IMG/VR virus record: IMGVR_UViG_3300047095_000623
Location: 1 to 59,990 of that record
From: a virus
Lineage: Duplodnaviria > Caudoviricetes
Direction: 5' to 3' (one strand)
DNA length: 59,990 nucleotides
Shown in pieces: positions 1 through 59,990 of the stretch (position 1 is the stretch's first letter; each line of letters opens with the position of its first letter). The position numbers were made by a program, and so were the translations under genes. The notes under the pieces were generated by a model. That model was given only the letters and a program-made list of their open reading frames with translations. It was not told where the DNA came from and ran no database searches.

Positions 1-2
1 CA

Positions 3-1331
3 AACGGTGCTTCTAGTGGTGGTATTTTCGGTGCTGGCGTATCTAGTGGTAGTTATACCTCTCAGATGACAAACTCCGATGGCTATGCCGCTGGTGACTC
101 CCGTCTGCCCAAGATCCTCATTCCAATGATTAGACGTACTTTTCCAGAATTAATCTCCAATGAAATCTGCGGTGTCCAGCCGATGGGTGGTCCGGTGGGT
201 CTTGCTTTCGCTTTGCGTTATCAATATCAATCAACTCCTCTGAACGTACAGGACAATGTGGGATCTATTACTGCGGGAGCTGGTAACAGCTATCGCCAAA
301 CTGGATTCACCGGAAACGCAGGCACAACTGCTAATACGTTGTCCTCAGAAATGGGGTATCAACTATTGGACACTCGGTTCACCGGAACTTCTTCAGCAAC
401 CCTAACGGGTCATGCTGAGTGGTATTTCGCTGCACAAGATACGGGTGTGGCACAATTGCTGGCAGACTATGAAGCAACAGGTTTGATTCCTCAAATCGAA
501 ATGAAGTTTGAAAAGACTTCTATCGAAGCTGGAACACGCAGACTTGCCACCAAATGGACTATGGAGTTAGAACAAGACATCAAAAATATGCAAGGTATCG
601 ACATCGACTCCGAGCTGACGAATGCCATGTCTTATGAAATTCAAGCCGAAATTGACCGCGAAGTTGTCATGAGAATGATTCAATCCGCGTTTAACGCTGG
701 TTATGGTGCTGGTATCTCCATCTGGAGTCCAGTAAGTGCCGATGGTCGTTGGACTGCTGAACGTAATTTAACATTCTATCAACGTCTTATCATTGAGGCG
801 GGCCGTATGGCCGCTCGTAACCGCAGAGGTGCCGCTAACTTCGTTATTTGCACACCGCGTGTTTGCTCCATTCTGGAAATGTTACCGGATTTCAAAGTCT
901 TTGAAATCAATGGTACTGTTTCTACCGCTGGAGTTGGTATTGCGAAAGTTGGAACTGTTGGATCTCGATTCACTGTCTATCGTGACACAAGAACGGAAGT
1001 TCAGAATACCAATTATTCCCCGAACTATTATAAGACTGGAACTGATGGCGTTTCATACGGCACCAGTGGTGGATACACCTCTCCGGTTGAATATTGCCTA
1101 ATGGGGTATAAGGGTTCTGAATACTATGACACAGGTATTATCTATTGTCCGTATATTCCGATCATGGTTCAAAGAGCTATCGATCCGGTGAACTTTACGC
1201 CTCGCGTTGGTCTAATGACCAGATACGGGATCGTAACGAACATCTTCGGAAGCGCCCTTTATTACCACATCGTTGTAGTCAAAGGATTGGGCACAGCATT
1301 TACGCCTGGGTCGGTTTCTGTCTACCTGTAA
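3..1331 (+). CDS. gp23: T4-like major capsid protein gp23 (5'-partial; frame open to window start)
   Basis: Motifs LIPMIRR, ICGVQPM, EIQAEIDREV, RRGAANF, YCPYIP, DPVNFTPRVGLMTRYG; no stop upstream of 66 in frame. Confidence 0.97.
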   Translation, partial: NGASSGGIFGAGVSSGSYTSQMTNSDGYAAGDSRLPKILIPMIRRTFPELISNEICGVQPMGGPVGLAFALRYQYQSTPLNVQDNVGSITAGAGNSYRQTGFTGNAGTTANTLSSEMGYQLLDTRFTGTSSATLTGHAEWYFAAQDTGVAQLLADYEATGLIPQIEMKFEKTSIEAGTRRLATKWTMELEQDIKNMQGIDIDSELTNAMSYEIQAEIDREVVMRMIQSAFNAGYGAGISIWSPVSADGRWTAERNLTFYQRLIIEAGRMAARNRRGAANFVICTPRVCSILEMLPDFKVFEINGTVSTAGVGIAKVGTVGSRFTVYRDTRTEVQNTNYSPNYYKTGTDGVSYGTSGGYTSPVEYCLMGYKGSEYYDTGIIYCPYIPIMVQRAIDPVNFTPRVGLMTRYGIVTNIFGSALYYHIVVVKGLGTAFTPGSVSVYL

Positions 1332-1372
1332 CGGTAATAACTCGTTGTAACTAAGCAACTTACGAACAATCT

Positions 1373-1413
1373 GAACCCGCAGGTGCCGAAGACCCTGCGG
1401 GTTCCTCGTTTTT
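1373..1413 (+). terminator. Rho-independent terminator after gp23
   Basis: GAACCCGCAGG...CCTGCGGGTTC hairpin followed by T-rich tail. Confidence 0.8.
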
Positions 1414-1610
1414 ACCCATAAAAATCTATCAATAAAGGGGTCGTGCTTGACATTTTAAGATGTTGTGGTTAAATACTCTCATGACAGAGGAAGACCTTAA
1501 ATCAGTAGATACTTTTGAAAAGTTGTGGGATGAAAAGAAAAAATCAATCTTGGAAACTTTACAGCGTAAAGGAATAGTTGAATAATTCATCATTTTAACT
1601 AAATAATAAC

Positions 1611-2129
1611 ATGGCAACTTATACGTTTACAACCTCCCTTCTTTCAGCGGAAAAAACCGGGAACCCAAATCTTGTTGGGACTACTCTTACTTCCAACGGG
1701 GTAACTATTCTCACTCTTTCTACTAATGATGTCGGGATTGCTTTTAACCCAGTGTCTCCTCTAAGTGCATTCTCTTCTTCACAGATCACCGCGTTTGCCA
1801 CCCCTTCTCTATCTGCGGCAGCTTTAACCGCTGTAGGGTTACTGTCAAGCGGACCTCTATCAGATTTACCCGCCCTAACCGCATCCCGCATAAATGTATT
1901 GGGAACCACTATGCTTATAAACACCGCATACGCTGGTAAAACTTTCGCAGTTATTAAAACTCCTATGGTTAATAGAGTGGTCGCCCCGTTTGTACATTTA
2001 TCATTCGCACAATTATCTGGAGTCAACAGCTTGTCTACTACCTCACTCGCAGTAAGTTCCGTTTCCGCCACTACGACAGACGCTCAAACCTCAGAGACCA
2101 TTAGAAAGCATCTTCTAGGTTACTATTAA
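1611..2129 (+). CDS. Ser/Thr/Ala-rich late protein, possible virion decoration protein
   Basis: ORF near gp23, TAAATA 5 nt before ATG, own terminator. Confidence 0.55.
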   Translation: MATYTFTTSLLSAEKTGNPNLVGTTLTSNGVTILTLSTNDVGIAFNPVSPLSAFSSSQITAFATPSLSAAALTAVGLLSSGPLSDLPALTASRINVLGTTMLINTAYAGKTFAVIKTPMVNRVVAPFVHLSFAQLSGVNSLSTTSLAVSSVSATTTDAQTSETIRKHLLGYY

Positions 2130-2147
2130 TAATCCTTGTTTACACCC

Positions 2148-2181
2148 AAAAAACCCGCTATAGCAATATGGCGGGTTTTTT
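2148..2181 (+). terminator. Rho-independent (bidirectional-type) terminator
   Basis: AAAAAACCCGCTATA-GCAA-TATGGCGGGTTTTTT. Confidence 0.85.
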
Positions 2182-2215
2182 GTTGACAAACGACTCACTA
2201 GAGATAAGTATCCAT

Positions 2216-2806
2216 ATGACTGATATCAATACTAATACTATTCCGGTTGGAGATTTGACAATCAAGGATTTAACCATGCTCGCCCAAGTCCGCAACGTCG
2301 CAGACCAAGAGGTAAGCTATCTGGAAAGTTTAAGCATCTCGGCAAAAGAACGCTATGATATGGATTTAACGAACTCGTATAAAGATTATATTAAGTGTAA
2401 GGACAATCCTTTCTGGAGAGCGTGGGGAATGGATAAAGAAGATTTAATATACGGTAGTAAGATTTTTAACCTTATTATACTCGGATTCAACAAACTCACC
2501 GGACAAACATTCTCCAGCGCAGCGGGATCTTTTGTTTGTGATACCGAGCAAGAGGTAAAACAGTTTTTAAAAACCGAAAGGCCGTTGCTATATTGTATAT
2601 ATAAACAACCGCCTATACCAGCGTGGAATCCTAAAACTTTCGAACCAGACCCATCTGCTGATCCCATTCCCGCCCGTTTTATCGTAAGGCGTCATATTAA
2701 AATCGGTAAGCTATCGTGGTTTAAATATCACCTACAATTTATCCTTCCCAAGCTCCCGTTGAACGAGTACTGGTTCAAGTACTTCTATAGGATGTATCTC
2801 GGTTAA
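2216..2806 (+). CDS. hypothetical protein
   Basis: ORF; ATG 2216 follows a TTGACA promoter-like element. Confidence 0.6.
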   Translation: MTDINTNTIPVGDLTIKDLTMLAQVRNVADQEVSYLESLSISAKERYDMDLTNSYKDYIKCKDNPFWRAWGMDKEDLIYGSKIFNLIILGFNKLTGQTFSSAAGSFVCDTEQEVKQFLKTERPLLYCIYKQPPIPAWNPKTFEPDPSADPIPARFIVRRHIKIGKLSWFKYHLQFILPKLPLNEYWFKYFYRMYLG

Positions 2807-2816
2807 ATAGTTGTAG

Positions 2817-3542
2817 ATGTTTGTACGTGGTTCTGGAACTGGGCAAGAGTATAAAAGGATGGACTCCACCCTCTTCAGAGGGATAGTAGTCAAGAACGAT
2901 GATCCACTTAGACTCAATAGGGTCAAGGTATACATTCCAGAGATTACCAATCAACCGTACGATGGATGGTTTGAAGCGTACGACGCCATCAATGTCAAAG
3001 CGCCCGGAGTCAACAATGAGACCGACAACTGGACAGATGTTAAGATATTCGAGGAAATCGCCAAACTTATTCCATGGGCGGAAATATCTTATCCGGTAAT
3101 GGGAGAATCCGGGTGTTATAGATACTATAACAAGAAAAACGGAGAGATATCAACCATATCCGATTGCAATTATGAAGACGGGTTTCAGATAAACGACATG
3201 GAACCAGTCTCCTTGGCACTTGGTTCTTTCTGTCCTGCGTATATATATGAGAACGTGGAAACCGCAATCGGAGACGCTTTCTCCAATCCGGTAGACAACC
3301 TATCGGTTAAGTGTAACCCGTACGCGTACTCTTATAGACCGTCCAAACACGTCAACAAGTCCAAAGGGATGTTCGGGGTTCCTGAAGTAGGGGCGAAAGT
3401 TTGGGTATATCATTACGACGGAGATATGAACTTCCCCATCGTCACGGGCATATATCATGATTATAGGGAGCTTACCCTGATCAACGATACCGACAACCCG
3501 GAATTGATAGGACCGGAATATCCGTCCAACTTTGAGAATTGA
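2817..3542 (+). CDS. gp5-like baseplate hub, N-terminal OB-fold part
   Basis: FRGIVVKNDDPLRLNRVKVYIP and GMFGVPEVGAKVWV...FPIVTG are gp5/VgrG OB-fold signatures. Confidence 0.8.
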   Translation: MFVRGSGTGQEYKRMDSTLFRGIVVKNDDPLRLNRVKVYIPEITNQPYDGWFEAYDAINVKAPGVNNETDNWTDVKIFEEIAKLIPWAEISYPVMGESGCYRYYNKKNGEISTISDCNYEDGFQINDMEPVSLALGSFCPAYIYENVETAIGDAFSNPVDNLSVKCNPYAYSYRPSKHVNKSKGMFGVPEVGAKVWVYHYDGDMNFPIVTGIYHDYRELTLINDTDNPELIGPEYPSNFEN

Positions 3543-3572
3543 ATAATCCTTTTGCGGTCTTAAATAGGTATA

Positions 3573-5180
3573 ATGGCCATAATCTATAGAAACCGCTTTG
3601 TCCTAAACCAACGTGGGGGTAGCCTCGACATTGATAATACAACTGATAAAGAGAAGATTAAAATCTCCCAACGGAGTGGTAGTAATATATCACTCACAAA
3701 CATGGTCAATTCCGAGCTGGCAACCAACAACAAACAAGTCAACGTGGTCAACGATTCCTTCGAAACTGTAGGAAAAGACAAGACGATTTTAGTAAATAAA
3801 AACCACACCCTTAGAACAGGAGAGAATAGTTATGCTTTAAAAGGGTTTAAGGATAGTATCCAGTTGGAAGCGTTCCAACAGTGGAAGGACGTCTACACGT
3901 ACGTTGCCAATAAAGCCGCACAGTTTAAAATAAAGCGCGGAGGTAGAGGATACCCGAATTGTATCTACGAAACCCCTAAGATTGGAAGCGCAGCCAAGAA
4001 CCCTGTAATAGGAAGTCCCACGGTCACGGTTGAAAATAACTTTTCGGGCTACACTGGCATACCCATACGGGATAACGCCAACGACCAAGTTGCCACATAT
4101 ATAACGGTTCCCGACCATGGAACTACCAAACCCGCATCAAAAAAAGGAGTCTCCCTGAATGATATTGAGGTATCTGCGGGAGCGTCCGGGTCCAAAGCTC
4201 CGGGGGTACTAAGAGGTGCGAAAGAAAGCGCGGCTACAGAAGGAGGATCATGGGATATAAATGACGACACTTACAATCTGGCACAGATATTAAAAGGATT
4301 CCAGACAAACCTTATACCCATTGAGCAGAAGATGGGAGATGGTGGAGACGAGACATACCTAACCAAGCGGCACAAGTTTGAGCAAGTGGGGGCGGTATTT
4401 AACGACTACCCAAGTATTGTAATCGATCCAGTGGGAAGAAGCCAACCGTTTGAAATGCTGGTATCGACCACGGGAGCGTATAAGAACCATGATGCGGTTT
4501 CCCATATAGAGGAAGTGGACAACAGTACCAACTTCCCATGTGGAAATGATGATAAGGTTGCTGGGAACAGGTACTCTCGAATCGTTGGATCTGGAGGTAT
4601 TCAGCTAAAAACCACCGGGAGTATGGAGCTGGGAGGAGCGGTACTAAACGCGGGATTCAAGCGAATCCATCTAAATTCCTCTCACGGCATACAAATAGGA
4701 TCGGAAGAGTTTATTGAACTCCAGTCTATAAAGAGTATCATTCTGCGAACCGAGCGTCAAGTTTACATTGAAAATTCCCTAGGAGTTAAAGGAAATGTGG
4801 TAATCGGAGGGGGCGCGTACGTAGAGGGGGAACTGTATGTAAACCATATAACCGCTCCTCTGGAGGTTCATCAAACAGAGGACACCGTTCTATATGGTAA
4901 GTTTAATACTGAAGTGCCGCGAAGATTGGCTATCGGAGAAGTCTTCTGTGATTACGGCAACGAGGTAAGGTGGAACACCGTGTACGCTCTAGGAACCCAC
5001 AATCTTATTAAGAACTATCCACATAGTCACCACCATAATGGAATACCGATTCGCCTGACTCGTTCCAATGCGGACGTTAGAAACTTCGCTCAAGCGGAGA
5101 ACATAAACGCCCATAATAACGTATCCCCCGCGTTACCGCAACTCCACGAAAAGAAGGTCGGAGAAGCTACCAGTGTTTAA
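3573..5180 (+). CDS. gp5-like tail spike C-terminal part (beta-helix, His cluster)
   Basis: Follows OB-fold gene; EKIKISQRSGSNI, VKGNVVIGGGAYVEGELYV, HSHHH. Confidence 0.6.
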   Translation: MAIIYRNRFVLNQRGGSLDIDNTTDKEKIKISQRSGSNISLTNMVNSELATNNKQVNVVNDSFETVGKDKTILVNKNHTLRTGENSYALKGFKDSIQLEAFQQWKDVYTYVANKAAQFKIKRGGRGYPNCIYETPKIGSAAKNPVIGSPTVTVENNFSGYTGIPIRDNANDQVATYITVPDHGTTKPASKKGVSLNDIEVSAGASGSKAPGVLRGAKESAATEGGSWDINDDTYNLAQILKGFQTNLIPIEQKMGDGGDETYLTKRHKFEQVGAVFNDYPSIVIDPVGRSQPFEMLVSTTGAYKNHDAVSHIEEVDNSTNFPCGNDDKVAGNRYSRIVGSGGIQLKTTGSMELGGAVLNAGFKRIHLNSSHGIQIGSEEFIELQSIKSIILRTERQVYIENSLGVKGNVVIGGGAYVEGELYVNHITAPLEVHQTEDTVLYGKFNTEVPRRLAIGEVFCDYGNEVRWNTVYALGTHNLIKNYPHSHHHNGIPIRLTRSNADVRNFAQAENINAHNNVSPALPQLHEKKVGEATSV

Positions 5181-5233
5181 GAGTTGTGCCAAAGGTCAAG
5201 TCCAGCTTGACCTTTGGCGTATATTACAAACAC

Positions 5234-5887
5234 TTACCGAATCTCATCCACGATTCCATACGCGAGACATTCCGCCGCATCTAAATAGATGTCCTTTTTC
5301 ATCAGCTCGTCCAGTCTTTTCATGGGGATTTTTGTATACTCCTTATAAAAATCCTTCAGGATCTTCATAAGCTTGGTACAGTTTTGTAAATCGTTTTCCA
5401 TTTCGGCAAACGTCCCATACGATTCAGACGATAATTGGTGAATCAGCATGTGACTATACTTACCGATAAACCGTTTATCTCCTACGGAACTTAATAAAGT
5501 CCCTGCGGATGCTACCAGTCCATCCACGTAAGTATACGTCTTAGACCGTAGATTCCTAATAGTATCTACCGTTGAGAAAGCAGGGTATAGTTGTCCTCCC
5601 GGGGTACATATATGTAGATGGATAATAGGAGTAAACGAATCTTCTCCTAAAATGGTTTTAGAATGTTGAAGTTTATTATCAATCTCAACCAAAACTCGAT
5701 TTAATTCTAAACAGGTTTCATCGTCAATATCACCATAAAAGAATATAGTGTTTTCAACTACCCGGATTCCTACGGATATTTGTTGGGGTTGATCCGGCCC
5801 ATTATTTATATAAATGGGAAATTGGCCTGCGATTTTATTATTATCCTCGACTTCCGAAGATAAGCGTTTTTTATGTTTCCAGTGCAT
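5234..5887 (-). CDS. clpP: ClpP-like protease (peptidase S14)
   Basis: IFFYGDID, ICTPGG, GLVASAG (catalytic Ser), MLIHQ (His), DIYLDAAECLAYGIVDEI. Confidence 0.88.
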   Translation of the reverse strand: MHWKHKKRLSSEVEDNNKIAGQFPIYINNGPDQPQQISVGIRVVENTIFFYGDIDDETCLELNRVLVEIDNKLQHSKTILGEDSFTPIIHLHICTPGGQLYPAFSTVDTIRNLRSKTYTYVDGLVASAGTLLSSVGDKRFIGKYSHMLIHQLSSESYGTFAEMENDLQNCTKLMKILKDFYKEYTKIPMKRLDELMKKDIYLDAAECLAYGIVDEIR

Positions 5888-5898
5888 ATAATTATGTG

Positions 5899-8800
5899 TT
5901 ACCGTAATGGACAAGCCCCTCCCGCACATTCCAATCCGTCCAATACTTCACTACTAATATTTAAGTGAAGCCGCACAGGTTTCAATCTTTTGATGAGTGA
6001 AAGGTAGGTCTTCTCGTCGATTTCCTCATAAGGAGCTTGTTTAAACCCATGATTGGAATGTAAAAGGAAACTGAGAGTTTTACATTTGGTCTCATAATTC
6101 TCTTTCATCCATTCCTGAATCCCTTCTAATTCATCAGTACTGTAGTAAATTGTTACCGAAACCGAGTTGTCGGACCAAACCGTTTGTAATTTATTGACAA
6201 GTTCCAATTGCTGGATTGCGGTCATATCGGCGGATAGAATGGCGTCATCACCGACCTGACAAGGAAACTCCACGGCGAAGGTGGAATAATCCTCTGACCC
6301 GTCGAATCGAACCACATACTCCATTTTATATCCAGCGTCTTTACAAACCTGAACCAACGGGTCGGAACTACCTATACGTATTCGTCTTATATAGAATCTG
6401 GAATACGCAGGGTGTCCACCGGGAGTCGCGCCCGCCAATAAAGAAGCCGTACCACTAGGTTTGACCGTAGTCAACTTAATACTGGTGGGCCATCCTCTTT
6501 GTTGACTCCAGTCCTTGTCGAGCTGGACAAGTTTTTTATAACATTCGTCCAGCCACTCCAGTTTAGGTATGGACTGACAAACGCCCGTAACGCCTAGTCC
6601 GATGCGCCGATTCTTCTTACCTATTTTATCGGTTTTCTCGTATAAAGCGGGGAGAGTCCAAACTGCCTTTTGTGTTTTATATAAGAGACGGGCGCAATCA
6701 AACAATTCTTCTTCGTCGTTTATATTGTTTAAATATATCTCGCAAAGATTACATGGCTCTCCATCAGCTAGAGTAATTTCCCCACACGGATTTATTCCGT
6801 CGCAGTTGTCAGGTTTTTCCTCCCCCAATCTTCCAACAGATCTACACAAAGGAAGATTCATAAACCCATACGCCTCCCCTTTAGCTTTTCCGGTTTTTTT
6901 ATCTAACACGTATCCATTGTTCCAAACGTCATCTGATATGTGAGAATATTCGTCCGCGTTAATGGTGTTGTTGGACTTATCCCGCCAATTCGGAATCTTT
7001 CCATCTGCCCAATTCTTGGCTTTTATGAAAAGATAATCGTCTGGATCACCTACAGCTATTTGAGCGGAATTATGAGTCAAGTAACCATTCGCAAAAAACT
7101 CATGCACGTCTTCTACCTCAATGTCGTAAGTTTCTACCTGAGAATTGCCCATTTGGACTTCTAATACTTCAACTGGACATAGTGTGGGGGTTATTCCAGA
7201 GTATCTTTCATATCTATCTATGGTGACTTGTTCGTTTGAATACGCCCCAAGTTCTCTTTTTCCATGAACAAGCCAACTACTTGGGTATCCATTGGAATAA
7301 TTCGTTTTACTTGAAATACGAATATCCTTTTCCAGCATTTCACAGTTTATAACTTGGTTTTTTGAATGATTGGTTATCAACACGACATGGTATAATTTTT
7401 GCCATCCTAGTCTTGACGGGGTGTTTTCACTACCCTCGTTTAATCTAGATTCTATTCCGCATGAATATAATAACGCTTGTATTTCCTTCGCAAAATTTTC
7501 ATAGACGGTAGTTACTACATGTACAGGTCTATTATTTGCAGCTCCATCACCGTCCATTACCCCACACACAAAAGCCAAACGAATCTTATGATTCGCCCGC
7601 AGTATATATTCTGGGACTGTAAGCGGAACGTTGGCTTGTTTTAGATTTTTGTCTAGATACCACGCTATTTGTTTTGATTGACAACTAACCATCCATGAGT
7701 TTTCATTTTTCCTATGTTTTAATACCACATTGACCAACCCGAATCTTTCCAGTTGTTGTTTCGCTCTTTCTGCGATGGAGTATTCGTTTTCGTTAAAAAC
7801 CAAAGAGACACACGCGTTGAACCCGTTATTATCATAATTCGGGTAAGTATACCCGTCAGCCTGAAAAATACCTAAAAACCACGCCATGTCAGAGTCTAGT
7901 TCTGGTACTATAATATCCTGACAAGTGGTAGAATGTTTACTTTTCTCATATTTCCACTCTGGAAGATATGTTTGAATCCCGGTGCAAATATTTCTAGAAG
8001 TCCCCAGTCGGTCTCCCGCTTTCAAGTTTTGGGCCTCCACCCATTCATATTCACCCCCCAAGTTTTTCAAAACCGCCATTTTATGGTTGGGGGTACATTC
8101 AAAACTTCCGTCCTGAGTTTTAATAAAAATGGTGTTCTGTTTTCCTTGATAGAAATTGTTGAGTACTTTTTTATACCCGTCTACAGTAAGAACTCGATCT
8201 CCGACTTTAATATTTTTAATACGTTGTAATCCTTCGTCGGTGTGAACTAGCGTATATTCTGGGAGACACCTTCGTACGTTACCAGCTACCACGATGGACC
8301 CGATAAGATTGTTGATGTCCAGCACATCAACAGAACGCAGTTTTTTACCCTCTCTCCCCCGGAATACGGTGAAGATGGATTCCAGCCCTTCTATAAGAAT
8401 CTGCGGCCCGCTTGAAGTCCCTCCGAATCCTTTTATCGGTTCCCCAAGCCCGCGTACCAGTATAGTGGAATACGTAAACGATTTTCCCGTAACAAAATAA
8501 GAATTCAAAACCTTCCTTAATAGTTCCACCCAACCCTGCCGAGAATCGGGTACGATAAAATCCGCGTCCTTGGACAGTATATGAGTGATAGTCACCCCTT
8601 TTTTAATTTTGGGAAGCTCATGGATATCCTCCCGTTTGACGGAAAATCCAACGCCCCCTCCCAACATAAGATGTTCAAACAGAAAGCAGAAGTCTTCCAG
8701 CTCCCGCATGGAGACCCACCAACACGCCAACAGGCTTGCCAGCCCGAAACGATCTACGGTAGAAGTCCCCAGCTGCCAGAGCATCCTACCACCAAAGGTG

Positions 8801-9084
8801 CATTTTAAATTGAATACTAGATCGTATAATCGTTCCGCTTCCTCCTGTGTATATTCCGCTCCTATTTTTTGCGCTCCATTGATACATCGGGCGACGGTCT
8901 GCCACCATTCTTCAGTGGTGTCCGCATTGATCATTCTGGAGTACGTACGTTTATATACAATGTATCCAAGACCGTTAAAACCCCAATTGGGTTGTCGGTA
9001 CATGTATTTGGTTAGGAATGGTTCGGTTAGTAAAGTGCTGAAACAGTATGTTTCGTTGTATGTTGGTAAATCTTGTGTTCCCAT
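5899..9084 (-). CDS. nrdJ: Class II (B12-dependent) ribonucleotide reductase with intein; start uncertain (9084 or 9123)
   Basis: YKRTYSR, GRMLWQLG, LMLGGGVGF, VVAGNVRR/SAQ, NPCGEI, TTVKPSGT, C-terminal ECAGGACPLR. Confidence 0.95.
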   Translation of the reverse strand: MGTQDLPTYNETYCFSTLLTEPFLTKYMYRQPNWGFNGLGYIVYKRTYSRMINADTTEEWWQTVARCINGAQKIGAEYTQEEAERLYDLVFNLKCTFGGRMLWQLGTSTVDRFGLASLLACWWVSMRELEDFCFLFEHLMLGGGVGFSVKREDIHELPKIKKGVTITHILSKDADFIVPDSRQGWVELLRKVLNSYFVTGKSFTYSTILVRGLGEPIKGFGGTSSGPQILIEGLESIFTVFRGREGKKLRSVDVLDINNLIGSIVVAGNVRRCLPEYTLVHTDEGLQRIKNIKVGDRVLTVDGYKKVLNNFYQGKQNTIFIKTQDGSFECTPNHKMAVLKNLGGEYEWVEAQNLKAGDRLGTSRNICTGIQTYLPEWKYEKSKHSTTCQDIIVPELDSDMAWFLGIFQADGYTYPNYDNNGFNACVSLVFNENEYSIAERAKQQLERFGLVNVVLKHRKNENSWMVSCQSKQIAWYLDKNLKQANVPLTVPEYILRANHKIRLAFVCGVMDGDGAANNRPVHVVTTVYENFAKEIQALLYSCGIESRLNEGSENTPSRLGWQKLYHVVLITNHSKNQVINCEMLEKDIRISSKTNYSNGYPSSWLVHGKRELGAYSNEQVTIDRYERYSGITPTLCPVEVLEVQMGNSQVETYDIEVEDVHEFFANGYLTHNSAQIAVGDPDDYLFIKAKNWADGKIPNWRDKSNNTINADEYSHISDDVWNNGYVLDKKTGKAKGEAYGFMNLPLCRSVGRLGEEKPDNCDGINPCGEITLADGEPCNLCEIYLNNINDEEELFDCARLLYKTQKAVWTLPALYEKTDKIGKKNRRIGLGVTGVCQSIPKLEWLDECYKKLVQLDKDWSQQRGWPTSIKLTTVKPSGTASLLAGATPGGHPAYSRFYIRRIRIGSSDPLVQVCKDAGYKMEYVVRFDGSEDYSTFAVEFPCQVGDDAILSADMTAIQQLELVNKLQTVWSDNSVSVTIYYSTDELEGIQEWMKENYETKCKTLSFLLHSNHGFKQAPYEEIDEKTYLSLIKRLKPVRLHLNISSEVLDGLECAGGACPLR
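7069..8268 (-). mobile_element. 400-aa intein with LAGLIDADG homing endonuclease
   Basis: Starts CLPEYTLVHT, ends FFANGYLTHN followed by Ser; TPNHK block B; WFLGIFQADG and FVCGVMDGDG motifs. Confidence 0.95.
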
Positions 9085-9238
9085 AATTAAAGTTGCGTGC
9101 TGACGATAAAACGATAGTAGCATGTCCGCGCCTAAAGTCAACCTTGTTGCTGGATTATTTACCCGGAAATTGGTCAGGTGGACCACTCTTGGAAAGTTTC
9201 ATCGCCATGATAAATACCGTATCTCGTTAAATATGTAC

Positions 9239-9676
9239 ATGAAATACAAGGGTCTGGAAAAGGCGTATGAAGAAGTTCTGGAAGAGACGTGGAATGGGCT
9301 GTCTATGAATCTACCGCCAGTCAAGGGCGGGCGGGAAACGCCCTCTGAGACCGCTATGGGACTCGCTTATAGACGCGGATTCAATATCGACAATGGAAGT
9401 CTCTACAACCAAAATGCGGCCAATGGACAGCAACCATACGAGCAAGAAGAAGCACCCATACCGCAAAGACTGACCGACGAGCAGCGTCGTATAGTTCAAC
9501 AAAGATACGCCCGCTATAAGTCTATAATGGATGATCCATGGAGAAACGATTTCCATGATGACGAGCAAGCGGAAGACGAATGGAGATGGAATAATATGGT
9601 AGAAGAAATTATGGCCCAAATGCCTCCCAACGTTACCGAGGATATGGTAGAGCTAGAGCTTGAGAGATGTAGCTAA
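9239..9676 (+). CDS. hypothetical late protein
   Basis: TAAATA-N5-ATG; acidic ORF. Confidence 0.6.
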   Translation: MKYKGLEKAYEEVLEETWNGLSMNLPPVKGGRETPSETAMGLAYRRGFNIDNGSLYNQNAANGQQPYEQEEAPIPQRLTDEQRRIVQQRYARYKSIMDDPWRNDFHDDEQAEDEWRWNNMVEEIMAQMPPNVTEDMVELELERCS

Positions 9677-9688
9677 AGGTACGATATT

Positions 9689-10453
9689 ATGAACTTTATA
9701 AAAGACATTGGTGTGTTGTATGAGAGTTTCGTGATAAACGAAATCGCGGGGGCGATCAATTATTGGTTACACCCGGACGGCGAATTGGTAAAAGTCGCAG
9801 ATCATATGAGCTATGTGATCGACAATTTAAACTATGGGTACTCATGGAACACAAAGAGGCTGGACGTTGACGGGGTGTATGAATCCGCGTACAATGACGG
9901 TTATATCCGAGTAGTAGAAGATCACGCCAATGTTTATTTCACTTATAAGGCTAGCAAACATCCTTCCAAACAACAGTTTAAAACGTTGTATGATCTAGCG
10001 ATGGATAAGGGAAAGAATCTAGTAGATGGAGAAACTGGCAAGGTTATTGTAACGAACAATGAAGCCGAATCAGACACCGTAAGTTCGAATCGGAACGAGA
10101 AGCTGGACAGTATGGACAGGGATATACAACCATCCTTTTATAAGGTTCGTAAAAAATGGGCGGAATCTTATGAACAAAAGTTTCTAAAGGATTACACCAA
10201 ACTTATTTACGAATATAATATAAAAGAACCAGAACCGGATTATAGACAACGCATGGTGGACGACGCGATTGAAGATATCCAAAAAGCGAAAGCCAAAAAC
10301 ATGTCGAATAACCCGTTCTATTCGTTAGAAAGCAAACTGACTTTCTGGAAAGGATTTTTATCAGAAAACGGGTTCTCTGATAAACAGGTACAAAGAATAA
10401 TATCATACGCTTTATATGATCGAAAAGACCAGAACCCCCTAGGGGAATCGTAG
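9689..10453 (+). CDS. hypothetical protein, (Y/F)W..P/K.G..H..G(W/Y)(I/V)R family
   Basis: YWLHPDGELVKVADH...GYIRV resembles 14776 and 27522 ORFs. Confidence 0.65.
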   Translation: MNFIKDIGVLYESFVINEIAGAINYWLHPDGELVKVADHMSYVIDNLNYGYSWNTKRLDVDGVYESAYNDGYIRVVEDHANVYFTYKASKHPSKQQFKTLYDLAMDKGKNLVDGETGKVIVTNNEAESDTVSSNRNEKLDSMDRDIQPSFYKVRKKWAESYEQKFLKDYTKLIYEYNIKEPEPDYRQRMVDDAIEDIQKAKAKNMSNNPFYSLESKLTFWKGFLSENGFSDKQVQRIISYALYDRKDQNPLGES

Positions 10454-10499
10454 ATTGTTTAGGGTTGACAAATCCCCCAAGGCGTGATACTGTCGTTGC

Positions 10500-10994
10500 A
10501 TGTCCAAGACCGCAAATCGCCCGCTCGCCCCAAAAGGAGGCAATGATATGGTACTCACCCCCGTTGATACCGCTTCGTTGATTATAAACCATTTCAAACC
10601 ATGTGGGAAAATCCTAGATCCTTGTAGGGGACAGGGCGCGTTTTCCAACCAACTTCCCAACTGTGATTGGTGTGAGATAACCCAAGGCGTGGATTTTTTC
10701 AAAGCTTCCGGTCATTGGGATTGGATAATCACCAATCCTCCATGGAGCAAGTTTAGAGATTTTTTAGTACATTCCATGGAAGTCTCCGACAACATTGTAT
10801 TTCTTTGTTTGATAAACGCCTGTTTTATGAAGGCGAGGCAGCGGGATCTAAAGGAACACAATTTTGGGATCGTTGAAATCCTCCATGTGGACACCCCTCC
10901 GAAACCTTGGCCCCAAGCGGGCTTTTCCCTTGGTGCTGTGTGGTTTAGAAAAAACTGGACGGGTTCCTGTTCTTTTAGCCACTCTGGGGGTTGA
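10500..10994 (+). CDS. DNA N6-adenine methyltransferase
   Basis: LDPCRGQGAF (motif I), IITNPPW (motif IV). Confidence 0.85.
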   Translation: MSKTANRPLAPKGGNDMVLTPVDTASLIINHFKPCGKILDPCRGQGAFSNQLPNCDWCEITQGVDFFKASGHWDWIITNPPWSKFRDFLVHSMEVSDNIVFLCLINACFMKARQRDLKEHNFGIVEILHVDTPPKPWPQAGFSLGAVWFRKNWTGSCSFSHSGG

Positions 10995-11018
10995 CATCTG
11001 AAAAAACCGTGCTAAGAT
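10991..11018 (+). promoter_or_regulatory. sigma70-type promoter, extended -10 (similar ones near 1448, 17111, 24927, 35774)
   Basis: TTGACA-N16-TAAGAT with TG at the extended -10 position, 8 nt before ATG. Confidence 0.65.
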
Positions 11019-11026
11019 ACTGAGGT

Positions 11027-11692
11027 ATGAAAAAAGATTACACACACATTGCGATGGTTGTTGACAGAAGCGGTTCCATGTCCTCTTGCTGGGAAGACGT
11101 GCTGGGCGGCTATAAACAACTGGTCATTGATAACAAGAAAGCTCCCGGTAAATGTACGTTCACCGTTGCGGCGTTCGACACCGAGTACGACACTCTGGAA
11201 GATTTCACCGATATTCAATCTGTCAACGAGACTCTAAAAGTTTCTCCGCGTGGAGGAACCGCTCTTTTAGACGCGATTGGCAAGACAATTACTCTTGTTG
11301 GAGAAAAACTGGCGAAATTGGCAGAAGATGAGCGTCCCGAAAAAGTGATGTTCGTCATTCAAACGGATGGTTATGAAAACGCCTCTAAAGAGTTCAAGAA
11401 AGATGCCATTAAGAAAATGATCACCGACCAGACGGAGATTTATAAGTGGGAGTTCATGTTCATCGGAGCATCTTTGGATGCGGTTCACGATGCCCAATCT
11501 TGGGGAATCCGAGATTGTAATACGAGCGTTTACAACACTAATAACTCAGCCAAAACGTTTAGTCTTGTCGGAGAAAAGATGACAAGATGTAGAGGGGTGG
11601 ATGTTGCTGCTTATTCTGCGGCTTGCTCGTTTACAGATGATGAGAAGAAAACCATGGCGGAATCAAAAAGTACTGCTACAGTTACTAAATAA
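11027..11692 (+). CDS. vWA domain protein
   Basis: MIDAS DRSGSM, GGTALLDAIG, IQTDGYEN. Confidence 0.9.
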   Translation: MKKDYTHIAMVVDRSGSMSSCWEDVLGGYKQLVIDNKKAPGKCTFTVAAFDTEYDTLEDFTDIQSVNETLKVSPRGGTALLDAIGKTITLVGEKLAKLAEDERPEKVMFVIQTDGYENASKEFKKDAIKKMITDQTEIYKWEFMFIGASLDAVHDAQSWGIRDCNTSVYNTNNSAKTFSLVGEKMTRCRGVDVAAYSAACSFTDDEKKTMAESKSTATVTK

Positions 11693-11910
11693 TAAGGCTT
11701 ACAATGCATTCCCAATCACAACGCGGCTATGATTCCAAAAATCCAGAGGATTTTTAGGGGGAACATTGTATTAAACACTAGGATACGATTGGAGCCTCCC
11801 CTAAAAACGGAGGTTCTCTTTATTTTAAGACATCACCAACCAAACTCGCGAGTTGGCTTCAAAAGCAAAAAACGTGCTAAAAACGTTGAATCTGTGAGAC
11901 AGGGGATTAA

Positions 11911-12606
11911 ATGCCCGTAATAAACGTAATGGAAAAAGTAAAATATACTAGATTTGAATATCGAGAAGAGTATCTTAAAAGTGAGGAATGGAAACTTTTA
12001 AGAGAAACGGTTATGTCCGCTGGCTGTGACTGTCAATGTTGCAAAATTAAAAAAGCTTCAGATGTTCATCATTTGGTTTACCGAAACATAGTTGACGTTA
12101 CAATAAATGACGTTATTCCAGTATGTAGGGAATGTCATACTTTTATACATCAGGCTATTGACGATGAATATATCTCACAAAACGCGTGGGAGTTTAAAAA
12201 AATAAAAGAGAAAACCCTTAATATTATAGGAGACGAGGATTATATCAGGTTTAGAAACTGGCTAACCTCCAAACATTCTTTAAGAGAAGATGAGATTTCC
12301 GAAATCAAAAAATTACAACCTTTTGTAATTAAGAAGATATCGGCACTGGTTAGAAAAAACATATGGTATGATGATTTAGTGGACAGAAAGTTTACTGGAA
12401 GACAGCTAATAAAAATTCGAAAAATAATACAAGTGGCCAACCATAGGAGACATAATAGCATTGATAGCGTTCCAAAACGTAGAGTGGCGTTTGTATATAA
12501 AAAGGTTCTTAGTCTTGAAGATGAACAGTTGAAAAAGTTTGATTACATTCCAGCACTATCAAAAACGGCGGGATTTAAAACTAGAAAAAGTATAAAAGAA
12601 GAATAA
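11911..12606 (+). CDS. HNH endonuclease
   Basis: YLKSEEWK..CQCC..DVHHLVY..VCRECH. Confidence 0.8.
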   Translation: MPVINVMEKVKYTRFEYREEYLKSEEWKLLRETVMSAGCDCQCCKIKKASDVHHLVYRNIVDVTINDVIPVCRECHTFIHQAIDDEYISQNAWEFKKIKEKTLNIIGDEDYIRFRNWLTSKHSLREDEISEIKKLQPFVIKKISALVRKNIWYDDLVDRKFTGRQLIKIRKIIQVANHRRHNSIDSVPKRRVAFVYKKVLSLEDEQLKKFDYIPALSKTAGFKTRKSIKEE

Positions 12607-12631
12607 ACACTAGGGCATGATCCTAGAAAAT

Positions 12632-12703
12632 GATCTCATGGTGAAGTGGTTATCACTCTGTCTTTTCACGGCAGCGTCCCCGGTTCAATCCCGGGTGGGA
12701 TTA
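12632..12703 (+). tRNA. tRNA-Glu(TTC)
   Basis: Cloverleaf; CTGTC-TTTTCAC-GGCAG; GGTTCAATCC. Confidence 0.9.
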
Positions 12704-12709
12704 CTTAAA

Positions 12710-12784
12710 AGCATAAAGGTGGTCGTAGGACCACACCCGTCGCTAAAAAGGCGGGAGAGACTAGTGCAGCTCTAGTTTATGCTA
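12710..12784 (+). ncRNA. tRNA-like cloverleaf RNA of undetermined identity
   Basis: AGCATAA/TTATGCT acceptor, 6-bp D stem GTGGTC/GACCAC, CCCGTC-GCTAAAAA-GGCGGG, ACTAG-TGCAGCT-CTAGT. Confidence 0.7.
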
Positions 12785-12790
12785 CTTAAA

Positions 12791-12862
12791 TGCAGGGAGA
12801 GTGCTGGTTCTCCGAGCGTCTCATAAGCGACTCTGACGAGGGTTCGATTCCCTCCTCTGCAA
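12791..12862 (+). tRNA. tRNA-Met(CAT), atypical
   Basis: TGCAGGG/CTCTGCA acceptor; CTCATAA loop; bulged anticodon stem; GAGGG-TTCGATT-CCCTC. Confidence 0.75.
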
Positions 12863-12932
12863 CTTATCCCCCGCCGCCTCTTAACAATGCGTAATTGCGG
12901 GGGTGTGTCTTTACAACAGGTTAAATAACATA

Positions 12933-13496
12933 GTGAAAACCTTTTTAGAATCATTTTACAAAACACAGGAATTACTACCAAGCACAACGTTTAATGATGT
13001 TCTAAACCTGAAACACATACTCGTATATAGATCGTCCGCGAGACCTGATAAAAGTGGTTACGAATCCGGCTCACACGCAGGAACAAAACAACAAGCCTTG
13101 ATACGAGCGGATTATATGCTCAACGACGATGAACAATATGAGAAGTATTATCTATACGAACTGGTTGTTGATATCGGGAAAGTATACCCAACTCTTCTTG
13201 AAGATAACGGACAAGACCATGGGTACGACTACTCCCTAGACTTATCCAGTAAATGTGATACGGCTTTTTACAAAAATACAGGCGAAGGGGATATAAGAAA
13301 CGAAAACCTATCGATCATAATCGTAAACCCAAAAAGCGTAATCTCCAGTAAAATGGTTGGAGAACTGACTAAGGAATACCTACTATCAATACAGAGTAAG
13401 CTTTATGAGAATAACAACAACAAAAACAGTAGACCCCTACTCATTTCAACCAATCATTCATCTCTTCAAAGACGGAGAACACTTTGTCAGTCTTAA
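12933..13496 (+). CDS. hypothetical late protein (possible ADP-ribosyltransferase-like fold)
   Basis: TAAATA-N5-GTG; VYRSS...GSHAGTKQQALIR. Confidence 0.5.
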   Translation: MKTFLESFYKTQELLPSTTFNDVLNLKHILVYRSSARPDKSGYESGSHAGTKQQALIRADYMLNDDEQYEKYYLYELVVDIGKVYPTLLEDNGQDHGYDYSLDLSSKCDTAFYKNTGEGDIRNENLSIIIVNPKSVISSKMVGELTKEYLLSIQSKLYENNNNKNSRPLLISTNHSSLQRRRTLCQS

Positions 13497-13677
13497 ATGG
13501 GAACTGATAGAAGATATAAAATACGCCGCCAAGATACACGGCTTCAACGCGCTTGATGAGATAGTGAATATATTACAAGACTCGTTAAAAGATCCGTCAT
13601 TAGATTCGGAATTGGTTACGGTTTTAACAGATTTAAAATGTGGGCTAGTATATGAAGAAAAGAACCAGAAGGTATAG
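13405..13677 (+). CDS. hypothetical protein
   Basis: ORF only. Confidence 0.45.
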   Translation: MRITTTKTVDPYSFQPIIHLFKDGEHFVSLKWELIEDIKYAAKIHGFNALDEIVNILQDSLKDPSLDSELVTVLTDLKCGLVYEEKNQKV

Positions 13678-13828
13678 AGAACATAACGCCTCCTTATTTG
13701 TAGCATCCACGCCATTGTAAACAATCCGAATGTAAGTTTTGGAACCGCTTGCGATGGATACATGAAATCCGATACAATGGAGGACGCTATCATAGAAGCC
13801 TTACAAGGATCACAACTAATATAATATA

Positions 13829-14155
13829 ATGAAACTAAATCAGTACCAAGACCAAGCAATACAGACGGCCATTTATGGCATAGGAAGCACGATAGTCTAT
13901 CCGACCCTAGGACTCGCAGGAGAAGCAGGAGAAGTAGCCAACAAGGTAAAGAAAGTTCTACGAGACAACAACGGGGTATTTACCGATGAAGTCAAGAAAG
14001 AACTGAAAAAAGAGATCGGTGACTGTCTTTGGTATATCGCCGCCCTATGTAGGGATATAGACTGTACCATGGAGGAAGTGGCGACACTCAATCTGGATAA
14101 GCTGAAGTCGAGAATGGAACGGAACACAATAGCAGGATCGGGGGATAATCGATAA
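13829..14155 (+). CDS. mazG: MazG-like nucleotide pyrophosphohydrolase
   Basis: LGLAGEAGEVANKVKK..KEIGDCLWY..NLDKLKSR. Confidence 0.9.
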   Translation: MKLNQYQDQAIQTAIYGIGSTIVYPTLGLAGEAGEVANKVKKVLRDNNGVFTDEVKKELKKEIGDCLWYIAALCRDIDCTMEEVATLNLDKLKSRMERNTIAGSGDNR

Positions 14156-14159
14156 TAAT

Positions 14160-14408
14160 ATGATAATTGCAACATACATAGTGATAGGGGTTATATTAGG
14201 ACTAGGATGGGAGGTTTATACCCGAGCTTATTGGGGAGATTCGGACCTCAAGGGGTTTGGAATGGTAATAGGGGCGGCTTGGCCAATAGCCGTTGTAGTA
14301 GGCACTGTAGTAGGTAGTATGTTTCTTCTCAATAAATTAGTTGATAGGTGGGTGACTAATATAAAACATGTTGAAAAGGCCCAAGAGTACAAACAATATA
14401 ATAGATAA
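14160..14408 (+). CDS. small membrane protein (tandem duplicate 1)
   Basis: Two hydrophobic segments; WEVY.R.Y, WP.A, KHVEKAQEYK shared with next ORF. Confidence 0.75.
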   Translation: MIIATYIVIGVILGLGWEVYTRAYWGDSDLKGFGMVIGAAWPIAVVVGTVVGSMFLLNKLVDRWVTNIKHVEKAQEYKQYNR

Positions 14409-14409
14409 T

Positions 14410-14661
14410 ATGATTAGCGTTACAACATACTTTATAGTAGGATTCATAATAGGAATGCTATGGGAAGTCTACATGCGGGTTTACCACGAAGACGAAGAGA
14501 TGGGAGGAACCGGAATACTAGTCGGCGGGGGGTGGCCAGTGGCGATTCTCGTAGCTGTGGTAGCGGGGTTCATTTATCTCCTTGATAAAGTGGTGGATAA
14601 ATGGGCGACCAACGTGAAACACGTGGAAAAAGCCCAAGAGTACAAGAAGTATAAAGTATGA
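14410..14661 (+). CDS. small membrane protein (tandem duplicate 2)
   Basis: Paralog of 14160..14408. Confidence 0.75.
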   Translation: MISVTTYFIVGFIIGMLWEVYMRVYHEDEEMGGTGILVGGGWPVAILVAVVAGFIYLLDKVVDKWATNVKHVEKAQEYKKYKV

Positions 14662-14746
14662 GCGGCAACGATGGTGGTGTTGCGGCAGACTGTAAATCTG
14701 CTCCCGGTGGGTAACATTGTCTGTTCGAATCAGACCTCATACACCA
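14656..14746 (+). tRNA. tRNA-Tyr(GTA)
   Basis: GCAGA-CTGTAAA-TCTGC, long variable arm, encoded CCA. Confidence 0.9.
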
Positions 14747-14775
14747 CACTTGGCCTTTAGTTATTAAATATTTAA

Positions 14776-15225
14776 ATGATTAAGTTCTTAGAGTATTTTC
14801 AACTATTGGAAGCGATTGGCTCCCATACTGAATCTTTCATCCCTAATTTTTTACAGGTATCTCCTAGTACATACGGATTTAAATCGTCCGTAAACGATCT
14901 TCCGAATGGTCGTCCGTATGGATTCTGGATAGATAAACATGGAAACTTCGTCCCGGTTGGACCTTATGGACACGCTCCCTTTGGTTATAAATGCATCGAA
15001 CAATATAATAACACGGTAACACCCGGAACGGGTATACCGATTTATGAAGAAGATCATGACAATATTATGGATTTTCTGTTTAAAGCCGGATGGGTGAGAG
15101 TTTTAATAGGAAGCAACACCATCTATACCTCTGGAAAATTCAAAACAAACGCACAGTCCAAAATCGTAAACATTATGAAAGAAATGTACGACTTGCCGGA
15201 AGAAAACTGGTGGACGTATAAATAA
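14776..15225 (+). CDS. hypothetical late protein, YGFW.DKHG family
   Basis: TAAATA-N5-ATG; PYGFWIDKHGNFVPV shared with 27522..27926. Confidence 0.75.
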   Translation: MIKFLEYFQLLEAIGSHTESFIPNFLQVSPSTYGFKSSVNDLPNGRPYGFWIDKHGNFVPVGPYGHAPFGYKCIEQYNNTVTPGTGIPIYEEDHDNIMDFLFKAGWVRVLIGSNTIYTSGKFKTNAQSKIVNIMKEMYDLPEENWWTYK

Positions 15226-15237
15226 AGACAACATTCT

Positions 15238-15639
15238 ATGGAAAACACGTAGGTAGCAGATGCCAAAACATCTGTAAAAAAAGATGGCGCATTCCTCAGT
15301 GGATTGCGGGTTAGAGTGAAGGAACTGGCTCAAGAAGCTACGTTCATAAGACACGAAGAGAACAAGATAAAGTCGAAGCGCAAGATTACTTGGTGTGACG
15401 GCGAGTTTTGGGATCTTCGAAAACACAGGATCTATGATGTGAGGAATGCCGCGAGAGCAGCACAACTTGCGTACGGATTCTTGAGAGGGGTTCCTTACAG
15501 GAAAATCGAGCCAAAAACCAACTTTATCCTTCCATATTACTGGAACGTAATAGAGAAAGAGATAAAAAGATTGGCTAAAAAATTCGGCAACAACGTCAAC
15601 TTCGACGAGGAGATTGATGCGTGGCTGAAAGAGTGTTGA
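15238..15639 (+). CDS. hypothetical protein with in-frame TAG at codon 5 (amber readthrough candidate)
   Basis: ATG GAA AAC ACG TAG GTA GCA... continues without stop into the 15304..15639 ORF. Confidence 0.65.
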
Positions 15640-15672
15640 TAAACACTAGGATATGATTCGTCATATCCGAAA

Positions 15673-15743
15673 GGGCAGGTCGTCTAGTGATAAGACAACG
15701 ATCTCTAAAATCGTTTACGCGGGTTTAATCCCCGCCCTGCCCA
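15673..15743 (+). tRNA. amber suppressor tRNA (CTA)
   Basis: GGGCAGG/CCTGCCC acceptor; ACGAT-CTCTAAA-ATCGT; anticodon CTA at 15705-15707. Confidence 0.88.
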
Positions 15744-15754
15744 CCTTTTAACAA

Positions 15755-15826
15755 TCCCAAGTAGCTCCAACGCAGAGCGGGTGCCTGTTAAGCACTAGGA
15801 TGTTGGTTCAAGTCCAACTTTGGGAG
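15755..15826 (+). tRNA. tRNA-Asn(GTT)
   Basis: GGTGC-CTGTTAA-GCACT. Confidence 0.9.
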
Positions 15827-15831
15827 CAAAT

Positions 15832-15906
15832 CTATTACAGGCTGACTGGTGAAGCGCTTGCTTTGGGAGCAAGATGAGTTGAGTCCGATTCTCAAGTAAT
15901 AGACCA
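15832..15906 (+). tRNA. tRNA-Pro(TGG)
   Basis: CTTGC-TTTGGGA-GCAAG; CCA encoded. Confidence 0.88.
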
Positions 15907-15914
15907 AACTTTAT

Positions 15915-16517
15915 ATGACAAAGAAAGAATATGAATTAAGATTACAGACAAAAGAATGGAAAGAATTCTCCAATTCTTGTAAACTTAAAATGGATAATCG
16001 TTGTCAAATGTGCGGGCATCAAACGTTTGACAATAGCAAGTTACACCTTCACCATATGAGCTACTCGTTAGTTGATGAGGAGAATGAATACAAGGTTTTG
16101 ATTTTGTTGTGTGAAGATTGTCATGAGACTTTTCATAAAAACTCTAAAGCCGCTACTAAATCTTGTGATAGAAACTACCTTCAATTACACTTAGCAAAAG
16201 TTTTAATGAGAGCTGGTAGGGACGTATCTTATTTTCTAGATTCTGGAAGTTCTTTGAATTTGAAATGGGAACTCTTTCCGTTAAAACTTAAAGGGGTCCA
16301 AAAGCCATACGAAGAAAAAAAGTTAGAGGCTAGTAACTGGACCCCCGAAAAAGTTAAAAGAGATTTGGTGTTTATCAATAGGATATTGGACGGAGAGACC
16401 ATTCCCGATGAAATTATTATAGAGACTCTAGGAATTCCCGACTATCCAAGACCTAAAAAATGGAGAAAAAAACTTTTAAAACATCTTACGAACTATTCTT
16501 ACAAATACAGATTATAA
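15915..16517 (+). CDS. HNH endonuclease
   Basis: LQTKEWK..RCQMCG..LHLHHMSY..LCEDCH. Confidence 0.8.
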   Translation: MTKKEYELRLQTKEWKEFSNSCKLKMDNRCQMCGHQTFDNSKLHLHHMSYSLVDEENEYKVLILLCEDCHETFHKNSKAATKSCDRNYLQLHLAKVLMRAGRDVSYFLDSGSSLNLKWELFPLKLKGVQKPYEEKKLEASNWTPEKVKRDLVFINRILDGETIPDEIIIETLGIPDYPRPKKWRKKLLKHLTNYSYKYRL

Positions 16518-16534
16518 ACTAGACTCAACAACAA

Positions 16535-16606
16535 CGGGGCAATGGTTAGATAGCGAACCTCCAGACTTTTAATCTGGCAAGGAAGGTGCATGTCCTTCTG
16601 CCCTGA
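16535..16606 (+). tRNA. tRNA-Lys(TTT), atypical T loop
   Basis: CCAGA-CTTTTAA-TCTGG; GAAGG-TGCATGT-CCTTC. Confidence 0.8.
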
Positions 16607-16609
16607 CTT

Positions 16610-16894
16610 ATGAATGAAGAAAAATTATTATGTAGCATATTTGGCGAAGAGTATGTTCCAGACGGAACCGAAAACAAGTTCGTTCCCGCTAATTTGGTTT
16701 GGGGATGGTGTAGGATGTGTGGGGCGTATCTAAAGTGTCCCAAGTGCGGCAACAACCTTTGTAACGGCGGGTATGGAACATTAGACGAAGAACGTAAAGT
16801 TCCCTGTGATTTATGTACCCATATGTATGAACTACAGGACTTTTACGACCAAACTAAACAATACCCTAAGAAAGAGGACTTTATAAAGGTTTAA
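16610..16894 (+). CDS. small Cys-rich (Zn-binding) protein
   Basis: CRMC, CPKC, CDLC. Confidence 0.6.
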   Translation: MNEEKLLCSIFGEEYVPDGTENKFVPANLVWGWCRMCGAYLKCPKCGNNLCNGGYGTLDEERKVPCDLCTHMYELQDFYDQTKQYPKKEDFIKV

Positions 16895-16898
16895 AGCG

Positions 16899-17114
16899 AT
16901 GTACGTTAAAGACATATTCCCGACCCTGACTATACTAGAGAACCTGCAACTAGCCAACTCATGTGATTTTGACGACGAGTCCTTATCAGCTCTTTTTAAT
17001 GGGTGGTGTAATCTGGGGTTCAACACAGAGTTTAATATAGTCACTGTTAAAGCCGGGGAATTGTCCGGTGGGGAAAAACGATTGCTGATGAACCTGATGA
17101 CTTTTATAGCTTGA
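16899..17114 (+). CDS. hypothetical protein
   Basis: ORF in operon context. Confidence 0.45.
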   Translation: MYVKDIFPTLTILENLQLANSCDFDDESLSALFNGWCNLGFNTEFNIVTVKAGELSGGEKRLLMNLMTFIA

Positions 17115-17152
17115 CAAACCGATTTTAGATGATATAGTCAAGACTCAACAAC

Positions 17153-17223
17153 GCGCTGGAAGTGTTATGGTAGCACATCGGATTTCCACTCCGGGGGCGA
17201 GGTTTCGAATACCTCTCGGCGCA
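17153..17223 (+). tRNA. tRNA-Gly(TCC)
   Basis: TCGGA-TTTCCAC-TCCGG; TTGACA-N16-TATAGT promoter at 17111. Confidence 0.9.
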
Positions 17224-17358
17224 CTGAAAATATATATGACAATAGAACTAAACACAATAATGATTCCCATAATCCTAACCCTTGTCTTATTGGGGTGTTT
17301 GGAACGAATCTTGGTAATCAGGTTAGATAATCGTAATAATAACTAAATATATATTCTC

Positions 17359-17429
17359 GCTCCGTTAGTTTAGCGGTAGAACACTCCCTTTGTACGGTAG
17401 AAATGTGGGTTCAATTCCTACACGGAGCT
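17359..17429 (+). tRNA. tRNA-Thr(TGT)
   Basis: CTCCC-TTTGTAC-GGTAG; GCTCCGT/ACGGAGC. Confidence 0.85.
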
Positions 17430-17435
17430 TTTAAA

Positions 17436-17510
17436 TGACCTGTAGCAAAGCAGTATAATGCAACCCGGTTGATAGCCGGGTGATCATCAGTGCGAATCTG
17501 ATCAGGTCAA
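17436..17510 (+). tRNA. tRNA-Ile(GAT)
   Basis: CCCGG-TTGATAG-CCGGG; TGACCTG/CAGGTCA. Confidence 0.85.
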
Positions 17511-17530
17511 CTACTAAAACAAGCAAGATT

Positions 17531-17893
17531 ATGAGCATAAAAAAGAAACTACAAATCCTACTTAGATATTATGACAATAGTAGGCAGTCTGGTCATACTC
17601 ACACGATGATACATGGTGTGAAAAATAACGATAACCCTGTTATCGTAGTAACCCACAATTTGGATATGGAAAAACATATCAAAACATATATTGGAGACAA
17701 GAAGGTTATTATAATTCCCATTGATTTTATCGATAAGGAGTTAGTTTTTAGAAAAGACACTCCTATGGTATTTGACAACGCGGCGTTATGGGTGTTGCTT
17801 CGCGATGCCGCCCGCCAAATAGAAGTTTTGGAAGACGATCTTCAAATATACAGCGACAAACTACAGGACATAGCAGATGTATTAAACAGATGA
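17531..17893 (+). CDS. hypothetical protein (degenerate P-loop-like SRQSGHT)
   Basis: ORF. Confidence 0.55.
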   Translation: MSIKKKLQILLRYYDNSRQSGHTHTMIHGVKNNDNPVIVVTHNLDMEKHIKTYIGDKKVIIIPIDFIDKELVFRKDTPMVFDNAALWVLLRDAARQIEVLEDDLQIYSDKLQDIADVLNR

Positions 17894-18144
17894 CCTCCCC
17901 GGATTGGAGCAGCGTGGAAAACGTTAAAAAATACTTTAAAGCTTTGTGCCTAGAATGGGACATGAAGCCTTCTGAGCTATATCCGATTCTTAGATACATG
18001 CTAACCGGAAAGACCTCTGGTCTGGATTTGATGAGTGGAATACATCTCCTTGGATACGAGGAATGTAATAGAAGGATTGTTAGTTTTATACAACACTTGA
18101 ATAATGAGTGTAGTAAAAATGAGCGCGATCAAACGGGACATTAG
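17890..18144 (+). CDS. stand-alone GluRS anticodon-binding-domain-like protein
   Basis: MKPSELYPILRYMLTGKTSGLDLMSGIHLLGYEECNRRI matches the GluRS/class I LysRS C-terminal pattern K...L..PLR.ALTG...GP.L...L.LLG.E....RL. Confidence 0.65.
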   Translation: MTSPDWSSVENVKKYFKALCLEWDMKPSELYPILRYMLTGKTSGLDLMSGIHLLGYEECNRRIVSFIQHLNNECSKNERDQTGH

Positions 18145-18173
18145 TAGAGTGGATATAACATCTTTAAAGATAA

Positions 18174-18245
18174 GGCGGGTTAGTGTAAAGGATAACACCC
18201 CAGATTACGAATCTGGTAATTTCTGTTCAAGTCAGAAACTCGTCA
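18174..18245 (+). tRNA. tRNA-Arg(ACG)
   Basis: CCAGA-TTACGAA-TCTGG. Confidence 0.88.
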
Positions 18246-18311
18246 TAGTTAAACACTAGGATAACATGACAATATGAGCGCGAGCCATGGAAACATAATA
18301 AGCTACAAAAC

Positions 18312-18938
18312 ATGAATATGAATATGAATACAGATACAACTAGAAGAAACATTATCAGAACCGGACTTTTATCGGGACTAGGGTTACTTTATCCCTCATA
18401 CGGAAAAAATGAAGAACCCCCGTCTACAGGGGAAGTCTCTAAAATTGTCAACGATTCGTTCCTTAAACACATTTTGACGTTTGAATCCTTTTTCAGAGTG
18501 GCCAACGGGTTTAACATAAATAGCGCCCAACAAACCATGTATGATTATTATCAACGTTACAAATCATTAGAAGGAAACACGACGATTATTAGTAGACAAG
18601 ATAATATGATAACCTTTATGTTGACGTTAAAGATGTATGAACTAGCAGTCAATCATAAAAGTGTTCAGCTGGTAACTCGACCCGAACACAACCCACATTA
18701 TAATAATATGATAAACGTTCAAAAAAGCAACTTATATGATTGTGGATTTATTATAGACTATGTTGCCCCGGGTTATATATGTTATACGCTTGACGAGACT
18801 TGTCACATAAATTATATAGGAAAGGAGATTCCTGATTTACTACTATTAGATTATTATTCAGCCGGTAACGATGTGTATAAACATTTGAAAAAGGTACAAT
18901 ATATGAATTGTTTATTCGTAATTGGGTCTCTTGAATAA
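18312..18938 (+). CDS. hypothetical protein with twin-arginine-like N-terminus
   Basis: TTRRNIIRTGLLSGLGLL. Confidence 0.55.
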   Translation: MNMNMNTDTTRRNIIRTGLLSGLGLLYPSYGKNEEPPSTGEVSKIVNDSFLKHILTFESFFRVANGFNINSAQQTMYDYYQRYKSLEGNTTIISRQDNMITFMLTLKMYELAVNHKSVQLVTRPEHNPHYNNMINVQKSNLYDCGFIIDYVAPGYICYTLDETCHINYIGKEIPDLLLLDYYSAGNDVYKHLKKVQYMNCLFVIGSLE

Positions 18939-18944
18939 CATATT

Positions 18945-19028
18945 GGGACGGTGGTGAAATTGGTATCCACAACAGACTTAGAATCTGTCGCCGTAAAAAG
19001 CATGAGAGTTCGAGTCTCTCCCGTCCCA
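18945..19028 (+). tRNA. tRNA-Leu(TAG)
   Basis: ACAGA-CTTAGAA-TCTGT; long variable arm. Confidence 0.92.
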
Positions 19029-19129
19029 CTTACCCAACCTAGCATATATAGTAATGCCGAAGATTGAAGATCTTCAGAAGACGATGCGAGCGCGTTAGTT
19101 GGGACTTACGAAAATTAAGTAATTGTTTT

Positions 19130-19441
19130 ATGTTAGTACTAAATGATAAAGTAGAAAATAAAATAGGATTAAGCGCCACGCTGGAGGAAATATATCTATT
19201 ATCTTTATGGATAAAAATGTATGTCGAGTGTAATGGTGACGTAGAGTTGCATGTAACTGAGAACGGCTGTGACATCATAGATTATTACGGCATAGAAATT
19301 ATCTTTGATACGGGTGATGATGAAGACGGTAACAGGTTTATGAACTTTATAAAGTCTCTCTCACAGGAAAGTAATTTTGGTGGGGTTAGAGAAAATGAAT
19401 ATTGGATAACCGGAGAAGATGTCGCGTCTTATGAATTATGA
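19130..19441 (+). CDS. hypothetical protein
   Basis: ORF. Confidence 0.5.
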   Translation: MLVLNDKVENKIGLSATLEEIYLLSLWIKMYVECNGDVELHVTENGCDIIDYYGIEIIFDTGDDEDGNRFMNFIKSLSQESNFGGVRENEYWITGEDVASYEL

Positions 19442-19622
19442 GAACATTAGCATGGGCATTAAACCTACACGATAACGAAGGGGATAGATACGCGGACGGG
19501 TTGTACTTATTCATAGATGGTATGACAGTCCTACGGTTCGACGACTCTACTGAACTGGAACAGTTCGCGCATAGGATTCTTTTTATGTTATCAGAAATAA
19601 GACAAAACGAATAATATAACAA

Positions 19623-19696
19623 GGGGGATGGGTTTGCTGGGGTGGACACCTCACCTGCAATGAGGCATCAGATGGGTTCGATTCCCATATCCTCCA
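19623..19696 (+). tRNA. tRNA-Ala(TGC), C33 variant
   Basis: G3:U70 pair; CCTCA-CCTGCAA-TGAGG. Confidence 0.85.
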
Positions 19697-19704
19697 CCTA
19701 ACTC

Positions 19705-19779
19705 GGGATGGTAGCTGTAATTGGTTGCAGCGTCTCTTTTACATGGAGAAGATTGGGGGTTCGATTCCCTCCCATCCTA
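19705..19779 (+). tRNA. tRNA-Val(TAC)
   Basis: TCTCT-TTTACAT-GGAGA. Confidence 0.85.
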
Positions 19780-19783
19780 CATA

Positions 19784-19855
19784 GGAATATTAGTGTAATG
19801 GTACGCACATAACATTGTCAATGTTATAGACCGATTTCAAATATCGGATGTTCCG
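19784..19855 (+). tRNA. tRNA-Asp(GTC)
   Basis: TAACA-TTGTCAA-TGTTA; G73. Confidence 0.85.
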
Positions 19856-19891
19856 CTTAATTATCAATAAACACTAGAGCATACTTCAATC

Positions 19892-20110
19892 ATGAACCAA
19901 CTGGTCCCACTACACAGTGATTATCCCCTCAAAGGACAGATCAGGATTCCTATCAACTCCCACCCCGGAGCATTTGGATGCCACCGGAGATACAATGTTC
20001 ATGAGGGTATTGATTTATACGGGAAGGAAGGAGATCCCGTATACGCCATCAGCTCTGGGGTAGATGAAATCTTGGACGAAGCTTCTATCTTTAACATATT
20101 GAAACAATGA
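19892..20110 (+). pseudogene. truncated M23 peptidase fragment
   Basis: HEGIDL..G.PVYA..G present, downstream HxH half absent. Confidence 0.6.
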
Positions 20111-20682
20111 ACGTACTATTAGGAATAACCGGAAGTGTGGCGGCTAAACTTACGCCAAAGTTACAGAGAGCTATCTTATGCAAAGGGCATAACGTTGATA
20201 CGGTAGTCACCAAGTCAGCGTTATACTTCGAACCACAGAGATACGAGTTGGACGACTATAACTCTGGTAGAACGTGGATGAACTACTACTCGGATGAAAC
20301 CGAGTGGGACGCCTATAAGAATGAGAATCTAGTTCAACATATCGAGTTGACCAAGAAAGCCGATGTGTTTTTAATCGCTCCATGTACGGCAAACACTCTG
20401 GCGAAAATCGCCAATGGTATATGTGACAATCTGGTTACTTGTTGTGTGCGGGCATTCCCGCTTCACAAACGATTGATAATCGCTCCTGCGATGAACACAA
20501 ACATGTGGGAGAATCCCATTACACAAAAACATGTCTCCATGATACGAGACCAAAAATATGGCTCCCTGATACGAGAACTTCGGGCGTGTCTGATCATCGA
20601 TCCGATATCCAAGGAATTATTCTGCGGTGATACCGGAGTCGGCGCTATGGCGAACATCGATGATATCGTCAATAGCATTTAA
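20107..20682 (+). CDS. coaC: phosphopantothenoylcysteine decarboxylase-like flavoprotein (HFCD)
   Basis: GITGSVAA, HIEL, APCTANTLAKIANGICDNL, PAMNTNMW, LFCGDTGVGAMA. Confidence 0.9.
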   Translation: MNVLLGITGSVAAKLTPKLQRAILCKGHNVDTVVTKSALYFEPQRYELDDYNSGRTWMNYYSDETEWDAYKNENLVQHIELTKKADVFLIAPCTANTLAKIANGICDNLVTCCVRAFPLHKRLIIAPAMNTNMWENPITQKHVSMIRDQKYGSLIRELRACLIIDPISKELFCGDTGVGAMANIDDIVNSI

Positions 20683-20686
20683 GCTT

Positions 20687-20929
20687 ATGGCTAAGAAAGA
20701 AACAGACTATATACAATGCGCTCTTAAACGGAAAGAGTACCACCACATGGCGTGGATTCCGGAAAAGTTCGCAGTTGTCGGCAAGTTCATCAAGATTAAG
20801 AAGAAGAACGATGAATGGGAGGATGGTTGGGAAGTCATAGGAGCGTCCAAGGAGGTTAAGAAAACCGCTAAGGAAGCTGACGATGCATCACAACTTTACA
20901 AAAAGACCCGGATATGTTCTGATATATAG
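20687..20929 (+). CDS. hypothetical protein
   Basis: QCALKR..AWIPEKFAVVGK. Confidence 0.6.
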   Translation: MAKKETDYIQCALKRKEYHHMAWIPEKFAVVGKFIKIKKKNDEWEDGWEVIGASKEVKKTAKEADDASQLYKKTRICSDI

Positions 20930-21016
20930 GGTGTCACCCGACTGGTAAGGAGCCATCTTGGAAAGGTGGTAAGTGGGGAAACCTGCTTGTGGTTTCGAAT
21001 ACCACGGCACCCGCCA
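20929..21016 (+). tRNA. tRNA-Ser(GGA)
   Basis: CCATC-TTGGAAA-GGTGG; long variable arm; GCCA end. Confidence 0.88.
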
Positions 21017-21131
21017 AACATTGATAAACACTAGGATACCATCTTTTTATGATTCACTATTTCACAATATCAGATATATTATACATCGCTTATCTGGCGA
21101 TACAGAAAGTGATAATATACATACTAACATA

Positions 21132-21218
21132 GGAAGATTGGTGGAGTGGTAACACGCTTGATTGCTAATCAAAGGCCCACCCTAACAGGTGGCGTAGGTT
21201 CGACCCCTACATCTTCCA
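21132..21218 (+). tRNA. tRNA-Ser(GCT)
   Basis: TTGA-TTGCTAA-TCAA; long variable arm. Confidence 0.88.
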
Positions 21219-21234
21219 CAGATACCATAAAAAT

Positions 21235-21615
21235 ATGACTACACCAGAATTACTAGCCAAGTGGGCAACGGTTTTAAACTTTACCAATGATCGTATTCGT
21301 CCGATCCCCGATGAACAACTGGAATACGTGGCATCGCAGTTAGAGATGTATGAAAAGAAGTTTAAGAGTTACCCCAAATGTTTAAAGATTCTGATACCCC
21401 AAGTCAGGGAACATTTTGAAAAACTCTTTCATTATATGGACATAGTAGAAGGCGAAGTATGTGTTATTATGAACGGAACCTCCGCTTCAAACTATCATAA
21501 AAGACGATTGATCGCCATACCACTTATACCCGAATTCGATATACACCCGTTCCTATACCAATGGGACCAGTTTTACACTTATAACGAAGACTCTGGAAGT
21601 TGGGTATGGGGTTGA
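21235..21615 (+). CDS. protein resembling the gp23 N-terminus
   Basis: ELLAKWATVL..VASQLE..KILIPQVR. Confidence 0.55.
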   Translation: MTTPELLAKWATVLNFTNDRIRPIPDEQLEYVASQLEMYEKKFKSYPKCLKILIPQVREHFEKLFHYMDIVEGEVCVIMNGTSASNYHKRRLIAIPLIPEFDIHPFLYQWDQFYTYNEDSGSWVWG

Positions 21616-21775
21616 TTTTACAAGCTACACATGGCAGTTGAAATAAAATATATTAGCTTTGTGATTGCCGCAAGGTATATTAGACCCCCCGTTCTTGAAA
21701 AAATCTATATCATATCCCATACTATTATTTAGTAGCAAAACCTATTTTCGATTCCCTCACGGCACTCTTAGATTT

Positions 21776-22234
21776 ATGACAGAACAAATACTATTACATA
21801 ATTCAGAAACGTTGAAACATATCAACGAAGTTAGAAGCAATGTTTGGAAGCTAATTCAAGCTCTTGACGTACGAGCGGCGGTACACGACTTGTCCAAGTT
21901 CGAAGAACCGGAGTGTAGCATATTCGCTGAGAATACTCCAAAGTTAGCCAAGACTGAATACGGTTCTCCACAATACACTGAGTTGTTAAAAGAGGTACAA
22001 GGGGCGATTGATCATCACTATTCCAAGAATACCCACCACCCGGAGCATTATAGTAGAGGGGTGGATGATATGGACTTGGTTGATGTTTGTGAAATGCTGT
22101 GTGATTGGGCCGCTGCTACGAAGAGGAACAAGAACGGGAACATTCATAAATCAATTGAACACAACACTACGAGATTTAATCTAAGCCCGCAGTTAGCTTC
22201 AATTCTAACAAACACGGTGAATCGGTACTTCTGA
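21776..22234 (+). CDS. HD-superfamily protein (DUF5662-like)
   Basis: HDLSKF..HHYSKNTHHPEH..EMLCDWAA. Confidence 0.75.
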   Translation: MTEQILLHNSETLKHINEVRSNVWKLIQALDVRAAVHDLSKFEEPECSIFAENTPKLAKTEYGSPQYTELLKEVQGAIDHHYSKNTHHPEHYSRGVDDMDLVDVCEMLCDWAAATKRNKNGNIHKSIEHNTTRFNLSPQLASILTNTVNRYF

Positions 22235-22260
22235 TGGAGATGAGCGGCATAAATAATAAC

Positions 22261-22626
22261 ATGGACCCTTTAACTTTAGTATATGAAGCAATGAACAAAA
22301 AAACCCTAGGGTATCACATTACCAGAAGGGCGAACCTACCCTCTATAAGACTAAAAGGGTTGCTTCCAAGTGTTCCCGAAGAGTTTCAAGACGAGGAGGG
22401 GGTATACTTTTTCAAATCAAAAGAAGGTGCGGTGGACGCATTATACAATTGGTTGGGGGAGCGTATTGAAGAATGGGAAGAAGACAATGGCGAAGAGTAC
22501 GATGAAGTATGTCTAGCGGTTGACTTAACAGGGTTGGAATCAGAACTACAGGATTGGGGTGGGTATGAGTGGATTTACCCGCATGTAATTCCCCCAGCCC
22601 GGATCATTAAAACTGTAACTCTTTGA
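22261..22626 (+). CDS. ADP-ribosyltransferase/Tpt1-fold-like protein
   Basis: YHIT..NLPSIRLKGLLP..GVYF..EW.YPHVIPP; TAAATA-N5-ATG. Confidence 0.55.
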   Translation: MDPLTLVYEAMNKKTLGYHITRRANLPSIRLKGLLPSVPEEFQDEEGVYFFKSKEGAVDALYNWLGERIEEWEEDNGEEYDEVCLAVDLTGLESELQDWGGYEWIYPHVIPPARIIKTVTL

Positions 22627-22629
22627 TTA

Positions 22630-23409
22630 TCAAAGCCTTGCGGCTTGAATATGCATCCAGTCGAAGTTTCTGGCTCTGCCCAAACTCACCCATCCTTCCG
22701 CCTCAACTATTCTGAAGAATGGAATATATTCTTCACGGGCGAAGTATGCCTTATCCTTACCCCATTTCAATTGATTGCGATTGGAATCAAGGTCTAACGC
22801 CCCGCCCCAAGAGTGAATACTCCATGCGGAACCTCCGCGCATTTTTCTAACGTTCAGACATCCCGCATATACGTCAAGGTGTAATTCCTTTATAGCATCA
22901 TGCCCATAATGTGTTAGAGTGTTTTTCAGAATTCTCTCCAAGGAGTCCTTTACCTTTGTGTGGCAGGTGATTTGTTTGACGATGGCAGACGTGTCCCATT
23001 CCAATACCATCGGGTATGGAAGGGTTAGTTGCGTTTGGTTCTCGCCTACACCGCCGTAGAACGCGACCATGCTGGCGTAGTCCTGCTTCGGCCAGTCGTT
23101 ATACTTGGATGTGACTTGTACGACTTGGGAAACCTTTACAGGTTCATCCGTCATCTTAAGATCGACAAGAAGTTTCTCATATCCACCTTGGGTCTTTTGT
23201 CCCCATAGTCCATCAATCTCCCCCACCGTAATATTCTTACGGATACACGCGACTTGAATAACCGCAATGTACAGCTTGTCGTCAGACAGTTCGGAGAAGT
23301 CATAGAACTTACGGGCGGCTTCACAGCTATTCCCGCCGAATTTGCCGTCAATCGCGTGCTTGTAAAGACCAGCGTTTTTTAGAATCGTTTGTGCTACTTT
23401 TTCTTTCAT
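22630..23409 (-). CDS. endolysin: PG-binding domains + M15 peptidase
   Basis: IDGKFG / IDGLWG.KT PG-binding motifs; R.MRGG..WSIHSWGGALDLD; DWMHIQ. Confidence 0.88.
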   Translation of the reverse strand: MKEKVAQTILKNAGLYKHAIDGKFGGNSCEAARKFYDFSELSDDKLYIAVIQVACIRKNITVGEIDGLWGQKTQGGYEKLLVDLKMTDEPVKVSQVVQVTSKYNDWPKQDYASMVAFYGGVGENQTQLTLPYPMVLEWDTSAIVKQITCHTKVKDSLERILKNTLTHYGHDAIKELHLDVYAGCLNVRKMRGGSAWSIHSWGGALDLDSNRNQLKWGKDKAYFAREEYIPFFRIVEAEGWVSLGRARNFDWMHIQAARL

Positions 23410-23810
23410 CGAAATTCGGGTACGTCGCTTTTTTCAATCCAATCCAGAGGCGCGTAACTCGGATCGTTATAATAATCATTCTTGAATTGGGATATCACTT
23501 CCGGGTTGGGAATTGACATATCAATTGTTACCGTTGTCATTCGTTTGGTTTCCTCCTGTACTTCGGTTTCGTGCATGGATTTGACGCTATACGCCTTGAC
23601 CCACGAATCACCTGATGCTCCAAGGATGAACAAGGAACCGATTGCCAGTAAGAACTGACAGTACGGGGCAGGGTCAAATGAGACTCCGATATACACATTG
23701 ACGAATAATACGACAAACATACAAGCGATGAAGATGGCACTCCAACGTTGACGATTTCCCGTGAAAAAATTTTCTTTATCTAGTGGATCTCTTTTTACAC
23801 TCATAATCAA
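23406..23810 (-). CDS. holin-like membrane protein
   Basis: Two TM segments; directly upstream of endolysin. Confidence 0.55.
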   Translation of the reverse strand: MIMSVKRDPLDKENFFTGNRQRWSAIFIACMFVVLFVNVYIGVSFDPAPYCQFLLAIGSLFILGASGDSWVKAYSVKSMHETEVQEETKRMTTVTIDMSIPNPEVISQFKNDYYNDPSYAPLDWIEKSDVPEFR

Positions 23811-24496
23811 ATTCTAAACTTTGTCGTTGGAAGATATAACATTAAAGCATTTTTTATAATCGTCCATAATATAAATCCTGCCACCAGTCCCCATACCCAC
23901 CTTTTATAGACTAGCGCGGTCGCACTTATCTGTTTTTGTTTGGTAACTTCCGCTTTTAGTTTTTCGATTTCCTTTCCAAGACTATTTACATTCGTGGATA
24001 GAAAATTGTACTGTACACGTAGTTGTTCGGCCTCGCTTTCCTTTTGAGTAATCAAAGTCTTGGCGTCGTTCAGATTCGTCTGTACTTCCGCTAATTGTTT
24101 GGCTTGTTCTCCCGTCACAGTTATAAGATCCAGATTTTGCGCTTCAAGACTGTTGTTGCGGAGTTCGATCTTTTGGATTTCCTCCACCAGCTTACCCACT
24201 TCGGGTACCGTAATAAACTCCTTGGCATTCGCCTTGATGTTCATTTGCTGGATCTGTGCCAACGCTTCAGCTATAGCATCCTTCTGTTCCGTGATGGTTT
24301 TTTTCTGGTCTTCTATCTTAGCACCCAATTTTACATTGGTTTTAATGGTTTCGACCACATTGGAATCCACCTTATTGACACTTGGCAGCGCACTCTCCGT
24401 TTTTGGGGGTGGGGGAGATACGAGAGGAAGTGGTACGTTAGGCGCACAACTACCAATTAGTAAGGCACCGATACCCAGCAACACATATGTCTTCAT
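23807..24496 (-). CDS. lipoprotein with coiled coil and C-terminal TM (unimolecular spanin candidate)
   Basis: LLIGSC lipobox, Pro linker, heptads, WVWGLVAGFILWTII. Confidence 0.6.
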   Translation of the reverse strand: MKTYVLLGIGALLIGSCAPNVPLPLVSPPPPKTESALPSVNKVDSNVVETIKTNVKLGAKIEDQKKTITEQKDAIAEALAQIQQMNIKANAKEFITVPEVGKLVEEIQKIELRNNSLEAQNLDLITVTGEQAKQLAEVQTNLNDAKTLITQKESEAEQLRVQYNFLSTNVNSLGKEIEKLKAEVTKQKQISATALVYKRWVWGLVAGFILWTIIKNALMLYLPTTKFRI

Positions 24497-24504
24497 ACCC
24501 TTAT

Positions 24505-24882
24505 TTAGGGGTCCGCTTTGCTAATTGGAGGGGCAGTACTCTCCAAATGCTTGTTCATGGCAGCTTCTATTCGAATCAAAGAGTCTTTAACCGCAACATT
24601 AGTTTCCTCTATTCGCATAACACGCCTATCAATGGCCAATTTGTCCGAATCTAGAATAGTCTTATTGGTAATCCAGTCCATGCTGGTAAATCGATTGGAT
24701 TGGGCGGTAGCCATGGATATCTCAAGGGATCGAATGCTTTTTTCCATGTTGTTTATTCGATCCCATGCCTGACTTAAAAACCAAGTGCTAAACATTAAAG
24801 CGATAGACATTACGACTGATCCTACTCGGATAATCCATGTATTAGTAATATTTTGTAATTTTTCGGAAGTAGCAATACTCAT
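24505..24882 (-). CDS. single-TM coiled-coil protein (lysis module)
   Basis: N-terminal TM, coiled coil. Confidence 0.55.
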   Translation of the reverse strand: MSIATSEKLQNITNTWIIRVGSVVMSIALMFSTWFLSQAWDRINNMEKSIRSLEISMATAQSNRFTSMDWITNKTILDSDKLAIDRRVMRIEETNVAVKDSLIRIEAAMNKHLESTAPPISKADP

Positions 24883-24962
24883 ATCATTAGGAGGTATAGT
24901 TATTTAATCAAGTTCGTCTCTACTACTTGACAATGGACCCCCCTGTGGTATAAATAGACCAT

Positions 24963-25358
24963 ATGGTTAAAAAAACACTATTAGCGATGGGATGGATCTG
25001 CCTTCAGGCGGGTGGGATGGCCGAGTTAGCCGCCGCAGAGCATGGGAAAGCGTCTTGGTATTCTGTCAGGGACAACCACGGGACTGTCACCGCCAGCGGG
25101 CAGAAGCTCAACGACAACCACCTTACGGCGGCACACAAAACCCTCCCCATGGGAACCCAAGTCCGAGTGACTAATTTGAATAATAACAAGAGTATCGTGT
25201 GTGTTATCACGGATCGCGGCCCCGCTATAAAGGATAGGGTACTGGATGTTACTAAGAGAGCTGCGGAAATGTTAGGGTTTAGAGACGCTGGGTTGACAAG
25301 AGTTAAAATCGAAGTTATCGGCAAAGTAAGCTTAAACCGGAGGGTACCTCTCAAATAA
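24963..25358 (+). CDS. rlpA: RlpA-like lytic transglycosylase (DPBB)
   Basis: GKASWY, TASG, TAAHKTLPMGT.VRVTN, ITDRGP, LDVT. Confidence 0.92.
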   Translation: MVKKTLLAMGWICLQAGGMAELAAAEHGKASWYSVRDNHGTVTASGQKLNDNHLTAAHKTLPMGTQVRVTNLNNNKSIVCVITDRGPAIKDRVLDVTKRAAEMLGFRDAGLTRVKIEVIGKVSLNRRVPLK

Positions 25359-26294
25359 ACGCTCCCTCTTTATTTGTACAAATCGGGTTAAAGCAGATTC
25401 CATATTTTTAGAAACGTGTTTTTGTTTATTACAAAAAAACCAGACGTTGCCTTCGTCGTCTGTTCTTCCGACGCTAGACCGATTAAAAGAGCAAGAAGTT
25501 ATTACCCTCTCGATGAGGCTCTTTTTTCTATTTAAAAATATACTACATCCTTCATATAATAATTTATATAATTTATAACAGTTGTCTCTTCCTGATAAAA
25601 CCACTGAACCATATCCGTTTTTGCGTTCTTTATAAGGGGCGAATATAATACCGTACTTAGTCTCCATAAACTCTTTGATTTGGTTGCACATTGCCTTATT
25701 AGAGGTAAAACTCATAACAATTGGAAGAGTTTTTTTAATACCTCCGTCTCCATCGTAAAATCCTCTAATAAAATGGCGGAATAGTTCCTCTGGAACCTTA
25801 TCAAAGGATGGTAAAGATATTGTAGACGATTTATTAGGGGTGCATCCTAATTTAACCAGATCCTTTCCTAGTGTAATATTACCGAGCTGGAACGACGCTA
25901 TGTTGCTCCAGTTTTTAGTACGCCTTATAATAATTTTGACTAGATCTTCCTTACATAAAATGTAACTTATCTTGCGTAAAATTTCGCCATCCTGCTCTTG
26001 CAACCGTATCCTTAATTTATAAGAGCAAATATGATTTCTATCCTTACTCCAATACGGCGATAATGACCCATCTGAATACATCAGCCCTAGAATATAAGCC
26101 TTCTCTTCGGTGTCGATAGTTTTGAAAAAGTTCACATCTATGTTTGGATTTGTTTTAAACCCTCTTCGCTTATATAGGATAATCCCATTATCTCTTAGAA
26201 AAGTATATATTCTATTTTTAGAAACCTTATATTCGTTTGACAACTCGGCCACCGTTTTCCCGGTATTATATTCTTGAAGTATAGTATTATACAT
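25332..26294 (-). CDS. free-standing LAGLIDADG homing endonuclease with N-terminal HTH
   Basis: FFKTIDTEEKAYILGLMYSDG; FRHFIRGFYDGDG; TAAATA-N5-ATG. Confidence 0.9.
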   Translation of the reverse strand: MYNTILQEYNTGKTVAELSNEYKVSKNRIYTFLRDNGIILYKRRGFKTNPNIDVNFFKTIDTEEKAYILGLMYSDGSLSPYWSKDRNHICSYKLRIRLQEQDGEILRKISYILCKEDLVKIIIRRTKNWSNIASFQLGNITLGKDLVKLGCTPNKSSTISLPSFDKVPEELFRHFIRGFYDGDGGIKKTLPIVMSFTSNKAMCNQIKEFMETKYGIIFAPYKERKNGYGSVVLSGRDNCYKLYKLLYEGCSIFLNRKKSLIERVITSCSFNRSSVGRTDDEGNVWFFCNKQKHVSKNMESALTRFVQIKRERLFERYPPV

Positions 26295-26325
26295 ATTACT
26301 ATTTAGTGCGAACGTTATGTTTTGT

Positions 26326-26451
26326 GGTCCCTACATTAAGGGTAGAATCATTGATGTTACGAAGATGGCGGCGGAAAAACTAGGATTTAAAGAAGCGGGA
26401 GTCACGAAAGTCCGGGTGGAGGTACTTGGTAAGTTTACTATTGATAAATAG
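26326..26451 (+). pseudogene. orphaned 3' end of an rlpA allele
   Basis: Translates GPYIKGRIIDVTKMAAEKLGFKEAGVTKVRVEVLGKFTIDK*, colinear with RlpA C-terminus. Confidence 0.85.
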
Positions 26452-26455
26452 TATT

Positions 26456-26644
26456 GTGGAAAAGTTCGAGCAGTTTTTTAAAAAAGTCAATACTGATATA
26501 GACTACGATCCCAAACAATTGAAAATGGGCATCAAAGTAGAGCAGGAACACACCACAAACAAAAAAATTGCGGAAACCATAGCCAAACATCATCTGGCGG
26601 AAGATCCCGAGTACTACACCAAGTTAAAAAAAGCCAAGTTATGA
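26456..26644 (+). CDS. DUF5661-like small late protein
   Basis: MGIKVEQEHT..IAKHHLAEDPEYYTKL; TAAATA-N5-GTG. Confidence 0.7.
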   Translation: MEKFEQFFKKVNTDIDYDPKQLKMGIKVEQEHTTNKKIAETIAKHHLAEDPEYYTKLKKAKL

Positions 26645-26841
26645 GGCGAATCTATAACTATTCTTCTGAACAACAGCTATCGATTCTAAAGGATATTTGT
26701 AACGCTATCTATATAGCCCGAAACATATCCATGAGTCAGGAACGTATTGTAAAAGAACTGGAGAGGATAGACTGCTTGTTCCGCACAGTTGAACACGATG
26801 AGGACGAGAGCTTTGACTGTTTGTCTATAAAAACAGACTGA
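26641..26841 (+). CDS. hypothetical protein
   Basis: ORF. Confidence 0.45.
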   Translation: MRRIYNYSSEQQLSILKDICNAIYIARNISMSQERIVKELERIDCLFRTVEHDEDESFDCLSIKTD

Positions 26842-26860
26842 AGTGTTAAATATGTGTGCT

Positions 26861-27058
26861 ATGATTAAGAGATTGAACGACAGCACTGTGAAGATTTGCT
26901 GTGGAAAACTTGGATGTCCCATTATTGAAGATCTAGGCGACGGGACGGTTAAAATTACAGATGACGATGGCAAGTATGTGATCGTCAAGAAATCAGAAGC
27001 ATTGCTTCTATCGGATGGAGTCAGAACATTGAATCATGAACAACTTATTCTCGGATGA
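26861..27058 (+). CDS. small hypothetical protein (CCGKLGCP)
   Basis: ORF with TAAATA upstream. Confidence 0.55.
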   Translation: MIKRLNDSTVKICCGKLGCPIIEDLGDGTVKITDDDGKYVIVKKSEALLLSDGVRTLNHEQLILG

Positions 27059-27344
27059 CATATTCTTTCTTTCCATGGTCCTTATCGGGACTTGCTTCAT
27101 TCTGAAGTATGGAAGTATCTTGGATTTTATTAGAGTCCCCCTAACCAAACTAACATTCTTTAAAAAACTATTCTCATGCGCTCTCTGCCTAGGATTCTGG
27201 ATCGGCCTGTTATGGGGAAGTGTCTCGACTGGTTCACTCTATTATGTGTTACAGTTAGCATTATTCTCATCGGGAGTATGCTGGTTGGCTGATCATGCTG
27301 TAATGGTCGCCCAAAAATACCTTTATGGAGACAAACCTATCTAA
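27036..27344 (+). CDS. membrane protein (DUF1360-like CxxCxGFW)
   Basis: LFSCALCLGFWIG; 3 TM. Confidence 0.6.
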   Translation: MNNLFSDDIFFLSMVLIGTCFILKYGSILDFIRVPLTKLTFFKKLFSCALCLGFWIGLLWGSVSTGSLYYVLQLALFSSGVCWLADHAVMVAQKYLYGDKPI

Positions 27345-27552
27345 GTGTTACTGTGTAACTCTTTCAGGAGGACCGTTTAGTGTAATCCCAACTACGGATT
27401 ATGACTATCATACAAAAGAGCTAGTCTTGGTATATCTAACAGTTTGTCCCGCTTGTAGAAAATGGTACGACGAACTAGGATTGATTCTGACAGATGATCA
27501 GATCATGAAGTTTTTTGGAGATCAGCCCATCTCAACCGACTTCAAGTCGTAG
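27325..27552 (+). CDS. small Cys-containing protein
   Basis: ORF. Confidence 0.4.
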   Translation: METNLSKCYCVTLSGGPFSVIPTTDYDYHTKELVLVYLTVCPACRKWYDELGLILTDDQIMKFFGDQPISTDFKS

Positions 27553-27926
27553 AAGTCTTTCATAAACTCCATATTTCTTTTTTGGTAGGATGTGGGAAAC
27601 TCCCCGGGGTATGTCTCCCAAAATATTTTCTGCTGCCCTTTGCTGACTATAATACGGACCCACCCGAGTCTTAATAGAAAATCATATACACTATCAGGGA
27701 TCGGATGTATTCCAGCCTTCTTCAGGAGTTCTTCCGCTATATCGGAATGGTGTCCTAATCTTAAAACCGGAATATAGTTTCCATGTTTATCCATCCAAAA
27801 CCCGTATGGAGCGGTCATCGGCAAGCGGACCATACTATTAAACATACCCAAGCTCTTAGGTGGTACCTCTAGGAATCTACGCTCTATGTCGGAACTTTCT
27901 AGAAAGAATTGAAGGAAAGTAATCAT
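27522..27926 (-). CDS. hypothetical late protein, YGFW.DKHG family
   Basis: PYGFWMDKHGNYIPV..GWVRI. Confidence 0.75.
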   Translation of the reverse strand: MITFLQFFLESSDIERRFLEVPPKSLGMFNSMVRLPMTAPYGFWMDKHGNYIPVLRLGHHSDIAEELLKKAGIHPIPDSVYDFLLRLGWVRIIVSKGQQKIFWETYPGEFPTSYQKRNMEFMKDFYDLKSVEMG

Positions 27927-27932
27927 ATGGTA

Positions 27933-29429
27933 TTATTTAACCCCAATTTGTTTAGTTTTACGCATAAGCTGATCAGCACTTGGCTCGCGGCCAGCTAGTA
28001 ACTCTTCCGCCACATAGTCTTGTAACTTCGGAAGGATCGTCCCGATTCGCGGCTTATCAGTAGCCAGCACAGGGAACCATGTCATTAGGATATTACCATT
28101 GATATGCTGTGATATCCGCTTCTTAAGCTCGTCTCCACCACCGGGAATAACATTAAGCTTATCTTCAGCGCGTTTGATTTTGGCTTCAAAACTTTCCGCC
28201 CCGAACGCCCCTTTAAAGAACTGCGGACCACGGGACGCTTCGTCACAATACCCCACCGCCTTCACGGTTTCCCAAGACGGATCGTGTATGATCCGTCTCA
28301 GGGTTTTAATGTTTAGTTCGTCCAGCTTATGTATAAGCATGTGTCTCGACACCGCCATTAGAATGTTGCGCTTGTCGATCTGAGTCAGATGGGCAAACCG
28401 CAGTCTCTTAAAGACGTTTTCCACAATAGGAACTCCCGCATCCTCATGCCCGTAATAAGTGGAGTGTCCGTTTTTGCTTCCGCGTGTAACAGCTTTCCCG
28501 AAGTCGTGGAACATTACCGCAAGATTGATCACCGGATCGTTATATGGAGACACCTTCAAACATTCATGGATATGCCCGAGAACGGTAGACCCTCCTTCAG
28601 GGTGACACTTTGGGTCGTGAGTATACCCTGTCATTTGGATAAACTCCGGTAGAATATCATCCAATATTTCCGCGTCCTGTAATTTCTGTAGAAAATTGGA
28701 TAAAGTCTTTCCACTCTTGGCGGCTTTATATAATTCCTGTGAAATGCTTTCTTGTGAGATCAGCTCCGGGTTCCGTAGAAGATGTTTCAGATCTATGGCG
28801 GCTTGAAGAGTTTCCGGTTCTATCTCAAAGTCCATCTTAGCCGCAAATCGGAACACCCGAAGTATCCGGGTCGCGTCTTCCTTGAATCTTTCCTTAGCGT
28901 TTCCAACCGCCCTCACTATCTTATTCTGAAGATCTTTCAGCCCTCCCTGATAGTCCACAATCTTACCAGTATAATCCAGCCCGAAACTGTTGATGGTAAT
29001 ATCCCGTCTCTTCGTATCCGTTTCAAAGCTGTCAACTTCTGTGGAGACGTTTTGCTGTCTCCCCATTTGTGTCTGAGAGTCTTCCCTAAACTTCGCCAGA
29101 TCGTACGCGTAGTTGTTGTGTAGAATAGTGTAGACTGGTTGGGAATCATCCTTGCTGATATTCCGCAACTCCCAGTACTGGGACAAGCCTGTAAATGGAA
29201 TATTGGTAGCCATGTCAACATCGTCGATCTTGTTGCCCATCAGTAAATCCCGGGGAACTCCCCCCACGATGTAAATCTCCCCGGATGGAAACTTGCCATG
29301 TATCTCTTTCATGAGATCCAACGCCACTCGTAACTCCTCTGAAGAGGACACCGCATGTTCCCACTTGGCGGGAAAATCCTCCAAACTGTAGTTTATGCTT
29401 TCTGTGAAAAAGTTGATAAATGACTTCAT
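27933..29429 (-). CDS. cca: tRNA nucleotidyltransferase (CCA-adding, class II) with HD domain
   Basis: YIVGGVPRD, DDVDMAT, RRDITINS, EDATRILRVFRF, HPEG..H, MFHDFGK. Confidence 0.92.
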   Translation of the reverse strand: MKSFINFFTESINYSLEDFPAKWEHAVSSSEELRVALDLMKEIHGKFPSGEIYIVGGVPRDLLMGNKIDDVDMATNIPFTGLSQYWELRNISKDDSQPVYTILHNNYAYDLAKFREDSQTQMGRQQNVSTEVDSFETDTKRRDITINSFGLDYTGKIVDYQGGLKDLQNKIVRAVGNAKERFKEDATRILRVFRFAAKMDFEIEPETLQAAIDLKHLLRNPELISQESISQELYKAAKSGKTLSNFLQKLQDAEILDDILPEFIQMTGYTHDPKCHPEGGSTVLGHIHECLKVSPYNDPVINLAVMFHDFGKAVTRGSKNGHSTYYGHEDAGVPIVENVFKRLRFAHLTQIDKRNILMAVSRHMLIHKLDELNIKTLRRIIHDPSWETVKAVGYCDEASRGPQFFKGAFGAESFEAKIKRAEDKLNVIPGGGDELKKRISQHINGNILMTWFPVLATDKPRIGTILPKLQDYVAEELLAGREPSADQLMRKTKQIGVK

Positions 29430-29992
29430 AATAGCTGCGCGTATTCTTTATTGATATAGTGACGGAAGTCTGATAAGGAGTTCATGTTATGGCATTGGTC
29501 AAATGCCCGCATTAAATCGAAGGAGTTTTCAAACTTGGATAAGATTATCTCTTGGGTATTATGGGTGGTATTGTTTATACGATCTACCACGTAGAATATT
29601 TGTTTGGTTGTTTCCGCGTGTTCCAGCTCGATCACCCATTGGGCCAGATCGATCCATCGGGTATTCAAGCGGTTCATATCGGAACGGAACGTCTTTTGCA
29701 TTTGAGCGTGTAACTCCTCTGGCGACATCCCTCCGTCTGACAGGGCGAAGTCAGGAGTAACTCTACCACGGGACTTGTACTTTGTCAACTGCTGGTAGAG
29801 CAGGGTTTTAAACACCCGTAAGTACGTCTTTTTAATATTCATCGCGAACTCCTCGACCAAGAACGAGGAGAATTGGTCCAAGCTACGGGTCTGTGAAAGA
29901 GTATACAAGAAGTAGAAGTTGTATATCGTTTTTGGAGATAATACGACTGCCGAGGGAAACTGACTCTCGAAGAAGATAAAAAACGATTGCAT
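29426..29992 (-). CDS. hypothetical late protein
   Basis: TAAATA-N5-ATG; DRINNTTHN motif. Confidence 0.7.
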   Translation of the reverse strand: MQSFFIFFESQFPSAVVLSPKTIYNFYFLYTLSQTRSLDQFSSFLVEEFAMNIKKTYLRVFKTLLYQQLTKYKSRGRVTPDFALSDGGMSPEELHAQMQKTFRSDMNRLNTRWIDLAQWVIELEHAETTKQIFYVVDRINNTTHNTQEIILSKFENSFDLMRAFDQCHNMNSLSDFRHYINKEYAQLL

Positions 29993-30028
29993 ACCTATAT
30001 TTACCACTTCTTTATGTTAAATATAGAC

Positions 30029-33000
30029 ATGCGCTTCGAAAATCTGATAAGCCGAATCAGCCCTACTCTTTTATTAGAAAGGTATTATAAATATGCGTTT
30101 CCGGCAGATCCGGAGAAACAGATGTATGACTTTTACGTTTTAGATTACCTTAAAACCATTCTAGCCTACCCCCCGGACAACTTTAGAGACCTTCCAACGG
30201 ATTTGGAAGATAGTGTCAACGACACGATAAAGATGTTGTACCCAACCCTTCGGGATGAGTTATTGGACGCGGTTTATTATGCGGTGGTCTCCGAACTCCG
30301 ACATGTGGAGGCGAACTCTATAAATCGAAAGCATAAGTTCGACGAACCTATTCATGCGAAACTACTCAAATCATACTTGAAGTACATGATCTACCATTCC
30401 ACCACTAACATTCCTGCGGAGTGGGATATATTAGGAGTGCGGAAACCGGAAACTTCAGAAGAACCTCCTTCCAGCGAAGCTTCCGAATCTGACCAAGTAT
30501 CACGAAACCAATCATTCAAAGCATCCAAATACGCTATAAAAGCGAACTCCGCTTCTATAAAACAGTTTGTGGAGATGTGTGAGATACTACAAGACCATGG
30601 AGTATGGGATTCCGGTTACGGTGGATATAAATGGGCGGATATATGTAGAGGATGGTTATTGTTATGGGAAAGCGATGAAATAAGCGTAGCGGGCGACTCA
30701 AGTTCGTCCTCTTCTTCGGATTCATCTAAAGAAACAAAAGAAAGTGATGGTTCCTCCTCTGAAGATCCTAAAAGAAGGGCCAAACTTTCCAGCGCGAAAG
30801 CTCCTTCCTTTTATAAAAAGTCCAATAAAAAGAAAAAAAGTGGTAAAGTTCCCATGGCGGTGGCCATAGACCATGTGTATGACTTACAACACAACAAAGA
30901 TACGGTTTTCAACAAACTGAAGAGGTATTATCAGGATGGTATGGGATATGCGTGGATCGTCAACGCCTTGGATTTCAAGGCCAATATTCAAAGCTACCAC
31001 GATCTACTGGAAAACGCATCCGGTACGGTCAAGTCCATGGCAATGCCTATTCTATACAATCGTCTTGGACAAACATGGGAGAAACACATATCCACGGAAA
31101 CTCCGATGACAGATCAGATAGACTCCCGCTATGATAAGATTTCCCCGGGGTCATACACCACGGGTGAATTGGAAAAATTGATTGTAGATCCGAATATTTT
31201 TGTAACTCCTAGAACCAGTAGCCCGGAGCAGCGTACCGCTGGTAAACCCTACAAGATTTATAAACTGGCCACGCGCCATGGTTCCCGTGGGTTTGTTATA
31301 AAAGGAGATAATGGCAAACCCGCGTTCATATATGTTGGCGACATGTGGTTGTTGAAACCAAAGTCGTCTGAAGATTGGGACGAAGACCAACGCGAAGACG
31401 GAGCATCTACGCCGTCTTCGGATAACACCCCCGCCATATTCAAGCCCGGAGATATGATCGAATGTGTAACCGCAGGAGGAACCAAAACACATGTTGGAGG
31501 AACATATAGTGTTAAGGCTGTCGGGTATACCCTCGTACAAATAATCGCAGATGACGGTCTTCCATACTGGGCCAATAAGAATCGATTTGAACTGGTAGAT
31601 TCAGAGGACGAACCTACGATCACAAAATTAGGTTCTCCCGCCCCGGATAAATCAAAAACTCTTAAACTTTACCCCGGAGATATGGTTAAACTGAAGGGAA
31701 ATTATTTTCACTCAATACATCCACACGAAATTTATAAGGTTTATAAGGTAGAGTATGACTATATAGCACACGCTGACGTGGTGACTTTACTACACCCTCC
31801 GTCATATCAGCCTACCGGAGGACAACTGGACTTACAAACCTACAACTCGGGATACTTCGTGTTGGTTAAAAAAGGAGATGATGAAGACGGCGGTGAACCA
31901 TTACCTGCCGAACTCAAAGTAGGAGACTGGGTGAAATGTCTAAAAGCGGAAAGCCCTACCGGATATAAGTATGAGTATATAGCAGTCGGTAAATCTTATG
32001 AGATAGTGGACACGGGCGACGATGGACTCCGTATAAAGGTTCTCACAAAAAAGGGTTTGTATTGGTATGACATGAACCTTTTCGAGGCAGACCCGAACGC
32101 TACCGTATATCCCCAGAAGACACCCGACCAACCAAGGGATTCCTCTAGTAAGTACCCATTTAAAATAGGGGATATGGTTAAATGTGTGGAGGACACCGAC
32201 GATTCTGGAGACCAGTATCAATATATAAAAATCGGGGGGGTTTATCAAGTGGTAAATCTAACTACCAGCTATGATAACGAGCTTCGTGTTATGGTCAATA
32301 CCCCAGAGGGGGACTTTTTCTACCCCATTAAAAAGTTTGAATTGGCGACTCCTAAAAAACCAAAAACTAGGTTTAGAAAGGGGGATATGGTCAAATGTGT
32401 GAAAGACACCTCTCCCAGCGGAACGAAGTTCCATTTTATAAAGCTCGGGGATATTTGTGAAGTATTGAAACTCGTAGATTTTGGCGATGAACTACGGCTC
32501 AGAGTCCAAACCAAGCACGGAGCCTATACATATGAACCAGACGTCTTCGAACCAGTACCCCCGGAAGAACCGAAGGGGGCGACTCCCGAAAACGATGAGA
32601 TCCAAATAGGAGATTGGGTTAAACTAACCGAACACATACCCGGAAACGCCGTTACCATAGGTTTTAACTACATGGTTAAAAACATGGGTGTGAATTGGGT
32701 GGGTTTTTACGATGATAACAACAATCCGGTTTCGGAGGACAAGAGTCTTGTTAAAAAAGTGGTCTTTAACATAGGAGACATGGTTAAGGTGGAGCGTACT
32801 CTTCCCAATAAGAGCGCGATTACCGGAGTGGAATACGAAATAACGGAAGTGGGGGATGAGTTGGTGGCGATGAGCAGCGCCGATAAGCAGGTAATAACCA
32901 CATATCCCAAAAAGTTTATTACTCCCGTTGGGTTTTATCCAACTACCCAAAAGGAGACACCAAAACCTGTCAAGGGCAACCGTCCTACGCAGAAGGATCT

Positions 33001-33634
33001 TCTAAACAAAACCTCCAAATTCAAAGTGGGAGACATGGTGAAGATAGCTCCAAATACTCCACACGCCTATAATTTTAAACAACCGCCGTATAAGATTGAA
33101 GAGGTCAAGCCCGGAGAATACCACACCCTATACAGACTCAAGGACGATCTAGGAAATATACGTTCATTTGGCGGGAATGAATTGATACCCGCCCAGACGA
33201 AAAAGACCCGTCCGAAGGGCAAGTTTAAGATAGGCGACATGGTGATGGTAGATGAGAGCATCCCCCTTGATACCATAGACAACAAGAAAGCGTATAAAAT
33301 CAAAAATGCTTACATTGACAAGCAGGGGAACTATTACTCCTATGTAATTGTAAACAACTATGGTAACAACATGGCGTTCGCGGAAGACGAACTATTACCC
33401 GCCAAGCGGGAAAAGACAACCCCTAAAACCGATTTCAAAGTGGGTGATTTTGTGAAGGTAAAACCGGGAGTCAATATCAAATCAGTAGATCCGACCAAAA
33501 CGTATAAAATCAAGTCAACCGATACCGACCAATCCGGCTACACCGTTTATATAATTTTCGACGATGATGGAAACGACATGTGGCTACGTCCAGACGAGTT
33601 AAAACTTGTGGGTTACGAGGACATCAAGATTTAA
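30029..33634 (+). CDS. large protein with about 10 SH3/KOW-like F(K)xGDxVK repeats
   Basis: FKPGDMIE, LYPGDMVK, LKVGDWVK, FKIGDMVK, FRKGDMVK, IQIGDWVK, FNIGDMVK, FKVGDMVK, FKIGDMVM, FKVGDFVK. Confidence 0.8.
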   Translation: MRFENLISRISPTLLLERYYKYAFPADPEKQMYDFYVLDYLKTILAYPPDNFRDLPTDLEDSVNDTIKMLYPTLRDELLDAVYYAVVSELRHVEANSINRKHKFDEPIHAKLLKSYLKYMIYHSTTNIPAEWDILGVRKPETSEEPPSSEASESDQVSRNQSFKASKYAIKANSASIKQFVEMCEILQDHGVWDSGYGGYKWADICRGWLLLWESDEISVAGDSSSSSSSDSSKETKESDGSSSEDPKRRAKLSSAKAPSFYKKSNKKKKSGKVPMAVAIDHVYDLQHNKDTVFNKLKRYYQDGMGYAWIVNALDFKANIQSYHDLLENASGTVKSMAMPILYNRLGQTWEKHISTETPMTDQIDSRYDKISPGSYTTGELEKLIVDPNIFVTPRTSSPEQRTAGKPYKIYKLATRHGSRGFVIKGDNGKPAFIYVGDMWLLKPKSSEDWDEDQREDGASTPSSDNTPAIFKPGDMIECVTAGGTKTHVGGTYSVKAVGYTLVQIIADDGLPYWANKNRFELVDSEDEPTITKLGSPAPDKSKTLKLYPGDMVKLKGNYFHSIHPHEIYKVYKVEYDYIAHADVVTLLHPPSYQPTGGQLDLQTYNSGYFVLVKKGDDEDGGEPLPAELKVGDWVKCLKAESPTGYKYEYIAVGKSYEIVDTGDDGLRIKVLTKKGLYWYDMNLFEADPNATVYPQKTPDQPRDSSSKYPFKIGDMVKCVEDTDDSGDQYQYIKIGGVYQVVNLTTSYDNELRVMVNTPEGDFFYPIKKFELATPKKPKTRFRKGDMVKCVKDTSPSGTKFHFIKLGDICEVLKLVDFGDELRLRVQTKHGAYTYEPDVFEPVPPEEPKGATPENDEIQIGDWVKLTEHIPGNAVTIGFNYMVKNMGVNWVGFYDDNNNPVSEDKSLVKKVVFNIGDMVKVERTLPNKSAITGVEYEITEVGDELVAMSSADKQVITTYPKKFITPVGFYPTTQKETPKPVKGNRPTQKDLLNKTSKFKVGDMVKIAPNTPHAYNFKQPPYKIEEVKPGEYHTLYRLKDDLGNIRSFGGNELIPAQTKKTRPKGKFKIGDMVMVDESIPLDTIDNKKAYKIKNAYIDKQGNYYSYVIVNNYGNNMAFAEDELLPAKREKTTPKTDFKVGDFVKVKPGVNIKSVDPTKTYKIKSTDTDQSGYTVYIIFDDDGNDMWLRPDELKLVGYEDIKI

Positions 33635-35733
33635 CGATCCATGTATTTGTCGAAAACCCGTATATATCCCTCTATGTTCGATACGCGGAAGGCGTGGTAG
33701 AACTGGGTTCTTATATCACCGGATAAGTTGGTCATGCACTTCATATATACATGAAGGTACAAGAGCTTGCGAATATCCTCCATATGGGCGTCAAGAAAAT
33801 CGATTATCTGGAAGGTGATATCCGTGTAATCGGTTGGATAGAACTCAAGGGTTGTTGATAAATAGTGTGCATTAAGACTGGTAGCCGCTTCCACCACTCC
33901 CGATATACCAAAGGGGAATGAGCGTATTCGCGATTGTTCCTCGTTATAGGATTCGAAGAATCCGTCAAACGTGGTCTGTCCGTCCGATGCGGGAACGATC
34001 CGCATGTTGTCTATCACATAATTCCTCAGTACCATACGGAAGTTGAACCAATTTGGAGGGAATGAATACGTACCAGTGGAGACGGCGGGGGGAAATTCCG
34101 TACCCTTATTGGCGAGAGTCAACATCGTGCCAAGACTGAAGATCTTTCTGCCACTGGAGTTGTCAAGACTTATATATTCCCACTCGTCATCATCCGCCAA
34201 TCGGTATCTATCGTAATCGGTCGGGGAACTGTATTCTTTGAGGAGCGTATCCACCGACATCTGTAAATTCTCATACCCGTCATGCACCTCCTCCATACCA
34301 TCCGCGACGGAATCGAACTCATCCGTGTTGGAGGAGGAGTTATCCCCGTTCATGTTGAAGTAAAATTGTATATATTCATCCCGAATTTCAAACGCTTCCA
34401 GAAACAGATCACGCGCGCCGAACAGGTTTTCGAAGGCTGTCGTCATATCCACATATGCCTCCCCCTTCGACTTGTCGGTGTTGTTCATACGTACCAATCC
34501 CCAGAGAGCGGGATCGTTCGTATGGATCGGGAACCGGACGAACGCTTCGATTGTGTAGTACGGCGGGCCGTCCAGCTCTAGATCATAATCCAGAGACATG
34601 AATCTTTCGGGAGATGCGGTTCGGCGGTGATAGGTTATTTTACGACTATACAACTCCTCGCTCATCTGGTCGTATATATCCTGATTCGGGTCCGTGGTCA
34701 AATCGGTCATAAAGTTCAGTGCATTTGAACTATCGCCATAGCTTCCAAAGGGAACATCCGCTCGCATTATAAAATCCTGATATTCCGGGTCGTTGTCGGA
34801 CACGTCGAAATACTTCGAAAGCATCGAACTGATAAATGACCCGCCATCCACGTATGCCGCCCCGATCCTTTGCCATCCGCTTTCCGTATTGAATATCTTC
34901 TTCGCTTTCTCTAGGGTGAAGTCCGGTTGCTTCTCCTGTAGAAAGTTCTGTAAGGTGGGATAGAACTCCGATGAAACATCGTTTCCATAAACCCTCACTT
35001 CGGGGAGCGCCACCTCCTCCTTATAATCCCCCGACACGAAACGCCGAAGTCTTATACGCGCCTCCGGGTGGTCGATTCCCCACACCCTTCTATCATCATC
35101 CGAAAAAAGCTCGTCCGTTTGGAAATCCTCCGACTCCGTATCAATATCCTTAAGCGATTCCGTCTCCACAAGATACGCTATCGCTCCCCCCACAACCGCA
35201 TCCGTAAGGGCGTTGTAAAACAACTCCCGATCCCGCGCATGACACGAATAATTCGTATGATATGTATCCGACATACGTACCACGTCAATCGGGGACCGTG
35301 TAAGTATGATGGTGTACTTATGTGTCTCCATCGCCTTTTTAAGTTCCACTCCGATGGTGTCCTTATACTTCGCGAACCAGTTGAGATAAAAGTTCCTATC
35401 CTCGTTCGACACCTTCATCCTGTGTATCAATTTACCGATTCCTATCTCCTGTGTCTTCGTCTCCCCCTTACCATATTTCGGATCAAGATGGGTTGTAATA
35501 AGAGCGGTCAGGTTATCCGGGTTGAACTTATATAAATTGGGAACGGTTTTCAGGGCATTTAGAAATCTCTCCGCGCCACGGTCTTTCAGAATCGGTATCA
35601 CAATCCGCCACTTATCCCCGAATATATGATCAAACGCGGGATCTTCGAACTCATAATTGATATGGTTGATCACTTCATGATCCATCTCTTGTAATAGAAC
35701 GGATTCATATAGGGCGGCAATCGGGTCAGGCAT
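33631..35733 (-). CDS. large hypothetical late protein
   Basis: TAAATA-N5-ATG; RSPIDVVRMSD..SCH. Confidence 0.75.
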   Translation of the reverse strand: MPDPIAALYESVLLQEMDHEVINHINYEFEDPAFDHIFGDKWRIVIPILKDRGAERFLNALKTVPNLYKFNPDNLTALITTHLDPKYGKGETKTQEIGIGKLIHRMKVSNEDRNFYLNWFAKYKDTIGVELKKAMETHKYTIILTRSPIDVVRMSDTYHTNYSCHARDRELFYNALTDAVVGGAIAYLVETESLKDIDTESEDFQTDELFSDDDRRVWGIDHPEARIRLRRFVSGDYKEEVALPEVRVYGNDVSSEFYPTLQNFLQEKQPDFTLEKAKKIFNTESGWQRIGAAYVDGGSFISSMLSKYFDVSDNDPEYQDFIMRADVPFGSYGDSSNALNFMTDLTTDPNQDIYDQMSEELYSRKITYHRRTASPERFMSLDYDLELDGPPYYTIEAFVRFPIHTNDPALWGLVRMNNTDKSKGEAYVDMTTAFENLFGARDLFLEAFEIRDEYIQFYFNMNGDNSSSNTDEFDSVADGMEEVHDGYENLQMSVDTLLKEYSSPTDYDRYRLADDDEWEYISLDNSSGRKIFSLGTMLTLANKGTEFPPAVSTGTYSFPPNWFNFRMVLRNYVIDNMRIVPASDGQTTFDGFFESYNEEQSRIRSFPFGISGVVEAATSLNAHYLSTTLEFYPTDYTDITFQIIDFLDAHMEDIRKLLYLHVYMKCMTNLSGDIRTQFYHAFRVSNIEGYIRVFDKYMDR

Positions 35734-35805
35734 ACCAGTATTTAATAACAAATTATCTTCTTGCAACCCGCCCTTGACAAACCCGAGGGGCATGGTATAC
35801 TACAA

Positions 35806-36390
35806 ATGATTATGGACAGCGACAAGACAGACAGACCGAAAATATCCTATAGACAACAGGGAATTGACAGAATTGAGGAGGAGCGGACCCGCCAATTTGA
35901 GAAATGGGGAAAACAGGACCACGATATGATGACATGGTTGGCGATTCTTCACGAAGAAACGGGAGAACTGGCGCAAGCCTGTCTTCATAATAAGTTCGGA
36001 GGACCAGCGGAAGGCAATATACTGGAGGAAGCGGTGCAGGTTGCCGCAGTCGGTCTACAGATCGTGGAGTTTATTCTGGAACAGGAGGATATAGAACGTG
36101 CCGAAAGACGGGAGAAATTAAAAGATACAAGGTTCGCGGACTGGTGTCAGAAGGTACAAGATGAGGACGCGGAATCAGGGGTATGTGGAATCGTCCGAGA
36201 CATACAGGAAAACTCAGAGAAGTGGGAAGAAGAGGTGGCGGCGAATGAGAAGGAAATCGCGAAACAATTACAGGATAATATAAACGGCCAGATAGAAAAG
36301 GCGATTCTTAGTGGACTTTTAGACGGCTGGGATCGGGATCGTGGGATGGAATACGAGCAGGGGGTTAGGAGAAATTGGGGGTGGTCTTGA
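35806..36390 (+). CDS. MazG-like dimeric dUTPase/NTP-PPase domain protein
   Basis: ERTRQFEKWG..ILHEETGELAQA..EEAVQVAAV. Confidence 0.7.
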   Translation: MIMDSDKTDRPKISYRQQGIDRIEEERTRQFEKWGKQDHDMMTWLAILHEETGELAQACLHNKFGGPAEGNILEEAVQVAAVGLQIVEFILEQEDIERAERREKLKDTRFADWCQKVQDEDAESGVCGIVRDIQENSEKWEEEVAANEKEIAKQLQDNINGQIEKAILSGLLDGWDRDRGMEYEQGVRRNWGWS

Positions 36391-36397
36391 ACAGGTC

Positions 36398-36600
36398 GGG
36401 CGGAAAATTCGGGAAAAACTTATAGGAAAAACTTATAGGGAAAATCGGGAATTTTTGAAAAAAATATTTTTGGAGACATGGCCGCCCCCCCTACCCCCCA
36501 AGCCACCCCCCTCTAACCAAATCCTAACAGGTCTCTATCAGCTAACTAACAGTTAGCAGTAGCAGAAACCTATCAGGAAACTAGCAGATATCTATCAGGT
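36398..36600. repeat. non-coding repeat-rich junction
   Basis: GGAAAAACTTATA x2, C-runs, CTA(A/T)CAG x5. Confidence 0.55.
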
Positions 36601-36693
36601 GGCCTGTCCGGGTGCGGCCCCCGCCCCCCATCACAGATGGCGGGGACCATCCTACGTCATCGCGTAGGATACCCGAACAATCACCAATCAGAT

Positions 36694-36924
36694 TCAGAAT
36701 AAGATGTCGCGTTTAAGTTCGCGGGCTTGCACCGTGAACTGCAACGCTTTGAGGCGATGAACTTCACGCATGGCTTGACGGTGGCGGATCGCAAGGATCT
36801 GGCCAACCGTTCCCATCAAAGATGCGAACGCGGTGCAGTTGCGGGCTTGCGCCATTTGATCCTCAAGATCCATGGTGCGATGGGTGGCGGCATCAAGACG
36901 GTCATTCAATTGGTGGTCAGGCAT
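36694..36924 (-). CDS. hypothetical protein
   Basis: ORF behind TAAACACTAC-type promoter. Confidence 0.5.
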   Translation of the reverse strand: MPDHQLNDRLDAATHRTMDLEDQMAQARNCTAFASLMGTVGQILAIRHRQAMREVHRLKALQFTVQARELKRDILF

Positions 36925-37016
36925 GGCTTGATTCTATTGTAGTGTTTAATTGTGGTTTCGACTTAAACAAGGCGGGCGCGAGAAAATCATATTCTCGCGC
37001 CCGCCGCAGGGATGAC

Positions 37017-37361
37017 TTAGCTACGCGCGAAGCGGGTCGTGACGCCGTTCAACTTCATCCAGCGATAGAGCGCGGCCATCACTTGGGGACTGTCGCCGTA
37101 GTGCTTACGGATCAACCCGTCACGTTTGAACAGGGTTTCAGCGATGATGCGCGTGGAACTATGCTTTGCGCTCCGCTTGATGAATTGGAAGTGTGGCGCA
37201 AAGTAGCGATCAATTCCATTCTTGCGGGTCTTGGCGGTGATCACGGTCAACCCATCATTCAGATCCATCAACGGAGTGCGCTTGACGGGTTGCGCGGGAG
37301 TGTGGGCGAGTGCGTATGCGATGGCATTGGCGATGATGGTGGCGAGTGCGATTTGTTTCAT
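37017..37361 (-). CDS. hypothetical protein
   Basis: ORF behind TAAACACTAA-type promoter. Confidence 0.55.
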   Translation of the reverse strand: MKQIALATIIANAIAYALAHTPAQPVKRTPLMDLNDGLTVITAKTRKNGIDRYFAPHFQFIKRSAKHSSTRIIAETLFKRDGLIRKHYGDSPQVMAALYRWMKLNGVTTRFARS

Positions 37362-37484
37362 GGTAGGGATATTTTAGGTTAGTGTTTAATCACGCCGTTC
37401 GGGGCGGTACTGACAATAGGGCGGGGAAGTCATGGAACCTCCCCGCCAAGGTTGGGCGGGGGAATCACCCCCGCCCGCCAGATT

Positions 37485-37940
37485 TTACTTCAACCCGAGC
37501 GCCTGAAGCTTGGCTTGAATCCTGGCCATTTGTGCCCGGAGAACCGCTGGGTCGTTGTAGTCAATTTTTGCGGGTTTCGTTGGGCGAAGTGCGAAAGTGC
37601 GCTTCATTTCCAGATCAAGATGGTCGATCAAGTCATAAATGACCTTCCCATCTTCGTCACGCTCCCAATCGGTACCCTCTTCGTTTATGCGGGCGCGGTC
37701 TTCGTAACGGCGATTCTTCACGACGTGCAAGCACGCTCCGATGAACTCCTTTTCAGTGGCGGCGTATTCTTTTGTCGCGCCCGCTCCGATGAATTGTTCA
37801 CGCATCGCGGTGATTTCCGCTTTGTCGGCTTTGCTAACGCCAACAATTGCGTTGTCGCTCTTATTCTCAACCACGACGGGCGCGGTGGTTTCGGTTTCGG
37901 TGGTGGTGGTCATGGTTTCGATTGTGTTGGTTTCGGACAT
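37485..37940 (-). CDS. hypothetical protein (C-terminal helix shared with 57590..57970)
   Basis: ARIQAKLQALG vs AKVQAKLAAQG. Confidence 0.65.
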   Translation of the reverse strand: MSETNTIETMTTTTETETTAPVVVENKSDNAIVGVSKADKAEITAMREQFIGAGATKEYAATEKEFIGACLHVVKNRRYEDRARINEEGTDWERDEDGKVIYDLIDHLDLEMKRTFALRPTKPAKIDYNDPAVLRAQMARIQAKLQALGLK

Positions 37941-38078
37941 GGCGTTATTCTGTTCTAGTGTTTTATGCTGGTTTCGGTTCTTGGTTTAGTGACATGCGCC
38001 CATCATGGTCGCGATATCGTGGACTATATCAGACGGGGCGTCTACGCTTATCATTAGTATCATGCCCCGCCATTCTAT

Positions 38079-38431
38079 CGTAGTGTTTAATCGGCCTGTC
38101 TCCCCGGTATAACGGGAAGAGCGGGGCGGGTTTCTCATATGTCAGGCGGGCGGGCGCGGGAATGACGGGCAAACACCCTATATACTTTAGGAATATAAGG
38201 ACCAGGGACAGTATTGGATTGGACGGTTTCATGCCCCGCCATTCTGTCCTAGTGTTTAATCGGCCCGCCTAACTCCAAACGTGCGCGGGCGCGTACGCGT
38301 ACGCGTGGGACGCACCATGACACTGTGCAGACTATTTCTTGCCATCACCATCTTACCCTAGTGTTTAATCGGGTCGCCTAGTGTTTAACCCGCCCCATAC
38401 CCTAGTGTTTAATACATCCGCCTAGTGTTTA
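38079..38431 (-). repeat. cluster of six TAAACACTA(G/C) boxes
   Basis: TAGTGTTTAA near 38081, 38250, 38359, 38379, 38403, 38423. Confidence 0.8.
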
Positions 38432-38647
38432 ATACCCACATCCAGTGGGTTTGATATACATGATCACGCGGTCAGATTGTACTTCATCGTCGGGAAGTGC
38501 GTATAAACAGTTGACATCCTCACAGATCGCCACCGTTTGTCGAAGGATATCCGCCTGTTTATGGGCGTAGCTCAGGATTTGGCGGGCCATTGGGAGGTTG
38601 TAATCAGTCCCCGTCATCATAAGTACGTGCTCTTCGTGGGTGATCAT
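38429..38647 (-). CDS. hypothetical protein
   Basis: TAAACACTAG-CG-TAGAAT-N6-ATG. Confidence 0.65.
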   Translation of the reverse strand: MITHEEHVLMMTGTDYNLPMARQILSYAHKQADILRQTVAICEDVNCLYALPDDEVQSDRVIMYIKPTGCGY

Positions 38648-38653
38648 GTGTGT

Positions 38654-38671
38654 ATTCTACGCTAGTGTTTA
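38654..38671 (-). promoter_or_regulatory. representative phage promoter TAAACACTAG-N2-TA(G/T)AAT (about 35-40 copies in window)
   Basis: Fixed spacing to -10 hexamer and to ATG at many genes. Confidence 0.85.
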
Positions 38672-39039
38672 TTGTTAAAAAAGGGCGCATTCGGCCCTAG
38701 AGCAAAACAGGTTTTTTCCCTACTCCCATAAGGATTCCAGAAAATGGTCTCTAACAGGAATCTAACAGCAATTGCCCCCGAAAACGGACACAATAAACCG
38801 TTTTCGGGGGACTTTTGCCATGCCTACCAATCAAATCGTGCGCGTGTTATATAATACACTGCTAGTGTGCCACCACTGCAAATGTTTTATTACACTTAAT
38901 CAAGAATGTCAAAACAACTTTTTTACCATTTTCATTAAGTTATATTATTATCAAGACATTCTGTGTGAGAGTTTCGGACTCTGAGGGTGTTTAAATGACA
39001 CGTAATTCCCAATTACTGGCCATTACAAAGGGTACTGTG

Positions 39040-39411
39040 TCACCATAGGTCATCCTCATCAATCAGATCTTCGATCCGAACTGCGTCTTCATCCGGTTCC
39101 TTACGCTCTTCCATAATAACCGTTGCGGAACTGTGACAATTCACCCAATACACGCGGATCGCGAGACGTTTGAAATGTGTATCCTCCTCGATAATGATAA
39201 TCTTGGTGATATTGGATGAATTGGACCCGCCTTGTTCCCATGAGATAAAGTCATTCCAATAGTGATGTAAACATGTGGAGGCTACCACCACCATACCCTC
39301 AAGATGTTTAAGCAAGGCATTAAAGGCGGAAGTACCGATAACATACGAGTCTCCTTCGCTCGTTTCGGTGGTTGTGGTGGTCTCAATCAGTTGTGTGTAG
39401 GTCAGCTTCAT
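39040..39411 (-). CDS. QGG.N family paralog 1
   Basis: VASTC.H..W..F.S..QGG.N..RLA..V.W. Confidence 0.75.
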   Translation of the reverse strand: MKLTYTQLIETTTTTETSEGDSYVIGTSAFNALLKHLEGMVVVASTCLHHYWNDFISWEQGGSNSSNITKIIIIEEDTHFKRLAIRVYWVNCHSSATVIMEERKEPDEDAVRIEDLIDEDDLW

Positions 39412-39525
39412 GTGTGTATTCTAGGCTAGTGTTTATTGTTAGAAAATTGGTCGTTCCGACCTAGGACAGAATAGGTTCTTTCCCTACTCCCATATAGATT
39501 CCAGAAAATGGTCTCTAACAGGAAA

Positions 39526-39825
39526 TCAGGACTTTTTCTTGAACAAAACCGTCGTGGGAGTATCACAATCCATCCACCAGACATTGATCGCGAGTTTTCC
39601 GACCTCTTCCACAAGAATTTCAATGTGTTCAAGATTATTCATATTAGTACCACCTTGAGAGTATGAAGGGAACGCGGGCCACTCGTAATGTATACAAGTC
39701 GTCGCAACGAACGTATAATCATTCTTCAAACATTCAAGAAGCGCTTCAAACTCCGGTTCTTTGAAAGAAAACCCTTCTCCAACCTCAAAATCATAATCAA
39801 CCGTCGTTTGTTTGGTGTATTTCAT
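39526..39825 (-). CDS. QGG.N family paralog 2
   Basis: FVATTCIHYEW.AFPS.SQGG.N. Confidence 0.75.
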   Translation of the reverse strand: MKYTKQTTVDYDFEVGEGFSFKEPEFEALLECLKNDYTFVATTCIHYEWPAFPSYSQGGTNMNNLEHIEILVEEVGKLAINVWWMDCDTPTTVLFKKKS

Positions 39826-40101
39826 ATTCGTATTCTATTTTAGTGTTTATCGTTAAAACTCGCTCGTTCCGACCCAACAGAACGGTATAAATCGGTATTT
39901 TTTAGCATTCTCGCTAGTCTTTATATTTTTCGCTAGTCTTTTCGGTATTTTCTTATTCCCCCAAGTCCTTTACACATATCAGTGCAATGATAAAGATGAC
40001 ATTACCCACAATTGACAGGCTTAGTATAAGAAGGAGCCATATTATGAAGAAATCATTTATAATGCTCGTTATCATACACTTGCATTCAAAGATGGACGCT
40101 C

Positions 40102-40425
40102 TCAATCATTGATATTGCACATATCTTTGAAGATTACAACGGCGATTTGATCACCAGTCCATGTAACATTCAACGCAAGACGCCCCGAACCTTCATCGAT
40201 ATCAAGAATCTCAATCTTTACGATCCTCGAAAGGTTGCGACCCCCCTGAGAACCACTAGGAAAAGCTTTCCACTCACTATGCTCACAAGATGCCGCAACG
40301 AATGTAAGCTTCTTAAGTCTCTCCAGAAACTTGTTGAAAAACGCGGTGTCGTCCCTGATAATCTGTCCAACGTTGAGAATGATCTCAGACGTAACCAACT
40401 CTTGATACTTTACTGTGATTGCCAT
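40102..40425 (-). CDS. QGG.N family paralog 3
   Basis: FVAASCEHSEW.AFPS.SQGG.N. Confidence 0.75.
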   Translation of the reverse strand: MAITVKYQELVTSEIILNVGQIIRDDTAFFNKFLERLKKLTFVAASCEHSEWKAFPSGSQGGRNLSRIVKIEILDIDEGSGRLALNVTWTGDQIAVVIFKDMCNIND

Positions 40426-40446
40426 ATGTGTATTCTATTCTAGTGT

Positions 40447-40671
40447 TTATACTATGTCGGAAACCATCATTTCAATGACACAGAACGAACGTTCCCCGCA
40501 TTGAATCTCCAGATAATCCTCGGAATCATCCCGTTCCTCGTCAGTCAATGGACGGTTTAGATATTTTGCCGCAAGATCCTCGATCATGCTTTTTCCTTCG
40601 AATGCTGAAGAAACTTGCATGAGTTCTTCAAGACTATTATTCTCCACGATTGCCACGAATGTTGCTTTCAT
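40447..40671 (-). CDS. hypothetical protein
   Basis: Behind motif promoter. Confidence 0.6.
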   Translation of the reverse strand: MKATFVAIVENNSLEELMQVSSAFEGKSMIEDLAAKYLNRPLTDEERDDSEDYLEIQCGERSFCVIEMMVSDIV

Positions 40672-40831
40672 ATGTGTCTATTCTATCCTAGTGTTTATTA
40701 CAACCCATACCCGAATAAGGTTTGCTGGCATTCCAAGAGTACCAAAAGAGCGATAATCAATCCGCCCAACATATAGATAAGCGCCCGGAATAGAAGTTCA
40801 TCCCAATGGATTCCACGTAGACGTTTGATTA

Positions 40832-41056
40832 TCATATGTGTATATTAGTTAGTGTATATATGTCGTTGTCCCGGCAAACCAGTAAAATAAACATAAGGGT
40901 CAGTCCAATCGCACCAAGCGCACCGACCCACATATTGCGTACGCTTTGGTAAAGATCCCACGCCAATAGTTGTACGAGTTTGGGGGGAAACGGACCCACC
41001 TGTTGATGGGACGGTTTGTCGTTCCATGCCATAACTTCTTTGAGTAATGCGTCCAT
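40832..41056 (-). CDS. small membrane protein
   Basis: One TM. Confidence 0.45.
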   Translation of the reverse strand: MDALLKEVMAWNDKPSHQQVGPFPPKLVQLLAWDLYQSVRNMWVGALGAIGLTLMFILLVCRDNDIYTLTNIHI

Positions 41057-41073
41057 GTTATTGTATGTTGGGA

Positions 41074-41349
41074 TTAGTCAGCGATAACTTCAACATTGGC
41101 AAGGGGAACAAAAAGTTCCTTGTTGCCATAGAAAAGGTCGCGGGTGTCGGGTTCCGCATCACCATAACTTAATCCGCTACTGATACTAACGAGAACGAAC
41201 AACGGTTGAGCACTGTCCACTATAGAGGTTTTCATAACCATATAAATCGTTCCCGCCTTACGATGGCGAAAACAATCACCAACCTTCGGGTTGGAATAGT
41301 CATAGGGAGGAATCAGATCCTTTTTAAATGTGATTTTCTTATCGGTCAT
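41074..41349 (-). CDS. GDCFRH family paralog
   Basis: YDY..PKVGDCFRH..GTIY. Confidence 0.75.
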   Translation of the reverse strand: MTDKKITFKKDLIPPYDYSNPKVGDCFRHRKAGTIYMVMKTSIVDSAQPLFVLVSISSGLSYGDAEPDTRDLFYGNKELFVPLANVEVIAD

Positions 41350-41390
41350 GGTATTAGTATAGGCTAGTGTTTAAAGGTGTTTGTTGTAAG

Positions 41391-41672
41391 TTACTCGGCT
41401 TCAGAGATATCCACCTTGGAAAGCGGGGTGAACCTGCGTTCGTTATTGGAGAATACCTTACGATTACGAACAGGTTGGGAATAACCATAACTGACGCCAT
41501 CCGAAAGATCAATAAGCATATACAAAGACAGGTTTCCACCGGGAGCGGTGGTCATGGTGAGCATATAGATTGTTCCGGCTGTATGACGGAAACAATCCCC
41601 GATTTATGGTGAATCGTAGTTATACGGTTCAACTACGGGTTTCGGGCAACTAACGTTTACTTTGGTCTTCAT
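41391..41672 (-). pseudogene. GDCFRH family paralog with in-frame TAA at codon 23
   Basis: MKTKVNVSCPKPVVEPYNYDSP*IGDCFRHTAGTIY...FTPLSKVDISEAE; stop at 41604-41606. Confidence 0.85.
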
Positions 41673-41698
41673 ATGTGATTATTATAGGCTAGTGTTTA

Positions 41699-41977
41699 TT
41701 ACAGAAGGGTTGGGGTGACTTCGATCTTGGAAAGGGGAGTGAAACAATCCTTGTTTCCCATGAAGATTTCCTCGCTCAGACGCGACACGGGAGTACCATA
41801 GCACCACCCGTCAGCGATATCAAGAAGACCATATCGGTAATTTCCATTACTGTCCATAAACCTATAGACAATATAAACCGATCCAAGATTATGTCGGAAA
41901 CAATCCGCGACTTGTGGACGGGTGTAATCATATGAAACGGCGGGATTTGTTGGCTTTGCAAACGTTTTATTAGTCAT
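41699..41977 (-). CDS. GDCFRH family paralog
   Basis: YDYTRPQVADCFRH..YRYGLLDIADG. Confidence 0.75.
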   Translation of the reverse strand: MTNKTFAKPTNPAVSYDYTRPQVADCFRHNLGSVYIVYRFMDSNGNYRYGLLDIADGWCYGTPVSRLSEEIFMGNKDCFTPLSKIEVTPTLL

Positions 41978-41995
41978 TGTATTATATTTTTGGAG

Positions 41996-42271
41996 TTATA
42001 GAAGGGTTGGGGTGAGTTCAAGCTTGGCTATGGGGAGGAAACAATCCATGTTTCTCTTGAAAACGCCACCAATGTCGTCTTCCGGCGTACCATAAGGTCT
42101 GCCATCGGAAAGGTCGAGAAGACCATAACGGTAATCCCCATAAGAAACCGTGTTCTGGTAAACGATAAAAACCGTATCATACGTTTTGTGTAGGAAACAA
42201 TCCCCAACCTTTACAGTGGCGAAGTTATAAGCAGGAGCGGGCGTCGGTGGATTGACAATCTTTTTAGTCAT
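41996..42271 (-). CDS. GDCFRH family paralog
   Basis: VKVGDCFLH..YRYGLLDLSDG. Confidence 0.75.
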   Translation of the reverse strand: MTKKIVNPPTPAPAYNFATVKVGDCFLHKTYDTVFIVYQNTVSYGDYRYGLLDLSDGRPYGTPEDDIGGVFKRNMDCFLPIAKLELTPTLL

Positions 42272-42480
42272 ATTATTATCGGTTGGGATCAATAGGTGTG
42301 ATTGGTGCTGTGACTGGTAAGCGCACCCCGATAAGACAGGATAGGTGTTGCGCGGGAAGACAGGGACTTCTTAATGGTGTAAATCCCTTGTTTGCGGGGT
42401 TTTTTGAATGCCATGGAGACCCAACTTGATTGCAGCGACTTTTGTGGTGCTTTGAACATGACCTTATTATATGCTAGTGT

Positions 42481-43098
42481 TTAACTCACGATCATCGCGT
42501 ACTTCTTAGGGGCGACCCGTTTGATCGCTTCAAGAACTTCGTCCCACTTCTTATAGGTAATATTCTGACAACCAACGCGGAACGACTTGGCAAAGGCTGT
42601 TCCCCCATAACCATGTTGGGTAATATCTCCCATTATCCGAACTCGTTTGGGAGTCTTGGATGCTCGGGACTCTTTAACCGCCAGTGAGATTTGATGGACT
42701 TCCTCATAAGTAATGTTATACGATACAAGATGTACCGCCTCGGGCGTTATCAGGGCGGTGTGCTTATCCGTTCCCACATTTTTCACACACACGTATTCCT
42801 TATCGATCTTCTTTAGATATCGGGAAAGCTTTTGCATACCCTTGGGTTCCCCCATGGAGATACGTTTCCCCTCTCTGTAGATAGATGTGAGGCAGAGTCT
42901 TTTAGTTGTGATATCCACATAAAAGATGCGGCGGCTGGACGTCTCATATACCCGAGAATACCAATTACTGAAATCCCATAAGGACATTTTATTTTTATCA
43001 TTATTCAAGAAGGGATAACCAGCGTTCTCCAACATTTTAAACGCGAGATCCCGCTGTGCCGTAGTATCATATGTTACCAGAAAGTATGTATTGCCCAT
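42481..43098 (-). CDS. VGCQ-module family protein (apparently two modules)
   Basis: FRVGCQNITYKKWDE; degenerate upstream copy ITYEEV. Confidence 0.75.
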   Translation of the reverse strand: MGNTYFLVTYDTTAQRDLAFKMLENAGYPFLNNDKNKMSLWDFSNWYSRVYETSSRRIFYVDITTKRLCLTSIYREGKRISMGEPKGMQKLSRYLKKIDKEYVCVKNVGTDKHTALITPEAVHLVSYNITYEEVHQISLAVKESRASKTPKRVRIMGDITQHGYGGTAFAKSFRVGCQNITYKKWDEVLEAIKRVAPKKYAMIVS

Positions 43099-43111
43099 GT
43101 GGGTATTATAG

Positions 43112-43501
43112 TTATTGTTTAGTAATAGGAGTGAAAAGGTCACGGAAACCCGCACCAAAGATCTCATTGATATCTTCCCGTGGATCTGTGAAGCGATCAC
43201 CGCTAGACAGGTTGATCAGAGCGAAAATTTCCTTCCCGACCCTACACACCATGTACTCGGTACCATTATACATATACCGATCTCCCGGTGCAATGGGAGT
43301 GTTATAGGTGTATGAAACGTTTACCAAGGTAAGGCTTTCACGGCATTCATGAAATATATGCGCCCGTGTGGTATATCTATGGAGGTCGCCAGTACCAATA
43401 TTACATAACGCGCTCTCTCCATTAAATAGTGGTGTCACCACAAACAAAGCGCCATGCTCATTGACAAAATGATCACCCCTCATTGGTAAGTCCTTAATCA
43501 T
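43112..43501 (-). CDS. GDCFRH-related two-repeat protein
   Basis: PMRGDHF.. / APGDRY..LINLSSG..F.PI. Confidence 0.6.
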   Translation of the reverse strand: MIKDLPMRGDHFVNEHGALFVVTPLFNGESALCNIGTGDLHRYTTRAHIFHECRESLTLVNVSYTYNTPIAPGDRYMYNGTEYMVCRVGKEIFALINLSSGDRFTDPREDINEIFGAGFRDLFTPITKQ

Positions 43502-43527
43502 ATATGTATTATAGTGTAGTGTTTATC

Positions 43528-43917
43528 TCAGCACTCCAGCTTCGTTCGCGCCTCGACAATCTCTTCGATCTTTTTCCATGTAATTGTTTGGCATCCAACC
43601 GTGACGTTCTTCTTGGTAACTACCGCAGAATATTCTCCAACTCCTTGAACTGTAATAGCCATGGACCCATTCAACTCGCTAAGGATTTCCTCAATATCTT
43701 CTGGAAACTGGTAGTCATGATCCTTATCCCTATAACTTCCAGTTAGTTCCATGTCGGTCTTAACGTTGACAATGGGAAACCGTTCTTGAGGATACCGTGC
43801 TTGAACATCTTCCGTAGTATGCTCCTCCCCATGCCACTTATACCCATACTTCATCAGAAGGGATAAGAGACGCATTCTAGACTTGGCGGATTTCGTATCG
43901 ATTGAAAAATCTCTCAT
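43528..43917 (-). CDS. VGCQ-module family protein
   Basis: YSAVV..VTVGCQTITWKKIEE. Confidence 0.8.
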   Translation of the reverse strand: MRDFSIDTKSAKSRMRLLSLLMKYGYKWHGEEHTTEDVQARYPQERFPIVNVKTDMELTGSYRDKDHDYQFPEDIEEILSELNGSMAITVQGVGEYSAVVTKKNVTVGCQTITWKKIEEIVEARTKLEC

Positions 43918-43928
43918 ATGTTTGTAGT

Positions 43929-44330
43929 TTACTGGTTTTCCTTCTTCGCTCGGGCGGCTGCGATCTCATCAAACTTCTCCCATGAGATTGTCTGACAACC
44001 CACCATCAAATGATCCTTATACACTCTCGCGCTATAATCACCAACCCCTTCGATTACAATCGGAGCCGATTGATCAGACAGATCCGCAAGAATAATATAT
44101 GAATCTTGTGGAAACAGATGGGTGACATGCCTATAGTCGGAAGGATTTCCGGATATCTCCATGTCCTCGTCCAGCATAACAACAGGATAGTTATCCCATG
44201 AATACTTTTCATCGACATAGGATACCGTATAATCAGCGTCATTGTGCCACTTCGCACCCATCTTCATCAGAATGGATAGAAGCACAGTCCGGTGTTTTGC
44301 GGCATCTGTATGAATTGCGAAGCGTCTCAT
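43929..44330 (-). CDS. VGCQ-module family protein
   Basis: YSARV..MVGCQTISWEKFDE. Confidence 0.8.
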   Translation of the reverse strand: MRRFAIHTDAAKHRTVLLSILMKMGAKWHNDADYTVSYVDEKYSWDNYPVVMLDEDMEISGNPSDYRHVTHLFPQDSYIILADLSDQSAPIVIEGVGDYSARVYKDHLMVGCQTISWEKFDEIAAARAKKENQ

Positions 44331-44362
44331 ATGTTTATATTGTAGTGTTGATAGTGAAAGTG

Positions 44363-44737
44363 TTACAGCTCCCGTTGTGCGCTCGCGATATTATAAACTT
44401 CCTCAAGCTTATCAAACGGAATAGTTTGGCAACCAACCTTGGTGGTACCCATATGATCGATAACCGCATCATAGTTATCGGTCAACTTAACCGTGACAGG
44501 TTGCTTGATAACCTTGCGAATAACGAAGATAGGGAAGTTCCAGCCGAGATAAACCCCCCCGTCGCTGATTTCTTGAACCTCATGTTCCTTCCCCACATAA
44601 CCATCCATGTTTTGGTTCCATGAATCAGACCAACCCATTTCCCCCCTAGTCGCGGCATGAGTGACATATACCTTATCGCCCTCTTTAAGGCCCATAAGTT
44701 CGATCATCACTGTCTGTAGTTCTGCGTATGTTTTCAT
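44363..44737 (-). CDS. VGCQ-module family protein
   Basis: KVGCQTIPFDKLEE. Confidence 0.8.
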   Translation of the reverse strand: MKTYAELQTVMIELMGLKEGDKVYVTHAATRGEMGWSDSWNQNMDGYVGKEHEVQEISDGGVYLGWNFPIFVIRKVIKQPVTVKLTDNYDAVIDHMGTTKVGCQTIPFDKLEEVYNIASAQREL

Positions 44738-44768
44738 ATGTTTGTTGTGTTTGTATTAAAGTTATATA

Positions 44769-45155
44769 TTATGCCCGTTGTTTAAGAGCGGTGTTATAGA
44801 TCTCTTCCAGTTTGTCGAAGGGGATGATTTCATCGGACACCTTCACGGTTCCATTTGAATCAATCAGCACGTCATAATCCTTCGACAGATTGAGCGTAAC
44901 ATCAGGAACGCGGGATTCCGTCTTGGTAAGAACAAAGATAGGGAAACAATACCAATCGGCGTCCTTTAGAAATAGACCATTATCACGAATTGAATAAACC
45001 TCATAATTGTTACCAACAAAGGCGTCCATTTCCTTGACCCATGAGTTCCAGCCCAACTCATGAGTGGTTGCGCTCCTATTGATTGTGACCCGATCCCCCA
45101 CCTTGAGGGTCATAAGTTCCACCATCGTTGCCTGTAGTTCTCTGTATGTTTTCAT
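44769..45155 (-). CDS. VGCQ-module family protein (degenerate VSDE)
   Basis: Paralog of 44363; KVSDEIIPFDKLEE. Confidence 0.75.
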   Translation of the reverse strand: MKTYRELQATMVELMTLKVGDRVTINRSATTHELGWNSWVKEMDAFVGNNYEVYSIRDNGLFLKDADWYCFPIFVLTKTESRVPDVTLNLSKDYDVLIDSNGTVKVSDEIIPFDKLEEIYNTALKQRA

Positions 45156-45158
45156 TGT

Positions 45159-45515
45159 TTATTCTTCGTTGTATTTGTTGTAAATTGTTTCGGAGATTTC
45201 ATCCAGTTCGTCTTCAAATCTTCCAGCCGCATAATCACATATGGCGACCCCCGGTTCATTCCCAAGACAGAAAAAGATCGATGAGACATACCCATCCTTG
45301 GAAATATTGATCGATGCGACATGCCCATCCTTGGAAATATCTAAAGTCGCATCATCCACTCCAAGAATGTTTTCCAATGCTGTCTGGAATCCTAGATCGG
45401 AATCTTTGGTGTTGATAGGTTCCTCATCAACTTGTGTAAGGGTAAACCCTCGCTCGACCAATAGACTGAGAACGTCTTTCACTTCATTATAATAAGGATT
45501 ATCTTCCAGTTTCAT
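45159..45515 (-). CDS. hypothetical protein
   Basis: Internal ISKDG duplication. Confidence 0.6.
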   Translation of the reverse strand: MKLEDNPYYNEVKDVLSLLVERGFTLTQVDEEPINTKDSDLGFQTALENILGVDDATLDISKDGHVASINISKDGYVSSIFFCLGNEPGVAICDYAAGRFEDELDEISETIYNKYNEE

Positions 45516-45538
45516 GTGTGTAATGTGTTGAGGGTTAG

Positions 45539-45829
45539 TTACTTAACTTCGGTCCACTTACCGTTCCAAGGGTTGCCGTTGAGATATGGAGTACCTTTGT
45601 CCGTATGAATCTGTAGTCCGCGAAGACCATTAAGACGCTCGCGGGTTATCTTGGTGTTATGTCCTGCCAAGGTAATAGATAGATTATCCTTGGAATCCAA
45701 TCGGGCGATGGGGTGTCCATGTAAAGCCAGCAACGCGACCTTTCCCAATACGACAACCGCCGTATTGTTATCACACATCGGTTCACGATTTAGAAACGAC
45801 TCTTGAATCTTTTTGGTTCCCTTTCTCAT
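45539..45829 (-). CDS. hypothetical phage protein
   Basis: LHGHPIA..TRERLNGL. Confidence 0.6.
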   Translation of the reverse strand: MRKGTKKIQESFLNREPMCDNNTAVVVLGKVALLALHGHPIARLDSKDNLSITLAGHNTKITRERLNGLRGLQIHTDKGTPYLNGNPWNGKWTEVK

Positions 45830-45836
45830 GTGGTTA

Positions 45837-46106
45837 TTATATTCTAGTGTTTAACAGTACAGGATGAACAAACCCTGTATGTTTGGTTATCCAATTATAG
45901 AACGGATTGGGCTTGCTTCGACCTATAAGTTGAGGTTGACCCTTTGATATGTCAAACCTCCAGTGGTAAAACCTCATGGTATCCGTGGGCTTGAAAGCGG
46001 GCGAGGTTACTGTAAGTACCTCATTATCATTGGATACCACATAAAACCTATATGGTATCCAATGAAAGAGAATCCAGTCACCAACTTGGAAGTCCCTGCT
46101 GGACAT
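45837..46106 (-). CDS. hypothetical protein
   Basis: ORF. Confidence 0.55.
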   Translation of the reverse strand: MSSRDFQVGDWILFHWIPYRFYVVSNDNEVLTVTSPAFKPTDTMRFYHWRFDISKGQPQLIGRSKPNPFYNWITKHTGFVHPVLLNTRI

Positions 46107-46528
46107 TATCGGAAATCCTTGGTAATCTTAACCAGTTCGTCAAGCTTGTCCCATGTAATATGTTGGCAACCAACGTCGATCCCATCTTTAGAAACTTTCG
46201 CACTGTACTCATCAGTCAGTTGCATGATCACAGGAGACTTAGGGAATCCACCCGCCAAAAGATCCACGATCTCCGGGGCATTCTTCGGCCATTCGTACTC
46301 CATCATACCGCGTGAATTCCATGAATGACCACAGAAGTTGAGACGTTTATCGACACGAAGTCTTTCTTCCAATAGGATATATTCCCACCCGGAATACTTC
46401 TTATTAAGAGAGTTCACGTCCGAATCCCTCGTACCATCGTACCCGCTCTGGTATGCGTATCCTGCTTGTACCAAGATCGACAGTAAGAATGGTTGACTAG
46501 TCTTATCACATTTAATTTTAACGTCCAT
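46106..46528 (-). CDS. VGCQ-module family protein
   Basis: IDVGCQHITWDKLDE. Confidence 0.8.
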   Translation of the reverse strand: MDVKIKCDKTSQPFLLSILVQAGYAYQSGYDGTRDSDVNSLNKKYSGWEYILLEERLRVDKRLNFCGHSWNSRGMMEYEWPKNAPEIVDLLAGGFPKSPVIMQLTDEYSAKVSKDGIDVGCQHITWDKLDELVKITKDFR

Positions 46529-46560
46529 ATATTTATTTGTTTGTTTATTGAGATTTATAC

Positions 46561-46950
46561 TTAATGGTTGACTCCGACGAACTTTACAAGTTCTTTGAAC
46601 GTGTCATAAGGGATTAGCTGACAACCCACCTTGATACCGTCCTTAGTTAGTTCGGCGTTATAGTCCTTGGTAAGCTTGAATATAGGACAAGGAGAAAGTT
46701 CTTCGATGATCTTGATACAGTCAAGCGGCCAACTGTAATCCGTTTCTACCGTAGGCGCATAAGAAGTAATACTAAGAGTTTCGGTATTAAACCCTAGAAT
46801 GGGCCAATCACAAGTATTCACTTCATCGATGAAATGTTCCCATTTCGTATATTCCCAACTCCTCCGGTCATACACGTACCCATACTTGACCAACAGTTCA
46901 AACAATGGCCTGCGATTCGATTCTTGGGGAATATTGATTTTTACGTTCAT
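46561..46950 (-). CDS. VGCQ-module family protein
   Basis: IKVGCQLIPYDTFKE. Confidence 0.8.
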   Translation of the reverse strand: MNVKINIPQESNRRPLFELLVKYGYVYDRRSWEYTKWEHFIDEVNTCDWPILGFNTETLSITSYAPTVETDYSWPLDCIKIIEELSPCPIFKLTKDYNAELTKDGIKVGCQLIPYDTFKELVKFVGVNH

Positions 46951-46961
46951 ATGTTTAGAGG

Positions 46962-47363
46962 TTATTGTTTACGGACTTGTTTGGAAGCTTCCACCAACTC
47001 GTCGAACTTCTCCCATGTGATAGTCTGACAGCCGACTTGAATGTTCTTGGCGGAAACGGTGGCGGTATATTCCCCCACGTTGTCCACCACGATAACCTTG
47101 GTGGTAAGATCCTCGATGATCTGAGCGGCATCTTGCGGCCAAACGTAGTCTTCCGAACTTCCAGTCCCGCAAATAGATCCTGTAGGTTCTACGGCGATTC
47201 GTGGATACATATTAAAATCATATATCCTATTCACCAGAGCCGGATCTTGTGTGGTATCGTGTGAGTGTTTATGCCAGATGTATCCATATTGGAAAAGAAT
47301 CGCCAGCAAAGCCGTACGATCTTCCGATGTTTTGGTTAGTATTACCTTTCGTTCTTGTATCAT
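46962..47363 (-). CDS. VGCQ-module family protein
   Basis: IQVGCQTITWEKFDE. Confidence 0.8.
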   Translation of the reverse strand: MIQERKVILTKTSEDRTALLAILFQYGYIWHKHSHDTTQDPALVNRIYDFNMYPRIAVEPTGSICGTGSSEDYVWPQDAAQIIEDLTTKVIVVDNVGEYTATVSAKNIQVGCQTITWEKFDELVEASKQVRKQ

Positions 47364-47385
47364 ATTATTGTTTAGTTGTTGTAAA

Positions 47386-47820
47386 TTACAGATTACGAAT
47401 TTCCTTCGCGATCTCTGAAAGTTCGTCGAACTTCTCCCATGTGATATCCTGACAGCCAACAGTGATGCCGTCGATGCTAACCACTGCGGAATAATCATCC
47501 GTCAATTGCATCGTGACTGGTTGTGACTTCTTCAATTCCTTGCTGAGATAATCCAGTACTTCCGTTGCTTGGAAAGGCCATGCAAAAGTGACCACGCTAT
47601 CACCCTTTCGAGGATGCCAAGAATCATTACAGAAGTTAAGTTGCTTAGGATCTCTAGGATCTCCAGGATCTCTAGGTTCGATAAGAACGTATGCCCAATT
47701 GTTATACATACCAAGTTGCTCCACGGTTTTATGGTACTCTCGGGAGAAACCAGCGTTGACCAATACGGCCAGCAAAGAATTACGATGTTCTAGAGAACTT
47801 CCAATTTTAATGTTTGTCAT
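47386..47820 (-). CDS. VGCQ-module family protein
   Basis: ITVGCQDITWEKFDE. Confidence 0.8.
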   Translation of the reverse strand: MTNIKIGSSLEHRNSLLAVLVNAGFSREYHKTVEQLGMYNNWAYVLIEPRDPGDPRDPKQLNFCNDSWHPRKGDSVVTFAWPFQATEVLDYLSKELKKSQPVTMQLTDDYSAVVSIDGITVGCQDITWEKFDELSEIAKEIRNL

Positions 47821-47832
47821 GTTGTGTGATTA

Positions 47833-48231
47833 TTACTTGCGAACTTGCTTGGACCCTTTAACCAGCTCGTCGAACTTCTCCCATGAGACAAGTTGACAAC
47901 CAATCTGTAAACCTTCCCTACCTAAGACGGCAGAGTATCCCGCGACATCTTCCACTGTAACATTAGGATTCATTACATCATCCAATACGCTTGCGGCGTC
48001 TTCCGGCCAATCATACGCGGAGAGTTTATAAATAGTTCCTGAAACCCTTCCATCTGGAGCAATCCCGATAGTTGGATAGCTGCCTTGCGAATACTCTTTT
48101 TCTACCCTCTCGGGATCAGTAGAATGATCACTCATTCCTTTATGCCAAATGAATCCATGTTGAAAAAGCAGGGCCAGAAGTCCGTTGCGATCCGTTGCGC
48201 TCTTCGTATTTACGTATATTTTCTTAATCAT
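47833..48231 (-). CDS. VGCQ-module family protein
   Basis: LQIGCQLVSWEKFDE. Confidence 0.8.
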   Translation of the reverse strand: MIKKIYVNTKSATDRNGLLALLFQHGFIWHKGMSDHSTDPERVEKEYSQGSYPTIGIAPDGRVSGTIYKLSAYDWPEDAASVLDDVMNPNVTVEDVAGYSAVLGREGLQIGCQLVSWEKFDELVKGSKQVRK

Positions 48232-48254
48232 ATATTAGTTGTGTTGTGTGTTTA

Positions 48255-48674
48255 TTACTTGCGAACTTGCTTCACCAGTTCCGTGAGTTCGTCGAACTTC
48301 TCCCATGTGATATCCTGACAGCCAACAGTGATGCCCGTGTGGGTCACAATAGCTTCATAATCATCGGTCAATGTCATGGTTTTCGCGGAAGTGATAATTT
48401 TTAGGATTTTAGCCGCGCTTTCCGGCCACCTATAAGAATCCGTATAAGAGTTATCCCGAATCCATGCGTCTGAACAGAAGTTGAGATCTTCCGGGGCGGA
48501 TACATCGACAAGAACATTGGGATAGTCGGCCTTAATGTTCTTGTCAACCGCGCCTACGGTGTCCAGTTTTCCACAACTAAAGGAATTATAGCTATATCCC
48601 ATATGGAACAGGATAGCAAGAATAGTTCCCCGATTTTCAATGCCGCTGCATTTAATGTGTATTTGCTTACTCAT
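48255..48674 (-). CDS. VGCQ-module family protein
   Basis: ITVGCQDITWEKFDE. Confidence 0.8.
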   Translation of the reverse strand: MSKQIHIKCSGIENRGTILAILFHMGYSYNSFSCGKLDTVGAVDKNIKADYPNVLVDVSAPEDLNFCSDAWIRDNSYTDSYRWPESAAKILKIITSAKTMTLTDDYEAIVTHTGITVGCQDITWEKFDELTELVKQVRK

Positions 48675-48709
48675 GTGTGTATTGTATTCTAGTGTTTAAT
48701 GATGTTGGT

Positions 48710-48788
48710 TGGTGAGGGCGACAGGAGTCGAACCTGCATTGAATCCGTTACGGTACTACGCCTTAGAAGGACGTTCCGATACACCCCC
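48710..48788 (-). tRNA. D-armless tRNA-Arg(TCT)-like RNA with long variable region
   Basis: GGGGGTG/CGCCCTC-ACCA; ACGTC-CTTCTAA-GGCGT; GCAGG-TTCGACT-CCTGT; only TATCGGA in place of D arm. Confidence 0.8.
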
Positions 48789-49100
48789 TTGAAAAATTAC
48801 GTCTTGATCCTTATCGGTAACTAACGGAGTTTTGTGGTCAAGTTCAAAAGGCAAACTACCCGCCAGATCCAAGGATGATTGAAGCCATGCCGCTCTTATA
48901 CGATCCTTATGTTTTTCTACAAGATTGTTTAGTGTCGCTATAACTTCGTTTGCTTTCTCATATGGATAAATCGCAAGGGGATTGAACCATCCTTGATAGG
49001 TTGGGACATATACCTGTCCCGACTCAGGGTTTATCTTCTCGACGGACCCATATAAAACGTATGGGTAGATATCGTATTTCCAAAATGCTACAAGTTTCAT
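48756..49100 (-). CDS. hypothetical protein
   Basis: AFWKYDIYPY; 3' end overlaps tRNA. Confidence 0.6.
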   Translation of the reverse strand: MKLVAFWKYDIYPYVLYGSVEKINPESGQVYVPTYQGWFNPLAIYPYEKANEVIATLNNLVEKHKDRIRAAWLQSSLDLAGSLPFELDHKTPLVTDKDQDVIFQGGVSERPSKA

Positions 49101-49103
49101 ATA

Positions 49104-49289
49104 TTATAAAGGGAGTGCATCCATGTCAAACTCTTCGATACCATACTCGTCATGGCGTCCTAAACGATGCGCGTCCCGATCCGAAACATAGATATCCAAG
49201 TTATCTTTCGCAGTTTGTTCGGAGCTATACACCCCCAATATAACGGTAGATTCATAGTTCCAAGATGCGGTCAGTACGTATGCTTTCAT
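49104..49289 (-). CDS. small hypothetical protein
   Basis: ILGVYSSEQTA; motif promoter. Confidence 0.6.
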   Translation of the reverse strand: MKAYVLTASWNYESTVILGVYSSEQTAKDNLDIYVSDRDAHRLGRHDEYGIEEFDMDALPL

Positions 49290-49480
49290 ATAGGTATTAT
49301 AGGGTAGTGTTTATTCCACTTCTTCAATCGTGATCATGACCTTCTTGCCCACATAAGGAAGAAGAATAAAATCGAGGTACTCTGAGTCCACGGGGGAAGT
49401 AGGAATGCTGAAACCATAGCAACTGTTATCCAGAACTCCCACAATAACTTTCTTGTTGTCGATGTTGTCCATATGATTAG

Positions 49481-49750
49481 TTAGTTGAGATATTTGACAG
49501 AGTATTCCTGACATGCTTCAAGTCCTGACGGATCGTTGATGTTTCCGCGTGCATGAAGGGCAGGAGCGGCCCATGAAGCAGGTTTGTATAGATTGCCAGT
49601 GGTCTTGTCAACGAAGGCGTACGCGCCAACTCCACGACCATCACGGGCATCACAGATCTTCCAATACCGTTTACCAGTGGTAAAAACCCGTGGACGGTTG
49701 GGATACTTCGCGTTGAGAGCAACCATGAAATCTTCGATTGTCGTTGTCAT
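49481..49750 (-). CDS. hypothetical phage protein
   Basis: GKRYWKI..AFVDKTTG..YKPASW.APA.HARGNI. Confidence 0.7.
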   Translation of the reverse strand: MTTTIEDFMVALNAKYPNRPRVFTTGKRYWKICDARDGRGVGAYAFVDKTTGNLYKPASWAAPALHARGNINDPSGLEACQEYSVKYLN

Positions 49751-49757
49751 GTCCTTA

Positions 49758-49985
49758 TTATAGGCTAGTGTTTATCCCAGCGAGTTCCGCGAACTTCCTA
49801 TCGAACGCGGGAATCTTGGAGTCATCATAGAAAGGGTCCGCGTCTGTATTCATGATCTTCATGTATATGTCAAAGTCTATACAAGCCAATGACTCCATAA
49901 ACGCCTGTCCTTTCCTAAAATGAGGGTGATTCTTCATGTACTCTTGAGCCACGTAGTGAAAGTTGGAATATTGTTCAGTACCCAT
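49758..49985 (-). CDS. hypothetical protein
   Basis: RKGQAF..DPFYDD. Confidence 0.6.
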   Translation of the reverse strand: MGTEQYSNFHYVAQEYMKNHPHFRKGQAFMESLACIDFDIYMKIMNTDADPFYDDSKIPAFDRKFAELAGINTSL

Positions 49986-50100
49986 AATGTTATTATAACC
50001 TAGTGTTTATTAGATATCTTGATATTATCACACATTTAGTTACTTCTAAGTTAGAAGCATCCAAAACAGACTACGTGGAAGTAGTGTGATTTTCTGTTTC

Positions 50101-50208
50101 TAGGGGCGGGGGGAGTTGAACCCCCTATCCTCGGTTTATCTTGGAATGTCTCAAATAAATGTGACACTCCTAGAGAGACCGACGCATTAACCGTTCTGCT
50201 ACACCCCT
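50101..50208 (-). tRNA. tRNA (probably CAT) interrupted by a 35-nt hairpin insert (50140-50174)
   Basis: AGGGGTG/CGCCCCT-A; TCGGT-CTC[insert]ATAA-ACCGA; GGGGG-TTCAACT-CCCCC. Confidence 0.8.
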
Positions 50209-50216
50209 CTTTAAAG

Positions 50217-50333
50217 TAGCTCCAGTGACTTCGACATCACAATCCTTTCGGCGGCAGATTTTTGACAAAAGATAGGAGATTAGTACTATCTTCTGATAAG
50301 AAGTCTGCTGGGTATACATTCCCCCATGGAGCC
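50217..50333 (-). tRNA. tRNA-Leu (probably TAA) interrupted by a 38-nt hairpin insert (50263-50300)
   Basis: GGCTCCA/TGGAGCT-A; GCAGA-CTT[insert]AAAA-TCTGC; long variable arm. Confidence 0.75.
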
Positions 50334-50342
50334 ATTGAACCA

Positions 50343-50762
50343 TTATTTATCTTCCACATCAACCAACAGATTATTATAAGCATCTTCTTTCATATCCTCA
50401 TAATAACCAGAGTTGGTAATGAAATCCCCGCGAGACTTATAAGAACATCCTCCAAGGGTAGCACTACCCTTAAACTCTCCCCAATTTGCAGTAACAGTTA
50501 CCATACACCACGCCCAAGGATTACTCCCCAAATCTTCGAGAATATCTCTAACCATTTCCGCATCGGCTTCATCATCCCCTGACGCAAAATATCCTGACGG
50601 ATGATCCCATTCTTCTGCAATGGTAACTTCAATATACACTTCATCGATAAGCGGCATACGATTATGTTCAAGCGTCAAATCTGCTTTCATATCATCCAAT
50701 AGCGTATTGATTGCCATACGATAATCCTCGATAATTTCATAAGTACGTTTCAGGTGGTTCAT
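50343..50762 (-). CDS. hypothetical phage protein
   Basis: WAWC.V.V....GS..LGGCSY. Confidence 0.65.
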   Translation of the reverse strand: MNHLKRTYEIIEDYRMAINTLLDDMKADLTLEHNRMPLIDEVYIEVTIAEEWDHPSGYFASGDDEADAEMVRDILEDLGSNPWAWCMVTVTANWGEFKGSATLGGCSYKSRGDFITNSGYYEDMKEDAYNNLLVDVEDK

Positions 50763-51052
50763 AATATTATTTCTTCTACGAGTTTCTTAAAAGACATTCC
50801 TAGTTGTTCAGTCACATAAGTACACAGTGAATGAAGTTTGAATTGTTCACCGAAGAGCTTGCCCCATTTACGGGACTCTTCTTTCATATATTCCTCCAAC
50901 CCTGTTTTATGGTCAGGATGGTTCTTGATAAAGACTTTCTCCAATGCCTTATACGAAGTCCAATCCACATCAGGATTCTTCAAAGGGTTGTGTTGTAGCC
51001 TTGAGAGCTTTCCAAGGTACAGTCGGGCGGGTAAAGTGTCAAGTAATTTCAT
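50759..51052 (-). CDS. hypothetical protein
   Basis: ORF. Confidence 0.55.
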   Translation of the reverse strand: MKLLDTLPARLYLGKLSRLQHNPLKNPDVDWTSYKALEKVFIKNHPDHKTGLEEYMKEESRKWGKLFGEQFKLHSLCTYVTEQLGMSFKKLVEEIIL

Positions 51053-51402
51053 AAGGTACCCTTTCCAAATCTTCTTTCAAGTTCCTTCTTACTATCTTGC
51101 TTTCTTCTAAGTTCAAACTCGTACCGATCAAGATATGCAATGGCTTGTTGACGTGCGGTTGCCCTCAACAAAGGGGTACAATTCTCCACATCGACCTGAC
51201 CTACAACAGATGCCAACGCCTGTTCATATAGATCGAATTCCTCTTCCGACAACTTACTAAGGATCGTATCCATCGCATCCAAAGAGGTTGCGTACGACAG
51301 TCCATCATAATAATGTTTCCAATCCGCACCCCATGTTGTACGGTACGTTTCCGCCTCATGCGCGACATATTCACTAAGTTGACTATCGGTTAGGTGATCC
51401 AT
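51049..51402 (-). CDS. hypothetical protein (related to 54010..54372)
   Basis: YATSLDA..ATARQQAIA vs YFNDLNE..ATAAQRAEA. Confidence 0.6.
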   Translation of the reverse strand: MDHLTDSQLSEYVAHEAETYRTTWGADWKHYYDGLSYATSLDAMDTILSKLSEEEFDLYEQALASVVGQVDVENCTPLLRATARQQAIAYLDRYEFELRRKQDSKKELERRFGKGTL

Positions 51403-51423
51403 GTGTCTATTCTACGCTAGTGT

Positions 51424-51645
51424 TTAACCAACATCTTTATCATAATACGCCTTACAGAAATCCGTTTGAACTCGTTTCCTACGCGCTTTCATCGCTTCTA
51501 AAGCAAGCTCAGTGTTTTTTATATCCTCGTTCAGCTCTACCATATACAGCTTATACACCGCATACAAGTCAGTCTTGTTTTTCGCCGTTGGCAAGAAACG
51601 AATCTTCTCTATAAGAGCATGGAACGATCCACTTAAAGTTTTCAT
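51424..51645 (-). CDS. hypothetical protein
   Basis: ORF. Confidence 0.5.
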   Translation of the reverse strand: MKTLSGSFHALIEKIRFLPTAKNKTDLYAVYKLYMVELNEDIKNTELALEAMKARRKRVQTDFCKAYYDKDVG

Positions 51646-52199
51646 AGTTTTGTTTTTCTATACTCATGCACCCAAGAAACAATCTTGTCTTGGACAGACT
51701 TCGGATGCCCGAAAGTCTTTGCCCTTCTTCTTATACTCATGTCGTTGGGACATTTCCTAGCATACTCCAGCAGTCCCAATATATGTATCCCGAAGTTACA
51801 CTCAGGGAAATTATAGGGGTTGTTCATATATACATTCTACGCTAGTGTTTATTTCGTGAGGTTTTATAAAGTCTAATATGTAACCTTATGTGGGTCTTTC
51901 GATCCATAACAAAGGTAGGGTACTTACCTCCCCACATATCACAGACATGTCCATCGTGTCTAAGAGGAAACAAACGCCGTATCCACCATATATTAGTGTT
52001 CAACCCGCTGCCATCCTTCCCTATGAAGTCTGTACTCCACCATTTGTCTTACCGACTCCGCGATATCATAGATACATAGGTGGGCTTTATCCCGTCCATA
52101 ATTGCGAACTTTCTTACCTATTTCATCCGCGAAGACTTTACGTTCCAGACTGATAATCCTTTCAAGTATTTCTGGTCCTGTTTCCATAATAAAATAGGT

Positions 52200-52406
52200 T
52201 TACCAACGATGATAGCAAGGATTGTGGCGGTTCGCCCAATCCCGGTCAAACTCGTTGTCCTTGATTTGCTGGTCAATTATAAGTTCCGCTTTTGCTCTTG
52301 TCGCGGCGAACTGCCCATTTACTTTATACCCACCATCATCCCACTTATCGAATAACGATGGATGTACCACTTCTACCTCATATCCTCTATAGTAATATCG
52401 GTCCAT
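52200..52406 (-). CDS. hypothetical protein
   Basis: ORF. Confidence 0.5.
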   Translation of the reverse strand: MDRYYYRGYEVEVVHPSLFDKWDDGGYKVNGQFAATRAKAELIIDQQIKDNEFDRDWANRHNPCYHRW

Positions 52407-52458
52407 ATGTTTGATTTTTTTAGGGGGGGATTGAACCCCCCGTTTACTTACTCATATG

Positions 52459-53985
52459 TTATTGAGCTTCTTCTTGCGGCTTGTTGTTACGGGTAGGAAC
52501 ATCCGTAATATAAGCCAACTTCTTCATGGCGCGGGTGACTGCCACATAGGACAGATTGCGCTCTTGTTTAAGTTGTGCTTCAGTCACCGCATACTTGCTA
52601 GGAACGAATTGCGCCATACCCATCAGATAAGCGTTTTCGAATTCAAGACCCTTTGCCTTGTGAATGGAACTAAGAGTAACAATGTTCGCATTCTTCACAT
52701 CACCGGAATCGGTGAACATGTTGGAGATAAGAGTCTTGAGACTTTCCACAGTGTGTTGTCCCAAAGCTTGGCAACGTTCGATCAGAATGATCATGGTCTC
52801 CATCTTGTCTTCAAGAAGTTGCATCTTGGCCTTGGAAGCTTTCTCAAACTCGCGGTCAAAATACTTCACAAGTCTTTCAGTGAAAGTATTGAGGTCTTTC
52901 ACCTTCCACTTGTTGCAAAGAGTGATAAGATTCTGGCCAATGTCGCGACCCTCAATCCGGCAACCAATACCCTTGCGGATAAGTGCGAATGCCAAGGCAA
53001 CATTAGGAGCATTGTTACGGCAGATGATGCCATCCTTCGCGGAAAGATTCATCGTATCGACTTGCGCCAGAAGATCATCATACTTCATGCTGACAATCTC
53101 GCCATCACCATTCTCTTCGAAAGCTTCGATATGGGGTTGATACTTTTGCGCTTCCTTGATGATGTTCTTCCCGCAACGATAGCAGATAGACAGGGGAAGT
53201 TCAATACAGTTGAACATTTCCTTGAGAAGATTCATCGAATCGCTCTCCGCACCAGTGAACGCATAGATCGCTTGATTCTCATCACCGATGATAAGCAGAC
53301 GCCCACCATCCTTAAGAATCTTTGCGATGAACAACTTACGGGTAACGTTGGTATCCTGCGCCTCATCGACAATCACCCAATCATATTGAGTGCATTTGAT
53401 ATCATAGATAAGCGGAAGATAGATCATGTCCGCAAAGTCAATGTTGCGGAAATCGCGGTTGGACTCACGCAGAACATCCTTGGCGATATCAATAACTTCA
53501 TAAAAGTCCACGTCCGCATCAAGAGAGATATCCTGAGTTTGAATGATTTCCATCCAAGCTTCGTTGTCATCAATGGAACGTTGACCCTTAACGCCGAACG
53601 CATATTCCTTCGCAAAGCCGACAAGCTTCTTGATGAAGGGAATCGCAGCGATAAGTTCCGGAGTTTGGCAGTAACGTTCAGTGATAAAATACACCTTGGA
53701 ATCGGTAACGTTCACGCGACCCTTGGACTTGATAAGATTCTGCATCCCTTCACTATGGAAGGTTGCGGCACGGGCATTGGGTAAGCCCATGTTGGAAAGT
53801 TTGGCAGCAAGAGCCATTGCTATACGCTTGTTAAAGGCGAGACTAAGAACATTTCCAACCATAAGAGGCATAGACGAAATTGCCGTCGAGGTTTTGCCCG
53901 AACCAGCTACCGCGCCCACAATACAATTTCCTTTTCCATACTGTACCCAATCATAAATGGCAGTTTGATATTTACTCGGTTTCAT
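52459..53985 (-). CDS. UvrD/Rep-like superfamily 1 helicase
   Basis: AVAGSGKT, VDEAQD, IGDENQAIYAF, CYRC, IHKAKGLE, YVAVTRA. Confidence 0.95.
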   Translation of the reverse strand: MKPSKYQTAIYDWVQYGKGNCIVGAVAGSGKTSTAISSMPLMVGNVLSLAFNKRIAMALAAKLSNMGLPNARAATFHSEGMQNLIKSKGRVNVTDSKVYFITERYCQTPELIAAIPFIKKLVGFAKEYAFGVKGQRSIDDNEAWMEIIQTQDISLDADVDFYEVIDIAKDVLRESNRDFRNIDFADMIYLPLIYDIKCTQYDWVIVDEAQDTNVTRKLFIAKILKDGGRLLIIGDENQAIYAFTGAESDSMNLLKEMFNCIELPLSICYRCGKNIIKEAQKYQPHIEAFEENGDGEIVSMKYDDLLAQVDTMNLSAKDGIICRNNAPNVALAFALIRKGIGCRIEGRDIGQNLITLCNKWKVKDLNTFTERLVKYFDREFEKASKAKMQLLEDKMETMIILIERCQALGQHTVESLKTLISNMFTDSGDVKNANIVTLSSIHKAKGLEFENAYLMGMAQFVPSKYAVTEAQLKQERNLSYVAVTRAMKKLAYITDVPTRNNKPQEEAQ

Positions 53986-54009
53986 TATGACGTAATTATA
54001 TTGTAGTGT

Positions 54010-54372
54010 TTAACTTTGATCCTGCATCCAATTCAAAGTCTTATAAATAGCTTCCGCTCTTTGCGCTGCGGTCGCGCCAATACAGCAAGTTAAAGGTGTA
54101 CTAGCGACGGTTCTGTTCATATCCCGGGCGACAATTTCCCTTAACTCACAATGATAGTTTAAGACGTTCGTGAAGTTTATCAGTTTTGATTCTACCTTAT
54201 GTGTTTCATTAAGATCGTTAAAATAATCAGGGAGATTGCCGCCAAGGTCAAACTCGTCATGGCACCAATATGGGTTTAAATTTCCACCCTCCTCGTCAAT
54301 ATGAGGTCTGAGTATTTTCCACCCACACCCCATACCAAGTGTTGTTGCTATACATTGTTCAGTTGCACACAT
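54010..54372 (-). CDS. hypothetical protein
   Basis: PDYFNDLN..ATAAQRAEA. Confidence 0.6.
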   Translation of the reverse strand: MCATEQCIATTLGMGCGWKILRPHIDEEGGNLNPYWCHDEFDLGGNLPDYFNDLNETHKVESKLINFTNVLNYHCELREIVARDMNRTVASTPLTCCIGATAAQRAEAIYKTLNWMQDQS

Positions 54373-54563
54373 ATCAGTACTATCAATTAGTGTTTAACAC
54401 TCTTCCCACAACCGGGATCGACTTTATAGTTTCATATAAGTTGTAAGGTTGGAAGAGGTTAAAAGGCAACACCATCAAGCAGATGTTCCATGAAATAGTT
54501 CGCGGCTAGGATCAGTAGAAAGATCGCCGCCCATAATAGTAGTTTTCGTATCGTCTTCATAAG

Positions 54564-55244
54564 TTAAAAATTAAAGGTAGGAACAGGGGCGAGTGTACGT
54601 TCCAGACGAGCTTGGATAACCTTCAGTTCCCGCTGAAGATCTTCAAGTCTCTTCTGATTAGGATCTCCCAACTGTTTAAGATAGATACGATCACCACAAC
54701 GACTACAAATCTTCAACCCGCTCCTGTATACATATCTTCCAAGACGGGCGTTCCACCTACGTTGTTGAATACCTTTTAACCCATTCTGGATATGGTTGTG
54801 CATGGTCGTGGAGATAGCAAACTCTGTGTTACATCCACAAGTATAGATATGGCGAAGTTCGCGTTTAACCTTTGTAACAGTTGTGTCATAGTTATGGCAC
54901 CTATCCGCAGGAATACCATACACCCTCGTCATGATGTACTCCCACTCATAACCATGCGGGCGAAGCTTTTTACCCACTTGTAGATAGAGAAAAAACTGCA
55001 CATAATGCGCGACTTCGTGCGTCACGGTGTTCTCGTAATCTTCCGGGTGATGTTCAGCCAAATCCAATTGGAACATGAGTTCCCGCTTTGTCTTGGAATA
55101 GTTCATGGTGCATCTTCCACCAGTAGTACCGCTCCTTCTAAACTCAATGTTTGTCGGGCGAGGGAATGGTTGTTTATAGTAATTCTCCGCAGTGAGAAAA
55201 CATGCTTCAACCTTATCGAGGATTTGTTGTTTCATGGTAGGCAT
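54564..55244 (-). CDS. sprT: SprT-like zinc metalloprotease
   Basis: TVTHEVAH, PHGYEW, CHNY, YTCGC..CSRC. Confidence 0.9.
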   Translation of the reverse strand: MPTMKQQILDKVEACFLTAENYYKQPFPRPTNIEFRRSGTTGGRCTMNYSKTKRELMFQLDLAEHHPEDYENTVTHEVAHYVQFFLYLQVGKKLRPHGYEWEYIMTRVYGIPADRCHNYDTTVTKVKRELRHIYTCGCNTEFAISTTMHNHIQNGLKGIQQRRWNARLGRYVYRSGLKICSRCGDRIYLKQLGDPNQKRLEDLQRELKVIQARLERTLAPVPTFNF

Positions 55245-55281
55245 GTCCGTATTATGCTCTAGTGTTTAACTCCACGTTCTT

Positions 55282-55491
55282 TCAAGCCCTAGTAAACTTT
55301 GATTCCCAATCACCGAAAGCTTCGAATGCAGTGGACATTAAACCCGCCCAATGCCCCCCAGTCTTATCTTGAACAAGAATCCATAGATCAAAGTCCGGTA
55401 ACTTTTGAAGGGTGTAATGAATCTCATATCCATCCACGTCCCCGTATAAAAACTTATCACCACTCTTTAGATCATCGTGTTCAGTAATCAT
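55282..55491 (-). CDS. hypothetical protein
   Basis: Motif promoter. Confidence 0.55.
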   Translation of the reverse strand: MITEHDDLKSGDKFLYGDVDGYEIHYTLQKLPDFDLWILVQDKTGGHWAGLMSTAFEAFGDWESKFTRA

Positions 55492-55707
55492 GTCGTTATT
55501 GTATGGTAGTGTTTAACTTACATTTCGGATCGAGGTACCAGTAGTTCCACCGTGTACTCAATATCTTCCGGTTGACAATCGTACTCCTGATCCCATGTAA
55601 CCTTAAAACTAACCGTGTTACGGTTTATAGATTTATTGAGTTTGGTTACGATATGGTCGTTTAGAATCTCTTTAATCTCTTCTTGTGTCAGTGTTAGTTT
55701 CATATGG

Positions 55708-56007
55708 TTATTCCAGTGGGTAGTCGATGTAACAACGAATCAAAAAGTTTCTCACCGGAGACTTCGAACTGTTGTATTTTTTATAACATTTAACAGGATC
55801 GTTGAAATGTTCTTGTGCGTTTAAAATCTCCAAGAACTCTTCAACTCCCGCGTCACTTAAAGAATGTAAAGCTTGTAAGCAATCAAAGAAGAACATGTCA
55901 TATCCTCTCGGCTGCCAGTCCCAATCACCAAACCCGTCTTTTACCATCGTAAAAGGAATGTTTTGGCGTAGTTGATGAAAGTACCATATTGCTTGTGGTT
56001 TGTTCAT
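55708..56007 (-). CDS. hypothetical protein
   Basis: ORF. Confidence 0.5.
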   Translation of the reverse strand: MNKPQAIWYFHQLRQNIPFTMVKDGFGDWDWQPRGYDMFFFDCLQALHSLSDAGVEEFLEILNAQEHFNDPVKCYKKYNSSKSPVRNFLIRCYIDYPLE

Positions 56008-56224
56008 GATAGTATTAGCATAGAAAAGTTACGTTATAGTGCCTAAGTCCTCTAGGGTTAGGTTCCAATACGGTAATACCATGAAGATTGATGTTACAAT
56101 CTTCCCATGATTCAACCGTTCCGCTGTACTTCGGTCTAAAATAACAGGGAAGATCGGGGTTAAACTCTTTGAGTTTGTCTATGATTTCTCCTACCGTCGC
56201 AGCTTTTAACACATTGTCCATAAA

Positions 56225-56560
56225 TTATGATAGTAAGTCTTTCCAGATGTTCTCCACTCGTTCCATCAAACGTTTCTCCCAACCGGGAACCCTATTGATA
56301 CGCTTGCTTTTGATAAGACCTTTGTTGGTGATGGTACTAATCGCAGATACCCGGATGGCATCCTGACCTACACCCCGACTTATCCCACTGTTCTTATGAA
56401 TGGATGAATAGACTTTTATCAGAACCCAAGGTCTGGTCTTAAGACTTTTCGTATAAACAATCTCTTGTGCGTACCCGGAAAGTTCCTTATTCCAATTCTT
56501 CTCGGGTTTGAATATCGCATCAAACTCCCCTTCAAGAATCGTACAATAGGTGGCTGACAT
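56225..56560 (-). CDS. hypothetical phage protein
   Basis: VYSSI..SRGVGQDAIRV..KRINRVPGW. Confidence 0.65.
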   Translation of the reverse strand: MSATYCTILEGEFDAIFKPEKNWNKELSGYAQEIVYTKSLKTRPWVLIKVYSSIHKNSGISRGVGQDAIRVSAISTITNKGLIKSKRINRVPGWEKRLMERVENIWKDLLS

Positions 56561-56564
56561 GGCC

Positions 56565-56903
56565 TTAGTATATCCTAGTGTTTAAATATGCCTCCCCTTC
56601 CGATATTATTCGATCTATCACCCAAGATTGATATAGTCGGTTGCCTTTGGCATCATACCCGTTGTCATACAAGTCATCATTGGAAATACAGTGCCACACT
56701 TCACCAACCCGGACAGGATGGAAGCTTAACATATCGTTAAATTCCCAAGTTAAACCATCACATCTGCTATGGGCAGAACCGTAAGAGCTTCCATCAACAT
56801 CGGAGTACCATTGGCTATTCGGGATAGAGTCATAACATCTAATGTTGTCCGGTATGTCGGATAATACCAACCCATACTCTCTTTCATGTTCTTCCCATGT
56901 CAT
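56565..56903 (-). CDS. hypothetical protein
   Basis: Motif promoter. Confidence 0.55.
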   Translation of the reverse strand: MTWEEHEREYGLVLSDIPDNIRCYDSIPNSQWYSDVDGSSYGSAHSRCDGLTWEFNDMLSFHPVRVGEVWHCISNDDLYDNGYDAKGNRLYQSWVIDRIISEGEAYLNTRIY

Positions 56904-57127
56904 GTCACTATCATATCCTAGTGTTTAAATATCCAATCCCACCATGATTCTATACTCGCCATGGTTTTTAGTTCGAAGCTTTTCCACTATTCGAACACAA
57001 TCCTTAAAACTCAGATTGTTTGTCACTTGCGCCCAATCATCCAAGTCCTGATGAAACTCAAATACACTCATGCTTTGTATAGGAATGTCCTTCCCATTGT
57101 ATGTGAACTTCTCCTCGTTTTTCATAA

Positions 57128-57508
57128 TCAGTTATCTCTCGTATCCCTATAGCCACACATGAATATGAATGCGAACAACAATCGTAGGGAATATTTCAGC
57201 CATCCTTCCAGACACCATGAGTATGTATTGGTAACACCTTCAATGATAATCGGCCATTCAAGCTCACATAGTTTTCCGCTTTGAATGGTATAGCAATACC
57301 CGATCAGCCCGATCACAAGAAAGATTAGATATCCCATCCCTGTTTTAGCATTGCCAAGTATTAGAAACGCTCCACCTAATCCACTTACGAATCGTAGAGA
57401 CGTTCCTATATTATACCAATCGATATCACAGCAGCACCCGAATCCTATAAGGACTAATCCAATAAACAAACGGAATCCTCCCAACATGTTAAGTAAGTCC
57501 TTAATCAT
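57128..57508 (-). CDS. membrane protein
   Basis: Several hydrophobic segments. Confidence 0.55.
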   Translation of the reverse strand: MIKDLLNMLGGFRLFIGLVLIGFGCCCDIDWYNIGTSLRFVSGLGGAFLILGNAKTGMGYLIFLVIGLIGYCYTIQSGKLCELEWPIIIEGVTNTYSWCLEGWLKYSLRLLFAFIFMCGYRDTRDN

Positions 57509-57589
57509 AATATCTCCATTCCAAGCATATGACCCCCTCCCATGATTATCTCACGGGATGGGGATTATGCGCCTACCTATACAGGGTTA

Positions 57590-57970
57590 TTACACCGCCA
57601 CTTCAACAATGGTTTCCGGTTCATCGGTAGTTTCCGCTTCACCATCCACCGACACGCCTTGCGCGGCAAGTTTAGCTTGGACCTTGGCAAGCTTCCGCTC
57701 AAGAGTTGCCTTGAGCTTTTCTTCGGGAGTCAGTACAACCTTCTCCTGCTTAACCTTCACCAAACCAAGAGTCTTGGCAAGGACTGCGAAAGTGTCAACT
57801 TCCACGCCATCGGCCAAACCAATACGGTTGTTTGTGGCAATCTCAATAAGAAGACGAACCACGCCCTTGTCACCAAGGTTCAGTTCTTCTTTCAGAGTAT
57901 TGATAATGCCCTTGTCTGCTTCGTTGGTATTCACCACGAACTGTTTTGTTTTGTTTGCTGTATCACTCAT
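57590..57970 (-). CDS. hypothetical protein
   Basis: Motif promoter; hairpin at 57535-57563 downstream. Confidence 0.7.
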   Translation of the reverse strand: MSDTANKTKQFVVNTNEADKGIINTLKEELNLGDKGVVRLLIEIATNNRIGLADGVEVDTFAVLAKTLGLVKVKQEKVVLTPEEKLKATLERKLAKVQAKLAAQGVSVDGEAETTDEPETIVEVAV

Positions 57971-57986
57971 ACTTTTTTATCCTATT

Positions 57987-58568
57987 CTAGTGTTTAATGT
58001 TGTTGGCTTCTAAGAGTTCTTTATGTAGAGCCACCAGATCATAAAGAGTTTGGGCGGGAAACGTCTGACACCCGACCACCACCTTGTCCACATAGACGCT
58101 GGCGTTGTATTGTTCATTGAGAGTTAAATCCTTGCTCTTCGGAGGAGCGGAGTACGCGGATAAAGGAATGTAACTTGTTAGTTTAAGTTTATCGAGTCGT
58201 ATGACCAACACAACACAAAAACCATCACGGTCAAAATCCTCTTTTATCGCGGGAGTAACGTATGCGCGATTCAGTTGTCGAATATCCATTAGAAGGGTCG
58301 CGTCCGTAACCGTACCCGTTTCATATTCTAGAGCGGCTTCATGTCCTATAAGACCCATGCCTTTCTTATATTCTTCCATCGGATCTAGAGCAATAGGCTC
58401 AAACCTTTTTCTAGAAAACCAACTAATATAGTCTCCATCCTTAGTATAAACGTCACATAGGCCGCCGTCACGACCTCCAGAAAACTGAGCAATTCTATAC
58501 ACTTCTCCTACTACCAGTTGGCCCGTCCACCCTTCTTTACACCGCATCAATGTTGTTTCTCTTTCCAT
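57987..58568 (-). CDS. VGCQ-module family protein with SH3-like N-terminus
   Basis: LNEQYNASVYVDKVVVGCQTFP. Confidence 0.8.
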   Translation of the reverse strand: MERETTLMRCKEGWTGQLVVGEVYRIAQFSGGRDGGLCDVYTKDGDYISWFSRKRFEPIALDPMEEYKKGMGLIGHEAALEYETGTVTDATLLMDIRQLNRAYVTPAIKEDFDRDGFCVVLVIRLDKLKLTSYIPLSAYSAPPKSKDLTLNEQYNASVYVDKVVVGCQTFPAQTLYDLVALHKELLEANNIKH

Positions 58569-58606
58569 GTTATTATTCTTCTAAGTTTGTCCATTCCTTT
58601 TGGTGG

Positions 58607-59173
58607 CTATTCGATTTCTTTATGCAGAGCCACCAAATCATAAAGGGTTTTAATTGGGAATTCCTGACACCCCACTTTAATTTTGTCCGCGTACACCTCG
58701 GCGGTATATTGTTCATTAAGAACCAAGGATTTGTGTATCGCTGCGGGACGACATAGTTCCAAGGGGTGATTCGCTCTACGTCTAGATTCTGATTCCGTAG
58801 TCAACACGATGCAATATTGCTTGTTGTTGAATCGCTCTCGGATATCTGGAGTATCATAATCATATACTAACTGCCGTTCATCCAATAGAAGAGTGGCGAA
58901 CATAACCTTTCGAGTAACAACGACACCCTCGGTCTGTATCTCTACCCATGTTCCGATAAGGTTTAGGGCATCGCTGTATAACTGTTTGTAGTCCGTACAA
59001 AGTTTTTCAACTATCGGACGAAACCTCTTTGAACAATATATTCCAAGATAGACTCCATTCTCGGTATAGACTTTATACATGTCCTCCATGTAATTCTGTG
59101 AAGTTACCCTATAAGTTTGTCCATGTACCAAGTCTTGGATACGCTCCACACACTCGACAAGTTTTGTTTCCAT
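58607..59173 (-). CDS. VGCQ-module family protein with SH3-like N-terminus
   Basis: LNEQYTAEVYADKIKVGCQEFP. Confidence 0.8.
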   Translation of the reverse strand: METKLVECVERIQDLVHGQTYRVTSQNYMEDMYKVYTENGVYLGIYCSKRFRPIVEKLCTDYKQLYSDALNLIGTWVEIQTEGVVVTRKVMFATLLLDERQLVYDYDTPDIRERFNNKQYCIVLTTESESRRRANHPLELCRPAAIHKSLVLNEQYTAEVYADKIKVGCQEFPIKTLYDLVALHKEIE

Positions 59174-59174
59174 A

Positions 59175-59732
59175 TTATTCTTTTTCTAAGTTTGAATCCT
59201 CCCACCAATGTTCCTCCACTTTGAAACCATCATCCATGGATTGTTCCCATTCGAATTCCTTCTGTGAATTATACGCCCATTCAAGAGTCATTGAGTAAGC
59301 AACAAACATTGCCGCTACTAATGAACCATGTGTAGAATGAACCACATAGTCTGCACCCGGTGGTTCCCAATAAGATCCCCCGGTAGTGTGGACATATCCT
59401 ACTTCAAAGGACTTCAGAGATCTATCCGCCACAATGGTAATGCCCCATTCCTTAGCTTCGATCCCCCATGGGAAGTCCCAATCACACATATCCGTAGAAA
59501 CAAACTGTAAGGTAGTATCTAGGGATTTGATATGTTCGTTGAAGTTTTTCACATCGATATCCAACCGCGCCGTGGTATGAATGAGGTTGCGAATGACTAA
59601 TTGATCTTCCGTACCATATTCATCCTCGGCGTTGTGCCAATCCTTATAGGGAGTCTTCACCCACAATTCCGACCAAACTTCACCGTCCTCACCGAACAGT
59701 TTATTTTCAAACTCGATTGTATCCAAGCTCAT
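59175..59732 (-). CDS. hypothetical acidic protein
   Basis: GGSYWEPPG; motif promoter. Confidence 0.6.
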   Translation of the reverse strand: MSLDTIEFENKLFGEDGEVWSELWVKTPYKDWHNAEDEYGTEDQLVIRNLIHTTARLDIDVKNFNEHIKSLDTTLQFVSTDMCDWDFPWGIEAKEWGITIVADRSLKSFEVGYVHTTGGSYWEPPGADYVVHSTHGSLVAAMFVAYSMTLEWAYNSQKEFEWEQSMDDGFKVEEHWWEDSNLEKE

Positions 59733-59990
59733 GGTCGTATTATACGCTAGTGTTTATTGTAGGAACCACGCGAACGCATCCTTGATAACCGTAAGGTTCA
59801 CCTGTCCATAACAGATCCATTTGACCCATGCGAAGAACCAGAAGAAGAAGTCCATGACCGCCCAAAACTTAGGCCATTCACTATTCGCAACCACGTTGAT
59901 ATGGTACCCTAGAATACCCGTAAACAACGAAATTAAAAGTAGAACGATTTGTCCTATGGACGATCCCCCCGCTATTTGTATTATTACTCA

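What the first reader, a model, noticed from the sequence alone, without database searches (positions are those of the whole stretch)
50101..50333. Two adjacent tRNAs with short hairpin inserts inside the anticodon
Seen: TCGGT-CTC[TCTAGGAGTGTCACATTTATTTGAGACATTCCAAG]ATAA-ACCGA and GCAGA-CTT[CTTATCAGAAGATAGTACTAATCTCCTATCTTTTGTCA]AAAA-TCTGC. The inserts (35 and 38 nt) are unrelated in sequence but both fold into hairpins. Removing both after position 34 restores canonical loops CTCATAA and CTTAAAA (the latter has a Leu-type variable arm); other registers would give GAT/CTT or TCA. They are far too short for group I/II ribozymes and not at the archaeal/eukaryal 37/38 site. Inference: protein-dependent tRNA splicing in a bacteriophage, or nuclease-proof/decoy tRNAs activated on cleavage.
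Basis: partly seen in the sequence, partly recalled or inferred. Interest (0 to 1): 0.9.

Follow-up and report, generated by a model that had tools for sequence, protein, structure and literature searches.

The report
Hairpin mini-introns splitting phage tRNA anticodons
Two neighbouring tRNA genes of an uncultured 200-kb-class lake phage are each split inside the anticodon by a small conserved hairpin that fits no known bacterial way of removing tRNA introns, so either an undescribed splicing route exists or these are unusual non-decoding tRNA-like RNAs.

Summary
tRNA(CAU) lies at 50208-50101 (Rfam 52.3 bits; ARAGORN places a 35-nt intron between nt 34 and 35). tRNA(UAA) lies at 50333-50217 with a 38-nt insert at the same site.

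Related IMG/VR phages carry the same thing: 8 interrupted genes in 5 lineages, with inserts of 35-44 nt always after nt 34. Intronless orthologues show uninterrupted CUCAUAA and CUUAAAA loops, which fixes the junctions.

The hairpins and the cloverleaf stems are both kept by compensatory changes. In the CAU type 102 of 102 cells pair and 15 of 34 pairs change on both sides. CAU-type introns are more conserved than their exons, and one UAA-tRNA intron belongs to the CAU-type family.

The inserts are too small for group I and show no bulge-helix-bulge. No EndA or RtcB was found in six related records. An Rnl2-superfamily RNA ligase occurs in five related records (partial match in a sixth) and a small AAA_33 kinase in all five searched, in genomes with and without introns alike.

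Best reading (about 0.6): genuine protein-spliced mini-introns, with the endonuclease unknown. No RNA data were available. The nearest precedent in print is the unexplained 'enigmatic' tRNA introns of Lak megaphages. This scan has already noted other hairpin-split phage tRNAs on other DNA.

The parts
50301..50333 (-). tRNA(UAA) 5' exon, 33 nt: acceptor 5' strand, D arm, anticodon stem GCAGA, loop C32 U33 U34
   Evidence: Sequence. Cloverleaf by RNAfold. GCAGACTT abuts AAAATCTGC directly in 52 of 66 matches in other viral contigs.
50263..50300 (-). 38-nt hairpin intron of tRNA(UAA): 10-bp stem, 10-nt loop
   Evidence: Folds. In the same register as the 38-nt insert of G003, by my reading of the two folds, 4 stem pairs are changed on both sides. 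Boundaries come from the intronless homologues.
50217..50262 (-). tRNA(UAA) 3' exon, 46 nt: A35-A38, anticodon stem UCUGC, 13-nt variable arm, atypical T arm with a 6-nt loop, acceptor 3' strand, discriminator A. No CCA is encoded.
50175..50208 (-). tRNA(CAU) 5' exon, 34 nt, ending C32 U33 C34
   Evidence: Rfam 52.3 bits. ARAGORN -i.
50140..50174 (-). 35-nt hairpin intron of tRNA(CAU). i1-i3 pair with i34, i35 and A35, followed by an A.A mismatch, an 8-bp stem, and a 12-nt loop closed by 2 more pairs.
   Evidence: Four intron pairs change on both sides among 3 phages. The intron is 69-77% identical among them, against 62-70% for the exons.
50101..50139 (-). tRNA(CAU) 3' exon, 39 nt: A35 U36 A37 A38, anticodon stem, 5-nt variable loop, T arm, acceptor 3' strand, discriminator A. 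No CCA is encoded.
50010..50100 (-). Conserved non-coding block just downstream of the tRNA pair: a long imperfect hairpin followed by U's, then a short palindrome and a TGTGATAAT-type -10-like box. Probably the end of the tRNA transcription unit and the next promoter.
   Evidence: Near-identical block follows the tRNA(UAA) gene of G003 and appears in contigs of a further run (X8). The simple promoter/terminator scan did not call it. The function is inferred.
48713..48788 (-). Third member of the small minus-strand tRNA group: a tRNA(UCU)-like gene without a D arm and with a long variable arm
   Evidence: Rfam 32.8 bits. Relatives have an ordinary tRNA-Arg(tct) near the UAA/CAU pair.
27933..29429 (-). 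Phage CCA-adding enzyme (tRNA nucleotidyltransferase). Relevant because neither interrupted gene encodes CCA.
   Evidence: PHROG 2244 at 2.5e-56. Pfam PolyA_pol head domain at 4.6e-23.

Best explanation
Both genes are functional tRNA genes: a tRNA with anticodon UAA (Leu-type, reads UUA/UUG) and a tRNA with anticodon CAU (Met, or Ile2 if C34 is modified). Each is interrupted between nt 34 and 35 by a member of one family of 35-44-nt hairpin mini-introns. This family is confined, as far as I could see, to a clade of roughly 200-kb T4-like freshwater phages.

The precursor extends the anticodon stem into a rod. Intron nt 1 pairs with A35 in 7 of 8 genes. Intron nt 2 pairs with the last intron nt in 7 of 8. 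An internal loop or mismatch follows, then an 8-13-bp stem. Both splice sites therefore flank a single base pair, and the 3' site lies inside a helix.

I propose that a structure-specific protein endonuclease, from phage or host and unidentified, cuts both junctions. The exon halves are held together by the tRNA body and are then joined, most plausibly by the clade's Rnl2-superfamily RNA ligase (with its small AAA_33 kinase if the ends need healing) or by a host ligase.

Shown: gene anatomy, exact junctions, conservation, covariation, and failure of the group I and BHB tests.
Inferred: removal at the RNA level, dependence on protein, and the identity of the enzymes.
For: (1) Exact junctions. 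Intronless orthologues have uninterrupted loops. CUCAUAA occurs in the G002 CAU tRNA, whose acceptor AGGGAUG is close to the window's AGGGGUG. CUUAAAA occurs in 52 of 66 matches to the window's 19-mer, where GCAGACTT directly abuts it; 3 of 66 carry a 38-nt insert and 11 have other 5' sequences.

(2) Recurrence. There are 8 interrupted genes: W x2, G001 x2, G014 x2, G003 x1, G015 x1. All have the insert after nt 34, with lengths 35, 35, 35, 35, 38, 38, 39 and 44 nt.

(3) Selection on both parts. In the CAU type, 102 of 102 cells pair. Fifteen of 34 pairs change on both sides, reached by 0 of 500 shuffles. Slid controls give 36-53% paired. Four of the changed pairs lie inside the intron.

(4) Invariant loop halves. 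They do not vary, while exons are only 58-84% identical.

(5) Need for the tRNA. In the complete genome G003 the interrupted gene is the only Leu tRNA found. UUA makes up 36-40% of Leu codons in G003 and G001.

(6) No ribozyme. Rfam at gathering threshold finds only tRNAs in the window, in all of G003, and in the first 80 kb of G001. A review puts the group I catalytic core at roughly 100 nt (PMC4033280, passages).

(7) Candidate joining enzymes. An RNA ligase (PF09414 plus the PHA02142 OB domain) sits next to a PTH2 peptidyl-tRNA hydrolase in G001. It has homologues in G002, G003, G015 and G016, with a partial match in G008. An AAA_33 kinase of about 140 aa is present in 5 of 5 genomes searched.
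Against: - No RNA evidence exists. No RNA run holds the locus.
- No endonuclease candidate emerged.
- The ligase and kinase also occur in intron-free relatives G002 and G016, so they do not track the introns.
- No EndA over the cut-off in 5 related records, and no RtcB in 6.
- No protein-dependent tRNA splicing is known in bacteria.
- The window's UAA gene has a degenerate elbow (no GG in the D loop, 6-nt T loop) and escapes all tRNA finders.
- CAU-type introns are more conserved than their exons. This could mean the hairpin, not the tRNA, is the functional product.
- Only 3 sequences support the CAU-type counts and 5 the UAA-type observations.
Confidence: 0.6

Rival explanations
1. The RNAs are never spliced. 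They are tRNA-shaped RNAs with a rod in place of the anticodon loop. They would act as decoys or sponges for host tRNA-directed nucleases or modification enzymes, or as carriers of a functional hairpin.
For: No splicing machinery was found. CAU-type introns are 69-77% identical against 62-70% for the exons, with a conserved apical loop RCAUUWANUUGA. The window's UAA gene has lost canonical elbow features.
Against: The 3 + 4 loop nucleotides either side of the insert are invariant in all 8 genes and rebuild exactly the loops of intronless orthologues. A decoy for an anticodon nuclease would need an intact anticodon loop. The interrupted gene is the only Leu tRNA of the complete genome G003, which uses UUA for 36% of Leu.
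Confidence: 0.2
2. A small palindromic DNA element has inserted into the anticodon-coding DNA and the genes are inactivated, decaying pseudogenes.
For: Presence among close relatives is sporadic: intron-bearing W, G001, G003 and G014 are sister to intron-free G002 and G016 in the capsid tree. The same intron family occurs in two different tRNA species of G014 (and 65.8 bits to the CAU model). The window's UAA copy has a degenerate T and D loop.
Against: Compensatory changes maintain acceptor, D, anticodon and T stems in interrupted genes, with 11 of the 15 double changes lying outside the intron. There are no other copies. The two degenerate intron patterns matched nothing beyond the known sites: the stricter one found only G001 in viral contigs, and the looser one found nothing in metagenome contigs. 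Each of the 11 records has at most two interrupted genes.
Confidence: 0.1
3. The inserts are removed by RNA catalysis. They would be either minimal self-cleaving elements or substrates of a trans-acting ribozyme encoded elsewhere, for example a group I-derived excision ribozyme or RNase P.
For: The host tRNA species (Leu-UAA and a CAU tRNA) are the same ones that carry group I introns in cyanobacteria (PMC4033280, passages). The CAU-type hairpin from i1 to the apical loop spans 12 stacked positions, the length of an acceptor/T-arm stack; that reading is my own.
Against: At 35-44 nt with unrelated stems and, in the UAA type, unrelated loops, there is no room for a core. No ribozyme family was found by Rfam in the window or in complete G003. 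RNase P could explain at most the 5' cut.
Confidence: 0.05

Closest known systems
'Enigmatic' tRNA introns of Lak megaphages (Devoto et al. 2019, PMC6784885; passages read)
   Same: Short non-group-I inserts in the anticodon region of phage tRNA genes. They are conserved among related phages, absent from some relatives, and have no known means of removal. The authors state that phage tRNA introns had not been reported before.
   Different: A different phage group: >540-kb gut phages of Prevotella, against roughly 200-kb T4-like lake phages. At least one Lak intron contains a tRNA-like element, whereas these are plain hairpins placed between nt 34 and 35. The Lak intron sequences are in Supplementary Table 6, which I could not open, so sequence or positional likeness is untested.
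[quoted passage not shown]
   Same: The same tRNA species are hit (UAA and CAU anticodons). The insert lies inside the anticodon loop and its distribution is patchy. I recall, but did not verify, that the cyanobacterial tRNA-Leu intron also sits between U34 and A35.
   Different: Group I introns need about 10 helices and a core of roughly 100 nt (PMC4033280). These inserts are 35-44 nt single hairpins with no Rfam group I match.
Archaeal and eukaryal protein-spliced tRNA introns (BHB motif, EndA/TSEN, RtcB or Trl1)
   Same: They are short. They depend on pre-tRNA structure rather than on a ribozyme. The exons are held together by the tRNA body.
   Different: There is no bulge-helix-bulge. The 3' site lies inside a helix and the 5' site at a loop-helix junction. 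The position is 34/35, not 37/38. No EndA or RtcB was found in the related phage records searched.
Phage T4 anticodon-loop repair (host PrrC cut, T4 Pnkp healing, Rnl1 sealing)
   Same: It occurs in a T4-like phage lineage. A broken anticodon loop is rejoined by phage RNA-repair enzymes. The clade encodes an RNA ligase and a small P-loop kinase.
   Different: T4 repairs a single cut in a host tRNA and removes no intervening sequence. Rnl1 (PF09511) is absent here. The ligase is of the Rnl2 superfamily, with only a weak match to T4 Rnl2 (E 5.7e-4). Details of the T4 pathway are recalled, not read here.
Bacterial rRNA intervening sequences removed by RNase III without re-ligation
   Same: A hairpin insert in a structural RNA of a bacterial system, excised by a host double-strand RNase.
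   Different: Without ligation a tRNA cut in its anticodon loop cannot decode. The stagger implied here is a one-nucleotide 5' overhang, not the 2-nt 3' overhang of RNase III. The RNase III geometry is recalled; the stagger is my reading.

Membership tests
tRNA (Rfam RF00005) | Cloverleaf with conserved D and T loop elements, scoring above 29 bits | tested here: met
   For the CAU gene: 52.3 bits with the insert skipped. ARAGORN -i calls tRNA-Met(cat).
tRNA (Rfam RF00005) | The same test, applied to the UAA gene at 50217-50333 | tested here: inconclusive
   No Rfam or ARAGORN call. RNAfold gives a cloverleaf. Orthologues in G001 (Rfam 50.4 bits) and G003 (ARAGORN) are called. The D loop lacks GG and the T loop has 6 nt.
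Group I intron | Catalytic core of paired elements P3-P9, roughly 100 nt or more | tested here: not met
   The inserts are 35-44 nt single hairpins. There is no RF00028 or any other ribozyme match.
Group I intron | Self-splicing with a guanosine cofactor in vitro | not testable with these tools
   Needs transcription and incubation of the precursor.
BHB intron (EndA-dependent) | Two 3-nt bulges separated by a 4-bp helix, each containing a splice site | tested here: not met
   Minimum-free-energy folds of all 8 precursors show a 3x3 or 1x1 internal loop, then 2-5 pairs that include i1:A35. The 3' site lies inside that helix. By inspection, nt 29-32 cannot pair with the intron nucleotides that precede the 3' site.
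BHB intron (EndA-dependent) | A splicing endonuclease (PF01974) and RtcB (PF01139) available | tested here: not met
   EndA: 0 of 5 related records reach the cut-off; one 13-bit match at E 0.009 in G014. RtcB: 0 of 6 related records. Neither is in the window. The host genome is unknown, so host enzymes remain untested.
Lak-type 'enigmatic' phage tRNA introns | A short non-ribozyme insert in a phage tRNA anticodon loop, conserved among relatives and absent from some | tested here: met
   8 genes in 5 lineages, with intron-free orthologues in G002, G016 and L229.
Lak-type 'enigmatic' phage tRNA introns | Sequence or structural relatedness to the Lak introns | not tested
Miniature palindromic DNA repeats (REP/MITE-like) | Many dispersed copies per genome | tested here: not met
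   The stricter intron pattern matched only G001 in viral contigs. The looser one gave 0 hits in metagenome contigs. The R1 model finds only the tRNA sites in 1.8 Mb of 11 related records.
T4-type RNA repair (Pnkp + Rnl1) | Rnl1-family ligase (PF09511) | tested here: not met
   No match in the window or in G001.
T4-type RNA repair (Pnkp + Rnl1) | An ATP-dependent RNA ligase together with a 5' kinase in the same genome | tested here: inconclusive
   A PF09414 ligase is present in G001, G002, G003, G015 and G016, with a partial match in G008. An AAA_33 ORF of about 140 aa is present in 5 of 5 genomes, at 22-27 bits, around the 27-bit cut-off. Neither lies in the 29%-complete window. No phosphatase domain was sought.

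The most novel reading that the evidence does not exclude
Bacteriophages have a third kind of tRNA splicing, independent of group I ribozymes and of the EndA/BHB system. In it, mobile 35-44-nt hairpin mini-introns sit between the wobble base and nt 35. They are cut out at two sites flanking a single base pair by an undescribed structure-specific endonuclease. The halves are then sealed by phage RNA-repair enzymes. The intron may keep the phage's rare-codon tRNAs (UUA, AUA/AUG) inert or nuclease-proof until the phage's own enzymes are made, or it may gate modification of the wobble base.
Probability: 0.4. Interest if true: 0.92.

Novelty: new variant of a known kind. Interest (0 to 1): 0.78.

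Why it matters
Textbook knowledge says bacterial tRNA introns are self-splicing ribozymes and that protein-catalysed tRNA splicing belongs to archaea and eukaryotes (PMC4033280). Here a bacterial virus keeps 35-44-nt hairpins in the anticodon of tRNAs it evidently needs, under clear selection, with no ribozyme and no BHB.

If they are spliced, an unknown endonuclease-and-ligase route exists in bacteria or their phages. It would be testable at once, because the junctions, the pairing rule (i1:A35 and i2:last intron nt) and intron-free controls are now defined. It would also explain the 'enigmatic' Lak introns and similar cases this scan has met.

If they are not spliced, they are a new class of conserved tRNA-shaped phage RNA. 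Either way, standard tRNA finders miss them. ARAGORN's default run missed both genes and Rfam missed one, so phage tRNA repertoires are under-counted.

Tried and rejected
- Exact 25-mer of the CAU 3' half, and the neighbouring 139-aa ORF, in viral contigs: no relatives.
- A mis-specified intron pattern, one N too many: 0 hits, a wasted scan. The corrected pattern found nothing in metagenome contigs.
- Gapped UAA pattern: 0 hits in metagenome contigs and 0 in genome contigs. No cellular genome with this insert was found at that stringency. This does not exclude hosts whose exons differ.
- RF00005 over 12 related records: 79 matches. The only one over 100 nt was an unrelated odd tRNA-like in G005. 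The tool's first look misses interrupted genes.
- Relaxed home-made scan: 196 hits against 175 on reversed controls, so it was useless. The stricter version recovered 3 true genes.
- R1 model on 50 further related fragments: 20 matches, all 71-92 nt, none interrupted.
- Phyletic profile of 489 G001 ORFs: 3 ORFs are present in at least 3 of 4 intron-bearing records and in 0 of 6 intron-free records. One is a short frame overlapping the tRNA cluster, one is a multi-pass membrane protein (A5), and one is an 89-aa protein with no Pfam or PHROG family. Its AlphaFold model had pLDDT 58, too poor to search, and the Atlas gave only unnamed viral clusters at 0.88 or below. This co-occurrence may simply reflect kinship.
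- Pfam and PHROG searches of ORFs flanking the tRNAs: nothing informative.
- Sequencing runs: no RNA holder is listed. DNA contigs show no joined, intron-free form in the 4 runs laid.
- Simple promoter/terminator scan: no convincing site.
- Paquin et al. 1997 (PMC179611) is not held. PMC4476775 and PMC3984707 do not state the group I insertion position.
- Literature searches returned no description of hairpin introns at 34/35 in phage or bacterial tRNAs other than Devoto 2019.

Full report
**What the window is.**
The 59,990-base window is a whole IMG/VR virus record, linear, estimated 29% complete. It encodes a T4-type major head protein, about 33% identical to gp23 of cyanomyoviruses. It also encodes a prohead-protease-like ClpP, a baseplate spike domain, ribonucleotide reductase, a UvrD-like helicase and a CCA-adding enzyme. 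A plus-strand cluster of 16 ARAGORN tRNAs at 12.6-21.2 kb includes a CUA (amber-reading) tRNA. Related records are 177-212 kb. DNA runs holding the locus are lake or freshwater metagenomes.

**Checking the observation.**
Both features lie on the minus strand.

- The downstream one, 50208->50101, is a strong tRNA. Rfam gives 52.3 bits, E 7.4e-10, with 39 nt skipped in the anticodon loop.
- The upstream one, 50333->50217, folds into a cloverleaf plus hairpin. Rfam, ARAGORN and my own model all miss it. Its D loop lacks GG and its T loop has six nucleotides.
- Fold energies are better than shuffles, at z -5.0 and -2.9. For the insert stretches folded alone, z is -3.3 and -3.0.
- Contigs of an independent study's run cover 50082-50900 without a single difference and show no joined form. 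The inserts are therefore in the DNA of natural populations.

**Relatives.**
- A helicase search found one relative, G001 (196,721 bases, 96% complete, helicase 73% identical).
- G001 has the same pair in the same order: a UAA tRNA with a 39-nt insert (ARAGORN; Rfam 50.4 bits), followed 11 nt later by a CUC[35 nt]AUAA tRNA (Rfam 39 bits).
- A capsid alignment found 568 related stretches, of which 80 were kept. I fetched ten large records in full and 14 loci around a conserved 111-aa protein.
- The census over 11 records (1.8 Mb) and the extra loci gives eight interrupted genes. The CAU type, always 35 nt, occurs in W, G001 and G014. The UAA type occurs in W (38 nt), G003 (38; identical in two further contigs), G001 (39), G014 (35) and G015 (44).
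- My model R1 found 7 matches of 100 nt or more among 52. Six are these genes and one is the antisense of the window's CAU gene.
- Fifty further related fragments gave 20 matches, all 71-92 nt.
- The introns occur only in a small tRNA group (UCU, CAU or UAU, UAA) that lies apart from the main cluster.

**Where exactly the inserts sit.**
- Intron-free orthologues settle the register. The window's 19-mer spanning the 3' loop half, anticodon stem and variable arm occurs 66 times in 65 viral contigs. In 52 of those, GCAGACTT directly precedes it, giving the loop CTTAAAA. Three carry the G003 38-nt insert and 11 have other 5' sequences.
- G002, a complete close relative, has an uninterrupted UAA tRNA. 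It also has a CAU tRNA with loop CUCAUAA whose acceptor stem differs from the window's at one position.
- Only removal after nt 34 produces these loops.
- ARAGORN's own calls for G014 (Phe-aaa, Lys-ctt) and G015 (Leu-caa) show how easily software picks another register.
- For G015, a CAA product cannot be excluded.

**Selection.**
- In the alignment of the three CAU-type precursors every one of 102 cells forms a standard pair. Fifteen of 34 pairs show changes on both sides, reached by 0 of 500 shuffles. Sliding the partners gives 36-53% pairing.
- Four of the doubly changed pairs are inside the intron and 11 are in the tRNA stems. Three sequences is a small sample.
- The two 38-nt UAA introns (W, G003) fold in the same register. 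By my reading of the two folds, four stem pairs are changed on both sides.
- In 7 of 8 genes intron nt 2 pairs with the last intron nt (C-G or U-A; the exception is G015). In 7 of 8 genes intron nt 1, a U, pairs with A35 (the exception is the window's UAA gene, which has a C).
- CAU-type introns are 69-77% identical to each other, more than their exons at 62-70%. They share the apical loop RCAUUWANUUGA.
- The UAA intron of G014 is significantly like the CAU-type introns of W (z 4.1, 0 of 500 shuffles) and G001 (z 3.2, 2 of 500). It scores 65.8 bits against the CAU model, above every ordinary tRNA. One intron family therefore occupies the same site in two tRNA species.
- The other UAA introns are only weakly alike, at z about 1-2.7.

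**What it is not.**
- Group I: a review puts the core at roughly 100 nt and about ten helices (PMC4033280, passages). These are single hairpins. Rfam finds no ribozyme in the window, in complete G003, or in the first 80 kb of G001. The fast filters on those large inputs also missed the interrupted tRNAs, so this negative is not absolute.
- BHB: the folds show, after the 5-bp anticodon stem, a small internal loop, then 2-5 pairs including i1:A35, then a mismatch or loop, then the main stem. The 5' site is at a loop-helix junction and the 3' site is inside a helix. There are no 3-nt bulges around a 4-bp helix.
- Enzymes: there is no EndA over the cut-off, no RtcB and no Rnl1 in the window or in the related records searched.
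- Dispersed repeat: the intron patterns matched nothing beyond the tRNA sites.

**Candidate enzymes.**
- G001 encodes a 463-aa protein with a PHA02142 OB domain and a PF09414 RNA-ligase domain. It matches T4 Rnl2 weakly (E 5.7e-4) and sits next to a PTH2 peptidyl-tRNA hydrolase.
- Homologues are in G002, G003, G015 and G016, with a partial match in G008.
- An AAA_33 P-loop ORF of about 140 aa lies 3-8 kb from the ligase gene in the five genomes searched.
- Both genes also occur in intron-free G002 and G016. They are plausible sealing and healing enzymes, not markers of the introns.
- No endonuclease candidate emerged from a phyletic profile.

**Is the tRNA needed?**
G003 is complete, with direct terminal repeats, and the interrupted gene is its only Leu tRNA. 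In G001 and G003, UUA is 36-40% of Leu codons, AUA 33% of Ile and AGA 52-56% of Arg. This matches the small tRNA group. In the window UUA is 18%.

**Evolution.**
In the capsid tree the four records W, G001, G003 and G014, all intron-bearing, are sister to intron-free G002 and G016. In the helicase tree G015, also intron-bearing, falls outside them, on a long branch. Together with the shared intron family in two tRNA species, this calls for either several losses or transfer between genes. How the intron would move is unknown.

**Reading.**
The most economical account is that these are real introns removed after transcription by proteins (0.6). The steps that are shown are the anatomy, the junctions, the conservation and the exclusion of known classes. 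Splicing itself and every enzyme are inferred.

The main rival is a non-spliced tRNA-shaped RNA whose conserved hairpin is the point (0.2). It is favoured by the intron being better conserved than the exons and by the decayed elbow of the window's UAA copy. It is disfavoured by the invariant loop halves. Pseudogenes created by a DNA insertion (0.1) and RNA catalysis (0.05) fit less well.

**Literature.**
Six full-text searches returned only Devoto et al. 2019 on phage tRNA introns. That paper calls the Lak megaphage introns enigmatic and says none had been reported in phages before (passages). Its intron table is a supplement I could not open.

Notes from this scan record other hairpin-split phage tRNAs on other DNA. 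These include a 35-nt hairpin at 37/38 in a crAss-like tRNA-Phe and tRNA-shaped Lak introns. I took the Devoto reference from those notes and checked it myself.

Two things are recalled rather than read here: the position of cyanobacterial group I introns within the anticodon, and the details of T4 RNA repair.

Noticed in passing
window 48713-48788 (-): A tRNA(UCU)-like gene (Rfam 32.8 bits) with almost no D arm and a long variable arm. A 61-base stretch is 85% identical to an unannotated intergenic stretch of the cultured Limnohabitans phage DC31. Relatives have a normal tRNA-Arg(tct) in this group.
   Followed up: partly
window 12765-12863 (+): A 99-nt tRNA-like gene that ARAGORN calls 'tRNA-???' with a 4-base anticodon (gctg). 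Its long extra region contains a CUCAUAA stretch. In relatives this place, after tRNA-Glu, holds three tRNA(cat) genes.
   Followed up: no
window 15673-15745 (+); also G001, G002, G014, G015, G016: A tRNA with anticodon CUA (reads UAG) is conserved across the clade. This hints at UAG read-through or recoding in some genes. ORF maps were not compared under code 15.
   Followed up: no
window 50010-50100: A non-coding block of about 90 nt downstream of the tRNA pair is almost identical in G003, where proteins are only 50-80% identical. It holds a long imperfect hairpin followed by U's, and a TGTGATAAT-type box.
   Followed up: partly
window about 43100-48700 (-): A tandem run of some ten paralogous ORFs of about 120-145 aa. 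The three translated share a C-terminal GCQ.(I/V).WEKFDEL motif. Most have no counterpart in G001.
   Followed up: no
G002 55502-55593 (-); L218, L226, L228, L229: Intron-free CAU tRNAs of 90-94 nt with a long, class II-like variable arm. Conversely, there are class I (75-77 nt) tRNAs with a UAA anticodon in G001, G014, G004 and G006. Both are unusual for bacterial-type tRNAs.
   Followed up: partly
G005 77141-77253 (+): A 113-nt tRNA-like gene (Rfam 40.8 bits) with encoded CCA. It has a hairpin insert between the D arm and the anticodon arm, and an oversized anticodon loop.
   Followed up: partly
window 5899-9186 (-): The ribonucleotide reductase ORF is 1095 aa. Residues about 294-575 hit unrelated PHROGs (DnaC-like loader and unknowns). 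This suggests an intein or an inserted domain.
   Followed up: no
window 15915-16517 (+) and 25332-26294 (-): An HNH endonuclease ORF lies inside the tRNA cluster, and there is a free-standing LAGLIDADG-type endonuclease ORF. Both are possible homing endonucleases.
   Followed up: no
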